From a virus (taxonomy: Duplodnaviria; Heunggongvirae; Uroviricota; Caudoviricetes), in the IMG/VR virus record IMGVR_UViG_2740892211_000019: 37,093 nucleotides of DNA; one strand, written 5' to 3'. Shown here in pieces: positions 1 to 37,093 of the stretch. The notes below the pieces were generated by a model. The model saw only the letters and a list, made by a program, of their open reading frames with translations. It ran no database searches and was not told the DNA's origin. Every line of letters starts with the position of its first letter. Positions within the stretch are counted from its first letter, which is position 1. Made by a program: the position numbers and the translations under genes.

Positions 1-993
1 CTAATCGATGGACAGTTTATGGACACTTTCAGCCAGCGGATTAAAGTTGATCGCGTCCAGTAAAAAGTCCGGCGAAAAATGAGCGTACGTCATTGTTTGC
101 TGAATCGTTGCGTGCCCCAGGATTCGTTGCAACGTAACAATATTTCCGCCATTCATCATAAAGTGTGTGGCAAATGTATGACGCATGACATGCGTAGCCT
201 GCCCCTTCGGCAAATCCGGTTTCACCTCCTGAAGAATCTCCCGGAACTTCAGATAATCAACCTGATACAATAACCCCGTTCGACGGGTTTTAATCAGAGG
301 CACGACCGAATCCGCCACAGGAACCGAACGGGATTTTCCGTTTTTGGTGTTAAAGAACGTCACCCGGTTGCCAACGATATGCTCTCCACGTAGTTCCGAT
401 GCTTCACTCCATCGGGCACCAGTAGAAAGACACAGAATGGCAACACGACGCGCATCACCCTCCAGTCGCTCAAGAAGCCGTTCAATCTCATCATCAGAAA
501 GAAAGGCCATCTCTGTGTTCTGAACTTTCAGTTTTCGTATACCGCGTACAGGGTTCGCGTTGTGAAAGACCTCAGCTTCAATCAGCACCGTGAACATGGT
601 AGACAGTACGCATAAGTCACGATTAATACTGGACGGCATTAATCCGGCCTGTAATTTCTCTGACCGATATTCAAGCATAAATTTTCGCGTCATCTGACTG
701 GCGCGAGGATCTCCCATTTCACGAACAACCTTCCCTAGCCTAACCCTGTAGCTATCCCCGTAAGCCTGATTACGCCCATCAAGCATCCACCACGCATCAA
801 GCAGCTCTGATAATCGCCGCTGATCAGCTGGCTTAGCCTGCCATGGCTTGTCATGAAAGTTCTGTAACACATACTTCTCAAACTCCTGAGCCTTTGATTT
901 CAGGGCAAAGATTTTTCGAATCCGCTTTCCTTCCGCCCCCTGCGGTCTGACATCGACCTGATAACGTCCGTCTTTGAGTTGCTTAATCGACAT
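1..993 (-). CDS. int: Phage tyrosine integrase (P2-type site-specific recombinase)
   Basis: ORF 1..1008 (minus) translation carries the C-terminal catalytic region of tyrosine recombinases (HVMRHTFATHF ... LGHATIQQTMTYAHFSP). Preferred start is the ATG at 991..993 (MSIKQLKDGRYQ), preceded by GGAGGGG. The stop codon lies at 1..3, so the gene is complete. Adjacent divergent repressor fits P2 synteny. Confidence 0.9.
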   Translation of the reverse strand: MSIKQLKDGRYQVDVRPQGAEGKRIRKIFALKSKAQEFEKYVLQNFHDKPWQAKPADQRRLSELLDAWWMLDGRNQAYGDSYRVRLGKVVREMGDPRASQMTRKFMLEYRSEKLQAGLMPSSINRDLCVLSTMFTVLIEAEVFHNANPVRGIRKLKVQNTEMAFLSDDEIERLLERLEGDARRVAILCLSTGARWSEASELRGEHIVGNRVTFFNTKNGKSRSVPVADSVVPLIKTRRTGLLYQVDYLKFREILQEVKPDLPKGQATHVMRHTFATHFMMNGGNIVTLQRILGHATIQQTMTYAHFSPDFLLDAINFNPLAESVHKLSID

Positions 994-1062
994 GATTAGC
1001 CCCTCCAACGGATAAATTAACTAAACACTCCTTGCGATATGTAATTCGCTCAATGTGTAGAG

Positions 1063-1404
1063 TCAGCCAACATTGCGGCCTGATCGGGGTGATTTTTGGG
1101 TAATACCGATTGAAACCTGATCGCCCTCCGACTGAATAGATCCATCAAGAGAGAGAGCCGGAGCAATCTGCCCGGCGACAGGTAGCGTCTTATCTTTTAT
1201 TAGCCACAGCATGTATTTTTCAAAGCGATCGACTTGCAGAACCGCCTCAACGATTTTTGCTCTAGCGTTCTTTTGCCCCGATTCGTAATTCCTTATGGTT
1301 GCCAAAGACAACCCAGTAATATCCGCAAACTGCTTTTGTGTTAACCCTTCCGCCTTACGTATCTGACGTAACTTTTTTGCGTAGTCTATTGACAAGATAA
1401 CCAT
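1063..1404 (-). CDS. Immunity repressor, XRE-family helix-turn-helix (C/CI analogue)
   Basis: ORF 1063..1458 (minus) contains a classic HTH (LTQKQFADITGLSLATIRNYESGQ). Sits between int and the divergent early operon. Internal ATG at 1402..1404 with an AGAGG upstream is the preferred start; the longer form starting at 1458 is possible. Confidence 0.7.
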   Translation of the reverse strand: MVILSIDYAKKLRQIRKAEGLTQKQFADITGLSLATIRNYESGQKNARAKIVEAVLQVDRFEKYMLWLIKDKTLPVAGQIAPALSLDGSIQSEGDQVSIGITQKSPRSGRNVG

Positions 1405-1426
1405 TTGAGTATTAACCTCTCGCACA

Positions 1427-1448
1427 AAGATAACCTTTTGGTTATCTT
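1427..1448. promoter_or_regulatory. Perfect inverted repeat AAGATAACC-tttt-GGTTATCTT in the divergent int-C / early promoter region; candidate operator
   Basis: Palindrome read directly from the sequence. A further AGATAACC half-site lies about 30 bp upstream, next to a TTGACA -35-like hexamer at 1389..1394. Confidence 0.4.
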
Positions 1449-1508
1449 TACAAGCCAAAACAAACCATCACAAGGCGCGACAAGCGCACCAACGCAAGAG
1501 GATAACAA

Positions 1509-2030
1509 ATGCGGGACTTCATTGCCGATAAAGAGTTATCTGACCACCAACCACTTCAGGAAAGTGACGCACTCAGCGGATCCATTGATGCCGCCAACGA
1601 CGACGAGCACGAAGAAAACAAGAAAAAGCGTTCCTACAAAAAAGGAGCGACTTTGCGGCTGGATGGTCCGATCGCCGGGCTTTGCTCTCTGGAAAAAGGC
1701 GCGGCATATATTGGGCTAACAAAATCTGCACTGCGCGTAGCCATTCATCGCGGTCAAATGCCGGGACACAAGACGCGCACAAACCCGGAAGATGAAAACT
1801 CAGACGGAGTATGGTGGTTTAACGCCAAAGAGTGGGACAAGTTGGCTGATGAGCTACCAGAGCACGAGCCCCCAGAATGGCACAACTGGAAAAGTTACTG
1901 GACGTATGACCGCCAGAAAAGGAAGTTCTCTCCAGCTAATAAAGAAGACTGCCAGACCATTAACGGTAAGCGAGTTTATACAGGCAGAAGCTCAAAACTG
2001 GACCAACTCAGAAACAACAGAGGCAACTAA
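1509..2030 (+). CDS. Cox/Apl-like early protein (putative excisionase / early regulator) with N- and C-terminal extensions
   Basis: First gene of the rightward early operon; RBS AGAGGA before the ATG at 1509. Central segment (AAYIGLTKSALRVAIHRGQMP ... DGVWWFNAKEWDK) resembles the HTH plus tryptophan-rich pattern of P2 Cox as I recall it. Position matches cox. Confidence 0.45.
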   Translation: MRDFIADKELSDHQPLQESDALSGSIDAANDDEHEENKKKRSYKKGATLRLDGPIAGLCSLEKGAAYIGLTKSALRVAIHRGQMPGHKTRTNPEDENSDGVWWFNAKEWDKLADELPEHEPPEWHNWKSYWTYDRQKRKFSPANKEDCQTINGKRVYTGRSSKLDQLRNNRGN

Positions 2031-2034
2031 TCGT

Positions 2035-2457
2035 ATGAAAACAAACACGTCAGATTTCACAATAACTATTTCAAAAAATGACCAAGCATTAATTGATAAC
2101 CTGAAATACCTTGCGGAAAAACATAATAACGGACGAATTGCAATTAATTTACGACACATCACAGGAGTAACAATTGTAACCAGTTACTGGCATCTATATC
2201 TAATCGCTAAATCAGTACTTGAAAACAAAGATTCTGTTGTCAATGGAAGAGATATAGATACTCTTCCTGCACAAATCAAACCGATAGCCTATCAATTGCG
2301 TAATCGTTTTAAAAATGAAGGTGGGATTATATTTGACTTTCCCGCAGCTGTAGCCGTGAGCTTCTCTCGGGAGGATATACTTCACTCATTTCGTTTTGCT
2401 CTATCAGGTGACGAGACATTATGGCAGCTAGAAGATGCCGGGAGCAGCCCGGCATAA
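2035..2457 (+). CDS. Hypothetical protein, AT-rich moron-like gene
   Basis: ATG at 2035 inside ORF 1792..2457 (MKTNTSDFTITISK...). Sequence is visibly more AT-rich than the flanks. No family recognised. Confidence 0.45.
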   Translation: MKTNTSDFTITISKNDQALIDNLKYLAEKHNNGRIAINLRHITGVTIVTSYWHLYLIAKSVLENKDSVVNGRDIDTLPAQIKPIAYQLRNRFKNEGGIIFDFPAAVAVSFSREDILHSFRFALSGDETLWQLEDAGSSPA

Positions 2458-2463
2458 ATCAAA

Positions 2464-2655
2464 TTAAAAATCAACCAGTTGTGTGACAGGTGGGTATTTA
2501 CGCTGAATTTTGTCAGTTACTAACGCCAGTAATATATGAATCTCTGCGTTTAATGCGTCTTTATCACCCGTCGTTTTTACCCTGGGAGGGTTAATGTTAT
2601 CCAGAGCAGCACTAAGTTCACTCAACAAATTAACAACTTTTTTATCTTCTGACAT
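2464..2655 (-). CDS. Hypothetical small protein (63 aa), convergent with upstream gene
   Basis: Minus-strand ORF with ATG at 2653..2655 and AAGAGG upstream on the minus strand; followed by a promoter-like AT-rich gap (2656..2792). Confidence 0.4.
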   Translation of the reverse strand: MSEDKKVVNLLSELSAALDNINPPRVKTTGDKDALNAEIHILLALVTDKIQRKYPPVTQLVDF

Positions 2656-2792
2656 GAAAACCTCTTAACAATTTAATTAAACATAAGCCAGGACCTGAAC
2701 CGGCCAGTCCAAGTCCTAGACACACAAAAAAAATACCACAAATCAATACAAGGTGACACGAGTACACCTTACCGAAGGTACAGAGTTTTAAT

Positions 2793-3143
2793 ATGAAACT
2801 ACAGCGCAATTCTTCACAGCAGCGCTTCCGCAACGGTGCGGAACGCCATGCTAACCGTTTCGCTACCAGTGCATCACGTAGCAACTCTCGCTACAGCCTG
2901 AGCGAAACACACGCAACGCCGGATGGCTACCCAGTAAAACAAATTGGTGAACACACTTGGCTGATTGAAAAAGCAGGAATCGTGGTTCACAGATGCCAGC
3001 GCAACCCATTTACCGGAAACCGCATTTTTGCACTGAGCAACGGCGACAATCAGTTCGGGCAGGATTTCACATTGTACGAAGCACTTCGCACAGTTGATCG
3101 TCTGCTTCGCGGACAAAGTTTTATTAAACAGGCTGATTTATAA
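2793..3143 (+). CDS. Hypothetical early protein
   Basis: ORF track; co-directional tight packing with following early ORFs. Confidence 0.5.
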   Translation: MKLQRNSSQQRFRNGAERHANRFATSASRSNSRYSLSETHATPDGYPVKQIGEHTWLIEKAGIVVHRCQRNPFTGNRIFALSNGDNQFGQDFTLYEALRTVDRLLRGQSFIKQADL

Positions 3144-3153
3144 CAGGTGCTTT

Positions 3154-3432
3154 ATGACCAAAGAGCATGCACAAGGTGTATTTATTCGTTTTATTGATTT
3201 TCGCGGTGAACTGTTATTACGCGCATCAGCTATTGATGGAGTCGTTCCATCCGAAAAAAATGCAGCTACTTACGTTTATCTGAACGGCACGCGCCTGACC
3301 GTAGAACTTCCGTACCAGACTGTACACGAAATCATTAGCGAAGCGGAAAAAGCACGTAAGACTAATGGCGATGAACCCTATATCGAAATTATTTGTATGG
3401 ATTCAGAAGCAGAAATTCAGAAAGCAGATTAA
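3154..3432 (+). CDS. Hypothetical early protein
   Basis: ATG at 3154 (MTKEHAQGVF...) within ORF 3094..3432; tight spacing after the previous gene. Confidence 0.5.
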   Translation: MTKEHAQGVFIRFIDFRGELLLRASAIDGVVPSEKNAATYVYLNGTRLTVELPYQTVHEIISEAEKARKTNGDEPYIEIICMDSEAEIQKAD

Positions 3433-3443
3433 AGGGCGTTGCG

Positions 3444-3686
3444 ATGGGCAAAGAATATAAAACTCTCATTAATAAAGCACTTGAGCGTTTTTATTTTCGC
3501 TTAAGTGCATCAGGCGCTCATGCTGAACGTGCAGCCCGTGACTCATTGACCAGGGCAATCCGGAGTCTGTATGACGTGGCTTTTTACGCTGATGATCTGG
3601 ATGCACTTAACGAACTTTCCGAGCTGATCTGTGCCGCAGAATGCGGGGAACATATTGAACCGTATAAGCTGGGGAATATTGCATGA
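3444..3686 (+). CDS. Hypothetical early protein
   Basis: ATG at 3444 (MGKEYKTLINK...) within ORF 3393..3686. Confidence 0.5.
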   Translation: MGKEYKTLINKALERFYFRLSASGAHAERAARDSLTRAIRSLYDVAFYADDLDALNELSELICAAECGEHIEPYKLGNIA

Positions 3687-3796
3687 GTATATTTATCTCA
3701 TGGCTTGTTCTGATTATTTCGGTGGTCTGCGCCATTGGGATTATGCGAATTATTAATTCAGTGAAAAAGATCGAGCGTTTTTTCTCTGATGAATAA
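3683..3796 (+). CDS. Small hydrophobic peptide (37 aa, single predicted TM helix), translationally coupled
   Basis: ATGA start/stop overlap with the preceding ORF at 3683..3686. Hand translation gives MSIFISWLVLIISVVCAIGIMRIINSVKKIERFFSDE. Below the 60-aa cutoff of the ORF track. Confidence 0.35.
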   Translation: MSIFISWLVLIISVVCAIGIMRIINSVKKIERFFSDE

Positions 3797-3888
3797 CGAT
3801 ACAAATAAAACATCAAATTAAATAAGAAAACGTGAAAACCATCCGTATTAACGGAGGTATTCGCACACGTAAATAATGGAGATATAAA

Positions 3889-4155
3889 ATGAACGCAAAA
3901 GAAGAAGGCATTATCAACACATTAAAAAAAATATCAGAAGCGGAAGATGAAATGGCTAAAGATGCCGTGAAGCGTAGCCAACATATGGCAGCACTTCACG
4001 CACTGACCATCGCAAAAATCACCGCTGACGCAGCCAAAATTATTGAGGAACAGGGCAAAGAAATCGACACTCTTAAAACACAGTCAACAGTTGCAGCCAT
4101 GAATCCGTCCAGCATTGGACGCCGCATTTACATTCTTGGTTCGGCAAATACCTGA
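3889..4155 (+). CDS. Hypothetical early protein
   Basis: ORF track; RBS GGAG about 8 nt upstream of the ATG. Confidence 0.5.
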   Translation: MNAKEEGIINTLKKISEAEDEMAKDAVKRSQHMAALHALTIAKITADAAKIIEEQGKEIDTLKTQSTVAAMNPSSIGRRIYILGSANT

Positions 4156-4288
4156 TAACGCCTTACCACACAAAGGAGTCAGAGCTTCTGACAAATCTCC
4201 GCCTGATAGAACGCTCTCAAGCTGTATTCATTGATGACGCGCAACGTGCCGTATTTAACGCATAGGGTTACTGGACAAAGGGGGCGCA

Positions 4289-4492
4289 ATGGCAATTAAG
4301 CATTTTCCCGTCGTTCGCTTTACCTCCAGAGGGCGCGAATACGAGGTCGACGAACGCCTGATTACCACTATCGACAAACATCGTTCGGAAAAGGATGCAC
4401 ACCACATCTACCTCACTGACGGCACTTACTTCTGCGCCACCAACGTGGCGCGGGTGAATCTTATCCGACAGGTACAGGAGCCACGCAGATGA
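4289..4492 (+). CDS. Hypothetical early protein
   Basis: ORF track; stop overlaps the start of the next ORF (4489). Confidence 0.5.
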   Translation: MAIKHFPVVRFTSRGREYEVDERLITTIDKHRSEKDAHHIYLTDGTYFCATNVARVNLIRQVQEPRR

Positions 4493-4755
4493 CCATTCTG
4501 GACTACATCGCTACTCATCCGGGGTGTAGCGGCGGAGAGATCGCCGCAGCACTGAATACTCCAACCACAGCCATTAATGCTGAGTTACGCCAACTTTGGC
4601 GCGGCGGCTTAGTCATCAGAACAAACCGCAGCACAGGTGGTCGCGCTCGCAAAACTGGAGGCCAGGCTTCTTACCACGTAAACCCGATGCCGTTCGGGTG
4701 TAGCAATCCACTTACTCACATGTTTAACCAGCTACTGAAGGAAGCCAGAGCATGA
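4489..4755 (+). CDS. Hypothetical protein, possible winged-helix DNA-binding protein
   Basis: ORF track; overlapping start/stop with both neighbours indicates translational coupling. Fold assignment is only a guess from sequence character. Confidence 0.45.
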   Translation: MTILDYIATHPGCSGGEIAAALNTPTTAINAELRQLWRGGLVIRTNRSTGGRARKTGGQASYHVNPMPFGCSNPLTHMFNQLLKEARA

Positions 4756-5051
4756 GCACCATCAACCACCAGAAGCTACGCGAACTGGCATTTGCCCTGC
4801 AACGAATGGCAACGCCTCAAAAATTACTGGCATTTCGCGCAATGCTCTCGCCGTCTGCTGTGCTGGCATTGCTGGATGAGCTGGAGCACGCCAGAACCAC
4901 GGCTCCTGCCATTCGCCTGACGCTCCATCATGAAATCGCTGATTTCTGCGCGACATTGGAGGCGCCAGGCGAACCGGAAACGCCGGAAGCAATACAGCAA
5001 GAGCTGCTGCAACGCATTGACAAGGTTTTTGATTTTTTTCTGAACCAGTAA
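4752..5051 (+). CDS. Hypothetical early protein
   Basis: ORF track; last gene of a coupled set, followed by an intrinsic terminator. Confidence 0.5.
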   Translation: MSTINHQKLRELAFALQRMATPQKLLAFRAMLSPSAVLALLDELEHARTTAPAIRLTLHHEIADFCATLEAPGEPETPEAIQQELLQRIDKVFDFFLNQ

Positions 5052-5142
5052 GAAACCAGAGCATGCACACACAAAAAAACCGCTTGCCATGCCGCAATCG
5101 GTCAGGTTACATTTCCGCTGCACCTCATAAAACGGGTGCCGG

Positions 5143-5366
5143 GATTCTCAACCCGATACAGAGCAAAGCGCATAACCGCGCCAGCGGTTTTTTTGTGCGT
5201 ACTGTATTGCCACGTCTTTTTCGCGTCAGAATTATGGCGGGGCGTACGGGGCCGACTTCGGTCGGGCCGGATTCTTTGCTCTCCGGTGTTGAGAACCCTG
5301 TACGTCTCGCCACCCCGAGATTCTCAACTCTGGATGGTGAGTTATTTCTATCACCGAGCAAAGAGG
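5143..5366 (+). promoter_or_regulatory. Structured leader / candidate cis-regulatory RNA with a cUUCGg tetraloop hairpin and mutually exclusive repeat pairings
   Basis: Segment A (5143..5168) GATTCTCAACCCGATACAGAGCAAAG. Segment B (5271..5297) is nearly its reverse complement. Segment C (5317..5333, with GAGCAAAGAGG at 5356..5366 forming the RBS of the downstream ORF) directly repeats A. Hairpin GGCCGAC-TTCG-GTCGGGCC at 5250..5268. Confidence 0.3.
5174..5194 (+). terminator. Rho-independent terminator (AACCGC-gcca-GCGGTT followed by a 7-T run)
   Basis: Hairpin plus T-tract read directly from the sequence, downstream of the 4752..5051 ORF. Confidence 0.6.
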
Positions 5367-5373
5367 CCACACC

Positions 5374-5604
5374 ATGGCAAACCGCAAACAGCACCGCGCT
5401 ATCGCGGAGCGTCGTCACATCCAGACTGAAATCAACCGCAGACTTTCCCGCGCATTCCGCGTCGCTAAAATCATGCACATCAATATGCTGCATGAGCGTA
5501 GCTGCGAACTTTCAAACCTCTACTCATCCGCTGTTTTCAGCTATCTGGCGGATGATCTGCGCGAGCTTCAACAGCTCATCCAGCAGCAAAACAAACTCCA
5601 TTAA
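5374..5604 (+). CDS. Hypothetical small basic protein
   Basis: ORF with AGAGG RBS 8 nt upstream of the ATG at 5374; lies immediately downstream of the structured leader. Confidence 0.4.
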   Translation: MANRKQHRAIAERRHIQTEINRRLSRAFRVAKIMHINMLHERSCELSNLYSSAVFSYLADDLRELQQLIQQQNKLH

Positions 5605-5676
5605 TTCCTGTTCCGGGCCTTTCCTGCACCTTGCGGCGGGAGGCCTTCGCACATCTGTAACAAGAGGATTGCCGCA

Positions 5677-6042
5677 ATGATTCTCGCCAACGACTTTCTT
5701 GAATACCTGCTCAACACAGAGCGTGATCTTGCCGCTCGCGTACGTGATCGTTATGACATGTATCTGAAATCCCTGCCTGTGCCGCAGCTCGCTGACGGAA
5801 AGATTGTTATTGATGGTCGCTACATGATTGACAGCCACGAGGGAAATTACAGGCTTTACCGCATTGAAGGTGGCACCCCGTCCGTTATTGGCATTTACCA
5901 GCGCCCATCCTCTGCAATCGTCGATGTGATTGCCGACAGCATCCGCATCACACATCGCCATGCCGACACAGAAGACACCGTGCTGGAAATTCAGCGGCTG
6001 GCTGCCGTCTGCCGCGACACCCTGAATGGCATGACGAAGTAA
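5677..6042 (+). CDS. Hypothetical protein immediately upstream of replication gene A
   Basis: ORF track; RBS AAGAGGA; ends 6 nt before the gpA start. Confidence 0.55.
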   Translation: MILANDFLEYLLNTERDLAARVRDRYDMYLKSLPVPQLADGKIVIDGRYMIDSHEGNYRLYRIEGGTPSVIGIYQRPSSAIVDVIADSIRITHRHADTEDTVLEIQRLAAVCRDTLNGMTK

Positions 6043-6048
6043 ATCACT

Positions 6049-8871
6049 ATGACGGCAGAGTACATCAGGGACTGGCAACAACCGCGCCACGCAGTGGGAC
6101 GTGAAGGAACGGGGATCCCCGTTCCTGAATCCGCGCTTTCCTCCTGGCTGGATGCCTACCGGGCAGAGAACGAGCGCCGCCAGGAAATGGCTGATGCGGC
6201 GTTCTCCGCCACGCCGCTGGGCAACCTGATTAATAAAAGCCTGGATGCACAGGAAAAACAGGACAAAACCATCACACTGGCAGGAGACGCCAGAAAACAG
6301 GTACGCGGTGCGGTGGATGAAGCCATGGCCTCGCTGCGCCTGCTGCCGTCCTATCTGCGCGATCCGCTTATTCGCCACCTCTCCTTCCTGCGCAAAAAAC
6401 AGGAAGCCGATCGCCGGAAAGGCAAAAAGAGCTGGCAGGCTGAACGCTACGCGCGCGGAACCCTGCGCAAAATATTCGAACGTCTGGACCGCACCGACCA
6501 CCGCTGGCTGACACCGGGTTATCGCTCCCTTGCCGGACGCGAACGCCTGGATGATTTGCTTTACCTGCCGCAGCTCAACAAGCACCAGATACAGACGCTG
6601 GCCACCATGACGGCGGCGATGTTCAGCAGCACCTTCGAAAAACTCTGCGATGGCTTTGGCGCGACTGATGGCGAGCTGACCATGGATGTAACGCTGAAGG
6701 CGTATCAGATGCTGGCCCGCATGGCGTTACACCTGCACGCCATGCCTCCGCATTATGACGCACTGACAACAGACAAAGACCGGAGGAACGAACCGGACAC
6801 GGAGCTGCTGCCGGGCGCAATCCTTCGCCTGACCTGTGCGGAATGGTGGAAACGCAAACTGTGGCTGTTACGTTGCGAGTGGCGGGAAGAACAACTCCGC
6901 GCCGCCTGTCTGGTTTCCAGAAAAACATCGCCCTATCTGAGCCAGGACGCGTTAAGCGAGTTTCGCGCACAGCGCGAGAAAACACGCGATTTCCTGAAAA
7001 GTTTCATGCTGGAAAACGAAGACGGGTTCACGATTGATCTCGAGACGGTGTATTACGCGGGAGTAAGTAACCCGGTTCACCGTAAGGCAGAAATGATGGC
7101 CACCATGAAGGGGCTGGAACTTCTGGCCGAAGCCCGTGGCGACAAAGCGGTGTTTCTGACTGTCACCTGCCCGTCAAAATACCACGCCACAACAGAGAAC
7201 GGTCATCCGAATCCCAAATGGAACGGGGCCACCATGCGCGACTCCAGCGATTACCTGGTTAACACGTTTTTTGCGGCGGTCCGCAAGAAACTGAACCGCG
7301 ACGGCCTGCGCTGGTATGGCATCCGCACGGTGGAGCCTCACCATGACGGCACCGTGCACTGGCATATGATGGTCTTTGCTCATCCGGAAGAAATCGACAC
7401 CATTGTGTCCCACACCCGCGATATTGCCATTCAGGAAGATCGTCACGAGCTGGGTGATGATATTACCCCACGCTTTAAGGCGGAGTACGTCGACGGCTCA
7501 AAAGGCACACCGACCAGCTACATCGCCACCTACATCGGGAAAAACCTGGACAGCCGTGCCGTGGATGGCATCGACCCGAAAACGGGCAAGCCACGCGTTG
7601 ACCACGAAACCGGAAAATCAATGGCCGAGAGCGTGGAACGCGCCATCGGCTGGGCGCGCCTTCACCGGGTCCGCCAGTTCCAGTTCTTTGGTATCCCCTC
7701 CCGTCAGGTGTGGCGTGAACTGCGCCGCCTTGCCAGCCAGATGGCTCGCAACCCGGAAGGACCGCAACGGCTGAAGGATGACGCAATGGACGCGGTTCTT
7801 GCTGCCGCTGATGCCGGATGTTTTGCCACCTACATAGAGAAACAGGGCGGCGTACTTGTTCCACGCAAGGACTACCTGATTCGCACCGCCTACGACCTCG
7901 CCGATGAGCTGAACGATTACGGTGAACAGAGCGTACAGATTTACGGGATCTGGTCACCGCTCATCGGGGAGTCTTCCCGCGTATGCACGCATCCGGACAA
8001 CTGGAAGCTGGTAAGACGCAAACCGGAAGCGGAAGACAGCGCCCGCGAAAATGGTTTTGACCTTCAGGGCGGCCCTGCCGCACCTTGGACTCGTGGCAAT
8101 AACTGTCCCCGTGTACAGGAAACGGACAACAACGGGACAGAACAGCCGGAAGAACGGCCAGCACCGTGGCCGCAGCTTCCTGACGGCGTTGACGTGAACG
8201 AATGGATGCGCTCACTGAAACGGCACGAACGCCGGGCGCTGATGCGTTCGCTGCGTGACAAACAGGCAAAAAACAGCAGTGATGAAATGCAGAGCTGGAC
8301 ACAGAGCCGCAAACAGCAGCGGCCTTTGCCTGATAACCACGAATTACTCGCTAAAGAATGGCGGGAATCTGCCGAATCTCTCGGCCTGCATATCGGTGAA
8401 CAGCAGATGCAGCACCTGTTACGGGGCGGCAGCCTGTACGTTGACGGCAGCATCATTGCACCGCAGGGATTTGAAATTGTACGCAAACCGGATACCCGCC
8501 CGGACAGCCGAATCACGCAGCTCTGGCAGCGCCTGAGCCGTAATCACGGCGTAAGCAGCACGGAGATCCGCCATAACCCGGTCGCCAGCTATCTGGAACA
8601 GCTGGGGGCATCAGACCCCGAAGCCGCCGCACGTCTGGCATCCACACTTCAGCAGGACCAGAACACCATGAACCCCCCCGTTACCGTGCTTTCTGACATG
8701 CTGCGCGCCATCCGCGACGCAGAGCACGCACAGAGAATCAGTGAAACCACTGAACGTGCCCGCCGCAAAGCAGACCTGCTGCGGGGTGGCCTGACCAGTG
8801 GAAACAAAAAACAGACAGAAACGGGATTCACAAATCCCGTAAATGAGCAAAAAACGCGCCGCGATATATGA
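6049..8871 (+). CDS. A: Replication initiation endonuclease (P2 gpA-like rolling-circle initiator), 940 aa
   Basis: ORF track. Contains the HUH-type metal-binding motif (HHDGTVHWHMMVF) and a tyrosine-bearing block (TSYIATYIGKN) typical of P2 A-family initiators; position matches P2 synteny. Longer than my recollection of P2 gpA. Confidence 0.9.
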   Translation: MTAEYIRDWQQPRHAVGREGTGIPVPESALSSWLDAYRAENERRQEMADAAFSATPLGNLINKSLDAQEKQDKTITLAGDARKQVRGAVDEAMASLRLLPSYLRDPLIRHLSFLRKKQEADRRKGKKSWQAERYARGTLRKIFERLDRTDHRWLTPGYRSLAGRERLDDLLYLPQLNKHQIQTLATMTAAMFSSTFEKLCDGFGATDGELTMDVTLKAYQMLARMALHLHAMPPHYDALTTDKDRRNEPDTELLPGAILRLTCAEWWKRKLWLLRCEWREEQLRAACLVSRKTSPYLSQDALSEFRAQREKTRDFLKSFMLENEDGFTIDLETVYYAGVSNPVHRKAEMMATMKGLELLAEARGDKAVFLTVTCPSKYHATTENGHPNPKWNGATMRDSSDYLVNTFFAAVRKKLNRDGLRWYGIRTVEPHHDGTVHWHMMVFAHPEEIDTIVSHTRDIAIQEDRHELGDDITPRFKAEYVDGSKGTPTSYIATYIGKNLDSRAVDGIDPKTGKPRVDHETGKSMAESVERAIGWARLHRVRQFQFFGIPSRQVWRELRRLASQMARNPEGPQRLKDDAMDAVLAAADAGCFATYIEKQGGVLVPRKDYLIRTAYDLADELNDYGEQSVQIYGIWSPLIGESSRVCTHPDNWKLVRRKPEAEDSARENGFDLQGGPAAPWTRGNNCPRVQETDNNGTEQPEERPAPWPQLPDGVDVNEWMRSLKRHERRALMRSLRDKQAKNSSDEMQSWTQSRKQQRPLPDNHELLAKEWRESAESLGLHIGEQQMQHLLRGGSLYVDGSIIAPQGFEIVRKPDTRPDSRITQLWQRLSRNHGVSSTEIRHNPVASYLEQLGASDPEAAARLASTLQQDQNTMNPPVTVLSDMLRAIRDAEHAQRISETTERARRKADLLRGGLTSGNKKQTETGFTNPVNEQKTRRDI

Positions 8872-8918
8872 AGCGCACACAAAACAGGCAAAAACGGGAT
8901 TTCAGAATCCCGTAAACG
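8818..8918. repeat. Two copies of a ~28-bp palindromic unit (AAACGGGATT-N5-AATCCCGTAAA) about 73 bp apart, directly upstream of parM
   Basis: Copy 1 at 8818..8848 lies inside the last codons of gpA; copy 2 at 8891..8918 overlaps a possible -35/-10 for parM. Read directly from the sequence. Confidence 0.5.
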
Positions 8919-8947
8919 ATTAATTAATCAACATAAGGAAAAGCGAC

Positions 8948-9907
8948 ATGAAAATTTGTATCGACGACGGCTCCACCAACATCAAGCTGGCATGGACTGA
9001 GAATGGCGAACGCCGCAACGCCATCAGCCCGAACAGCTTCAAGTCGGAATGGTCTGCGCCGTTCGGTGGCATGCAGCCCGCGAACTACATGCTTGATGGC
9101 GTGCGCTATGGTTTTGATCCGGTCAGCGATCGCTTTGTCCAGACGACCGACACGCAATACCAGTACAGCGATGTGAATGTAATCGCCATTCATCACGCGC
9201 TGGTCAAATCAGGCATCACGCCACAGGAGGTGGATGTGGTTGTCACCCTGCCACTGAGCGAGTATTTCGACACAAACGCACAGCCGGACATGGCCAACAT
9301 CAACCGCAAAAAAGCGAACGTTATGCGCCCGGTGGAGTACCAGAACGGCGAAGCATTCACTATCCGTAACGTGCGGGTTATGCCTGAATCCATTCCGGCT
9401 GGCTTTAAAGCACTGGCTGACATGAGTCCGTTTGAATCCCTGCTGATTGTGGATTTAGGCGGAACCACGCTGGATGTGGCAAAGGTTCAGGGGCAACTGG
9501 CAGGTATCAGCCAGGTGTTTTGCGATCCACACGTAGGCGTCTCCCTGATGGCCGGTGCCGTGCTGTCGGTGATGGCCGCTAACGGTATGCGTACCAGTCA
9601 CCACATCGCCAATACCATTATCGAACATCGCCATGATGAAGCCTGGTTGCGCCAACACATCCACAATGACGCGCATTACGCCAGCCTGATGGCGGTTATT
9701 CGTGAAAAGGAAGAAACACTGAAACAACGCGTGATCCGCGCGCTGGCGGGTTTTTCGGGTTACGGGCGGGTGATGGTTGTCGGTGGCGGGGCGGAGATTG
9801 TGGCACCCGCTATCCGCGAAGCCTGCGGAGTTAATGCGACTTTCATCGCGGACGGGGTGCCACAGTTTGCTCTGGTTAATGGGCTGTACGCAATGGACAA
9901 GGAGTAA
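8948..9907 (+). CDS. parM: ParM/StbA-family actin-like ATPase (type II plasmid partition NTPase)
   Basis: Translation carries the ParM signature blocks as I recall them from plasmid R1 StbA/ParM: CIDDGSTNIKLAW, YSDVNVIAIHHAL, VMPESIPAGF, LLIVDLGGTTLDVAKV, VMVVGGGAE. RBS AAGGAAAAG before the ATG at 8948. Confidence 0.85.
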   Translation: MKICIDDGSTNIKLAWTENGERRNAISPNSFKSEWSAPFGGMQPANYMLDGVRYGFDPVSDRFVQTTDTQYQYSDVNVIAIHHALVKSGITPQEVDVVVTLPLSEYFDTNAQPDMANINRKKANVMRPVEYQNGEAFTIRNVRVMPESIPAGFKALADMSPFESLLIVDLGGTTLDVAKVQGQLAGISQVFCDPHVGVSLMAGAVLSVMAANGMRTSHHIANTIIEHRHDEAWLRQHIHNDAHYASLMAVIREKEETLKQRVIRALAGFSGYGRVMVVGGGAEIVAPAIREACGVNATFIADGVPQFALVNGLYAMDKE

Positions 9908-9911
9908 ACCA

Positions 9912-10226
9912 ATGACGACACCAACCAGACGGATAAGTTTCTATCTGAAGCCAGTCGCCGTCAATAGTGAACGGGAGGCGTGTAATTACCTCGACAGCCT
10001 GCCAGCCTCTGAACGCAGCCGCGCGCAACGCGCGGCCTTTCTGGCCGGGCTGGCACTCATAAAACGCGATCCTGCATTTGCCTATTGGTTGGCCGAATGG
10101 CCGGAAGAAGGAGCTGCGCCAGCCAAGAATAATATTCAGAGTAAATATGCCAGCACACCTGCCACCGGAAGCAATCACAGCACTAGCGAGATAAGAAAGA
10201 ACATTCAGTCATTTTTCCCAGAGTGA
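9912..10226 (+). CDS. parR: ParR/StbB-like centromere-binding protein (ribbon-helix-helix)
   Basis: ATG at 9912 with AAGGAG upstream, 4 nt after the parM stop. N-terminal beta-strand-like RISFYLKPV, then LDSLPASERSRAQRAAFLAGLAL, which closely matches my recollection of the R1 ParR core. Confidence 0.7.
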   Translation: MTTPTRRISFYLKPVAVNSEREACNYLDSLPASERSRAQRAAFLAGLALIKRDPAFAYWLAEWPEEGAAPAKNNIQSKYASTPATGSNHSTSEIRKNIQSFFPE

Positions 10227-10245
10227 AAACAGGAGAGGAGCATCT

Positions 10246-10707
10246 ATGGCAACTATCCCCAAAAAATGGTTACAACGCAAAATTGCAGACCTTGAATCGT
10301 GTCGTGAAGACATCCCGTTTGGCCTTGATGAAAACGATCACAATATGTTAATCGCACTGAAAATCGCACTCACATCGCTGGAAGCAGAGGCAGTTATGTT
10401 CTGTATATCAGGACAAAATGTAGATTCAGAAGAACATGTATCAACCAGCAAAGCGGTTGTTGATGCCTGGGTTGAAGAATGGAATCAGGTTGACGGAAGT
10501 CCTGGCGAACCACTGTACAAAACTATGCCACTCTACTATCACGCTGCCTTGCCAGCGCCGGTAGTGCCGGAAGAAGCAACTCCGGAAAACGTAGAAATGC
10601 TCTCTGGCTATGTTTCCACATACAAATTAACCGATAGCGAGCGCGATATTGCTGCCGAAATATGGAACGCCTGCCGCGCCGCTATGCTTCATGGGAAAGG
10701 AGAGTGA
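10246..10707 (+). CDS. Hypothetical acidic protein (153 aa), third gene of the parMR operon
   Basis: ORF track; RBS AGGAGAGGAG before the ATG at 10246. No family recognised. Confidence 0.6.
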   Translation: MATIPKKWLQRKIADLESCREDIPFGLDENDHNMLIALKIALTSLEAEAVMFCISGQNVDSEEHVSTSKAVVDAWVEEWNQVDGSPGEPLYKTMPLYYHAALPAPVVPEEATPENVEMLSGYVSTYKLTDSERDIAAEIWNACRAAMLHGKGE

Positions 10708-10708
10708 T

Positions 10709-10972
10709 ATGGCAACTTTAACAAAAAAAGAACGGGCATGGTTGAACGAATTACAGGACGTTCTTGATCGCTGCCCATCACCGAAAAAAATTGGTTTTTA
10801 CACCATTGGCGATAAAAGCATTTACCTGTATGACCTGCGCCGCATGGATGAAATCATGGAGGCTCTTGATAATCGTTCGTCAATGGATTGGTGTGTTGCT
10901 GTCCATGATATGAATGCAGGGTTTGATGAAAAGATTTTGTTCCCCTCATCAGTTGAAAGCACAGCAGGATAA
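10709..10972 (+). CDS. Hypothetical protein (87 aa), fourth gene of the parMR operon
   Basis: ATG at 10709 (MATLTKKERAWLNELQ...) one nt after the previous stop, with GGAAAGGAGAG upstream. No family recognised. Confidence 0.55.
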   Translation: MATLTKKERAWLNELQDVLDRCPSPKKIGFYTIGDKSIYLYDLRRMDEIMEALDNRSSMDWCVAVHDMNAGFDEKILFPSSVESTAG

Positions 10973-11006
10973 GGACCCAGCCAATATACACAACCTATAA
11001 AACACT

Positions 11007-11033
11007 AAAGCGCCTCAGGGGCGCTTTTTGTTT
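11007..11033 (+). terminator. Rho-independent terminator (AGCGCC-tcagg-GGCGCT followed by TTTTTGTTT)
   Basis: Hairpin plus T-tract read directly from the sequence, downstream of the four-gene operon. Confidence 0.7.
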
Positions 11034-11060
11034 GCACAAAAGTGCACAAATTTGCACAAT
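11033..11060. repeat. Three TGCACAA(A/T) repeats at exact 10-bp phasing
   Basis: Copies start at 11033, 11043 and 11053, immediately after the terminator and within the region where the cos site is expected. Confidence 0.5.
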
Positions 11061-11483
11061 TTTTTTGAACGACTTTTTACCCTTCCGGCCCGCATGGCGG
11101 CTGGATCCGTCAAGGATCCGTGCGTGCACAAAAAAACGCGCTTTTTCTACGCGCAGGTGACGGGGGAACAGCCCGCGTTTCAGGGGGTAAATAGCATTCC
11201 CTGAACGATGTCGCAGAGATACAACAGAATGGCTGTATTTCTCACGCTGAGCGTGAAAAAGACGTGAGGGCTTTTGATTTGATGGGGTGAAAGGTAAGGC
11301 CGTCAAAATCGCACTGAGACGGCGAGAACATGCAGTCAACGCGGTGGGATTGCGTAAGAGTCTGGCTGTCGATGATGGCAATAAGCAGGAAAGCGTCGTG
11401 AAATTATCTGATTGATACAGGAGCTGGAGAGTCGGGGCATAAATTTTTTATGCCCCGGCGAAGCAGCAGACAAGCGAAGCGCG

Positions 11484-12530
11484 TCAGGATGTGGGCTGGG
11501 TGTCCAGCAGTGCATAAGGGTTAAAGCGGATCACCTCTTCGCCAAGCCAGTCATTGATGTGCTTCATGGCCTCCATGACGGGCATCAGCTCGTTAATTGC
11601 GTAAACCCGCGCGGCCTTCTCCACATCACCAAACGCACTTTTTTCGCCCGGCATCGCCCCCATCAGTTGCGGCGGAACGCGGTGCGCAGCCAGCACATCA
11701 TCACGGGATGCCGCCTTAACATTCATGAACTCATCCTTTGCGGTGATCTGCTGGAACGGCAAAATTTGCACCCCCTCTTTGCCCCCGTTGGGCGCATGGA
11801 TGAGCACGTTTTTAAACGCACCACCACCACGCGCACCCTGTAGCGTTTCTTTCAGGGAGTCCATGCTTTCGCGGTTTACCTGCGCTGCACCGATGTAGAT
11901 GATGCACCCGGCGTGGGATCCATTGTCGTAATACAGTTTTCTGAACATGTCCGCCGAATGAGACAGGCTGGCCGAGAGTAATGCGCCAAGATATTCCGGC
12001 ATGCCGTAAATTTCCTGGTTAATGTCAGGATTCATCAGGTGGCACACTTTGCCAGGGCGAAACTGAAACGCGTCCTTGCCATCCTGCACATACCACCATG
12101 ATTCAAGATCGCTTCCGCGTCGCATGTATTTCGCCAGGGCGTGCCGTAATTTAAGCGGTTCGCCGAGCATATTGCTTCGAAGCTCAAGGAATGCGTTACC
12201 GAACACAAACCAGTCCAGCGCCAGCGCCGAGAAATCCTGCCGGGAAAGCAGCGGGTGCGGAATATAGCAGCCGAGCAATACATTGCGCTTAAAGTAAAGC
12301 GCAGACTGATGCCAGGACGTTTGCCGGGCAGCTCTTGCCAGACCGTACCAGTCCACCGGGGTTTCGTACCACCGCCCGTTATCAGCACAGTACATATTGT
12401 CCAGCAGGTCATGCCCGGTCAGGCGATAAGGACCATCAAATGTGAATGCACTGAGCGATGATTCTTTCCTGAGCGCATCAGCGAGATCAATGCGTGAACT
12501 CATGCGCACTTTTTTATTTTTTCTGCTCAT
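11484..12530 (-). CDS. Q: Portal protein (P2 gpQ-like)
   Basis: ORF track, 348 aa. Size and position match P2 gpQ; overlaps the large terminase gene by 1 nt. Confidence 0.85.
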   Translation of the reverse strand: MSRKNKKVRMSSRIDLADALRKESSLSAFTFDGPYRLTGHDLLDNMYCADNGRWYETPVDWYGLARAARQTSWHQSALYFKRNVLLGCYIPHPLLSRQDFSALALDWFVFGNAFLELRSNMLGEPLKLRHALAKYMRRGSDLESWWYVQDGKDAFQFRPGKVCHLMNPDINQEIYGMPEYLGALLSASLSHSADMFRKLYYDNGSHAGCIIYIGAAQVNRESMDSLKETLQGARGGGAFKNVLIHAPNGGKEGVQILPFQQITAKDEFMNVKAASRDDVLAAHRVPPQLMGAMPGEKSAFGDVEKAARVYAINELMPVMEAMKHINDWLGEEVIRFNPYALLDTQPTS

Positions 12531-14281
12531 CAGAACTCCATAACCGTGAAACGCTCGTTTTCTCCTTCGCCGCCAATCGGTTCGTTAATGACAGCAAGCA
12601 TGGTTGCCCACGCAAGGTCGCCGTGGCTGATCCCCCTCGCTCGGTCCGTTTCGTAAGTGATAAAGCCGCCCGGTGTTTTCACCTTACGCACGGCGTTAAA
12701 GGCCGCGACCAGCTCGCGTTCGGCGCGATCGTATTCCCACCGCCCGGCACGCATTATTTGCAGCATTTTCAGTACCAGCGACCGTTTTGATGACAGCGTG
12801 AAGGTGTACGGAATAGCAGCAGGGAAAAACCGTTTCACTATCTGATAAACAGCCTCCCCGTTCCCGCCCGTCACATCAATGCCGATGTGTTCCACGTTGT
12901 AGCGATACGTGAACTCTTCAATGACTCTGGCCTGTTCTTCAAACTCCAGCCCCTGAACGCGTCGCGTCTCCACCGTTCGAAAACGGCCACCAGGAACAGC
13001 CGGAGGAACCACCACGGACACAGCGCCGCTGTCGCCGTTGCCACTGCTGCCGTTTGCGTCATACCCAATCCATACTGGACGATTCCCCATCGGGCGGGGA
13101 GCAAAAGGTTTCCAGTCTTTCCAGTCGTCGTATCCGTCAACACCGCAGCCAATCAGGATATTCAGGTTAAATGCCGATTCCCCTTCGCGGACAAACTCAC
13201 ACATATAGAGATTGAGGAACTCGTCTTCGGTGTTTTCATCACGAATTTCGTCGATATCGGTGTGTTTCCAGCCGTGATTGACCACATCTTCCAGCGTGAC
13301 AATTTGCCGCCATGTCCGGTCAGGGCAGATAAGCCCGTTATGCAGCGTTTTCCAGTCCACAGAAAAACGCTGGCGTTTATGCGAGGCCTTTTTCTCGTTC
13401 CAGCGGTCGCCGTTCCAGTAGGCGTATGCCTCGTGCGTTTCGGTGGATGGCGTGGAGAAGTAGGTGCGCCGCAATCCGCTGAGGGTTGCCATAGCGCCAG
13501 CCACCTTGCGCAGTTCAGCAAAGCGACTGACCCAGAAAAATTCATCAAAATAAAAATTGCCCGTATAGGACTGTGCCGACGCAGCAGAAGTGCCGAGAAA
13601 ATGCAGCTCTGCGCCGTTGGAGAGGATGATTTTATCGCCCCCTTTCAGCTCCACATCAACTTCAGCCGCGGCCTTCTGAATAATGCTTTTAAACTGGAAC
13701 GCCTGACGACGCGACGCAGACAAAAAAATCTGGTTACGCTGGTAAGGTTGCGCCACATCGTCACGCAGCGCCATCAGCAGTGCTTCCTGTGCAAAATACC
13801 AGGTCGCCCCAATCTGTCGGGATTTCAGGATCATCCTGTTACGTATCCCGGCTTCCCTGCAAAGAGTCAGGGAGTCAAACCAGCCCCGCTGATGCCACTC
13901 CAGCCTGCTGATGATTTTTTCCCGCAGTGCAGCAATCTGTTCCGGCGTGAAATGATTTTTAAGTTTTTTCGCCCGGCCTTTCTTTCCTGTGGCCGTCGCA
14001 TCTGGCTGGCCATCATGCAGTTTTTTAAGCTGCCGGGTCAGCAGGTCTATTTCCTTGAAGTCACCACCTGTTTTATTCTGTTTTTCAGTAAGCTGGATGA
14101 GGCGCGCATCGATGGACTGCGTGACACGCTGCACGGGTGGCGTTTCATCCCACTGGTCGCGTTTTTTCCACGCATAAATCGTGTTCGGGTTTATTCCCAT
14201 CAGACGTGAGATTTCTGCGGGCGGATAACCCTGCCAGTAAAGTTGCCGCGCACGCTGGCGCACAAAAGCGTCCTGAATCAT
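12530..14281 (-). CDS. P: Terminase large (ATPase) subunit (P2 gpP-like)
   Basis: ORF track, 583 aa. Size and synteny match P2 gpP, divergent from the O-N-M-L operon. Confidence 0.85.
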   Translation of the reverse strand: MIQDAFVRQRARQLYWQGYPPAEISRLMGINPNTIYAWKKRDQWDETPPVQRVTQSIDARLIQLTEKQNKTGGDFKEIDLLTRQLKKLHDGQPDATATGKKGRAKKLKNHFTPEQIAALREKIISRLEWHQRGWFDSLTLCREAGIRNRMILKSRQIGATWYFAQEALLMALRDDVAQPYQRNQIFLSASRRQAFQFKSIIQKAAAEVDVELKGGDKIILSNGAELHFLGTSAASAQSYTGNFYFDEFFWVSRFAELRKVAGAMATLSGLRRTYFSTPSTETHEAYAYWNGDRWNEKKASHKRQRFSVDWKTLHNGLICPDRTWRQIVTLEDVVNHGWKHTDIDEIRDENTEDEFLNLYMCEFVREGESAFNLNILIGCGVDGYDDWKDWKPFAPRPMGNRPVWIGYDANGSSGNGDSGAVSVVVPPAVPGGRFRTVETRRVQGLEFEEQARVIEEFTYRYNVEHIGIDVTGGNGEAVYQIVKRFFPAAIPYTFTLSSKRSLVLKMLQIMRAGRWEYDRAERELVAAFNAVRKVKTPGGFITYETDRARGISHGDLAWATMLAVINEPIGGEGENERFTVMEF

Positions 14282-14435
14282 TGCTCCCCCTGAGTAATTA
14301 CAGGAAGATTACCCGCGCGCGAAACCGTTCTCCTTAACCCCCTGTTCTGGCCGTTTTCTTACAACAAAAGCCCTTTGTATCAGCCTGTTACGCTTTGCCA
14401 TCATGACTGAAGAACCAGTCAGAGGGGCAAAAACT

Positions 14436-15272
14436 ATGGCTAATGAAAAAAAGACATCCCGCAAAAAGTTTCGCGTGGCTGTCTCCGGATCAACTGTTGA
14501 TGGCCGCGAAATCAGTCCGGTGCATCTGCGTGAAGCCGCCGAGAACTTCAACCCGGATGTTTACGCCGCCCGCGTGAACGTTGAGCACTATCTCTCGCCA
14601 TGCCCGTCAAGCGAATTTTCCGCAATGGGCGATGTCACCGCGCTGAGTACGGAAGACATTACGGAAGGTCCGCTGGCCGGACGTACTGCGCTGTATGCAG
14701 AAATCGAACCGACCGAGCGCATGAAGCAGCTTGTCGCGGACGGCAAGAAAATCTATTCCAGTATCGAATTGCACCCGCAGTTCTCCGTTAACGGGCGCGC
14801 CTATCTGGTCGGGCTGGCGATGACCGACACCCCGGCAAGCCTGGGCACTGAACGCCTGAAATTCACGGCACAGCAACGTCAGGCGGTGATGACGTTCAAC
14901 AGTGTCCAGGGTGAAGCACCGCTTATCTCCGAAGCCATCGAGTCTGAAATCATCGAAATGGCAGAACAACGCCAGGAAGAAGGCACCCAGTGGTTTAACC
15001 GCGTAATGGGGATTATTGGCCGTGGCCGCAAAGCGGATGACGCCAGTTTCTCCCGTATTCAGGAAGCGGTGGAAGGCGTCGCAACGTCACAGGCCGACAT
15101 TATCGACCGTTTTAATGCGCTGGAAACCCGCCATCAGCAGGACAGCCAGAAAATCACTTTACTGACCACAGAGCTGACAGCACTGAAGGAAAAACTGCGC
15201 ACGCAGGACGGCGATCCGCAGAACCGGTTCACCGCAACGGGCGCAGCCTCCGATCAACTGGCTGACTTCTGA
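14436..15272 (+). CDS. O: Capsid scaffolding protein (P2 gpO-like)
   Basis: ATG at 14436 (MANEKKTSRKKFRVAVSGSTVDGREI...) with GAGGGG upstream. The N-terminus resembles P2 gpO as I recall it. Confidence 0.85.
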   Translation: MANEKKTSRKKFRVAVSGSTVDGREISPVHLREAAENFNPDVYAARVNVEHYLSPCPSSEFSAMGDVTALSTEDITEGPLAGRTALYAEIEPTERMKQLVADGKKIYSSIELHPQFSVNGRAYLVGLAMTDTPASLGTERLKFTAQQRQAVMTFNSVQGEAPLISEAIESEIIEMAEQRQEEGTQWFNRVMGIIGRGRKADDASFSRIQEAVEGVATSQADIIDRFNALETRHQQDSQKITLLTTELTALKEKLRTQDGDPQNRFTATGAASDQLADF

Positions 15273-15295
15273 TAAGACAAAGGAGCAAATTTTTT

Positions 15296-16348
15296 ATGAA
15301 TCTGGTGATGTCAGATATTACCCGCAACAAGCTGGGTTGCTATATGGCGCAGCAGGCGTCGCTTAACAATATCCCGGTTTCCGCACTGGTATCGCGATTT
15401 ACCGTGGAACCCGCGGTGCAGCAACGTTTTGAAAACGCCTCAAAGGAAAGTACCGAATTTACGAAAAGAATTAACGTGATCGGCGTGACCGACCAGAAAG
15501 GCGAAAAAATCCTCCCGGACACCACCGGGCCAATTGCGCGCACGAATAGCAGTTATGACGGCATCAAACGCCGTAACCCGAATAACGTGATCGATATGAA
15601 GTCTCGTCAGTACCAGTGCGAACAGGTGAACTACGATACCTTTATTTCGTACCCACAGCTTGATACCTGGGCGGCCCACAGCGATTTTCAGTCCCGTATC
15701 AGTACACAGATCGCCCGGCAGGTAGCGCTTGATCGCATCATGATTGGCTTTAACGGCACATCCCACGCCTACGAGTCTGATTTTCACACCAACAAGCTGC
15801 TTCAGGACGTAAACGTGGGCTGGCTGGAGCACATCAGAACCGATGCCAGCGAGCGCGTAATGAATGACGTGACGCTGACCTCCCGCAACATGGACAACAC
15901 TGTGGCGCACGCGGGTAAGTATGCGAATGCCGATGCTCTGGTACAGGATGCGCGCTCATCCCTGCTGGATGAATGGCACAAGGAAGCTGACGACCTCGTG
16001 GTGATTATGGGGCGCAACCTGTTTAACTCGCTGCGTCTGCCCGTGCTGAACAGCATCAGCGGCCAGAATCCCAATGCGGAATTACTTGCCGGGCAGCTCA
16101 TCCTGTCATCGCGCACCATTGGCGGGCTGGGCGTGTTCCTTGCGCCGTTCTTCCCGGATGCAACGATGCTTATCACCTCGTTCAACAACCTGTCGATTTA
16201 CTGGCAGAAAGGTTCAATGCGTCGCCTGATGAAAGACGAGCCGGAATACAACCGCATCGCCACCTACCAGTCCATCAATGACGCTTATGTCGTTGAAGAC
16301 TATGGCAAGTGCGCGATGATCACTGGCCTGAAGTTCGCCGACAGCTAA
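15296..16348 (+). CDS. N: Major capsid protein (P2 gpN-like)
   Basis: ORF track, 350 aa; size and synteny. Confidence 0.9.
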   Translation: MNLVMSDITRNKLGCYMAQQASLNNIPVSALVSRFTVEPAVQQRFENASKESTEFTKRINVIGVTDQKGEKILPDTTGPIARTNSSYDGIKRRNPNNVIDMKSRQYQCEQVNYDTFISYPQLDTWAAHSDFQSRISTQIARQVALDRIMIGFNGTSHAYESDFHTNKLLQDVNVGWLEHIRTDASERVMNDVTLTSRNMDNTVAHAGKYANADALVQDARSSLLDEWHKEADDLVVIMGRNLFNSLRLPVLNSISGQNPNAELLAGQLILSSRTIGGLGVFLAPFFPDATMLITSFNNLSIYWQKGSMRRLMKDEPEYNRIATYQSINDAYVVEDYGKCAMITGLKFADS

Positions 16349-16393
16349 TCAACTCACGGCGGGCATCATGCCCGCCTGTAACGGAGAGAAAAA

Positions 16394-17194
16394 ATGATTA
16401 CTCCTGCACAACAACACTGGCAGAACGTGATGGCACAGCGCGCAGGCCGGGCGAATGAAGGTGTGGACCACGCCGCGCGTACCGCGCATGAAGAGGTGCT
16501 GTATCGTCTGCGTCTGGCACAGGCCAGGCTAAAGGGCGTACAGGCCAGAAGCGCGAAAGCCGCCATCAAAAAAGAGTTGTTGCCGGACTTTTCCGGCTGG
16601 ATTGAGGGAACGCTGGAGACTGACGGCGGGCAACAGGACGAAGTAATTGCCACGCTGATGGTGTGGGCGATTGACTGCGGCGATCTTCCGCTGGCGCTGC
16701 GTATTGGTGCATATGTGGTCCGTCACAACCTCATCATGCCGGATAACTTTGGCCGTACTGCTGCCACGGTACTGACCGAAGAAATCTGCAACCCGGTACT
16801 GACGCAGGCCGGGACGGATGCCGACGCGGATTTATCCGCCTTTATCGAACCACTGGACACACTTTGGGAAATTGTCGCCAACCAGGACATGCCGGACGAA
16901 GTGCGCGCCAAATTATGCAAGGCGTGTGCCTTTGCCCGTCGTGGCCTGACCGATGCAGACAACATGGCCTCATCACTGAAGCTGCTGCGCGAAGCGATGC
17001 ACCTGAACCCGAACGCAGGTGTGAAACGCGAGATTGCAACCCTTTCCCGCGCCCTGAAAAAAGCCGATTCCGCAGCCGCACCAGAAGACGCCAGCGCACA
17101 GCAGACGCAGGACGAAAGCAGCAAAAGTAAAAAGACAACGCAGAAGCCTGCAACACGAAAAACCACCGCGACGCAGAAAGCAAAGCGCGGTTAA
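16394..17194 (+). CDS. M: Terminase small / endonuclease subunit (P2 gpM-like)
   Basis: ORF track, 266 aa; synteny after N. Confidence 0.85.
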   Translation: MITPAQQHWQNVMAQRAGRANEGVDHAARTAHEEVLYRLRLAQARLKGVQARSAKAAIKKELLPDFSGWIEGTLETDGGQQDEVIATLMVWAIDCGDLPLALRIGAYVVRHNLIMPDNFGRTAATVLTEEICNPVLTQAGTDADADLSAFIEPLDTLWEIVANQDMPDEVRAKLCKACAFARRGLTDADNMASSLKLLREAMHLNPNAGVKREIATLSRALKKADSAAAPEDASAQQTQDESSKSKKTTQKPATRKTTATQKAKRG

Positions 17195-17286
17195 CGACTG
17201 ACCCCGTCAGCGGGCGGCGTGCGCGGTGTTCCGGTTTGACTCCGTGACCGTTTACACCGCGCACCCACCGCCCGATTTTTTCAGGA

Positions 17287-17790
17287 GTGAACCCCATGAG
17301 TATGGTTGCCAGAACTAACCCCGGCCCCGCAGAGGACGACATCACCGACACCGATGATGGCGATACCCGTATTTCAGCGGGTGCATTCTGGCCGGATATT
17401 GTGCTGCGCGAGCTGCGTCTGGCGGTACGACTGCCGGGCCGCGTGACCACCTCCCGCCTGCTGCATACCGCCACCGGGGCCATAGCACACGTTACCCGCG
17501 AGCTGGAAGCATGGCAGCAGGAACAACAGGCGGCTGGCTATCAGACGCTGGCCGATGTTCCGGCCCCTGTAATTAACGGAGAAAGCGTCAATCTCTGGCA
17601 CTGGCGCAATGCTGTTTATACCGCCACACGCGCCCTGATTCTGGAGCGTTACCGCGATGCGGACACAACGGACAAGGGCGACCGCCGGGCGGACGCACTG
17701 GATATACAGACATCGGATTTGTGGCGCGATGTGAGCTGGGCCATCTCTGACATTCTGGGACGACCGCGAATGTTTGCGGAGCTGTGCTGA
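17287..17790 (+). CDS. L: Head completion / stabilisation protein (P2 gpL-like)
   Basis: ORF track, 167 aa; synteny. Confidence 0.85.
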   Translation: MNPMSMVARTNPGPAEDDITDTDDGDTRISAGAFWPDIVLRELRLAVRLPGRVTTSRLLHTATGAIAHVTRELEAWQQEQQAAGYQTLADVPAPVINGESVNLWHWRNAVYTATRALILERYRDADTTDKGDRRADALDIQTSDLWRDVSWAISDILGRPRMFAELC

Positions 17791-17990
17791 TGAAAGTGAA
17801 GGCACTGGAAGGCGACACCGTGGATTCGCTCTGTTTCCGGTACTACGGCACGACACAGGGCGTCACCGAAAAGGTGCTGGATGCCAACCCCGGACTCTGT
17901 CAGCAGGTATTTCTGGACGCCGGGCAGGAAGTGGAGATGCCGGAGCCGGAGAAGAAGAAACGAGAAATGATTCAGTTGTGGGGGGAGTAG
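17790..17990 (+). CDS. X: Tail protein X (P2 gpX-like)
   Basis: MKVKALEGDTVDSLCFRYYG... fits gpX. ATG at 17790 overlaps the gpL stop (TGATG); the ORF track's 17784 start is a GTG. Confidence 0.8.
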   Translation: MKVKALEGDTVDSLCFRYYGTTQGVTEKVLDANPGLCQQVFLDAGQEVEMPEPEKKKREMIQLWGE

Positions 17991-17992
17991 CA

Positions 17993-18316
17993 GTGAGCAC
18001 CATTCAAACAGGGATCACAGAGCAGGTTATTGCGTGGCTCTTTGACCACCTGCCAACGGTGTATGCAGTAGGCGCGGCGGTCAGCATTTCCGCGCTGATG
18101 AGTCTTTATGACGGACGAACACTGGTTCAGACCGTAACGGGATCGCTGGCGTGCGGCGTTCTTGCCATGGCCGTGGCCGGGTCGCTGCGCTTCTTCGGGA
18201 TCCCTGAGGATGCAGTGACGTTTTTTGGTGCCTCAATCGGTTTTATGGGCGCAGAGAAAGCACGCGACAAGGTTATTGCAATATTTGATCGCAGGGTGAA
18301 GGAGAGGAACGAATGA
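17993..18316 (+). CDS. Putative holin
   Basis: GTG start at 17993 after GGGGAG. Product is small with hydrophobic stretches (AVGAAVSISALMSL, LACGVLAMAVAGSL) and sits at the gpY position before the endolysin. Confidence 0.55.
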   Translation: MSTIQTGITEQVIAWLFDHLPTVYAVGAAVSISALMSLYDGRTLVQTVTGSLACGVLAMAVAGSLRFFGIPEDAVTFFGASIGFMGAEKARDKVIAIFDRRVKERNE

Positions 18317-18705
18317 GCAACACATTTAAATTCAGCAGCCGGAGCGAAAAGAATTTGCAGGGTGTAAATCCTGATCTGGTGAAAGTGACCCGACGGGCGC
18401 TGGAAATCTCGGAAGTGGATTTTGGTATCACCGAAGGATTGCGCAGTCGTTATCGTCAGAAGCAGCTCGTGACCACAGGCAAGAGCCAGACCATGAACAG
18501 TCGCCATCTCACAGGGCATGCCGTGGATGTTGTGGCTTATGTCGGCAACCAGGTGTCATGGGAATGGCCGCTGTACGAAAAAATCGCAGCAGCATTCAGA
18601 CAGGCCAGCCAGGAACTGAATATTCCGGTGGAATGGGGCGGCGACTGGAAGACCCTGAAAGACGGACCGCATTTTCAGTTACCACACGGAGCCTATCCGG
18701 CATGA
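18313..18705 (+). CDS. Endolysin, peptidase M15-type (Zn-dependent D-Ala-D-Ala / L-Ala-D-Glu peptidase family)
   Basis: SRHLTGHAVDV matches the H-x6-D zinc-ligand pattern of M15 peptidases; 130 aa; located between the holin and the spanins. Confidence 0.7.
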   Translation: MSNTFKFSSRSEKNLQGVNPDLVKVTRRALEISEVDFGITEGLRSRYRQKQLVTTGKSQTMNSRHLTGHAVDVVAYVGNQVSWEWPLYEKIAAAFRQASQELNIPVEWGGDWKTLKDGPHFQLPHGAYPA

Positions 18706-19097
18706 AGCTCTGGCCCACGCTTGGCGTCGCTTTCCTTCTGATTACATCCATGCGTCTGTCGTGGTCGCTGGGCCGGGAGAACGCCAGAAACGAAGCGCAG
18801 GCCAGCACCCTGAAAAGTACCGTCGACACACTGAATATCATCAGCGCCGGGGTACAGGATATGCAGCAGGTGCTGGCTCAGCTCCGCGCGGAAAATCAGC
18901 AACGCAATCAGGACGGAGAGGTAAGACGTGAACAGCTACGCAACGATATTGCAAAAGATGAATGCGCCCACGCTTTGCCTGACGCTCGTTTTACTGACAG
19001 GTTGCGCAGGCACGCAGAACGCGCCAGGGCCAGCGCCGTCAGTCCGGCTTATACCGCAGACGCTGACCATGCCGGTAACGCCTCCCCCCTTCCCTGA
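18702..19097 (+). CDS. Rz-like i-spanin (LysB analogue)
   Basis: ATG at 18702 overlaps the endolysin stop. N-terminal TM segment (LWPTLGVAFLLITSM) followed by a charged coiled-coil-like region. Confidence 0.6.
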   Translation: MKLWPTLGVAFLLITSMRLSWSLGRENARNEAQASTLKSTVDTLNIISAGVQDMQQVLAQLRAENQQRNQDGEVRREQLRNDIAKDECAHALPDARFTDRLRRHAERARASAVSPAYTADADHAGNASPLP

Positions 19098-19239
19098 CCC
19101 ACCCACATGGGGAAACCTCGGAATATGGGGCGACCGCCTTCTGGATGCACTGGAAACCTGTAACGCGGATAAACGGGCCATTGCTGAACTGGATAAGAGA
19201 ATAGCCGAACTGACACACCAGACGGGAGTAACACAATGA
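18928..19239 (+). CDS. Rz1-like o-spanin lipoprotein (LysC analogue), in the +1 frame overlapping Rz
   Basis: Signal peptide with lipobox LLTGC and a proline-rich mature region. Start may instead be the internal ATG at 18958. Confidence 0.55.
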   Translation: MNSYATILQKMNAPTLCLTLVLLTGCAGTQNAPGPAPSVRLIPQTLTMPVTPPPFPDPPTWGNLGIWGDRLLDALETCNADKRAIAELDKRIAELTHQTGVTQ

Positions 19240-21113
19240 CCAGTAAGAACTTTGCACTGATTACAGCCATGACACAGGCTGAACTGACTCAAAAGGTGAA
19301 TGAACATCTTGCGAAAGGGTGGCATCTTCAGGGGGAGACGCGGGTTGCCTACGAACCCGGCACCCCGTGGTATCTAATGCAGGCAATGGTGGCCGATGGC
19401 ACTACAGACATCTCACCTGATTCCCCCCAGCACGGCAGCGTGCCGGAGTGGTATTACGTGGTGGTACTTGCTGGTCAATCCAATGCCATGTCATATGGTG
19501 AGGGAATGCCGCTGCCGGATTCTTACGATGCGCCCCACCCACGCATTAAGCAACTGGCCCGTCGCAACACAGTGACTCCCGGTGGTAAAGCATGCGCATT
19601 TAACGACATCATTCCGGCAGACCACTGCCTGCATGATGTTCAGGATATGAGCGCACTGAATCACCCGAATGCAGACCTGAGCAAAGGGCAGTATGGCTGT
19701 GTCGGACAGGGCTTGCATATTGCCAAACGCCTGTTGCCTTACATTCCACAGAATGCCGGGATTTTACTGGTTCCATGCTGTCGTGGTGGTTCGGCATTCA
19801 CCCAGGGCGCGGAGGGGACATTCAGCGAGTCCACAGGAGCCAGTCAGGATTCGGCTCGCTGGGGTGTGGGTAAACCTTTATATCAGGACCTGATTTTGCG
19901 CACGAAGGCCGCATTGCAGAAAAACCCAAAAAACATGCTGCTGGCCGTATGCTGGATGCAGGGCGAATTTGACATGAGCGCCGCTACGTACTCACAGCAA
20001 CCTCCGCTGTTTACGGCCATGCTGAAACAGTTTCGTGCGGACATTACCGAGTTTAACACGCAGTGTCATGGAGGCAGAGCGGCAAGTGTGCCATGGATTT
20101 GTGGTGACACGACGTATTACTGGAAAAACACCTACGGCACGCAGTACGACACCATTTACGGGGCGTACAAAAACAGGGAGAGCGACAACGTTTTCTTTGT
20201 GCCGTTCCTGACCGATGGTAGTGGCAACAATACCTCCACCAACGCACCAACGGAAGATCCGGATGCTGCAAGTGAGGGATATTACGGTTCGGCATCCCGA
20301 ACGAACAAAAACTGGGTATCATCAAATCGCCAGACGCATTTCAGCTCATGGGCGCGTCGTGGCATTATTCCCGATCGTATGGCAACCGCTATTCTGAACG
20401 TAGCCGGTCGCACCTTAGCCTTCATCAGTGGTAAGGCACCGGAAATCAAACCCTCGCCCGGCGGCGACACGCCATCGGGGCCGTCTGAAGATGCATCCGT
20501 ACGCACAATCTCCCTGTTGCCGACAGCCGGAGATGCTGCTGCGCAGGGCTGGAGCATTAAGAATGGCGGAATTCAGTTGTCAGAGGGTGTATTTAAGATC
20601 ACCAAGCAGAGCAATAAAACCTGGTCCCTGACGCGCCCGGTGGATGACGCAGTCTCCCTGCTGACACGGGGTGGCAGACTGAGCTGTAAGTTTCGACTGT
20701 CAGGCGCACTGACCAACAATCAGTTCGGTCTGGGAATTTATCTGTATACCGATGTAGCGTTACCTGACGTCGTGGCGATGACCGGGACTGGTAACCCGTT
20801 CCTGATGTCGTTCTTCACCCAGACCACAGACGGCAAACTGAATCTGATGCATCACAAGAAAGCAGGAAACACAAAGTTGGGCGAGTTCGGGAATTACAGT
20901 AACGACTGGCAGACGCTGGAGCTGGTGTTCACCGCCGGCAGTGCCACGGTTACTCCGAAACTGAATGGAGTGGCTGGCCCGGCATTCCAGGTCATAAAAG
21001 ACAGTCTGACACTGGGGCTGAATGCGCTGACGTTAACTGATATCACTAAAAATGCCGCGTACGGCGTCGATATCGGCAGCCTGGTGCTGGAAATCAATAA
21101 TCCCGCAGCATAA
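19236..21113 (+). CDS. NanS-p-like sialate O-acetylesterase (N-terminal DUF1737-like domain, SGNH/SASA esterase domain, C-terminal domain of unknown function)
   Basis: VVVLAGQSNAMSYGEG is the GQSN nucleophile block of sialate O-acetylesterases. N-terminus (ALITAMTQAELTQKVNEHLAKGWHLQGE) resembles the DUF1737 leader of prophage NanS-p proteins. Inserted between the lysis cassette and gpR. Confidence 0.7.
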   Translation: MTSKNFALITAMTQAELTQKVNEHLAKGWHLQGETRVAYEPGTPWYLMQAMVADGTTDISPDSPQHGSVPEWYYVVVLAGQSNAMSYGEGMPLPDSYDAPHPRIKQLARRNTVTPGGKACAFNDIIPADHCLHDVQDMSALNHPNADLSKGQYGCVGQGLHIAKRLLPYIPQNAGILLVPCCRGGSAFTQGAEGTFSESTGASQDSARWGVGKPLYQDLILRTKAALQKNPKNMLLAVCWMQGEFDMSAATYSQQPPLFTAMLKQFRADITEFNTQCHGGRAASVPWICGDTTYYWKNTYGTQYDTIYGAYKNRESDNVFFVPFLTDGSGNNTSTNAPTEDPDAASEGYYGSASRTNKNWVSSNRQTHFSSWARRGIIPDRMATAILNVAGRTLAFISGKAPEIKPSPGGDTPSGPSEDASVRTISLLPTAGDAAAQGWSIKNGGIQLSEGVFKITKQSNKTWSLTRPVDDAVSLLTRGGRLSCKFRLSGALTNNQFGLGIYLYTDVALPDVVAMTGTGNPFLMSFFTQTTDGKLNLMHHKKAGNTKLGEFGNYSNDWQTLELVFTAGSATVTPKLNGVAGPAFQVIKDSLTLGLNALTLTDITKNAAYGVDIGSLVLEINNPAA

Positions 21114-21136
21114 GGAAGAGCAGGAGAGCAAAACAG

Positions 21137-21604
21137 ATGCTTAAGACAAACAGTCTGCGAGAGTCCATGCTTCATGGGTGTCGGTGGTGCCAGGCTAATC
21201 CCGAGAAATTCACCATTTTCGTGGAGAGCGGCAACATTGAAACGACCGGAGAAGCGCCCTCGTTTGTTTACCGCTATCAGATGGTGATGTTTGTCATGGA
21301 TTACGCCGGAGAGCTGGACGACCTCACGCTGCCGCTGCTGGCGTGGTTATCCGAAAATCAGCCACAGTTGTTGCTCAATCCGGAGCGTAATCAGGACATC
21401 AAATTTTCTGCCGTTATCAATGACGATGACAGCGCCGATCTCCTGTTTACGCTCCCCCTGCGGGAACGCGTTCGCATCACGCGCAACAGTCAGGGCACAC
21501 CGCAGGCAGAACACCTGCCGGAGCCAAAACCCCGTCTGCCTTCTTCCGAAGGCGACTGGTCGCATGTATTCCAGGATGTGACGTGGGGTGAAAGCGATGG
21601 ATAA
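21137..21604 (+). CDS. R: Tail completion protein R (P2 gpR-like)
   Basis: ORF track, 155 aa; RBS AGGAG; synteny. Confidence 0.85.
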   Translation: MLKTNSLRESMLHGCRWCQANPEKFTIFVESGNIETTGEAPSFVYRYQMVMFVMDYAGELDDLTLPLLAWLSENQPQLLLNPERNQDIKFSAVINDDDSADLLFTLPLRERVRITRNSQGTPQAEHLPEPKPRLPSSEGDWSHVFQDVTWGESDG

Positions 21605-22232
21605 GGCATTCACCCGCGTGGATGAAACCTTTGAGGCTATCCGCGACAGCCTGAATCAGCAGGCCATCAATAACATCGCCAGAAAGCTGGCACAGGATTT
21701 ACGTCGCGCCCAGCAGGCACGTATCCGGTCACAAAAAGCGCCGGACGGGACCGAATGGACACCACGCAGACGCCGCGTAACCCGGATACAGGAGCGCATT
21801 CGCTTTATCTGGAATAACGAAGCACGCACGCTGAAAAACTGGCATCACGACACAGGGAAATACGGGCGAACCATTACCGGGTGGGATGAGGATAAAAACA
21901 ATATCCGCACGTTTTACCGGGATGACATCGACCGTTTTCTGGAAATACGCACCCGGCGCATCAACCAGGACAGCACAAAGCGCGTCCCCATGTTCGTAAA
22001 ACTGCGCACCGCCCGCTACCTGAAAGCCCGTGCAGATGCCTCCGGTGTGACGGTGGGTTACAGCGGCGTGGCCGCACGTATTGCACGCGTTCATCAGTTC
22101 GGTGAGCGCGATCAGGTTGCGCCGGGCATTTTCACCGATTACCCGGTACGTGAGCTGTTGGGTATCAGCCAGGCAGATGAGCGCCTGATTTATAACACGG
22201 TGCTGGGCCGGATTGCGGAGGCTGTACGGTGA
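21588..22232 (+). CDS. S: Tail completion / virion morphogenesis protein S (P2 gpS-like)
   Basis: ORF track; start ambiguous (21588 or 21597), overlapping the end of R. Confidence 0.75.
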   Translation: MKAMDKAFTRVDETFEAIRDSLNQQAINNIARKLAQDLRRAQQARIRSQKAPDGTEWTPRRRRVTRIQERIRFIWNNEARTLKNWHHDTGKYGRTITGWDEDKNNIRTFYRDDIDRFLEIRTRRINQDSTKRVPMFVKLRTARYLKARADASGVTVGYSGVAARIARVHQFGERDQVAPGIFTDYPVRELLGISQADERLIYNTVLGRIAEAVR

Positions 22233-22810
22233 GCGCAGAACTCATGCGACTGCTGAGCAACATCATCCGCACCGGGATCATCTCTGAAGTTGATGAGAAG
22301 TCCTGGCGCGTGCGCGTTCGCAGCGGCGAACTGGAAACAGGCTGGTTGCGCTGGAACACCACGCGCGCGGGAGCCTTCAATGTGTGGCTGCCGCCATCAC
22401 CAGGCGAACAGGTGGTAATTGCCTGCATTGGCGGCAACCCGGAAACCGCCATGATAATTGGCAGCCTGTGGAGTGATGCCAGTCCGGCCCCCGGCAAAAG
22501 CCTGAAAGAAATCGTGGTCAGCGCGCCGGATGGCGCGGTGTTCCGCTACGACGCAGACGCTGGCGCACTGAGCGCCAGCGGCATGAAAACAGCCACCCTG
22601 CAGGCATCCGTCAGCGTGACACTGGATACGCCCGTCGTGGAATGCACAAACCTTCTGAGAACGGCGACGCTTGACGTCACAAAAGGGGGAAAGATGAGCG
22701 GCAATATCACGCACAGCGGCGGCAATTTCACCTCAAACGGCATTACCGTGCATACGCATAAGCACGGTGGCGTTAAAGGTGGCAGCGATTCGACAGGAGG
22801 CCCGCAGTGA
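22229..22810 (+). CDS. V: Baseplate spike / assembly protein V (P2 gpV-like)
   Basis: ORF track, 193 aa; synteny. Confidence 0.85.
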   Translation: MSAELMRLLSNIIRTGIISEVDEKSWRVRVRSGELETGWLRWNTTRAGAFNVWLPPSPGEQVVIACIGGNPETAMIIGSLWSDASPAPGKSLKEIVVSAPDGAVFRYDADAGALSASGMKTATLQASVSVTLDTPVVECTNLLRTATLDVTKGGKMSGNITHSGGNFTSNGITVHTHKHGGVKGGSDSTGGPQ

Positions 22811-23157
22811 CAACCCGCTACACAGGAATGAACCCGGACGGGACGGGAAACCTGAACGATATGGAGCACCTGAAACAGTCAGTCAGGGACATCCTGATCA
22901 CCCCGCTGGCAAGCCGGGTTATGCGACGGGAATATGGCAGCCTTGTGCCTGATTTGATTGACGAACCCATGAATAACACCACGCGTCTGCAATGCATGAG
23001 TGCTGCCGTGATTGCGCTGACACGATGGGAACCCCGCATTGCCCTGGACGCCATCGACGTTGTCTGGAAGGCAGGAGGCCGCGCCGGGGTGACGCTGTCG
23101 GGCACTGTCATGCAGACCATGCAGAATGTTGAATTAACCATCACGCTAAGGGAGTAA
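22807..23157 (+). CDS. W: Baseplate protein W (gp25/GPW family)
   Basis: ORF track, 116 aa; synteny. Confidence 0.85.
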   Translation: MTTRYTGMNPDGTGNLNDMEHLKQSVRDILITPLASRVMRREYGSLVPDLIDEPMNNTTRLQCMSAAVIALTRWEPRIALDAIDVVWKAGGRAGVTLSGTVMQTMQNVELTITLRE

Positions 23158-23160
23158 ATC

Positions 23161-24057
23161 ATGCCCGCCGTTGACCTTTCACAGTTACCGGACCCCGCCA
23201 TCATCGCGGAGCCTGACTTTGAGGCAATTCTGGCTGACACAAAGGCCATGATAATTGCGGCTTATCCCGCCGAACAGCGTGAAGCCGTTTCCGCCGCGCT
23301 GGAGCTGGAATCGGAACCCCTTAACGTTATCGCTCAAACCATGTCTTTTCGTGAAATGCTGTTACGCCAGCGGGTTAACGAGGGGGCACGCGCCTGCATG
23401 TTAAGCCACAGCGCCGGGACAGACCTGGACAACCTCGCGGGCAATATGAACACAAAGCGCCTGGTTATCACTCCGGCAACGGATACCACCGACGCGGTGA
23501 TGGAGAGCGACACCTCGCTGAGACTGCGGGCGCAGCGGGCGTATGACGGCCTGAGTGTTGCTGGCCCGTCAGGTGCATACGAGTATTTTGCACGCAGCGC
23601 CAACGGTCTGGTGCGTGATGCGCGGGCCATCAGCCCGTCTCCGGCCTGTGTGACGGTTTCCATTCTGTCCACTGAAGGCGACGGCACAGCAACGGAGGCG
23701 TTGCTTAATACCGTTCGCGCCGTTCTGAATGCAGAGGATACCCGCCCGGTGGCCGACCGCCTGACGGTACAGAGCGCCAGCATCGTGACATGGCGGCTGA
23801 ATGCAAAACTGTACTTTTATCCCGGCCCGGAATCCGAACCTATTCTGGCCGCGGCGGAATCGTCATTCAGGAAGTGGCTGGCTGAACAGGGGCTTATCGG
23901 TCAGGACGTGGCGTTGTCCGCCATTGCTGCCGCACTGCATGTGCACGGTGTGCAACGCGTGGAGATAACCGAACCCACACAGAATATGGCCATCAGCGAC
24001 ATACAGGCGGCGCGCTGTGAGTCATTCACCATCAGCGAAGGTGGGCGCAATGAGTAA
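23161..24057 (+). CDS. J: Baseplate protein J (P2 gpJ-like)
   Basis: ORF track, 298 aa; synteny. Confidence 0.85.
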   Translation: MPAVDLSQLPDPAIIAEPDFEAILADTKAMIIAAYPAEQREAVSAALELESEPLNVIAQTMSFREMLLRQRVNEGARACMLSHSAGTDLDNLAGNMNTKRLVITPATDTTDAVMESDTSLRLRAQRAYDGLSVAGPSGAYEYFARSANGLVRDARAISPSPACVTVSILSTEGDGTATEALLNTVRAVLNAEDTRPVADRLTVQSASIVTWRLNAKLYFYPGPESEPILAAAESSFRKWLAEQGLIGQDVALSAIAAALHVHGVQRVEITEPTQNMAISDIQAARCESFTISEGGRNE

Positions 24058-24658
24058 TTCACTGTTACCACCATCAGCCAGCAATTTCATGCGTTGTGCC
24101 GAAGCCGTCGGAACACGCATTACAGACATTCCGGTAGACCTCAACACGCTGTGGTCGCCGGACACCTGCCCGGTGCATCTGCTGCCTTATCTCGCCTGGG
24201 CGTTTTCCGTTGACCGCTGGGATCGCAACTGGCCGGAAGAGACAAAGCGACAGGTGATTCGTGATGCATGGCTGACACACCGACACAAAGGGACCATCAG
24301 CGCACTGCGAAGAGCCGTGGAGCCTCTCGGCTACCTGATTGAAGTAAAGGAGTGGTGGCAACTCAACGAGGAGCCAGGAACATTTCGCATTGTTGTCGGA
24401 GTACTTGATCAGGGCATCACCGATGAAATGTATCAGGAACTTGAGCGCCTTATTGCGGATGCAAAACCAGTAAGTCGCCATCTGACGGGGCTGGCGATCA
24501 GCCTGAGTGTGAACGGAAAGATTTTCGTTGGTACGGGATGCTATCACGGCGATGCCCTGACGGTTTATCCCTACACCCCGGAGTCTATTATTGTCGAAGG
24601 GGATTATTTCCCTGCTCCGGCCATTCATTTAATTGATAATCTGAGAGTAAACGCATGA
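24050..24658 (+). CDS. I: Baseplate / tail protein I (P2 gpI-like)
   Basis: ATG at 24050 ([11 protein letters not shown]...) after GAAGGTGGG, overlapping the J stop. Confidence 0.8.
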
Positions 24659-26670
24659 CAGCGAAATACTACGCCATTCTGACTAATCAGGGCGCGGAAC
24701 GACTGGCTAACGCGACGATGCTCGGCAGTAAGCTGAATTTGACGCAAATGGCCGTTGGTGATGCAAATGGTGTGTTACCAACACCAAACCCTGCACAAAC
24801 AAAACTGATTAACCAGAAACGCATTGCACCGCTGAATCTTCTGAATGTTGACCCTAACAATCAGAGCCAGATTATTGCGGAGCAAATCATCCCTGAAGAC
24901 GAGGGAGGATTCTGGATCCGTGAGATTGGTCTTTATGATGATAAAGGTGTACTCATTGCGGTGGCAAACTGCCCGGAAACGTACAAACCGCAGTTGCAGG
25001 AAGGCAGTGGACGCACCCAGACTATCCGCATGATTCTGGTTGTCACGAACACCAAAGCCATCACGCTGAAAATCGACCCGTCTGTGGTTCTGGCAACCCG
25101 CAAATATGTGGATGATAAAATCTCAAAGCACGAGCAGTCACGACGTCACCCGGACGCCTCGCTGACCGCAAAAGGCTTTGTTCAACTCAGTAGCGCCACT
25201 AACAGCGATTCTGAAACGCTGGCTGCAACGCCGAAAGCGGTTAAGGCCGCGTATGACCTTGCTAACGCAAAATATACCGCTCAGGACGCCACGACGGCAC
25301 GAAAAGGCATTGTCCAGCTCAGTAGCGCCACCAACAGCGATTCAGAAACGCTGGCGGCAACACCAAAGGCGGTAAAGGCAGCCTATGACCTTGCTAACGG
25401 GAAATATACCGCACAGGACGCCACGACGGCACAAAAAGGAATTGTCCAGCTCAGTAGTGCAACCAACAGCACATCTGAAACGCTTGCTGCAACACCGAAA
25501 GCAGTGAAAGCAGCTAATGACAATGCGAATGGTCGGGTACCTTCTGCCCGTAAGGTGAATGGTAAGGCGCTTTCGGCGGATATAACACTGACGCCGAAAG
25601 ATATTGGTACGCTTAACTCAACAACAATGTCATTCAGCGGTGGTGCTGGTTGGTTCAAATTAGCAACGGTAACCATGCCACAGGCGAGTTCTGTTGTTTC
25701 AATTACGTTGATTGGTGGCGCTGGATTTAACGTCGGTTCACCTCAACAGGCAGGTATATCTGAACTTGTTTTGCGTGCAGGTAATGGTAATCCGAAGGGG
25801 ATTACTGGTGCTTTATGGCAGCGCACATCGACAGGGTTTACAAATTTTGCCTGGGTCAATACATCTGGTGATACTTACGATATTTACGTTGCAATCGGAA
25901 ATTATGCGACTGGTGTAAATATTCAATGGGATTATACCAGTAATGCCAGCGTGACGATTCATACGTCACCAGCATATTCTGCTAATAAGCCGGAAGGGTT
26001 AACGGACGGTACAGTTTATTCACTCTATACGCCATCAGAGCAGTTTTATCCGCCTGGCGCACCAATCCCGTGGCCATCGGATACCGTTCCGTCTGGTTAT
26101 GCCCTGATGCAGGGGCAGACTTTTGACAAATCTGCATACCCAAAACTTGCAGCGGCTTATCCGTCAGGCGTGATCCCTGATATGCGTGGCTGGACGATTA
26201 AGGGCAAACCCGCCAGTGGCCGGGCCGTATTGTCTCAGGAACAGGACGGCATTAAATCGCACACCCACAGCGCCAGCGCATCCAGTACGGATTTGGGTAC
26301 GAAAACCACATCGTCGTTTGATTACGGGACGAAAACAACCTCACTATTTGACTATGGGACCAAAACTACCAGTAACGACGGGAGTCACACGCATTCAATA
26401 CCAACATCAGATGGTGCAAACCAGGGGGGGAAAATTCCACTGACATCTGGGCGTCTGGCAACTCAATATACATCAGCAACAACAGGTTCCTCTGGCTCAC
26501 ATTCTCATACTGTAGGTATTGGTTCTCATCAGCACACTGTCGGTATTGGTGCACACACGCACTCCGTTGCGATTGGCTCACATGGACACACCATCACCGT
26601 TAACGCTGCTGGTAACGCGGAAAACACCGTCAAAAACATCGCATTTAACTATATTGTGAGGCTTGCATAA
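24655..26670 (+). CDS. H: Tail fibre protein H
   Basis: ORF track, 671 aa. Contains three tandem 44-aa repeats and a C-terminal His-rich block (HTHS ... [34 protein letters not shown]) typical of phage fibre tips. Confidence 0.85.
25171..25566 (+). repeat. Three in-frame tandem direct repeats of 132 bp (44 aa) inside tail fibre gene H
   Basis: Nucleotide copies are phased at 25201, 25333 and 25465 (AACAGC... anchor); protein unit [29 protein letters not shown]. Confidence 0.8.
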
Positions 26671-27248
26671 TGGCATTCAGAATGAGTGAACAATCACGGA
26701 CCATAAAAATTTATAATCTACTGACCGGAACCAATGAGTTTATTGGTGAAGGTGATGCATACATTCCACCTCATACAGGTCTGCCAGCAAACAGTACCGA
26801 TATTGCCCCGCCAGATATTCCGGCTGGCTTCGTGGCCGTTTTCAACAGTGATGAGGCATCGTGGCATCTCGTTGAAGACCATCGGGGTAAAACGGTTTAT
26901 GACGTGGCATCAGGGGACTCGTTATTTATTTCTGAACTCGGTCCATTACCGGAAAATGTTACCTGGTTGTCGCCGTATGGAGAGTATCAGAAGTGGAACG
27001 GCACATCCTGGGGGAAAGATGCAGAAGCAGAAAAACTGTTTCGGATAAGGGAGGCGGAAGAAACAAAAAACAGCCTGATGCAGGTAGCCAGTGAGCATAT
27101 TGCACCACTTCAGGATGCTATAGATTTAGATATTGCGACGGAGGAAGAGACATCGTTACTGGCTGCATGGAAGACATATCGAGTATTGTTGCATCGTGTT
27201 GATACAACAGTAGCAGCAGATATTGAGTGGCCAGTCGCCCCACAATAA
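26670..27248 (+). CDS. G: Tail fibre assembly chaperone G
   Basis: ORF track, 192 aa; start overlaps the H stop; synteny. Confidence 0.8.
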
Positions 27249-27256
27249 AAAGAAAA

Positions 27257-27282
27257 AGCCATCGATAGAAATATCGATGGCT
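27257..27282. terminator. Bidirectional intrinsic terminator (AGCCATCGATA-gaaa-TATCGATGGCT)
   Basis: Perfect 11-bp stem. The T-tract is strong on the minus strand (TTTTCTTTTTATT after the stem) and weaker on the plus strand. Separates G from the convergent acetyltransferase gene. Confidence 0.65.
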
Positions 27283-27291
27283 TTATGTACT

Positions 27292-27897
27292 CTATTTATA
27301 CAATACAGCACCGCTCTTTTTAGTTATATATGTGCAGTTCGATGGTATATCTTTATTTATAAAAGACATTGCACCTATTTTTACATTATCCCCAATTTTA
27401 CGGGATAATCCAATGATGCAACAATTAGCTCCGATATCAACGTTGCTACCAATTTTTACTCTTGAACCAGGTATGTCACCATCTATCTGTCCAATGGTCG
27501 TATTCTGTCGTAACACCAGATTTTCACCAGCATCAACAGCAAAATGAACAACAATTCCAGCATGATGGGGAATTGTTAACCCTTTTCCAATATTTGCGCC
27601 CAATCCAATTTCGCAACCAAATTTGTTAATTATTTTACTGTTTAACTTCTTGGCTGCTTTCTTATGTAATTTATTACCATTAATATACATTTCGTTAGCC
27701 AACCGCCACCAGAAAAGGAAATTCCTGTTACGCTGCTTTTTCTCTCTTAAAAGCCTCCAGATATCCATACGTTTCCGCCGAATTACTTCATGTTTCCAGA
27801 AGTTTTTTAAATTAGTAGAGTTCCCAAATAAAACAAAGTGAATTGCCATTAGGTAAGACAGCACGATAATCTCCTTAATTATTATTTCAGACCACAC
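27292..27897 (-). CDS. Hexapeptide-repeat (left-handed beta-helix) acetyltransferase, CysE/WcaB-like
   Basis: C-terminal half is built of hexapeptide repeats (GCEIGLGANIGKGLTI ... VKIGSNVDIGANCCIIG ... IGDNVKIGAMSFI). Visibly AT-rich gene at the P2 Z/fun hotspot position. Start codon uncertain: GTG at 27897, or ATG at 27849 or 27768. Confidence 0.7.
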   Translation of the reverse strand: MWSEIIIKEIIVLSYLMAIHFVLFGNSTNLKNFWKHEVIRRKRMDIWRLLREKKQRNRNFLFWWRLANEMYINGNKLHKKAAKKLNSKIINKFGCEIGLGANIGKGLTIPHHAGIVVHFAVDAGENLVLRQNTTIGQIDGDIPGSRVKIGSNVDIGANCCIIGLSRKIGDNVKIGAMSFINKDIPSNCTYITKKSGAVLYK

Positions 27898-28020
27898 ATG
27901 TTATAAGGTTAAGAGATTATAAAATCCTGTTGTTTATTATTCAAAAACAATTTTCTGAGAAGGACATACAACAGCAAGTCGCCAGTCACCTTCATCAGGA
28001 AATTGGCGACATACGTTAAA

Positions 28021-28515
28021 TCAGAGCAGCCCCTTAACTGAGCTGGCCGCGCTATTAAGGGATGATGTCACCTTATCTTTGAAGCCGGACAACATATCGC
28101 TGAACGATGAGGATTGCAGGCGCTCCCGCAAATCCTCATCACAGCGTTCAAGAGTCAGTGAAAATTCTATCTTTTTCGCCTTACCGTAGCGATCAAACTC
28201 GGAACGGGTCGTATTCGTTTCAGTCAGTACATACATGCCGTAAATCTGCCCGACACCATCAATCAGAGGCCAGGGCCGTCCTGTATATGCCTGCGTGGTC
28301 AGCAATGAAAGCGACACTTCGCCACCTGTAATTTCAGGATAAAGCACGCCGGAAAGCACAATGCGATCATCACCTGCACCGATATACTGCCAGCTTGCTG
28401 AACGGTTAACGCGTTCATTTTTCACATGCCGCCAGCTTTTGTTTTGCTGTAACTGCTGATGCGGCAATGTGCGCAGCTCAAAAACAAACATGCCGTAGAT
28501 CATCATCATGACCAT
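28021..28515 (-). CDS. U: Tail protein U (P2 gpU-like)
   Basis: ORF track, 164 aa; follows the tape-measure gene on the minus strand. Confidence 0.85.
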   Translation of the reverse strand: MVMMMIYGMFVFELRTLPHQQLQQNKSWRHVKNERVNRSASWQYIGAGDDRIVLSGVLYPEITGGEVSLSLLTTQAYTGRPWPLIDGVGQIYGMYVLTETNTTRSEFDRYGKAKKIEFSLTLERCDEDLRERLQSSSFSDMLSGFKDKVTSSLNSAASSVKGLL

Positions 28516-28521
28516 GACTCC

Positions 28522-31362
28522 TCAATCTTTATCGTAAAAACTGCCACGCCCGGCACGGGCGCGCCGTTCCATCTCTGCCCTGACCATTTCACCGACCAGT
28601 TTCGCCAGTTCGCGGGGATTCTGCGTAACAACGTTATGCAGATGAACATGAATTTCACCGCAAAATCCGGAGACAGCAGGCTCCCGGTTACGGGAAGTTG
28701 CAGGAACTGATGCCACTGGCGATCGTATGGCCTCCGCCACCGGGCGGGAGCTGGCCGCAACAACAGGGACCAGCGCCGGAGGCAGCGGAGCCGAGACCAC
28801 GGGTGTGATATTAATTGCGGGGGGCTTACTGACCTGCGCAATCTTCTGCTCCTGCCACTCCCCACGAACAGCAAGTGCGCGGGGCAGGTTCTTAAAGACA
28901 ATATCGCCGGGGCCAATGCGTTTTTTCGTCTCATCAACCAGCTTACCTGTGTTATCAGCAATTTTGCTGAGTCTGCGTAGCGTCCCGGTATTGCTGTCTG
29001 TGAGCGGTTTGTTGTCTTTGGGTTTATCACCTCCGGTGCCATTGCCATTTTCCACAGGCTTCGGCGGATTGATTTTCGCCAGGTCCCCCTGAAGCAAGGC
29101 AACCTTGTCCTGAAGAATGGCCGCACGCTGTGCGTCTTCGATTTTCTTGCGCGCCCTTTCAGCTTCATCCGGAAGGACGCCAAGTTTTTCAAGTATCCAC
29201 GCCAGCGTATCCAGTAGCATTTTTGCAGGTGTCAGAACAAGCTGTAACGCACCGCCAAGAACGTTACCGAATATCTCGCCAGCACTGGTACATTTATCCA
29301 GCGTTTCCTTACTGGACTCCATCGGTGACAGCAGCGATTTAAACCAGTTAAACACCTGGCTGATCCCGCTTCCGATTGCGTCAAAAACAGGGCCAAACCG
29401 TTCAAAGGTTTCGCGCAACGGAGCCAGCCGTTCCATAATCCCACTGAACACCCCTGCATAAAACGCCTTGATGGGTTCCCAGTATTTCCAGATGAGAACC
29501 GCCGCAGCCACAAACGCAGCAGCAATCAATCCGACCGGACTGAACAGCGCCCCGATAGCGCCTCCCAGTAACGAAATGGAACCCGTCACCATTCCCCATA
29601 ATGCAGGCAGAACCCTGACAACATTCAATGATCCGGTCAGGAGGGAAAAACCAAGACGCAGTTTTGCCAGTGGGCCAGCAAGCACACCAATAGCCAGCGA
29701 CAACGAGCCTATGGTTGCAGTCATTGCCAGCAGAGCACCGCCTGCAACCAGTAGCTGGCGCGTCAGTGCCGGATGGGCCTGCGCCAGCGCCGTCACCTTC
29801 GATACCACCCGCGTGAGCCACTGCGTGACAGAACGCAGCGGACCGTCAATCAGATCTGCAATGCGGATGCGCAACCCTTCCCATGCACTGCCGAGTGATT
29901 TCAGATCGCCGTCAAGGTTGTTGGCCATAACCTTTGCTGTGCGTTCAGCCTCACCGCGCGCGCCTTCAAGTTCTTTTCTCAGTTTGGGTAAGGAGCCGTC
30001 ACCTGCCGCATCAACGAGGGCCATAAATGATGTGAAAGCCTCTTCTCCGGCAATGTCCTTAAAGAACGATACCCGGTCAACTTCCCCGTATTTGCGGGTG
30101 GCTTTATAAAGGTCAGCCAGCAGATCTTCCATCGGGCGCATTTTGCCGTTCGCGTCAGAGACGGACACGCCCAGCTCTTTCAGCGCCTCTGCTGCTGCCT
30201 TTGGCGGTGATGCCAGACGAGCCAGGCTGGCACGCATTGCCGTCCCGGCATCACTCCCTCTGATACCCATATTCGCCAGCACGCCAGCCATCGCTGCGGC
30301 CTGCTCCAGCGATATTCCCAGCTTACCCGCCACCGGACCGGCATATTTCATGGTTTCGCCCAGTGCGCGAAGGTCAGTGTTGGTACGGGTAAACGCTGCA
30401 GTGAGTGTGTCACCGACCCGGTCCATCTGGTCAGCAGAAAGGCCGAACTGCGTCAGGATATTTGAGCCAATATCCGCCGTCTCGCCGAGATCCATACCGC
30501 CAGCCGTTGCCATGCTCAACACGCCGGGAAGCGCAGCCTGAATGGCCTGCGGTGTGAAGCCAGCCATTGCAAGAAATGCCTGCCCACTGGCGGCATCGCC
30601 TGCGGTGAACTGCGTTTCAGAGCCAAGTTTTAACGCCTGCTCACGCAGCGCCTTAAACTGCGGGCTGTTCTGGTCGATTCGCGTCAGCGCCTGAACGCGG
30701 GACATCTCTTTCCCGAACCCGATTGCGGGCTGCAAAAAACGCCCGGCAGCATAGCCGCCCGCCGCTGCCGCACCAATTGCCAGTACACCACCTGTTTTCA
30801 GTTTTCCCGCTGTTTCCTGCGCACGCGAATACCGCTCACGCGCCCGCGTTACACGCGCAAGCGCCTGCCGTTCGCGTTCAAGCTGGTTGTTGTACTGTTC
30901 GGTGCGCCTGATGGCCTGTTGAATGGTGTTATCGCTGCCTGTCAGGGAAATGCCGTGGCGTTTCAGCTCTCCGCCAAGCTCCCGCATTTTCTGAATTTCC
31001 CGTGTGCGCGATTCATTCAGGCGTTCAAGCCGGGTGCTTAACTGCTGCATCAGCTTTTGTTGCTTTTCGCTGAGCACTGTACCCGTGCGTTGTAACTGAT
31101 TAAGGGCGTTAAGCTGGCGTCGTGCTTTCACGATACCCGCATCCGCTTTACTGACAGCGTCGCGGGCGCGCTCAAATGAACGCGCCTGACGCTCGAGATT
31201 TTTGATCGCCCCCTGCGTTCGCTGGATGGAGTCACCAAACTGCCCCATCAGGCGGCGGGCGTTTTCGGCAGGCCGGGTCAGCCTGTCAACGGCGCTGAAA
31301 GCGACCCGGATATCAAGAGTCTTCATTGTCTGCATTCCCGCTGCGAAGTGCCGCCCGCTCAC
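28522..31362 (-). CDS. T: Tail tape measure protein (P2 gpT-like)
   Basis: ORF track, 946 aa; coiled-coil-rich N-terminal part and Gly/Ala-rich hydrophobic segments; synteny. Confidence 0.9.
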   Translation of the reverse strand: MSGRHFAAGMQTMKTLDIRVAFSAVDRLTRPAENARRLMGQFGDSIQRTQGAIKNLERQARSFERARDAVSKADAGIVKARRQLNALNQLQRTGTVLSEKQQKLMQQLSTRLERLNESRTREIQKMRELGGELKRHGISLTGSDNTIQQAIRRTEQYNNQLERERQALARVTRARERYSRAQETAGKLKTGGVLAIGAAAAGGYAAGRFLQPAIGFGKEMSRVQALTRIDQNSPQFKALREQALKLGSETQFTAGDAASGQAFLAMAGFTPQAIQAALPGVLSMATAGGMDLGETADIGSNILTQFGLSADQMDRVGDTLTAAFTRTNTDLRALGETMKYAGPVAGKLGISLEQAAAMAGVLANMGIRGSDAGTAMRASLARLASPPKAAAEALKELGVSVSDANGKMRPMEDLLADLYKATRKYGEVDRVSFFKDIAGEEAFTSFMALVDAAGDGSLPKLRKELEGARGEAERTAKVMANNLDGDLKSLGSAWEGLRIRIADLIDGPLRSVTQWLTRVVSKVTALAQAHPALTRQLLVAGGALLAMTATIGSLSLAIGVLAGPLAKLRLGFSLLTGSLNVVRVLPALWGMVTGSISLLGGAIGALFSPVGLIAAAFVAAAVLIWKYWEPIKAFYAGVFSGIMERLAPLRETFERFGPVFDAIGSGISQVFNWFKSLLSPMESSKETLDKCTSAGEIFGNVLGGALQLVLTPAKMLLDTLAWILEKLGVLPDEAERARKKIEDAQRAAILQDKVALLQGDLAKINPPKPVENGNGTGGDKPKDNKPLTDSNTGTLRRLSKIADNTGKLVDETKKRIGPGDIVFKNLPRALAVRGEWQEQKIAQVSKPPAINITPVVSAPLPPALVPVVAASSRPVAEAIRSPVASVPATSRNREPAVSGFCGEIHVHLHNVVTQNPRELAKLVGEMVRAEMERRARAGRGSFYDKD

Positions 31363-31842
31363 GCCAGCTAACCACTTCGCCGGGCGTCATCATGAAGATT
31401 TCGGCGGGCGACCAGTTAAAAATAACGGCAATATCTGCCACAAAGTCTTCTATATGCTCAAAGCACACAACCGTGATCAGGCTTCCGTCGCCTGTTCGTT
31501 CTTCCCGCCAGAGTCCGCACCGCTCAAAAAATTTACGGCAACCACACATAACTGAATAAAGTCACGGGATGCCATTTTTTTGATCGTCACTTCATCCAGT
31601 CGCGGTGATGTCACGCGTGACAGCAGCGTAAACATGGATTCCGCTTTCAGATTCAGCACATCAGACAACGACAAATCTCGCAGAGATCCAGCCTGCTCAA
31701 TAGCTCCGGTGATCTCCACATACGTGATTTTTTCGCCGCCTCGCTCAATTGGTTGGGTAAGTTTTACGCCACGCTCACTGGTTTCTTTCACAGTGTCAGC
31801 AACGACCGTGTTTTCGGTATCGATGTTTTTCGTCTCTTTCAT
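31313..31842 (-). CDS. E': Tail assembly chaperone E+E' (-1 programmed frameshift product)
   Basis: Slippery heptamer T_TTT_TTG on the minus strand (plus coordinates 31525..31531) falls on the AAT-TTT-TTG codons of E. The -1 frame is open from there to 31313 and overlaps the start of T, as in P2. Confidence 0.6.
31477..31842 (-). CDS. E: Tail assembly chaperone E (P2 gpE-like)
   Basis: ORF track, 121 aa; RBS AAGGAG on the minus strand; ends in ...AVNFLSGADSGG.... Confidence 0.8.
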   Translation of the reverse strand: MKETKNIDTENTVVADTVKETSERGVKLTQPIERGGEKITYVEITGAIEQAGSLRDLSLSDVLNLKAESMFTLLSRVTSPRLDEVTIKKMASRDFIQLCVVAVNFLSGADSGGKNEQATEA

Positions 31843-31896
31843 CAGGAAACTCCTTTCAGTCAGAGGCGACGCACTGCGCCGCCTGCATATTACTTA

Positions 31897-32409
31897 TCAG
31901 CCAAGCCCAAGCGCGGAACGGATGCGATCGGGCACAATGTCTTTGCCGTCCTTCCGGTAAATGAAATTCAGCAGGTCAATCTCCCACAACGGGCGATCGT
32001 TAACACTCAGCTTGTAGTAGGTGTTTTTAATGGCGTAAGTGTGTGATGTGGCTTCGCCCTGTTTGGCTTCCCCCATATCAATTTCCGTCACACGTCCGCG
32101 CATTTCGACTTCATACAGGTCGCTTTCTGCATCGGTGTAGTATTCACCCGCAAAACGCAGCAGCGTGCCGTCAATCGTGCCGCCATACTTCAGGAACAGC
32201 TCACGAACTGCGCCCCCCATGACAAAGCTCGCATCAAGCGCGGAGTCGTCCAGACCGAGATCAATACTTACCGCCCCCATCATGCCACCACCACGATAGC
32301 TGTCGGTTTTGCGCGTCAGTTTAGGCAAGGTGACGGACGTCACCTTACCCACTTCGTTTTCACCATCCACAAACAGCGTAAAAAAGCGAAGATGTTTTGG
32401 TACAGCCAT
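31897..32409 (-). CDS. FII: Tail tube protein (P2 gpFII-like)
   Basis: ORF track, 170 aa; synteny after the sheath gene. Confidence 0.9.
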   Translation of the reverse strand: MAVPKHLRFFTLFVDGENEVGKVTSVTLPKLTRKTDSYRGGGMMGAVSIDLGLDDSALDASFVMGGAVRELFLKYGGTIDGTLLRFAGEYYTDAESDLYEVEMRGRVTEIDMGEAKQGEATSHTYAIKNTYYKLSVNDRPLWEIDLLNFIYRKDGKDIVPDRIRSALGLG

Positions 32410-33593
32410 CAGGCACCTCCCAGCACCGCAAATGCGGGACCAAAGAATTCATCAGTAAACGACTGGTAAAGCTCCATGTCTTCCAGCGGAGGAACGGGCG
32501 TATATTTGTAGCGAATACGCACACGCCCCTGACGTAAATCCGTGGTGCTGTTATCCACCACGTCATACCAGCACGACGCCCCAATCAGTTTCCCGGCAGT
32601 AACCAGTGAATCCAGTTTTGCCCTGATGGCACTGATAACATCCTTCACGTTCGCAGGCGTCAGTGGACTGTCGATGGTTTCAAACTGCGCTTCCGCAATT
32701 GAATCAGCCAGCACCTGTGCGGTTCGGGTATACACCTCAAAGATGTAGGCGTTCGTTTCCGGTGTGCGGTTGCCCCAGAAGCGGAACCCGTTGCGACGAA
32801 TAATGGTCGTGATTTCTTTGTTGTTGAGGCTGTTGGCATCACTGTCTTCGGCCTGCAACGACCAGAACACATGCCTGGACATCCCCAGCACATTTTTAAC
32901 CGGAACGTTGGACAGCGATTTGTGCCAGCCCTGCTCATGGTCAATGTACGCACGAAGGCCGCACGCATAGGCAGGCGCGGGGAACGTTTCGTTTTTGCCA
33001 CTTTTCGGGTTGTAGGCGATGAAGTCCGGCCATAAGAGCATCACCTCACGTTCGTTGAATTTCTGGCGGTAGGTAATCGCCTCAGCCATCGTGTTACAGC
33101 CGTGACATGAGGCATACACAAACGCGCGCAGTTTACCCGCAATCACGCACAGGGATTTTGTTACCGCCTCCGTGTCCAGCTCCGGCGCGGCCAGAATACG
33201 CGGACGGTATCCGATGCTTTCATCCTGCTCTGCAACAAGCAGCGCATACATCCCCGTATAGCTGCCGTCAGATTCAGAACCACCGATAACCAGTTGATCC
33301 TGCGTTTTTCCGTCTTCTTCTTTGTGTTCAGCCACGCGAACGACGATCACCTTTGTGCTCACCTGGTCTGCGATGGCCTTAAGCGCACGATAAAGCGTCC
33401 CCGTTGTCCCGCATTTTCCCAGCACGTCATTGACGCGGGTCAGCAGTGTGGGCTTGTTCAGCGGGAACAGCTTCGCGTCCGCATCATCCGCCGTTGCCAC
33501 GATACCGATAACGCTGGAATCAACATCGTTAATCGCTGTTACCAGGTCGGTATTTTCCGTAACACGGGCACCATGAAAACGAGTTTCACTCAT
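32409..33593 (-). CDS. FI: Contractile tail sheath protein (P2 gpFI-like)
   Basis: ORF track, 394 aa; motifs such as TLIRRNGFRFWGNRT and YKYTPVPPLE match the P2 sheath as I recall it. Confidence 0.9.
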   Translation of the reverse strand: MSETRFHGARVTENTDLVTAINDVDSSVIGIVATADDADAKLFPLNKPTLLTRVNDVLGKCGTTGTLYRALKAIADQVSTKVIVVRVAEHKEEDGKTQDQLVIGGSESDGSYTGMYALLVAEQDESIGYRPRILAAPELDTEAVTKSLCVIAGKLRAFVYASCHGCNTMAEAITYRQKFNEREVMLLWPDFIAYNPKSGKNETFPAPAYACGLRAYIDHEQGWHKSLSNVPVKNVLGMSRHVFWSLQAEDSDANSLNNKEITTIIRRNGFRFWGNRTPETNAYIFEVYTRTAQVLADSIAEAQFETIDSPLTPANVKDVISAIRAKLDSLVTAGKLIGASCWYDVVDNSTTDLRQGRVRIRYKYTPVPPLEDMELYQSFTDEFFGPAFAVLGGA

Positions 33594-33750
33594 AGCTTCA
33601 GCCCCTTGTATCCGTTAAATGATTCGGCAACAATCATCACCCACCACGCGCGTAATCTCACCCCTGCGCCGTTCTCCCGCCACGGCGACAACAAAAAGCA
33701 GTAACCCCCTCCGCACGCACATGCGACCATGCCGCACAGGGAGGGAGCAG

Positions 33751-34860
33751 ATGACCGACACCACCATGCAATTGCTCAGTCAGGGCACAGACCCCGTAAA
33801 AATGCCGGATTTTGATATTCTCGCGGAGGGTAAAACGCTGTCAGGCGTGGCAGAGCGCCTGATGAGCCTGTCACTGACCGACAACCGGGGATTTGAGGCG
33901 GACCAGCTCACCATCACGCTGGATGATGCGGATGGTCAGTTGCAGCTACCGCCACGGGGCGCGCGCCTGACGGTTCTCATTGGCTGGAAGGGAGAACCGC
34001 TGACAGAAAAAGGCACTTACATTGTTGATGAAATCGCTCACGAAGGACCGCCGGACAGGCTGACTGTTTCAGCCAGAAGCGCAGATTTTCGGGATGAATT
34101 TAACGTTAAACATGAGGTGTCCTGGCATGATGTGACCGTTGAGCGTGTGGTATCCGCCATCGCTCATCGGTATGGTCTGAAACCGCAAATCAGCGAAATG
34201 CTGATGGATATCGAAATCGACCACGCCGACCAGACCGAAGAAAGCGACATGTCCTTCCTTACGCGCATGGCGGAAATGCTGGGCGCAATCACCACGGTAA
34301 AAAGCGGCAATCTGTTATTCATCATGCCAGGTGGTGGCGTGAACGCACAGGGCCAGCCGTTGCCCTCGTTCGCCATTACACGCAGCAGCGGCGATCGCCA
34401 TCAGTTCCGCATTGCTGACCGCGAGGCGTATACGGGGGTACGCGCCTACTGGCTTGATCTTAATTACGGGAAAAAGAAAAAAGTCAGCGTGAAACGCCGT
34501 AAACCGCCAAAACCCAAAAAGGAGAAAAGCAGCAGCCGTGAAGGTGATTATATGGAAGGCGCGGAAGGCAATGTGTTTGTGTTACGCAAGACTTATCAGA
34601 ACGAGCAGGCAGCAAGACGCGCAGCGGCGGCAAAGTGGCAGCAACTACAACGCGGAGCCGCATCATTCTCCATCACGCTGGCGCGTGGACGTGCAGAACT
34701 CTACCCCGAAATGCATGGCACGGTAACAGGATTTAAAAGCGAGATTGATAATCAGGACTGGATTATTGCAAAAGCCGAGCACACCATTGATAACAGCGGC
34801 TTTACCACGCAGCTTGAGCTTGAGGCAAAAATCCCGGAATGGATAGCGGAAACAGAGTGA
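33751..34860 (+). CDS. D: Tail protein D (late control gene D product)
   Basis: ATG at 33751 with GGGAGGGAG upstream, inside ORF 33619..34860. N-terminus (LLSQGTDPVKMPDF ... SLTDNRGFEADQL) resembles P2 gpD as I recall it. Confidence 0.85.
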   Translation: MTDTTMQLLSQGTDPVKMPDFDILAEGKTLSGVAERLMSLSLTDNRGFEADQLTITLDDADGQLQLPPRGARLTVLIGWKGEPLTEKGTYIVDEIAHEGPPDRLTVSARSADFRDEFNVKHEVSWHDVTVERVVSAIAHRYGLKPQISEMLMDIEIDHADQTEESDMSFLTRMAEMLGAITTVKSGNLLFIMPGGGVNAQGQPLPSFAITRSSGDRHQFRIADREAYTGVRAYWLDLNYGKKKKVSVKRRKPPKPKKEKSSSREGDYMEGAEGNVFVLRKTYQNEQAARRAAAAKWQQLQRGAASFSITLARGRAELYPEMHGTVTGFKSEIDNQDWIIAKAEHTIDNSGFTTQLELEAKIPEWIAETE

Positions 34861-34902
34861 GCAACTTAGAATAGCGACAGCACCACGTTAAGGGAGGTCG
34901 CT

Positions 34903-35163
34903 ATGTTCCGTTGTCCGCTTTGTGGCGCATCTGCCCGTATCCGCACCAGTCGTCCGGAAAATGATTCAAACACCGTGCGGCAAAAGTATTACCAGTGTAA
35001 CAACCTGGAATGCGGCGTATGCTTCTCAACACTGGAAGCTTTCCATAAATTCACATCGAAACACGCCTCCGGCGTTCACTCATCAGAAGGTATCCCGTGG
35101 CATGAGCTGCCAGCTTCACACAGGGGAAACAATCAGATGAGTTTGCCTTTACCTCAGAATTAA
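34903..35163 (+). CDS. ogr: Ogr/Delta-family zinc-finger late-gene transcription activator
   Basis: MFRCPLCG ... YYQCNNLECGVCF shows the Cys4 zinc-finger spacing of Ogr; position after D matches P2. Confidence 0.85.
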   Translation: MFRCPLCGASARIRTSRPENDSNTVRQKYYQCNNLECGVCFSTLEAFHKFTSKHASGVHSSEGIPWHELPASHRGNNQMSLPLPQN

Positions 35164-35354
35164 CAGGCAGAATTGCCGGAGTAACAAAAAAGCGATAGAT
35201 TACGCGCGGGTGCCTTTCGGCTGATGGTCGGAGGGAATACCCGAAGGCCAGATGTGGAAAGGCCCCGAGTCAACTTTAACGTTAACCCGAGGCCCTAACC
35301 ATCTACCCTCAGCAAGTGATAGGTTAGCGCCTCCCCGAAAAAGGAGCAAGCGCT

Positions 35355-35495
35355 ATGTCGCAAAAATCGCTTACGGCCATCACATTCTGCGTGACGGCAA
35401 TCCTCATCATCTGGATGCTGCACGGTTCGCTGTGTGAAATACGGATGAGTTTCTGGGGAGCGGAGTTTGCGGCGTTCTTACAGTGTAAGCAGTAA
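35355..35495 (+). CDS. hok: Hok/Gef-family type I toxin (46 aa)
   Basis: Hand translation MSQKSLTAITFCVTAILIIWMLHGSLCEIRMSFWGAEFAAFLQCKQ: TM helix, then the conserved SLCE(I/L) and AAF(L/M) blocks of Hok proteins. AAGGAG RBS 8 nt upstream. An overlapping upstream frame (35252..35437) may be mok-like. Confidence 0.7.
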   Translation: MSQKSLTAITFCVTAILIIWMLHGSLCEIRMSFWGAEFAAFLQCKQ

Positions 35496-35589
35496 GGAAA
35501 CCGCGACGGGGAAGGCAACTTCCCCGTCAATCGGTTGCCAGGGTAAAGGTCGAAAAGGCACCCTATTTCCAGTTGACGTGAACAACAAG

Positions 35590-35621
35590 CCCGCAGCGTA
35601 AAAACTGCGGGTTTTCTTTTT
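35590..35621 (+). terminator. Rho-independent terminator (CCCGCAG-cgtaaaaa-CTGCGGG followed by TTTTCTTTTT)
   Basis: Read directly from the sequence, downstream of the hok-like ORF. Confidence 0.65.
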
Positions 35622-35654
35622 GGTTCCCTCACTCATGAGGACACCAAAAAACAA

Positions 35655-35684
35655 AGCCCACAGCATAGAAGCTGTGGGCTTTTT
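35655..35684. terminator. Bidirectional intrinsic terminator (AGCCCACAGC-ataga-AGCTGTGGGCT)
   Basis: Stem followed by TTTTT on the plus strand and by TTTGTTTTTTGG on the minus strand. Confidence 0.6.
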
Positions 35685-35800
35685 GCATTCAAAGATGGAC
35701 GTTATATGGACACTTAAAAATAAAATCCATTTATTTTCAAATGATTAAACCTCTACTTAAAGCGCCCGCAGGCGCTTTTTAGATTCAGAAAAATTGGGTA

Positions 35801-37093
<1,293 letters not shown>

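Follow-up and report, generated by a model that had tools for sequence, protein, structure and literature searches.

The window analysed here, a 37 093-nt stretch of DNA, derives from a P2-like E. coli prophage. Positions 27249–28020 of this window hold a cargo gene for a predicted acetyltransferase, set between the tail fibre assembly gene tfa and the tail gene gpU. The features of the locus are as follows.

26670–27248, plus strand: tfa, equivalent of P2 gpG and left border of the slot (Pfam Caudo_TAP, 6e-40), convergent with the cargo gene
27255–27284, minus strand: predicted intrinsic terminator hairpin, with a 13-bp perfect stem and a 4-nt loop, followed by TTCTTTTTAT on the minus strand
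27292–27864, minus strand: coding sequence (190 aa) of a predicted CysE/WcaB-like left-handed beta-helix O-acetyltransferase (PHROG 2154)
27871–27876, minus strand: Shine–Dalgarno motif AAGGAG, 6 nt 5' of the GTG at 27864, read from the sequence
27916–27944, minus strand: predicted sigma-70-like promoter (TTGAAT, 17-nt spacer, TATAAT; 10 of 12 consensus matches)
27978–28010, minus strand: hairpin 3' of the gpU stop (−22 kcal/mol, z = −3.75), lacking a strong T-run
28021–28515, minus strand: gpU, right border of the slot (Pfam Phage_P2_GpU, 5.5e-39) and last gene of an inverted FI-FII-E-E'-T-U block

The acetyltransferase gene is the one intact open reading frame of the region. The GTG was found to be its best start, and the PGAP annotation of E. 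coli 55989 gives the same 573-nt coding sequence with the same start. Six promoter-like sites were found in the region by a consensus scan, against 5.0 expected from shuffled sequence. The terminator hairpin sits between the stop codons of tfa and the acetyltransferase gene, which lie tail-to-tail, and is common to both; its predicted folding energy was −19.8 kcal/mol (z = −6.9) on one strand and −21.3 kcal/mol (z = −6.0) on the other. The initial annotation had described a strong bidirectional terminator at this point, and the stem is indeed bidirectional as a structure, but a good T-run is present only on the minus (acetyltransferase) strand. The hairpin beyond the gpU stop is a possible weak terminator that would insulate the cargo from the late tail operon; because it has no strong T-run, transcriptional read-through from that operon may still occur. 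No tandem or phase-variable repeats were detected in positions 27000–28300, and an Rfam scan around the gene gave only matches below threshold, to Qrr and ncr1575 on the AT-rich strand, that were taken as chance.

A foreign composition had been proposed for the gene, and a windowed GC calculation bore this out. The GC content across 27249–28020 is 0.348, compared with a mean of 0.528 for the whole window, and is the lowest of all 772-bp segments (sd 0.05; 0.03% equally low); the flanking 2 kb on either side have values of 0.485 and 0.541, and the GC3 of the acetyltransferase gene is 0.325. The region thus combines a predicted promoter and terminator of its own with atypical composition, a position between conserved phage genes and absence from sister phages. 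On these grounds it was classed as a moron, that is, a self-contained promoter–gene–terminator unit of foreign composition in a variable slot 3' of a tail fibre assembly gene.

The FI–U tail block has the opposite orientation to that in P2, so the acetyltransferase gene is co-oriented with the gpU block, and the slot is G|U and not G|FI (tail sheath). The gene had been described as oppositely oriented, which holds with respect to H and G/tfa only, as it runs in the same direction as gpU-T-E-FII-FI on the other side. The proposed location, the tail fibre/tail sheath (Z/fun) site, likewise needed amendment: the site is a true hotspot, because sister prophages with 94–97% identical gpU DNA hold other cargo at the exact same place, but its borders are G and U and not the sheath gene. 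The alternative cargo in this tfa|gpU slot is either a heptosyltransferase-like gene of the GT9 family, with a GC content of 0.33 and present in 49 E. coli genomes, or an alternative fibre that can be inverted, together with an invertase. A Buttiauxella P2-like prophage of canonical gene order carries a homologue (49% identity) in precisely the G–FI interval. Two papers on the P2 hotspot make no mention of acetyltransferases.

The assignment of the product as a left-handed beta-helix (LbH) acyltransferase was upheld by profile searches, an AF2 model and Foldseek alike. The AF2 model (pLDDT 82) consists of five N-terminal helices and a beta-helix, with short beta-strands through residues 90–175, and the best matches found with it by Foldseek were LbH enzymes at a probability of 1.0, with serine acetyltransferases as the top PDB matches. 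Profile matches to PDB entries reached E = 3e-24. The protein matched PHROG 2154, a family of unknown function, at 3e-86, while its Pfam Hexapep score of 23.6 bits is slightly under the gathering score of 27; homologues have PF00132. The NCBIfam matches were EpsC (7e-21; 74.6 bits versus a cut-off of 150), cysE (1.5e-16; TIGR01172, 60.9 versus 210.65; NF008349, 36 versus 397) and WcaB (4e-14; 51.6 versus 194.65 and 52.3 versus 196), all far under their cut-offs. LacA scored 25.8 bits against a cut-off of 347, and Maa 20.9 against 314.

The active site was mapped by alignment to CysE of E. coli, whose sequence was checked against PDB 1T3D, and to 34 family members. CysE His158 corresponds to His100, which is present in 33 of the 34, and CysE Asp143 corresponds to Glu85, a position occupied by Asp or Glu in every member, so the catalytic residues are retained; the conserved catalytic histidine and the modelled LbH fold together place the protein in the left-handed beta-helix superfamily. 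Five other active-site positions of CysE, namely Asp92, Asp157, Glu166, Arg192 and His193, are occupied by Asn46, Pro99, Phe108, Ser134 and Arg135, all in variable columns of the family. In CysE, Asp92, Asp157, Arg192 and His193, plus Glu166, serve in L-serine binding (PMC8786284). The database name of the gene is everywhere 'serine acetyltransferase' (SAT), which is a misnomer because these five noncatalytic residues of the serine enzyme are all missing; given the predicted loss of L-serine binding, no O-acetylserine production would be expected. The N-terminal helical domain has ~82 residues, compared with ~140 in CysE, where it forms the hexamer, and the CysK-binding C-terminal tail, ending in Ile, is absent, as the protein ends ...GAVLYK ~12 residues past the beta-helix.

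The hydrophobic N terminus noted in the initial annotation exists as a 12-residue stretch, but it does not form a transmembrane helix (none was found in the protein; maximum Kyte–Doolittle 19-residue mean 1.1) and is instead modelled as the first helix of the five-helix domain, lacking in many family members. An N-terminal signal peptide or membrane anchor was ruled out by hydropathy and the AF2 model. Values of dN/dS between 0.04 and 0.19 against homologues indicate purifying selection. Taken together, these results describe a soluble and probably trimeric O-acetyltransferase that would depend on acetyl-CoA and belongs to the CysE/WcaB branch of the superfamily, and the locus is very likely to be an active acetyltransferase moron.

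The gene was found in 530 of 5426 complete E. coli genomes (about 10%). Sixty-six copies were on plasmid records, and those inspected were replicons of ~92–102 kb, the size of P1 phage-plasmids, with tfa alongside; the P1-like phages JL22 and Ro157c2YLVW carry the same module. Copies of at least 96% nucleotide identity were present in O157:H7, O26:H11, O111:H8, O103:H2, O55:H7 and O104:H4 backgrounds. The gene has been listed elsewhere as cargo of unknown purpose (PMC9603915, PMC6456863), and a search of the literature on prophage hexapeptide acetyltransferases, morons adjoining tfa, LPS-core O-acetyltransferases and CP-933T returned nothing specific; the paper on the SfIV 'moron' had no bearing on this gene.

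The association with tfa extends well beyond this prophage. Of the 75 IMG/VR loci with sufficient flanking sequence, 67 had a convergent Caudo_TAP tfa gene within 54 bp, most of these being near-identical copies, and after dereplication tfa-adjacent members were found in at least five separate clades of the family tree. The spacing of 43–44 nt is kept in close copies (84–100% identical) from IMG/VR and E. coli and ranges from −36 to 54 nt in more distant ones. Divergent relatives (35–70% identity) lie tail-to-tail with tfa in many different myoviruses. The tfa-adjacent members of the separate clades include those of phiNP (45%), E. coli phage 613R2 and Hafnia phage yong2 (35% each) and Gilliamella phages (44–45%), as well as the homologue in the Buttiauxella prophage. 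Strict co-divergence of the two genes was ruled out: their divergences correlate weakly (Spearman 0.33, from nonindependent pairs), and in phage 613R2 a tfa that is 78% identical adjoins an acetyltransferase that is 36% identical. This pattern looks like repeated capture or shuffling and not like one ancient module. Note also that the region 3' of tail fibre genes is a general moron hotspot, so adjacency to tfa is weak evidence for receptor modification.

The preferred interpretation of these data, to which we give a probability of roughly 0.45, is that the cargo is a lysogenic-conversion gene whose product O-acetylates a conserved envelope glycan, with the LPS core as the best candidate. The enzyme would work in the cytoplasm, on an intermediate of this glycan. 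Its candidate acceptor is the LPS core oligosaccharide, or a different glycan linked to heptose, during assembly at the inner face of the inner membrane. With an O-acetyl group added, the surface met by tail fibres and host factors would be altered; this would amount to lysogenic conversion, in which receptors may be masked or superinfection excluded. Expression in the lysogen and any effect on phage adsorption are likewise putative. An acceptor of this kind must be conserved across serogroups, because the same gene occurs in six O-serogroup backgrounds. Surface-glycan acetylation remains the best functional class, and the odds lean slightly towards a glycan as the acceptor, while the choice of the LPS core in particular is tentative and more doubtful than not; the literature searched held no precedent for an enzyme of this type that O-acetylates the LPS core in E. 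coli.

It is the gene context that suggests the LPS core or a glycan of the heptose type. The GT9 product of the sister prophages shares 36% identity (E = 1e-66) with a GT9 of Orbaceae that is encoded in a co-directional GT9-SAT-SAT cluster. In Leminorella grimontii, a 47%-identical homologue of the acetyltransferase lies inside the waa operon, in the order WaaB-WaaI-WaaY-WaaZ-SAT with WaaL following on the other strand, and in Pantoea and Mixta homologues lie at the upstream edge of the waaQ operon. Two phage contigs of ~45 kb carry a YibB/HtrL-family gene between the homologue and tfa; the htrL gene of E. coli K-12 is itself linked to the waa region. A tblastn search of GenBank phages with the GT9 and YibB cargo gave no useful matches. 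The GT9 link does not prove a role in LPS, however, since GT9 enzymes include protein (autotransporter) heptosyltransferases, and in a set of one genome per species ~70 of 80 homologues were in heterogeneous contexts with no obvious tie to LPS, among them a NeuB nonulosonic-acid cluster in Halopseudomonas.

Some of these chromosomal contexts suit a different and less likely explanation, in which the product is a cytoplasmic LacA/Maa-type small-molecule acetyltransferase whose modification of a free sugar, glycoside or xenobiotic would lead to its detoxification or export, giving a metabolic or resistance benefit with no receptor role. Homologues directly follow sugar or peptide transporter genes in Mixta, where the order is uidA-uidB-SAT and the SAT start overlaps the end of uidB, resembling a lacZYA-like sugar-utilization operon, and in eight Rahnella species (POT transporter-SAT-GGDEF); a GPH transporter is encoded near the homologue at a Citrobacter locus. 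An orphan gene that works from many mobile elements would also fit an acceptor needing no partner enzymes. Nevertheless, sequence and fold are nearest to CysE/WcaB/EpsC and not to LacA/Maa/XAT, as the LacA and Maa scores given above illustrate, and the tail-to-tail pairing with tfa and the GT9 and YibB genes would be left unexplained.

The initial annotation had favoured serotype conversion, in which one particular O-antigen or capsule repeat unit would be acetylated. In support, enzymes resembling WcaB and EpsC acetylate polysaccharides, Halopseudomonas homologues lie in NeuB nonulosonic-acid/CMP-sugar clusters, and NeuO of prophage CUS-3, a prophage-borne LbH capsule acetyltransferase, offers a precedent. 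This explanation now appears unlikely, and slightly more so than small-molecule acetylation, given near-identical copies in at least six unrelated O serogroups: a cytoplasmic enzyme would need to recognize each different Und-PP-linked repeat unit, and phase-variable repeats of the NeuO kind are lacking.

The earlier suggestion of a single-gene defence determinant found no direct support. An intracellular anti-phage defence or exclusion gene, acetylating for example a phage or host component and leaving the receptor unchanged, would suit an AT-rich, mobile, orphan gene, and in ESSI2_ev040 the homologue adjoins an integrase and an Abi-family gene. We know of no LbH acetyltransferase defence system, no PADLOC model matched (zero families at E ≤ 1), and the other cargo of the slot is glycan-related or fibre-related and not defence-like. 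Defence is thus improbable here, even though the accessory hotspot in the P2 tail region is known to hold defence genes (PMC13586616).

More speculative still, and with very little probability, is an 'acetyl lock and key' scheme in which acetylation of a conserved LPS-core-type receptor excludes competing phages that depend on the unmodified sugar, and a late-expressed NanS-p-like carbohydrate O-acetylesterase of the same prophage (positions 19236–21113) strips these acetyl groups, allowing the prophage's own progeny to adsorb or to leave cell debris; beside tfa, the genes for the acetyltransferase, GT9 and YibB would then mark an exchangeable 'receptor-editing' slot that moves with tail fibre modules across P2-like, P1-like and other myoviruses. 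The esterase gene is present in an ST131 sister prophage without the acetyltransferase and missing from the one that bears GT9. The two genes therefore do not strictly go together, and in the two sister prophages examined such coupling was unsupported. Least probable of all is a genuine serine O-acetyltransferase boosting O-acetylserine and cysteine supply or CysB signalling, which would suit the name given in databases, the SAT fold and the retention of the catalytic pair, but not the TIGR01172 score, the five replaced and family-variable active-site residues, the short N-terminal domain or the missing CysK-binding tail (PMC8786284).

The gene occurs in around one-tenth of complete E. coli genomes, including the main STEC/EHEC lineages (O157:H7, O26, O111, O103 and O55:H7), O104:H4 and P1-like phage-plasmids. 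Should the acceptor of its product prove to be the LPS core or some other conserved glycan, the gene would represent an overlooked but widespread factor of lysogenic conversion that influences phage susceptibility, with a bearing on phage therapy and typing, and it may also affect interactions with serum or antimicrobial peptides and core-directed antibodies. The logic of serotype conversion would then reach beyond membrane acetylases specific to the O antigen and include a cytoplasmic enzyme whose acceptor is conserved. The recurrent pairing with tfa makes the idea of a receptor-binding module plus a receptor-editing gene directly testable.

Several known systems can be set beside this locus. 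Morons beside receptor-binding genes include cor of N15 and HK022 and llp of T5. With these, and with the Z/fun slot of P2, the locus shares a position 3' of tail fibre or assembly genes, an autonomous unit, foreign GC content and swappable cargo (PMC13586616). The slot described here differs from Z/fun in bordering gpU, as a result of the inverted FI–U block, and its equivalence with Z/fun is positional only.

Among enzymes, CysE (E. coli, 1T3D; N. gonorrhoeae, 6WYE) gives the best structural and profile matches, with helices in the N-terminal domain, a left-handed beta-helix after it and a conserved His/acid pair. The phage protein is ~80 residues shorter at the N terminus, lacks the five residues and the tail described above, has an RQNTTIG family motif in place of ILQSVTLGG and scores far under the equivalog cut-off. 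WcaB (colanic acid) and EpsC, which give the best NCBIfam matches, are likewise small (160–200 aa), soluble CysE-like beta-helix proteins, and some relatives of the phage gene lie in polysaccharide or LPS gene clusters; the phage protein, however, falls under every curated cut-off and is an orphan on mobile elements, in the distinct family PHROG 2154.

NeuO of the E. coli K1 prophage CUS-3, a polysialic-acid O-acetyltransferase, is also a prophage-borne cytoplasmic hexapeptide-repeat acetyltransferase and a conversion gene product, a glycan acceptor and a conversion role being putative for the present protein. It differs in belonging to a NodL/LacA-like subfamily, in being phase-variable through 5' heptanucleotide repeats that the present gene lacks and in having its acceptor only in K1 strains. 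The Oac/OafA/GtrC acyltransferase-3 O-antigen acetylases of serotype-converting phages (Sf6, P22-like; PMC3851460) are polytopic membrane proteins, with about 10 transmembrane segments, that act after export, whereas the phage protein is predicted to be soluble and has an unrelated fold; what the two would have in common is the proposed role, an acetylation of LPS that alters phage and immune recognition.

The region at 27249-28020 was found to be the exact interval from the stop codon of the tail-fibre assembly gene (tfa) to that of gpU in an E. coli P2-like prophage, and its 772 bp were 100% identical to sequence in 13 complete genomes, strain 55989 among them. The features around this slot are as follows.

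24655-26670, plus strand: H, of the late genes V, W, J, I and H
26670-27248, plus strand: tfa, the P2 gpG equivalent (Caudo_TAP, 6e-40)
27255-27284: perfect 13-bp hairpin downstream of the acetyltransferase gene, with a minus-strand T-run after it
27292-27864, minus strand: acetyltransferase gene
27944-27916: predicted sigma-70-like site (TTGAAT-17-TATAAT) upstream of the gene
27978-28010: second hairpin, between gpU and the predicted promoter
28021-28515, minus strand: gpU, adjoining the region on the far side from tfa
beyond gpU, minus strand: tape measure gene T, E'/E, FII and FI, in this order
from 33619, plus strand: D, past FI

The FI-FII-E-E'-T-U tail block (28021-33593, minus strand) is flipped as a whole relative to P2 gene order, so the slot borders gpU and not the sheath gene FI, and the tail-sheath neighbour named in the initial annotation was wrong. 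The opposite orientation described there holds against tfa and H, which lie on the plus strand, but not against the gpU block, which is likewise on the minus strand. The same inverted layout was present in every sister prophage examined, some with a DNA invertase immediately adjoining gpU. The proposal of AT-rich cargo proved real and well above chance. Among all 772-bp windows of the 37 kb, which average 0.528 in GC content (sd 0.05), the region is the lowest at 0.348. The early region has another stretch of low GC (0.41) at 2000-4000, with a DUF4761 gene and unannotated ORFs, and the prophage also contains ParM-type actin-like segregation genes at 8948-10226 (plus strand). The window ends in serS (35801-37093, minus strand), which places the right prophage boundary near 35.3-35.8 kb, at an insertion site unlike that of strain 55989.

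The region holds a single ORF, on the minus strand. As listed it begins at 27897, and a GTG start at 27864, six bases past AAGGAG, gives a 190-aa product, the same as in the PGAP annotation. Six sigma-70-like sites were found in the region against 5.0 by chance. Taken from predicted signals, the putative promoter, gene and hairpins would together make up a classical moron anatomy. The protein is under purifying selection (dN/dS = 0.04-0.19), and its top NCBIfam profiles were EpsC (7e-21), CysE (1.5e-16) and WcaB (4e-14), all well under their curated cut-offs. In PHROGs it fell into family 2154 (3e-86), to which no function is assigned. An AlphaFold model built from 34 homologues (pLDDT 82, pTM 0.81) showed five N-terminal helices (residues 2-82) followed by a beta-helix, and its best PDB matches in Foldseek were serine acetyltransferases throughout (E 2e-6 to 7e-4, 16-28% identity); the family profile found PDB serine acetyltransferases at E 3e-24. 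Invariant motifs specific to the family are FWWRLAN, RQNTTIG, IGDNVDIGAN and IGAMSF. The hydrophobic N terminus noted initially is not a membrane anchor: it comprises 12 residues (19-residue hydropathy mean 1.1), fewer than a membrane helix needs, and is absent from many relatives.

A 625-aa ORF with the lysis genes on one side and tail gene R on the other (19236-21113, plus strand) was found to combine DUF1737 and DUF6645 with a SASA domain of carbohydrate O-acetylesterases (PF03629, 2e-11), the architecture of the Stx-phage NanS-p sialate O-acetylesterases. This prophage therefore has genes for an O-acetyltransferase and an O-acetylesterase alike. Two sister prophages differ here: one, in ST131, has the esterase but no acetyltransferase, and the other, in O104:H21, does not have the esterase.

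The initial suggestion of a hotspot was upheld by prophages with 94-97% identical gpU DNA that lack the acetyltransferase and hold other cargo at the same place. An ST131 strain, a pig isolate and an O18 strain carry an alternative fibre tip that is invertible and comes with a tfa of its own plus a DNA invertase, and the O104:H21 prophage carries a gene for a 392-aa glycosyltransferase of family 9 (GT9; locus L172, 3744-4922). This GT9 scored 26.9 against PF01075 (gathering score 22), and its sole NCBIfam matches were weak ones, to LPS heptosyltransferases. The gene is AT-rich (GC 0.33) and was found in 49 E. coli genomes. In two ~45-kb IMG/VR phage contigs, a YibB/HtrL-family gene (L156 1591-2445; L157 3753-4610; NCBIfam score 359.8, cut-off 342) separates tfa from an acetyltransferase homologue of 62% identity; the nearest phage-database matches of the YibB/HtrL gene, at 53% identity, were two 174-kb records labelled 'Campylobacter phage'. 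The tfa-gpU slot is a genuine hotspot whose cargo probably relates to the cell surface. Surveys have recognised an accessory-gene and defence hotspot inside the P2 tail genes, and in these surveys the acetyltransferase gene goes unmentioned (PMC13586616; PMC9122126).

The association with tfa was followed in 80 IMG/VR loci encoding relatives. A convergent Caudo_TAP gene lay no more than 54 bp away in 67 of the 75 loci with sufficient flank, many of them near-identical copies. The pairing was still seen at 35-45% identity, in phiNP, Hafnia phage yong2, E. coli phage 613R2 and Gilliamella phages, and also in a Salmonella prophage and in a P2-like prophage of Buttiauxella whose gene order is the canonical one (G, acetyltransferase, FI). 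A neighbour-joining tree placed tfa-adjacent members in at least five separate clades with chromosomal members interleaved. The divergence of acetyltransferase and tfa was only weakly correlated (Spearman 0.33), a pattern more like recurrent capture or shuffling at the site than a single ancient module. Exceptions to the pairing were the P2-like phage ESSI2_ev040, where the homologue adjoins an integrase and an Abi-family gene; E. coli paralogues at a prophage end, beside hok; and a 50%-identical paralogue on E. coli records, plasmids or contigs, of ~113-127 kb (L182-L185, 5001-5594). The last has a run of prepilin-peptidase and SLT genes a few kb before it, and IS66 elements and EspF/IpaB-like fragments around it; the neighbouring genes look like bundle-forming-pilus (bfp) genes and the records like an EPEC EAF-type virulence plasmid. 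An Rfam IS009 match (RF02111; 27013-27211, plus strand; 175.7 bits, gathering score 117) falls wholly within the tfa coding sequence of the window; what this 'sRNA' family captures is probably a conserved segment of prophage tfa genes and not an independent RNA.

A search of 5426 complete E. coli genomes found the region in 530, full-length in 510, in serotypes including O157:H7, O26:H11, O111:H8, O103:H2, O55:H7 and O104:H4. Plasmid records held 66 further copies, and those inspected were on ~92-102-kb replicons, the size of P1 phage-plasmids, with tfa adjacent. In the P1-like JL22 (L001, 6071-9810) and Ro157c2YLVW, the tfa-acetyltransferase module sits mid invertible C segment, between two convergent fibre-assembly genes, and moves along when this host-range switch flips. 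The JL22 copy is labelled 'sacF'. Such genes have been mentioned solely as cargo without an assigned purpose, in JL22 (PMC9603915) and in C. rodentium phiNP (PMC6456863). The gene described here is already annotated and noticed, yet uncharacterised and misnamed.

Among 80 chromosomal loci, taken from one genome per species, most were orphan genes in unrelated neighbourhoods, and a few were informative. In Leminorella grimontii, a 47%-identical homologue ends a long co-directional waa operon (WaaB, WaaI, WaaY, WaaZ, acetyltransferase), with WaaL convergent on the opposite strand. In Pantoea and Mixta the homologue borders the waaQ-waaG-waaP operon on its upstream side, though in Mixta it also overlaps the end of uidB. 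Orbaceae and Gilliamella carry co-directional clusters, one with GT9 followed by two acetyltransferase homologues and the other with the acetyltransferase followed by GT9; the Orbaceae GT9 linked to two homologues is 36% identical to the E. coli prophage GT9 (E 1e-66). Halopseudomonas homologues lie within NeuB/CMP-sugar clusters, and in Rahnella a POT transporter-acetyltransferase-GGDEF synteny is common to eight species.

The gene is classified here as a prophage moron for a glycan-type acetyltransferase. Because the enzyme is soluble, its acceptor must be accessible from the cytoplasm, and because near-identical copies occur across many O serogroups, it must be conserved among them. GT9 and YibB in the slot, the Orbaceae GT9-acetyltransferase operons and the Leminorella waa operon point to an envelope glycan made with heptosyltransferase-like enzymes, for which the simplest candidate would be lipid A-core at the inner face of the inner membrane. 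The fibres of P2, P1, Mu and Stf/T4 type recognise LPS core or OmpC, so a core-editing gene beside the fibre module would make sense, and it could bring about receptor masking or exclusion. Pathogenic E. coli carry the gene very commonly, and testing the hypothesis would be inexpensive. A rival to this envelope-glycan reading is a LacA-like acetyltransferase acting on a sugar or xenobiotic. Another is an intracellular defence gene; a PADLOC scan of the 190-aa protein gave no match. Serotype-specific conversion, with O-antigen or capsule as the acceptor, had been proposed initially and is probably wrong, as cytoplasmic reach and conservation across serogroups both argue against it.

A true serine acetyltransferase was the weakest alternative, given what the protein has lost relative to E. 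coli CysE (identical to PDB 1T3D across all 273 residues), which was placed in the 34-member family alignment. The catalytic pair is common to both: CysE His158 corresponds to His100, kept in 33/34 members, and Asp143 to Glu85, Asp or Glu in 34/34, which together with the beta-helix bears out the hexapeptide-type class first assigned. CysE Asp92, Asp157, Glu166, Arg192 and His193 correspond to Asn46, Pro99, Phe108, Ser134 and Arg135, at alignment columns that vary; their N. gonorrhoeae counterparts (Asp96, Asp161, Glu170, Arg196 and His197) hold L-serine in true serine acetyltransferases (PMC8786284). The conclusion is that the prophage protein looks like an active O-acetyltransferase and is not a serine acetyltransferase: unlike CysE, it does not retain the L-serine-holding residues, has no CysK-binding C-terminal tail, and has an N-terminal domain ~60 residues shorter.

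Follow-up and report, generated by a model that had tools for sequence, protein, structure and literature searches.

The inverted FI-to-U tail block of a P88-like prophage is the normal gene order of a large group of P2-like phages

In the 37,093-nucleotide stretch of viral DNA analyzed here (IMG/VR record IMGVR_UViG_2740892211_000019, hereafter the window), the tail genes FI to U are read against the other late genes of a P2-like prophage. Does this orientation represent a genuine inversion, an inactivating rearrangement, or an assembly artefact, the three options left by an initial annotation of the sequence?

Identity and late-gene layout of the prophage

The opposite orientation of the block was confirmed by Pfam matches, PHROGs matches, and comparison with their P2 counterparts, to which all of these proteins are 31 to 64% identical: U, T, E/E′, FII, and FI occupy the minus strand (positions 28021 to 33593), and H, G, D, and ogr the plus strand (Table 1). 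By sequence comparison, the window is a P88-like prophage (Peduoviridae, probably Xuanwuvirus), and it adjoins serS. Its identity to P88 is 95.5% over 73% of positions 1 to 25000 and 96.7% over 78% of positions 26000 to 35300, for an estimated similarity of roughly 70% or more. The ICTV demarcates genera at roughly 70% intergenomic similarity. The predicted proteins include the hallmarks of Peduoviridae, namely, the full P2 late gene set (Q, P, O, N, M, L, X, R, S, V, W, J, I, H, G, FI, FII, E, T, U, and D), an Ogr/Delta activator, Int (51% identical to that of P2), a C repressor (36%), and a gpA rolling-circle initiator (31%) with a Phage_GPA domain. The P2 proteins were all found by tblastn at 26 to 64% identity and in P2 order except for the inverted block, with P/Q divergent from O. 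The H protein is 64% identical to P2 H at its N terminus, and the region encoding its C terminus, together with tfa, has ~87% DNA identity to lambda stf-tfa. A NanS-p-like esterase gene is located between the lysis genes and R.

FI and D diverge from a shared gap, as had been described. We place the start of D at the ATG at 33751 and not at the beginning of a longer open reading frame (ORF) from 33619, because close homologues align from residue 1 there and because the distance from this ATG to a dyad in the gap is conserved; the shared gap is therefore 157 bp (33594 to 33750).

At the other end of the block, the minus-strand gene at 27292 to 27897, which the initial annotation had counted within the inverted range, encodes instead a hexapeptide-repeat acetyltransferase and lies outside the tail block. 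This gene is low in GC (~0.38), has a sigma-70-like promoter at 27944 to 27916 (promoter scan 10/12), and is the only non-tail gene at the block boundary; it is a moron and not part of the ancestral tail block. A likely terminator hairpin is located where the fibre genes, read rightward, meet the tail and acetyltransferase genes, read leftward. The generic scans for sigma-70 promoters and terminators yielded about as many matches as chance would give, and they were used only for this hairpin and the moron promoter. As had been noted, no long inverted repeats bracket the block, and we found none that link 27.9 to 28.1 kb with 33.55 to 33.8 kb. The short sequence reported from both ends, CGTTAAAT, is present at 28014 and 33613, yet both copies are on the plus strand and form a direct, not an inverted, pair. 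Because it is missing from more distant relatives of the same layout, we attribute the pair to chance.

Table 1. Coordinates of the late-gene features discussed in the text
Feature	Position	Strand	Basis or remark
Second dyad copy, GTTCTGGCCGTTTTCTTACAAC	14344-14365		Divergent P/O gap
Tail fibre H	24655-26670	+	Pfam Phage_tail_fib, Phage_fiber_2, Collar; near end of rightward O-to-G late unit
Tail fibre assembly protein G/Tfa	26670-27248	+	Pfam Caudo_TAP; closes rightward O-to-G late unit
Hairpin with 13-bp stem, likely terminator	27255-27284		Terminator scan, minus strand; 13 pairs, then T-run
Acetyltransferase cargo gene, serine/sugar O-acetyltransferase-like	27292-27897	-	NCBIfam EpsC/CysE/WcaB-like matches, all under cut-off; phrog_2154
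gpU tail protein	28021-28515	-	Pfam Phage_P2_GpU, 5.5e-39; 46% vs P2 U; final gene of FI operon
gpT tape measure	28522-31362	-	Pfam PhageMin_Tail; 33% vs P2 T; start in relatives' annotations (P88, 55989) corresponds to ~31329
E′ frameshift extension	31313-31549	-	PHROGs, tail (gpE/E′: phrog_103, phrog_1756)
gpE	31477-31842	-	PHROGs, tail; 32% vs P2 E
gpFII tail tube	31897-32409	-	Pfam Phage_tube, 7.5e-47; 42% vs P2 FII
gpFI tail sheath	32409-33593	-	Pfam sheath domains; 45% vs P2 FI; opens leftward operon
FI/D control region, putative bidirectional Ogr-dependent late promoter	33594-33750		157 bp
Predicted transcription start sites	~33626 (FI, leftward); ~33737 (D, rightward)		Geometry as for start sites annotated in P2
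Ogr-type dyad, GTTCTCCCGCCACGGCGACAAC, TCT-N12-ACA core	33671-33692		Exact GTTCT-N12-ACAAC match
gpD baseplate hub/late control D protein	33751-34860	+	Pfam Phage_GPD; 48% vs P2 D; 99% identity to cluster P0001 (6052 members)
Ogr/Delta-type zinc-finger late activator	34903-35163	+	Pfam Ogr_Delta, 5.1e-14; 42% vs P2 Ogr

Distribution of the inverted order

The region from 28015 to 35300 is colinear with P88, PhiR44_2, phiSM, P884B11, Chuche, and other phages at 94 to 97% identity, which in the first four holds over U, T, E, FII, FI, D, and ogr. In the annotations of these phages, genes U, T, E, FII, and FI are leftward and D is rightward. In addition, 1109 of 5426 complete E. coli genomes, about a fifth, are colinear with the window across the FI/D junction, and 495 are so across the left junction; in E. 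coli 55989, the left junction is a 100% match and the prophage occupies a different integration site. Nothing in the window by itself speaks against an assembly artefact in which the assembler would have flipped the 5.6-kb block. However, both junctions recur colinearly in sequenced phage particles and in complete genomes that are independent of one another and number in the hundreds, and a synthetic canonical U-D junction was matched in none of the 1416 E. coli genomes that carry these genes, which makes misassembly hardly credible.

To survey the order more widely, one genome per species was scanned, and the best 80 of 421 relatives were kept, a sample that leaves room for exceptions elsewhere. 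Within these 80, the inverted order was found in all 61 loci with D 57 to 99% identical to that of the window, and the 19 loci with D 48 to 53% identical, without exception, have the P2 order. The inverted loci span ~25 enterobacterial genera plus Aeromonas. In a neighbour-joining tree of D, inverted and canonical loci form separate clades; in a midpoint-rooted tree of U, the canonical group is monophyletic and the inverted group is not. The inverted orientation is standard in at least two ICTV genera, the kind of finding that the initial annotation had named as refuting its concern, and we conclude that a large and viable P2-like group, which includes P88/Xuanwuvirus, SEN4, and their relatives, has it as its normal and fixed layout. 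The layout can be seen in deposited genomes of ICTV-classified phages and in the E. coli genomes counted above. The orientation of the block is not stated explicitly in the papers on P88 and SEN4, and a Burkholderia P2-like phage paper and a 2026 paper on P2-like diversity have nothing on this inversion. We also considered a connection with the xenorhabdicin (xnp1) tailocin but abandoned it, because its paper puts the variable region between the genes for fibre and sheath, as in the canonical order.

The viability of the carrier phages bears on the idea of an inactivating rearrangement, in which the prophage would be defective and D severed from the promoter of the F operon. The P2 record, where D has no promoter of its own, is in keeping with such damage, but P88, phiSM, PhiR44_2, and SEN4 are identically arranged and form plaques or lysogenise, with plaques formed by P88, phiSM, and SEN4 (PMC5285337, PMC6456863, PMC5261728). 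In addition, all ORFs of the block are intact, and the FI/D gap is visibly constrained across the clade. We therefore regard inactivation as very improbable.

A programmed switch, in which a recombinase flips the tail block as Hin, Gin, and Cin flip tail-fibre segments, might be suspected from the serine DNA invertase gene that P88 and phiSM carry right at the left boundary, with the fibre genes on one side and U on the other. That invertase is nevertheless explained in P88 by a neighbouring classic invertible fibre segment (alternative fibre plus tfa). The window has no invertase, as shown by a scan of ten proteins encoded between H and ogr, and it has no inverted repeats around the block. 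Moreover, a single orientation was observed in the 1416 E. coli genomes and in the 61 species-level loci (from the best 80 of 421), and we assign this mechanism next to no probability. Of the three original options, the genuine inversion stands, as an ancient and fixed event that is not peculiar to this prophage; it represents neither a switch, nor damage, nor misassembly.

A predicted Ogr site between FI and D

A search of the FI/D gap for late promoters of the Ogr type, in the form TGT-N12-ACA, had been suggested. An exact search of the window for this motif returned four matches, fewer than expected by chance, and none in a late intergenic region. The gap holds instead a dyad with a TCT-N12-ACA core, which we recognised by aligning both divergent late gaps of the window and comparing them with annotated P2 sites; the left half-site of Xuanwuvirus is TCT, not TGT. 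Exact GTTCT-N12-ACAAC matches occur only twice in the window, at the two dyads listed in Table 1, and GTTGT-N12-ACAAC with at most one mismatch likewise occurs only twice, once per divergent late gap. The two dyads have an identical ACAACAAAAGC right flank, and similar -10-like elements accompany it on the D and O sides. The P/O gap is ~154 bp when measured to the O start annotated in P88. A promoter of the PV type was not found, in that no intergenic dyad with at most two mismatches lies upstream of R or V; S and V overlap.

The centre of the FI/D dyad lies 88.5 bp from the start codon of FI and 69.5 bp from that of D, and the dyad is in the same register as the P2 PF and PP/PO sites. In P2, dyad centres lie 55.5 to 57.5 bp from annotated transcription start sites, and one site is annotated for both pP and pO. 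The D transcript predicted from this geometry would have a very short leader of ~14 nt.

Across the clade, the best dyad match is located 74 to 88 bp from the FI ATG in ~56 of the 61 loci (again from the best 80 of 421 relatives), and 13 relatives have a perfect GTTGT-N12-ACAAC at that place. The half-sites are conserved and the 12-bp spacer varies freely. In about two-thirds of the loci, the D ATG and the dyad centre are 67 to 71 bp apart, and in most others 76 to 82 bp. The position of the dyad is conserved in 59 distinct relatives, as are -10-like blocks 45 to 50 bp on either side, and the D-side block is where a -10 element would be expected for a start ~56 bp from the centre. Since these relatives have common ancestry, part of the conservation of the gap could reflect inheritance rather than selection.

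Given the symmetry of the dyad, a single site is probably enough to activate promoters in both directions, and we suggest that the FI/D dyad probably drives FI and D in opposite directions; the D-ward promoter and its dependence on Ogr we infer from conservation. The -10-like elements match the consensus poorly, particularly the D-side GACCAT, which is weak. Such a poor match is expected for activator-dependent promoters, yet it weakens the promoter call; the TCT half-site and the very short predicted D leader count against the reading as well. The inversion could also be real and fixed while D and ogr are transcribed from an Ogr-independent promoter (constitutive, middle, or internal ogr-type), the dyad serving FI only. 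The weak GACCAT would fit such an arrangement, as would the separate promoter upstream of ogr in the P2 record and a sigma-70-like match at 34723 to 34752, inside the 3′ end of D. The tightly kept distance between dyad and D ATG, the conserved block at the -10 place, the flank and -10-like elements common to the D and O sides, and the P2 precedent of one site for two divergent promoters argue against it, and we consider it unlikely. On balance, we favour the view that the inversion put a symmetric Ogr site between FI and D and so may have created a second bidirectional late promoter and a short, self-activating D-ogr unit. Such rewiring is neither described nor tested in the papers examined on these phages.

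Origin of the layout and comparison with known systems

Could the block have arrived as a foreign tail module? Identity to P2 is 42 to 48% for FI, FII, U, and D and 41 to 47% for Q, P, and N. Tail and head proteins have diverged from P2 to the same extent, and we therefore rejected this origin; the equal divergence points to what would be one ancient inversion in place, now fixed. We propose that a segment comprising PF and FI-FII-E/E′-T-U was inverted once, in place, in the ancestor of a large enterobacterial P2-like clade, with one break point separating G from PF and the other U from D. PF would have moved along with FI, bringing its Ogr-binding dyad next to D, where the single symmetric dyad would activate FI to U leftward and D-ogr rightward, as annotated for P and O in P2. 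The result would be two bidirectional late control regions (P/O and FI/D) and four late units, with the long O-to-G unit and the FI-to-U unit converging on the terminator hairpin. This convergence point would act as a cargo slot, occupied here by the acetyltransferase gene. We put the probability of this explanation as a whole, a fixed ancestral inversion together with a divergent promoter, at about 0.85.

For annotators and prophage-calling pipelines, the orientation should not be taken for a rearrangement or a defect; the inverted order is rather a clean marker by which the P88/SEN4 clade can be told from phages of the P2/186 type. The clade is also a natural experiment in how an operon, given a symmetric activator site, can split and invert while late control is kept. 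If true, the bidirectional FI/D promoter would amount to a rewiring of the late circuit of P2 that arose in nature and is conserved in ~25 enterobacterial genera.

Among known phages, Escherichia phage P88 (NC_026014) and its kin, PhiR44_2, Citrobacter phage phiSM, and Xuanwuvirus P884B11, are closest: identity is ~95% over the head, baseplate, and replication genes, gene order and orientation are identical, and the FI/D and P/O gaps, dyads included, are nearly the same base for base. They differ from the window in the cargo at the convergence point: the window has the acetyltransferase gene and a fibre tip of the lambda stf/tfa kind, P88 and phiSM have a DNA invertase together with an invertible fibre segment, and PhiR44_2 has nothing there. 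The NanS-p-like esterase gene of the window is a further difference. Salmonella phage SEN4 (Senquatrovirus) has the same layout: its fibre and tfa genes point rightward, U, T, E, FII, and FI point leftward, and D points rightward. Its D protein is 63% identical to that of the window. However, the phage belongs to another genus, its int and early region directly follow D/ogr in the circular map, and its cargo is a macro-domain protein with methyltransferases.

In P2, the late operons at PP/PO diverge from a gap of 150 to 175 bp with one dyad ~55 bp from each start, a geometry that both the FI/D and P/O gaps of the window resemble. Only P/O is so built in P2, where bidirectional use of one site is annotated from experiments, whereas for FI/D of the window it is conservation that suggests such use. 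The P2 F operon, FI-FII-E-E′-T-U-D, transcribed from PF, is codirectional with H and G, D is part of it, and ogr follows downstream; in the window, FI to U is inverted and D-ogr forms a separate rightward unit. The genes and their internal order are nevertheless the same in both, and the dyad is 82.5 bp from the FI ATG in P2, 88.5 bp in the window, and 74 to 88 bp across the clade.

Orientation of the tail block in the window and its relatives

The ORF map and the Pfam and PHROGs scans agree with the initial annotation that U to FI lie on the minus strand while H, G, D and ogr lie on the plus strand. Every P2 late gene was recovered by tblastn with P2 proteins, and the P2 order is kept save for the inverted block. 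The acetyltransferase gene, which had been counted in the tail block, has low GC and is no tail gene. An ORF from 33619 was rejected as the start of D: alignments with homologues begin at the ATG at 33751, whose distance to the upstream dyad (the Ogr-type site described below) is conserved. Because D starts there, the divergent FI|D gap spans 33594-33750, the 157 bp originally reported.

Features of the window discussed in the text
Feature	Coordinates	Strand	Basis or remark
ParM and small partner gene	8948-10226	+	StbA_N and ParM C-terminal domains
625-aa protein	19236-21113	+	DUF1737, SASA (sialate O-acetylesterase), DUF6645; phrog_143
S and V, overlapping	21588-22810	+	
Fibre H	24655-26670	+	ORF map, Pfam/PHROGs scans
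H C-terminal part and tfa	26049-27232	+	~87% DNA identity to lambda stf-tfa
Tfa/G	26670-27248	+	ORF map, Pfam/PHROGs scans
Strong hairpin	27255-27284		
Hexapeptide acetyltransferase moron	27292-27897	-	GC ~0.38; promoter-like site 27944-27916
gpU	28021-28515	-	ORF map, Pfam/PHROGs scans
Tape measure	28522-31362	-	ORF map, Pfam/PHROGs scans
E/E'	31313-31842	-	ORF map, Pfam/PHROGs scans
Tube FII	31897-32409	-	ORF map, Pfam/PHROGs scans
Sheath FI	32409-33593	-	ORF map, Pfam/PHROGs scans
gpD	33751-34860	+	ORF map, Pfam/PHROGs scans
Ogr homologue	34903-35163	+	ORF map, Pfam/PHROGs scans
Hok/Gef-type toxin	~35355-35495	+	offset from 55989 annotation
Several hairpins	35504-35682		just ahead of serS
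Host serS	35801-37093	-	

By megablast, the whole window falls in the P88 group. Region 28015-35300 is colinear, at 94-97% identity, with Escherichia phage P88 (Xuanwuvirus P88), PhiR44_2, Citrobacter phage phiSM, and Xuanwuvirus P884B11, Chuche, 520873 and 500465-2; region 2786-24493 shows ~95% identity to the same phages. Because its right flank is serS, the window is an integrated prophage. The deposited P88, PhiR44_2 and phiSM records are annotated, like the window, with rightward fibre genes followed by leftward U, T, E', E, FII and FI and a rightward D. The layout recurs in a second ICTV genus, Senquatrovirus, whose type is Salmonella phage SEN4. P88 is mitomycin C-inducible and plaque-forming, with a burst size of ~65 (PMC5285337); phiSM shows spontaneous release and lysogenises K-12 (PMC6456863); SEN4/5 form plaques and have myovirus morphology (PMC5261728). 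P88, phiSM and SEN4 are working phages with the inverted layout, which excludes the inactivating rearrangement listed at first as one of three options.

A 1.4-kb probe of the FI|D junction is colinear (≥80% coverage) in 1109 of 5426 complete E. coli genomes, and a tfa-acetyltransferase-U probe in 495, with a 100% identical match in strain 55989. A synthetic canonical probe, with the 3′ end of U fused to that of D at 5′ as in P2, was found joined in none of the 1416 E. coli genomes matching both halves. Together with the deposited phages, these counts exclude misassembly, another of those options. A private rearrangement is excluded by the layout being common to P88, PhiR44_2, phiSM, SEN4 and many E. 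coli genomes, and a switchable segment by the canonical junction never being seen in those 1416 genomes. The orientation itself is confirmed, but it is not unusual: as in the ordinary case that the initial annotation had set as refuting, it is standard in a recognised P2-like subgroup, covering at least two genera and, more widely, a broad clade. In the otherwise near-identical 55989 prophage (L087 16274-17074), RefSeq gpD is a shortened 266 aa with a pseudogene fragment upstream; this D gene may be damaged or mis-started.

Depth of the inversion

D homologues were aligned, one genome per species was scanned, and FI, FII, T, U, D, ogr, I and J were located by tblastn in the best 80 of 421 relatives. 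Among these 80, all 61 loci with D 57-99% identical to the window's have I rightward, U, T, FII and FI leftward, and D and ogr rightward. They come from Salmonella, Citrobacter, Enterobacter, Klebsiella, Raoultella, Kosakonia, Kluyvera, Serratia, Pectobacterium, Brenneria, Erwinia, Pantoea, Mixta, Symbiopectobacterium, Edwardsiella, Hafnia, Yersinia, Xenorhabdus, Photorhabdus, Providencia, Morganella and others, and also from an Aeromonas MAG. All 19 loci with D 48-53% identical are in P2 order. A neighbour-joining tree of D shows the inverted and canonical groups to be reciprocally monophyletic, and in the U tree the canonical group forms one clade.

Since FI, FII, U and D (42-48% identity to P2) are as diverged from P2 as Q, P and N (41-47%), the block was not imported. 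A single inversion of the resident block took place in the ancestor of the inverted clade. No inverted repeats bracketing the block were found at its boundaries, as first noted. The short sequence reported at both ends, CGTTAAAT, is indeed present at 28014 and 33613, but on the same strand; it is therefore a direct pair and mechanistically irrelevant.

Convergence slot and accessory genes

Between 27249 and 28020, the rightward unit from O to G meets the leftward one from FI to U; the strong hairpin lies within this interval. This slot corresponds to the P2 G-FI slot holding Z/fun, and its content varies among close relatives: it is empty in PhiR44_2, holds an invertible fibre segment and a DNA invertase in P88 and phiSM, and in the window holds the acetyltransferase gene with its own promoter-like site. 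This moron is related to a "serine acetyltransferase" beside stf-tfa in lambdoid phages JL22 and Ro157c2YLVW; our guess is a putative role in surface-polysaccharide modification (lysogenic conversion). Its similarity to lambda suggests that the H tip with tfa is a fibre-tip module swapped by P2-like and lambdoid phages.

The 625-aa SASA protein, which we assign to the NanS-p type that Stx phages carry downstream of stx, is encoded after the lysis cassette and before tail gene R, a position where P88 lacks it. Over its first 25 kb, the window has matches in many records of Stx-converting phages. The ParM actin-like segregation ATPase and its partner, downstream of the gpA replication gene, are shared with P88; one would not expect partition genes of plasmid type in a P2-like phage that integrates. 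The Hok/Gef-type gene downstream of ogr is annotated at the equivalent spot in P88 and E. coli 55989.

Predicted late control regions

The exact TGT-N12-ACA consensus, for which a search of the FI|D gap had been suggested, is absent from the late gaps of the window. Alignment of the divergent P|O and FI|D gaps revealed a common GTTCT-N12-ACAAC followed by AAAAGC, present in exactly two copies in the 37 kb (14344-14365 and 33671-33692). For scaffold gene O, the longest ORF start (14403, +) would fall upstream of the TSS predicted from the P|O dyad; P88 is annotated with the equivalent of 14436 (+), which fits better.

Across the 61 inverted loci (best 80 of 421 relatives), the half-sites are highly conserved and the 12-bp spacer varies freely. 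In ~56 of the 61, the best GTTGT-N12-ACAAC match is 74-88 bp away from the FI ATG, compared with 82.5 bp at P2 PF, and 13 of these matches are perfect. The dyad centre lies 67-71 bp from the D ATG in about two-thirds of these loci and 76-82 bp in most others, and -10-like blocks are conserved 45-50 bp on either side.

Judged from these sequence patterns, the single predicted FI|D site is probably a bidirectional late promoter. On inversion, PF would have travelled with FI, and its symmetric site would now serve a D-ward promoter as well. The late genes would then fall into four units served by two bidirectional control regions, with D-ogr a short unit under positive feedback in place of the P2 read-through from PF into ogr. 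The overlap of S and V, and the absence of any Ogr-type dyad upstream of R or V in the window, suggest that the clade lacks a PV promoter; a single ~13 kb unit from PO may comprise the genes for head, lysis, tail completion, baseplate and fibres.

The window dyads share their register with the activator sites annotated in P2, GTTGT-N12-CCAAC at PF and GTTGT-N12-CCATC at PP/PO, and at all four P2 late promoters the annotated start is 55.5-57.5 bp from the dyad centre. The P2 record annotates a single site for both pP and pO. A bidirectional, single-site FI|D late promoter, as we infer it, would be the one mildly new element.

Follow-up and report, generated by a model that had tools for sequence, protein, structure and literature searches.

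The right end of the prophage in IMG/VR record IMGVR_UViG_2740892211_000019 carries what we consider, with a probability of roughly 85%, to be an intact hok/sok-type type I toxin-antitoxin cassette, an accessory gene of a P88-like prophage inserted in the serS terminator (positions are those of the window, the whole analysed stretch of 37,093 nt). Its most likely role would be that of an addiction or stability module for the element that carries it, here penalising loss of the prophage. Based on homology with hok/sok of R1 and with hokB/sokB and hokC/sokC of Escherichia coli K-12, the full-length hok mRNA would be translationally inert, and a short, unstable antisense RNA from the minus strand (approximately 35313 to 35250) would pair with its leader and keep Hok off. 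If the cassette or its transcription were lost, the stable mRNA would outlive the antisense RNA, and Hok would be made, damaging the inner membrane and leading to cell death. The identification given in the earlier note is correct, and the hok cassette is one already known and common in E. coli.

A 46-aa Hok-family type I toxin had been proposed between ogr and serS, and comparison with Hok/Gef profiles confirmed both its identity and its position (Table 1). The predicted protein (MSQKSLTAITFCVTAILIIWMLHGSLCEIRMSFWGAEFAAFLQCKQ) matched Pfam PF01848 (HOK_GEF) above the gathering cut-off (29.9 bits against 22, E 4.1e-7), with the match spanning residues 7-44 of the ORF and positions 5-42 of the 42 in the profile, and also matched PHROG 251 ("MokW-like host killing") with 80.6 bits (E 1e-22). 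Its size and architecture are those of Hok/Gef proteins (approximately 50 aa, a single N-terminal hydrophobic helix, and Cys-Glu and Ala-Ala-Phe towards the C-terminus). The hydrophobic stretch covers residues 6-22 (LTAITFCVTAILIIWML), and the SLCEI and AAF blocks, which had been recognised by eye, are present at residues 25-29 and 39-41, where they align with Hok of R1, HokC and HokB (including C27, E28 and A39-A40-F41). The ORF is under purifying selection, with dN/dS values of 0.00-0.54 against nine relatives. These features identify it as a genuine Hok/Gef toxin. Scores against the NCBIfam models NF007279 (Hok subfamily, 21.6 bits) and NF007290 (HokA, 34 bits) did not reach the respective cut-offs of 73 and 89 bits, marking it as a divergent branch of Hok proteins that RefSeq names at the Pfam level only. 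RefSeq already lists the ORF under Hok/Gef (WP_000078916.1, "Hok/Gef family protein"), and in phage P88 it goes by "MokW-like host killing", in which "MokW" is a misnomer, given that the ORF is a homologue of Hok. Literature searches on the protein accessions, on P88 together with hok, and on hok or ParM in 2026 papers on P2-like phages returned nothing.

Table 1. Features of the hok locus, the prophage right end and the ParMR region, in window coordinates.
Feature	Position	Strand	Basis or remark
parC-like element, two 43-nt direct repeats (8804-8846 and 8877-8919)	8804-8919	.	directly upstream of parM
parM	8948-9907	+	Pfam StbA_N 274.9 bits, ParM C-terminal domain 227 bits
parR/stbB	9915-10226	+	Pfam Plasmid_stab_B 88 bits
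ogr/delta late-gene activator	34903-35163	+	Pfam Ogr_Delta 52.4 bits; directly upstream of hok, same strand
Putative weak hok promoter, -35 TTGCCG (35173-35178), 17-nt spacer, -10 TAGATT (35196-35201)	35173-35201	+	inferred from sequence reading
hok mRNA, ~413 nt, from GGGUGCC 5' end to intrinsic terminator	35208-35622	+	Rfam RF01794 start, fold, terminator prediction
tac-like 5' element GGGUGCCUUU	35208-35217	+	exact complement of 35554-35563
Predicted Sok-like antisense RNA, 5' tail then long hairpin	35250-35313	-	position of annotated sokC/sokB
Overlapping 61-codon frame proposed as mok, probably fortuitous	35252-35437	+	not conserved in relatives
Predicted sok promoter, -35 TTGCTC (reverse complement of 35344-35349), 17-nt spacer, -10 TAACCT (reverse complement of 35321-35326)	35321-35349	-	
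Shine-Dalgarno AAGGAG of hok	35341-35346	+	
hok coding sequence, 46 aa	35355-35495	+	Pfam PF01848, PHROG 251, RefSeq WP_000078916.1, dN/dS
fbi-like 3' element AAAGGCACCC, fold-back partner of mRNA 5' end	35554-35563	+	complementarity, relatives
Intrinsic terminator of hok mRNA	35587-35614	+	terminator prediction; hairpin reads as a terminator on the minus strand too
Phage-borne terminator facing serS, 12-bp stem then GTTTTTT	35653-35682	-	terminator prediction
attR core, 20 bp, AAAGCGCCTGCGGGCGCTTT	35759-35778	.	identical to serS terminator hairpin; prophage right end
serS	35801-37093	-	

Leader RNA, predicted antisense RNA and the overlapping frame

The stem-rich, hok-type leader that had been described from the sequence was upheld by structure prediction and by comparison with Rfam. 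The region 35200-35620 had a predicted minimum free energy of -174.7 kcal/mol (z = -6.8 against shuffled sequences), and the hok-leader model RF01794 matched from 35208 over its full length (E 5e-8). With 42.8 bits, the leader of the window did not reach the gathering score of 59 bits for this model; the 933W copy of the cassette scored 35.6 bits, and the hok strands of hokC, hokB and an R1-type locus, used as controls, scored 87-118 bits. The match could have been taken for a "sok" on the wrong (plus) strand, a reading that was dismissed because controls with K-12 hokB and hokC establish the hok leader strand as the one that the model describes.

The 5' end of the mRNA is exactly complementary over 10 nt to an element downstream of the coding sequence (35208-35217 with 35554-35563), which is the fold-back pairing expected of tac and fbi elements. 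Allowing for G-U wobbles, 37-38 of 38 relatives have the pairs between 35208-35211 and 35560-35563, and the consensus fold of the 38 distinct relatives retained closure between the 5' and 3' ends, with compensatory pairs. In the same consensus fold, the region of the hok start codon (35355-35364) pairs with 35466-35475. The mRNA is strongly folded and conserved, and its start codon is buried in a long-range helix. Upstream, the -10 element of the putative hok promoter ends 6 nt before the mRNA 5' end, and the combination of TTGCC with a TAGATT, TAAATT or TAGAAT hexamer is kept in relatives whose upstream contexts differ.

We placed the promoter of the predicted antisense RNA by comparison with annotated sokB and sokC of K-12, which lie antisense to positions ~43-106 of the leader model, equivalent in the window to 35313 to approximately 35251. 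The RNA predicted there folds with -34.3 kcal/mol (z = -5.8) and resembles SokC and SokB; the U run after its hairpin is short (UUU). The predicted -10 element ends 7 nt before a G start at 35313, giving a geometry that matches those of sokB (TTGCCG-17-TAAGAT-7-G) and the R1-type locus (TTGCGC-17-TATCCT), and the TAACCT hexamer was invariant in 42 of 42 distinct relatives. For the Sok-like promoter that was to be sought on the opposite strand, geometry and conservation thus agree with known loci, but a consensus promoter scan of 34850-35850 found none, with the hok and sok promoters both below threshold, and it is best described as predicted. These scan results, the short U run, the lack of a conserved mok (below), and the RF01794 and NCBIfam scores under their curated cut-offs weigh against reading the locus as an intact hok/sok-type cassette. 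Databases annotate the ORF alone and leave out the antisense RNA and the mRNA elements; since the abundant 46-aa branch falls under the Rfam and NCBIfam thresholds, its RNA parts go unannotated.

The overlapping frame upstream of hok, which had been put forward as a possible mok, exists in the window but is not conserved. Of 42 distinct related units, only 8, one of them the window, have an ORF that begins at the aligned ATG and extends beyond the start of hok. In P88, 933W and most others the equivalent ORF ends after 1-24 codons, and a different overlapping frame, or no such frame, is seen in other relatives. A TAG at 35325-35327 closes the hok frame upstream of its start. A functional mok at 35252-35437 was rejected because of this lack of conservation, and the frame is probably fortuitous. 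With no conserved mok, the translational-coupling step cannot apply in the form described for R1, and it is probably the strong Shine-Dalgarno sequence of hok itself that would drive translation after the mRNA has refolded. On a modest reading, the 46-aa Hok branch may have dispensed with mok and would use a simpler translational switch than that of the R1 paradigm.

Prophage context and distribution of the cassette

Whether the hok locus lies inside attR or just outside it had been left undecided, pending comparison with an empty site downstream of serS. A three-way comparison of the attR of the window, the empty serS-dmsA site of K-12 and the attL of another strain yielded a 20-bp core (Table 1), and the hok locus lies inside the prophage att sites. 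Since this core coincides with the serS terminator hairpin, hok counts as phage cargo. The attL was taken from a strain with a 100% identical integrase, as the window begins at the integrase stop codon and so does not include the attL of its own prophage. The prophage of that strain is ~1.5 kb longer than that of the window. A modest use of this result is that the prophage boundary is now fixed at the serS terminator hairpin.

P2-type gpA, gpD, Cox, integrase and ogr were found in the window, the ogr-hok region is 92% identical to that of P88, and ParM is 99.1% identical. From the ogr-hok region, ParM and the P2-type genes, the prophage is identified as P88-like (genus Xuanwuvirus, Peduoviridae; P2-family). 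The same ogr-hok arrangement is shared by P88, Chuche, P884B11 and phiSM, which are isolated and sequenced phages of this group.

The Hok/Gef gene is annotated in 1569 of the 5426 complete E. coli genomes (29%), and hundreds of phages share the conserved unit that runs from promoter to fold-back element. The frequency of ParMR in the same set of genomes is 27%. All 80 viral loci recovered by a profile search with a two-sequence alignment encode an identical protein. The same cassette was found in three kinds of mobile element, namely P2-like phages, Stx phages (next to lom) and IncI1 plasmids. Similarity between the cassettes of different elements is confined to the stretch from the promoter to the fold-back element, ending just after the fbi-like element, as would be expected of a self-contained selfish module. 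In Stx phages, the copy has the same orientation as lom and directly follows it where the late region ends; it shares 83% DNA and 74% protein identity with that of the window and carries no annotation in the 933W record. At the variable prophage end where the window has its cassette, another P2-like prophage has two tandem copies, and a truncated copy that looks different also exists (L101). As the cassette moves among the three kinds of element, it offers a convenient natural test of stabilisation versus lysis timing versus defence as roles for prophage-borne hok.

Possible role of the cassette and its relation to ParMR

The position of hok directly downstream of gpD-ogr, on the same strand and with no terminator predicted between ogr and hok, would suit a helper of lysis, for which the antisense RNA would be lost after induction, or swamped by read-through from gpD-ogr, so that Hok advances lysis and phage release. 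The placement of the Stx-phage cassette after lom fits such a role, as do findings for hokW-sokW, where sokW RNA is lost after mitomycin C, HokW production is RecA-dependent, and the phage yield of a deletion mutant is halved (Takada et al. 2021, PMC8621323). We consider this role possible but unlikely, however, as HokW is a different Hok, the cassette also occurs on IncI1 plasmids, which have no lytic cycle, and a read-through transcript would be without the native 5' end that the refolding pathway needs.

A role in defence appears improbable. An infecting phage would stop host transcription, the antisense RNA would decay, and Hok would kill the cell before the invader finishes its cycle. R1 hok/sok was reported to exclude phage T4 (Pecota and Wood 1996), and the tandem copies at the variable prophage end noted above would also suit defence cargo. 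Although P2-like phages are known to carry such cargo, hok lies outside their cos-adjacent hotspot (PMC9122126), and a search of PADLOC-DB for defence systems gave no match.

ParMR is present on the same prophage as hok, as had been noticed. The Pfam matches (Table 1) identify an actin-like ParM ATPase and a ParR adaptor in tandem, as in type II ParMRC systems, and each of the 43-nt repeats upstream of parM holds a palindrome (ACGGGATT-N4-AATCCCGT); the repeats may act as a centromere or operator. A partition system has been reported in about a quarter of P2-like phages (Rousset et al. 2022, PMC9122126). The further proposal, that hok and ParMR function as a plasmid-like stability pair, was not supported by comparison with related phages and genomes. 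The two modules are ~25 kb apart and occupy separate variable spots, ParMR being flanked by gpA and the portal gene in what is the cos-adjacent hotspot of P2-like phages. Each also occurs singly: phage 500465-2 has hok with no match to ParM, 569R5, 705R2 and 503458 have ParM with no match to hok, and the hok cassette is also carried by Stx phages and IncI1 plasmids. Moreover, the gpA-ParMR segment is chromosomal in 1639 of its 1641 places in complete E. coli genomes, with the other 2 on plasmids.

The same data bear on the idea of a facultative phage-plasmid, in which ParMRC and Hok/Sok would together sustain a low-copy episome when integration at the serS terminator is unavailable. Rousset et al. 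(2022) speculated that partition may let P2-like prophages persist as plasmids (PMC9122126). ParM, ParR and the parC-like repeat are all intact, both modules occur in six deposited P88-like phages, and a 34.5-kb circular "plasmid" record represents a complete phage of the P88-like type with int, ParMR and hok. Yet this was the one phage-sized record among 72,556 plasmid records, and its gpA-ParMR segment matches best (100% over 4.2 kb) the chromosome of a similarly named strain. With an integrase that looks working, clean att sites, and the chromosomal location and separate occurrence described above, we regard an episomal lifestyle as very improbable.

That the locus is instead a hok remnant, decayed or silent as several chromosomal loci of K-12 are, or a small ORF arisen by chance, can be given next to no credence. 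In favour of this reading, many chromosomal hok loci are known to be inactivated, and the Rfam and NCBIfam scores are below curated thresholds. Against it, the window has a complete ORF on which purifying selection acts, hundreds of phages and 1569 genomes keep the unit from promoter to fold-back element, and the truncated copy looks different from that of the window.

Comparison with known systems

The cassette shares with hok/sok (parB) of R1, and with its relatives on F-type plasmids, a Hok/Gef toxin with one transmembrane helix and the SLCEI and AAF blocks, a structured mRNA of ~400 nt whose 5' and 3' ends pair, a leader recognised by the same Rfam model, and a predicted antisense promoter that overlaps the Shine-Dalgarno region of hok and has a 17-nt spacer. 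It differs in that the two Hok proteins are only 30% identical (46 aa versus 52), mok is not conserved, the Rfam score is under the gathering threshold, the stretch between the leader hairpin and the Shine-Dalgarno sequence is shorter, and the carrier is a phage rather than a plasmid. The partition genes likewise resemble R1 ParMRC and the partition systems in the hotspot of P2-like phages, with an actin-like ParM, a ParR/StbB adaptor and repeated palindromes upstream. However, parC of R1 comprises ten 11-bp iterons, whereas the candidate parC of the window comprises two 43-nt units.

As in hokB/sokB and hokC/sokC of K-12, the predicted antisense RNA lies at the annotated Sok positions. Like SokB and SokC, it would consist of a 5' tail and a GGCCUCGG...CCGGGGCC hairpin, and its promoter would have the geometry of that of sokB. 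Protein identity to the K-12 toxins is 24%, mokB and mokC are annotated in K-12, and the K-12 leaders score 110-118 bits against RF01794, compared with 42.8 bits for the leader of the window.

Among prophage-borne hok/sok loci, hokW-sokW of the Stx2 prophage Sp5 is the only one with experimental data, covering toxicity, the antidote RNA, and dependence on RNase III and Hfq (Takada et al. 2021, PMC8621323). It was reported to make lysis come sooner once the prophage is induced, and not to stabilise the prophage. Unlike the 46-aa Hok, HokW has 51 aa and starts with MKQQKAM, and Stx phages carry the window-type hok as a second locus next to lom. The Stx-phage match was accordingly rejected as being the published hokW-sokW; the hokW start sequence (from cloning primer YO-357) was absent from the nine loci compared, 933W included. 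In phage P88, gp52 is the same gene in the same place after ogr, with no material difference, and the Hok protein is 97.8-100% identical in P88, P884B11, Chuche, PhiR44_2 and phiSM.

The hok gene and its place in the prophage

The 46-aa ORF, which the earlier note had assigned to the Hok family and placed between ogr and serS, proved correct on both counts. Its score with the Pfam Hok/Gef model is 29.9 bits, above the cut-off of 22 (E = 4e-7), and with PHROG 251 ('MokW-like host killing') it reaches 80.6 bits; RefSeq holds exactly this protein as WP_000078916.1 ('Hok/Gef family protein'). The proposed conserved blocks, Cys-Glu and Ala-Ala-Phe, are preceded by a hydrophobic N-terminal stretch and align with those of Hok of plasmid R1, HokC and HokB. 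Scores against the narrower NCBIfam Hok models fell below their cut-offs; judged by its sequence, the protein is a divergent branch of the Hok/Gef family. Pairwise dN/dS against nine relatives was 0.00-0.54, implying that the ORF is under purifying selection.

Whether hok lies inside or outside attR had been left unclear. We compared the serS-proximal junction of the window with the empty serS-dmsA spacer of K-12 and with the junction next to the integrase in strain MS10860. This strain matches the window at 100% identity across a 701-nt query running from ogr to serS, and its integrase is likewise 100% identical. This three-way comparison yielded a 20-bp att core ~140 bp beyond the end of the hok unit, placing hok inside the prophage. 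The core coincides with the serS terminator hairpin, so that the transcription terminator of serS is where the phage inserts; attR keeps this hairpin, with its seven-T run shortened to TTT and followed by AAGT. Nor does the ORF belong to an unrelated element, as the ogr-hok arrangement recurs at 92-95% DNA identity in phages P88, Chuche, P884B11, PhiR44_2, 500465-2 and Citrobacter phage phiSM. Similarity to P88 ends at ~35621, and the integration modules differ beyond. The phage-borne terminator facing serS, together with the two-way hairpin after hok, would block serS read-through antisense into hok. Many predicted IMG/VR proviral contigs (L021, L023 and others; length 3141) stop 3 nt past the hok stop codon, so that gene-based boundaries lose the fold-back element, terminator and att arm.

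Features of the hok and ParMR loci (window positions unless stated)
Feature	Position	Strand	Remarks
Candidate parC centromere / ParR operator	8804-8846 and 8877-8919		two 43-nt direct repeats upstream of parM, each with palindrome ACGGGATT-N4-AATCCCGT
parM	8948-9907		clear identification
parR/stbB	9915-10226		clear identification
ogr/delta zinc-finger gene	34903-35163		upstream neighbour of hok
Putative weak hok promoter	35173-35201	+	TTGCCG (35173-35178), 17 nt, TAGATT (35196-35201)
tac-like 5' end of predicted mRNA	35208-35217	+	GGGUGCCUUU, first ten bases
Predicted Sok-like antisense RNA	35313 to ~35250	-	leader-model positions equal to K-12 sokC/sokB
Predicted sok promoter	upstream of 35313	-	TTGCTC, 17 nt, TAACCT, 7 nt, G
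hok ORF	35355-35495	+	46 codons, MSQKSLTAITFCVTAILIIWMLHGSLCEIRMSFWGAEFAAFLQCKQ
fbi-like 3' element	35554-35563	+	AAAGGCACCC, exact complement of 35208-35217
Intrinsic terminator of hok mRNA	35587-35614		two-way hairpin
Strong phage-borne terminator	35682-35653	-	faces serS
att core	35759-35778		AAAGCGCCTGCGGGCGCTTT
serS	35801-37093	-	downstream neighbour of hok
Stx-phage Hok locus	1501-1875 of phage 933W (L005, AF125520.1); ORF 1670-1810		46 aa, directly after lom

RNA features of the locus and the overlapping frame

The stem-rich leader anticipated for this mRNA is well borne out: the fold of 35200-35620, at -174.7 kcal/mol, is far more stable than those of its shuffles (z = -6.8). Rfam model RF01794 matches at full length at 35208-35368 (+) (E = 5e-8, 42.8 bits), below its gathering score of 59. 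In K-12, this model matches the coding strands of hokC and hokB, ending at their start codons, and it does likewise in the R1-type plasmid locus. RF01794, although called 'sok antitoxin', thus describes the sense strand, covering the leader of the hok mRNA as far as the hok AUG. It does not describe the antisense Sok RNA, and the strand of any match (here, or at 754-602 and 918-767 in comparison loci L006 and L007) should be read accordingly. Scores for the 46-aa branch were 42.8 and 35.6 bits, both under the gathering threshold, and its loci are therefore missed by default Rfam annotation.

Complementarity between the two ends of the predicted mRNA follows the same arrangement as tac and fbi in R1 hok, and the position of the terminator gives a transcript of ~413 nt. 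When 38 distinct related units were folded to a consensus, this end closure was retained in 37-38 of 38, the hok start codon region (35355-35364) paired with 35466-35475, and several helices showed compensatory changes. The putative hok promoter fell below threshold in a consensus promoter scan.

Annotated sokC and sokB of K-12 are antisense to positions ~43-106 of the RF01794 leader model, and by homology the equal positions in the window are predicted to encode a Sok-like RNA. On the opposite strand, which the earlier note had proposed to search, a predicted promoter precedes this RNA, with the layout of sokB (TTGCCG-17-TAAGAT-7-G before the annotated start) and the R1-type locus (TTGCGC-17-TATCCT). 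Its TAACCT was unchanged in 42 of 42 distinct relatives, the bases immediately downstream being variable; this invariance has two possible causes, since the same bases also form a stem of the hok mRNA. The predicted RNA folds into a single-stranded 5' tail and long hairpin (-34.3 kcal/mol, z = -5.8), like SokC and SokB of K-12.

The overlapping frame suggested as mok (35252-35437) is open in the window but is not conserved. Traced from the aligned ATG in 42 distinct versions of the hok unit from phages, plasmids and genomes, the ORF extends beyond the hok start in only eight, the window included, and is probably fortuitous rather than a functional mok; its length is 19 codons in P88 and 8 in 933W, and lies between 1 and 24 in most of the rest. 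In some alleles another frame, beginning 130 nt ahead of hok, overlaps the gene, and many alleles lack any overlapping frame, implying that this 46-aa Hok branch is without a conserved mok. The hok frame is closed upstream by TAG (35325-35327), and we infer that hok is translated directly after the mRNA refolds, via its own good Shine-Dalgarno (AAGGAG, 8 nt ahead of the ATG). The ATG at 35252-35254 is retained in nearly all relatives, with a downstream ORF of 1 to 79 codons. It sits in the 3' half of the conserved 5' hairpin, so the structure of the RNA may account for its retention; a leader peptide of very few codons is a possible alternative.

Distribution of the cassette and its association with ParMR

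The hok unit (35187-35570) occurs in 1569 of 5426 complete E. coli genomes, at up to 8 copies per genome, and every match listed except one, a partial match, carries a Hok/Gef annotation. The prophage occupies serS in 291 genomes, many of them ST131. A second Hok copy (83% DNA and 74% protein identity) adjoins lom in 933W, Sp5/VT2-Sakai and other Stx phages, and is unannotated in 933W and many other or older Stx phage records. It is distinct from the published hokW, which has 51 aa and begins MKQQKAM. Further copies were found on IncI1 plasmids and beside ykgM in an O157 chromosome fragment. Another P2-like prophage (L100, CP061233.1) has tandem cassettes after ogr (779-1141 and 1501-1877, ~75% identical to that of the window), suggesting that the ogr-att interval may be a landing spot for them. 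Similarity among contexts spans only promoter to fold-back element, and so the mobile unit is the cassette itself. Hok at 72-98% identity was also seen in contigs labelled Planococcaceae MAG, Vagococcus sp. and Xanthomonas pisi (L010, L011 and L014), which probably reflect contamination or mis-binning, not real hosts.

The earlier note had paired Hok with ParMR as a plasmid-like stability system. Both are present on the prophage, ParMR being flanked by gpA, the replication gene, and the gene for the portal. Going by P2 gene order, we take this interval to be the cos-adjacent hotspot that Rousset et al. (2022, PMC9122126) described in P2-like phages, about a quarter of which they noted to have a partition system. 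The repeats upstream of parM (81% identical, 73 bp apart, spanning the gpA end and gpA-parM spacer) are a plausible parC. ParM was found at 95-99% identity in ten distinct deposited P88-like phages, six of which also carry the hok cassette (P88, P884B11, 520873, phiSM, PhiR44_2 and Chuche); 569R5, 705R2, 503458 and a predicted ST131 prophage record had no hok match, and phage 500465-2 has hok with no ParM match. Co-occurrence is therefore frequent but not obligatory.

Across complete genomes, the gpA-ParMR segment was located at 1639 chromosomal versus 2 plasmid places, and the 72,556 plasmid records included only one phage-sized circle (NZ_CP148288.1, 34.5 kb). These counts do not support a habitual plasmid lifestyle; an occasional episomal state is possible. 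The 34,461-bp circle (L008), which was submitted as a plasmid, represents an entire P88-like phage: it encodes integrase, ParM, ParR, ogr and Hok, and has a com/methyltransferase pair between hok and att. Its gpA-ParMR segment best matches the chromosome of a similarly named strain (NZ_CP148378.1, 100% over 4.2 kb), and the circle may be excised phage DNA, not a plasmid that is stably maintained.

Proposed mechanism, role and relation to known systems

We consider it highly probable (about 0.85) that the locus follows the classical type I scheme without mok coupling. The toxin mRNA would be stable, folded and initially inert, and would be blocked and destroyed by an unstable antisense RNA; should the antisense supply stop, Hok would be made and act on the inner membrane, mok coupling playing no part. 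Stabilisation of the carrying element ranks first among putative roles, because the cassette is self-contained and is carried by mobile elements of three types, plasmids among them.

Ranked second is a lysis-helper function, by analogy with hokW-sokW of Stx2 prophage Sp5, for which this role was shown (Takada et al. 2021, PMC8621323). The cassette follows the late operons in the same orientation, and no terminator is predicted between ogr and hok; this placement is consistent with such a function. In P2-like (window 33619-35495) and Stx phages (933W, 703-1810) alike, the cassette closes the late (tail) gene block and shares its strand. In neither interval was a terminator predicted after the last late gene and ahead of hok, so transcripts of the late genes could continue into hok during lytic growth. 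Abortive-infection defence ranks third, a PADLOC search having given no match.

RefSeq, PHROGs and the P88 record already contain the gene with its family assignment, and the occurrence of ParMR in P2-like phages has been published before. The accessible literature held no account of the RNA parts of the 46-aa branch, its absence of mok, or the second, unannotated Stx-phage hok locus, all of which are refinements of a well-known system.
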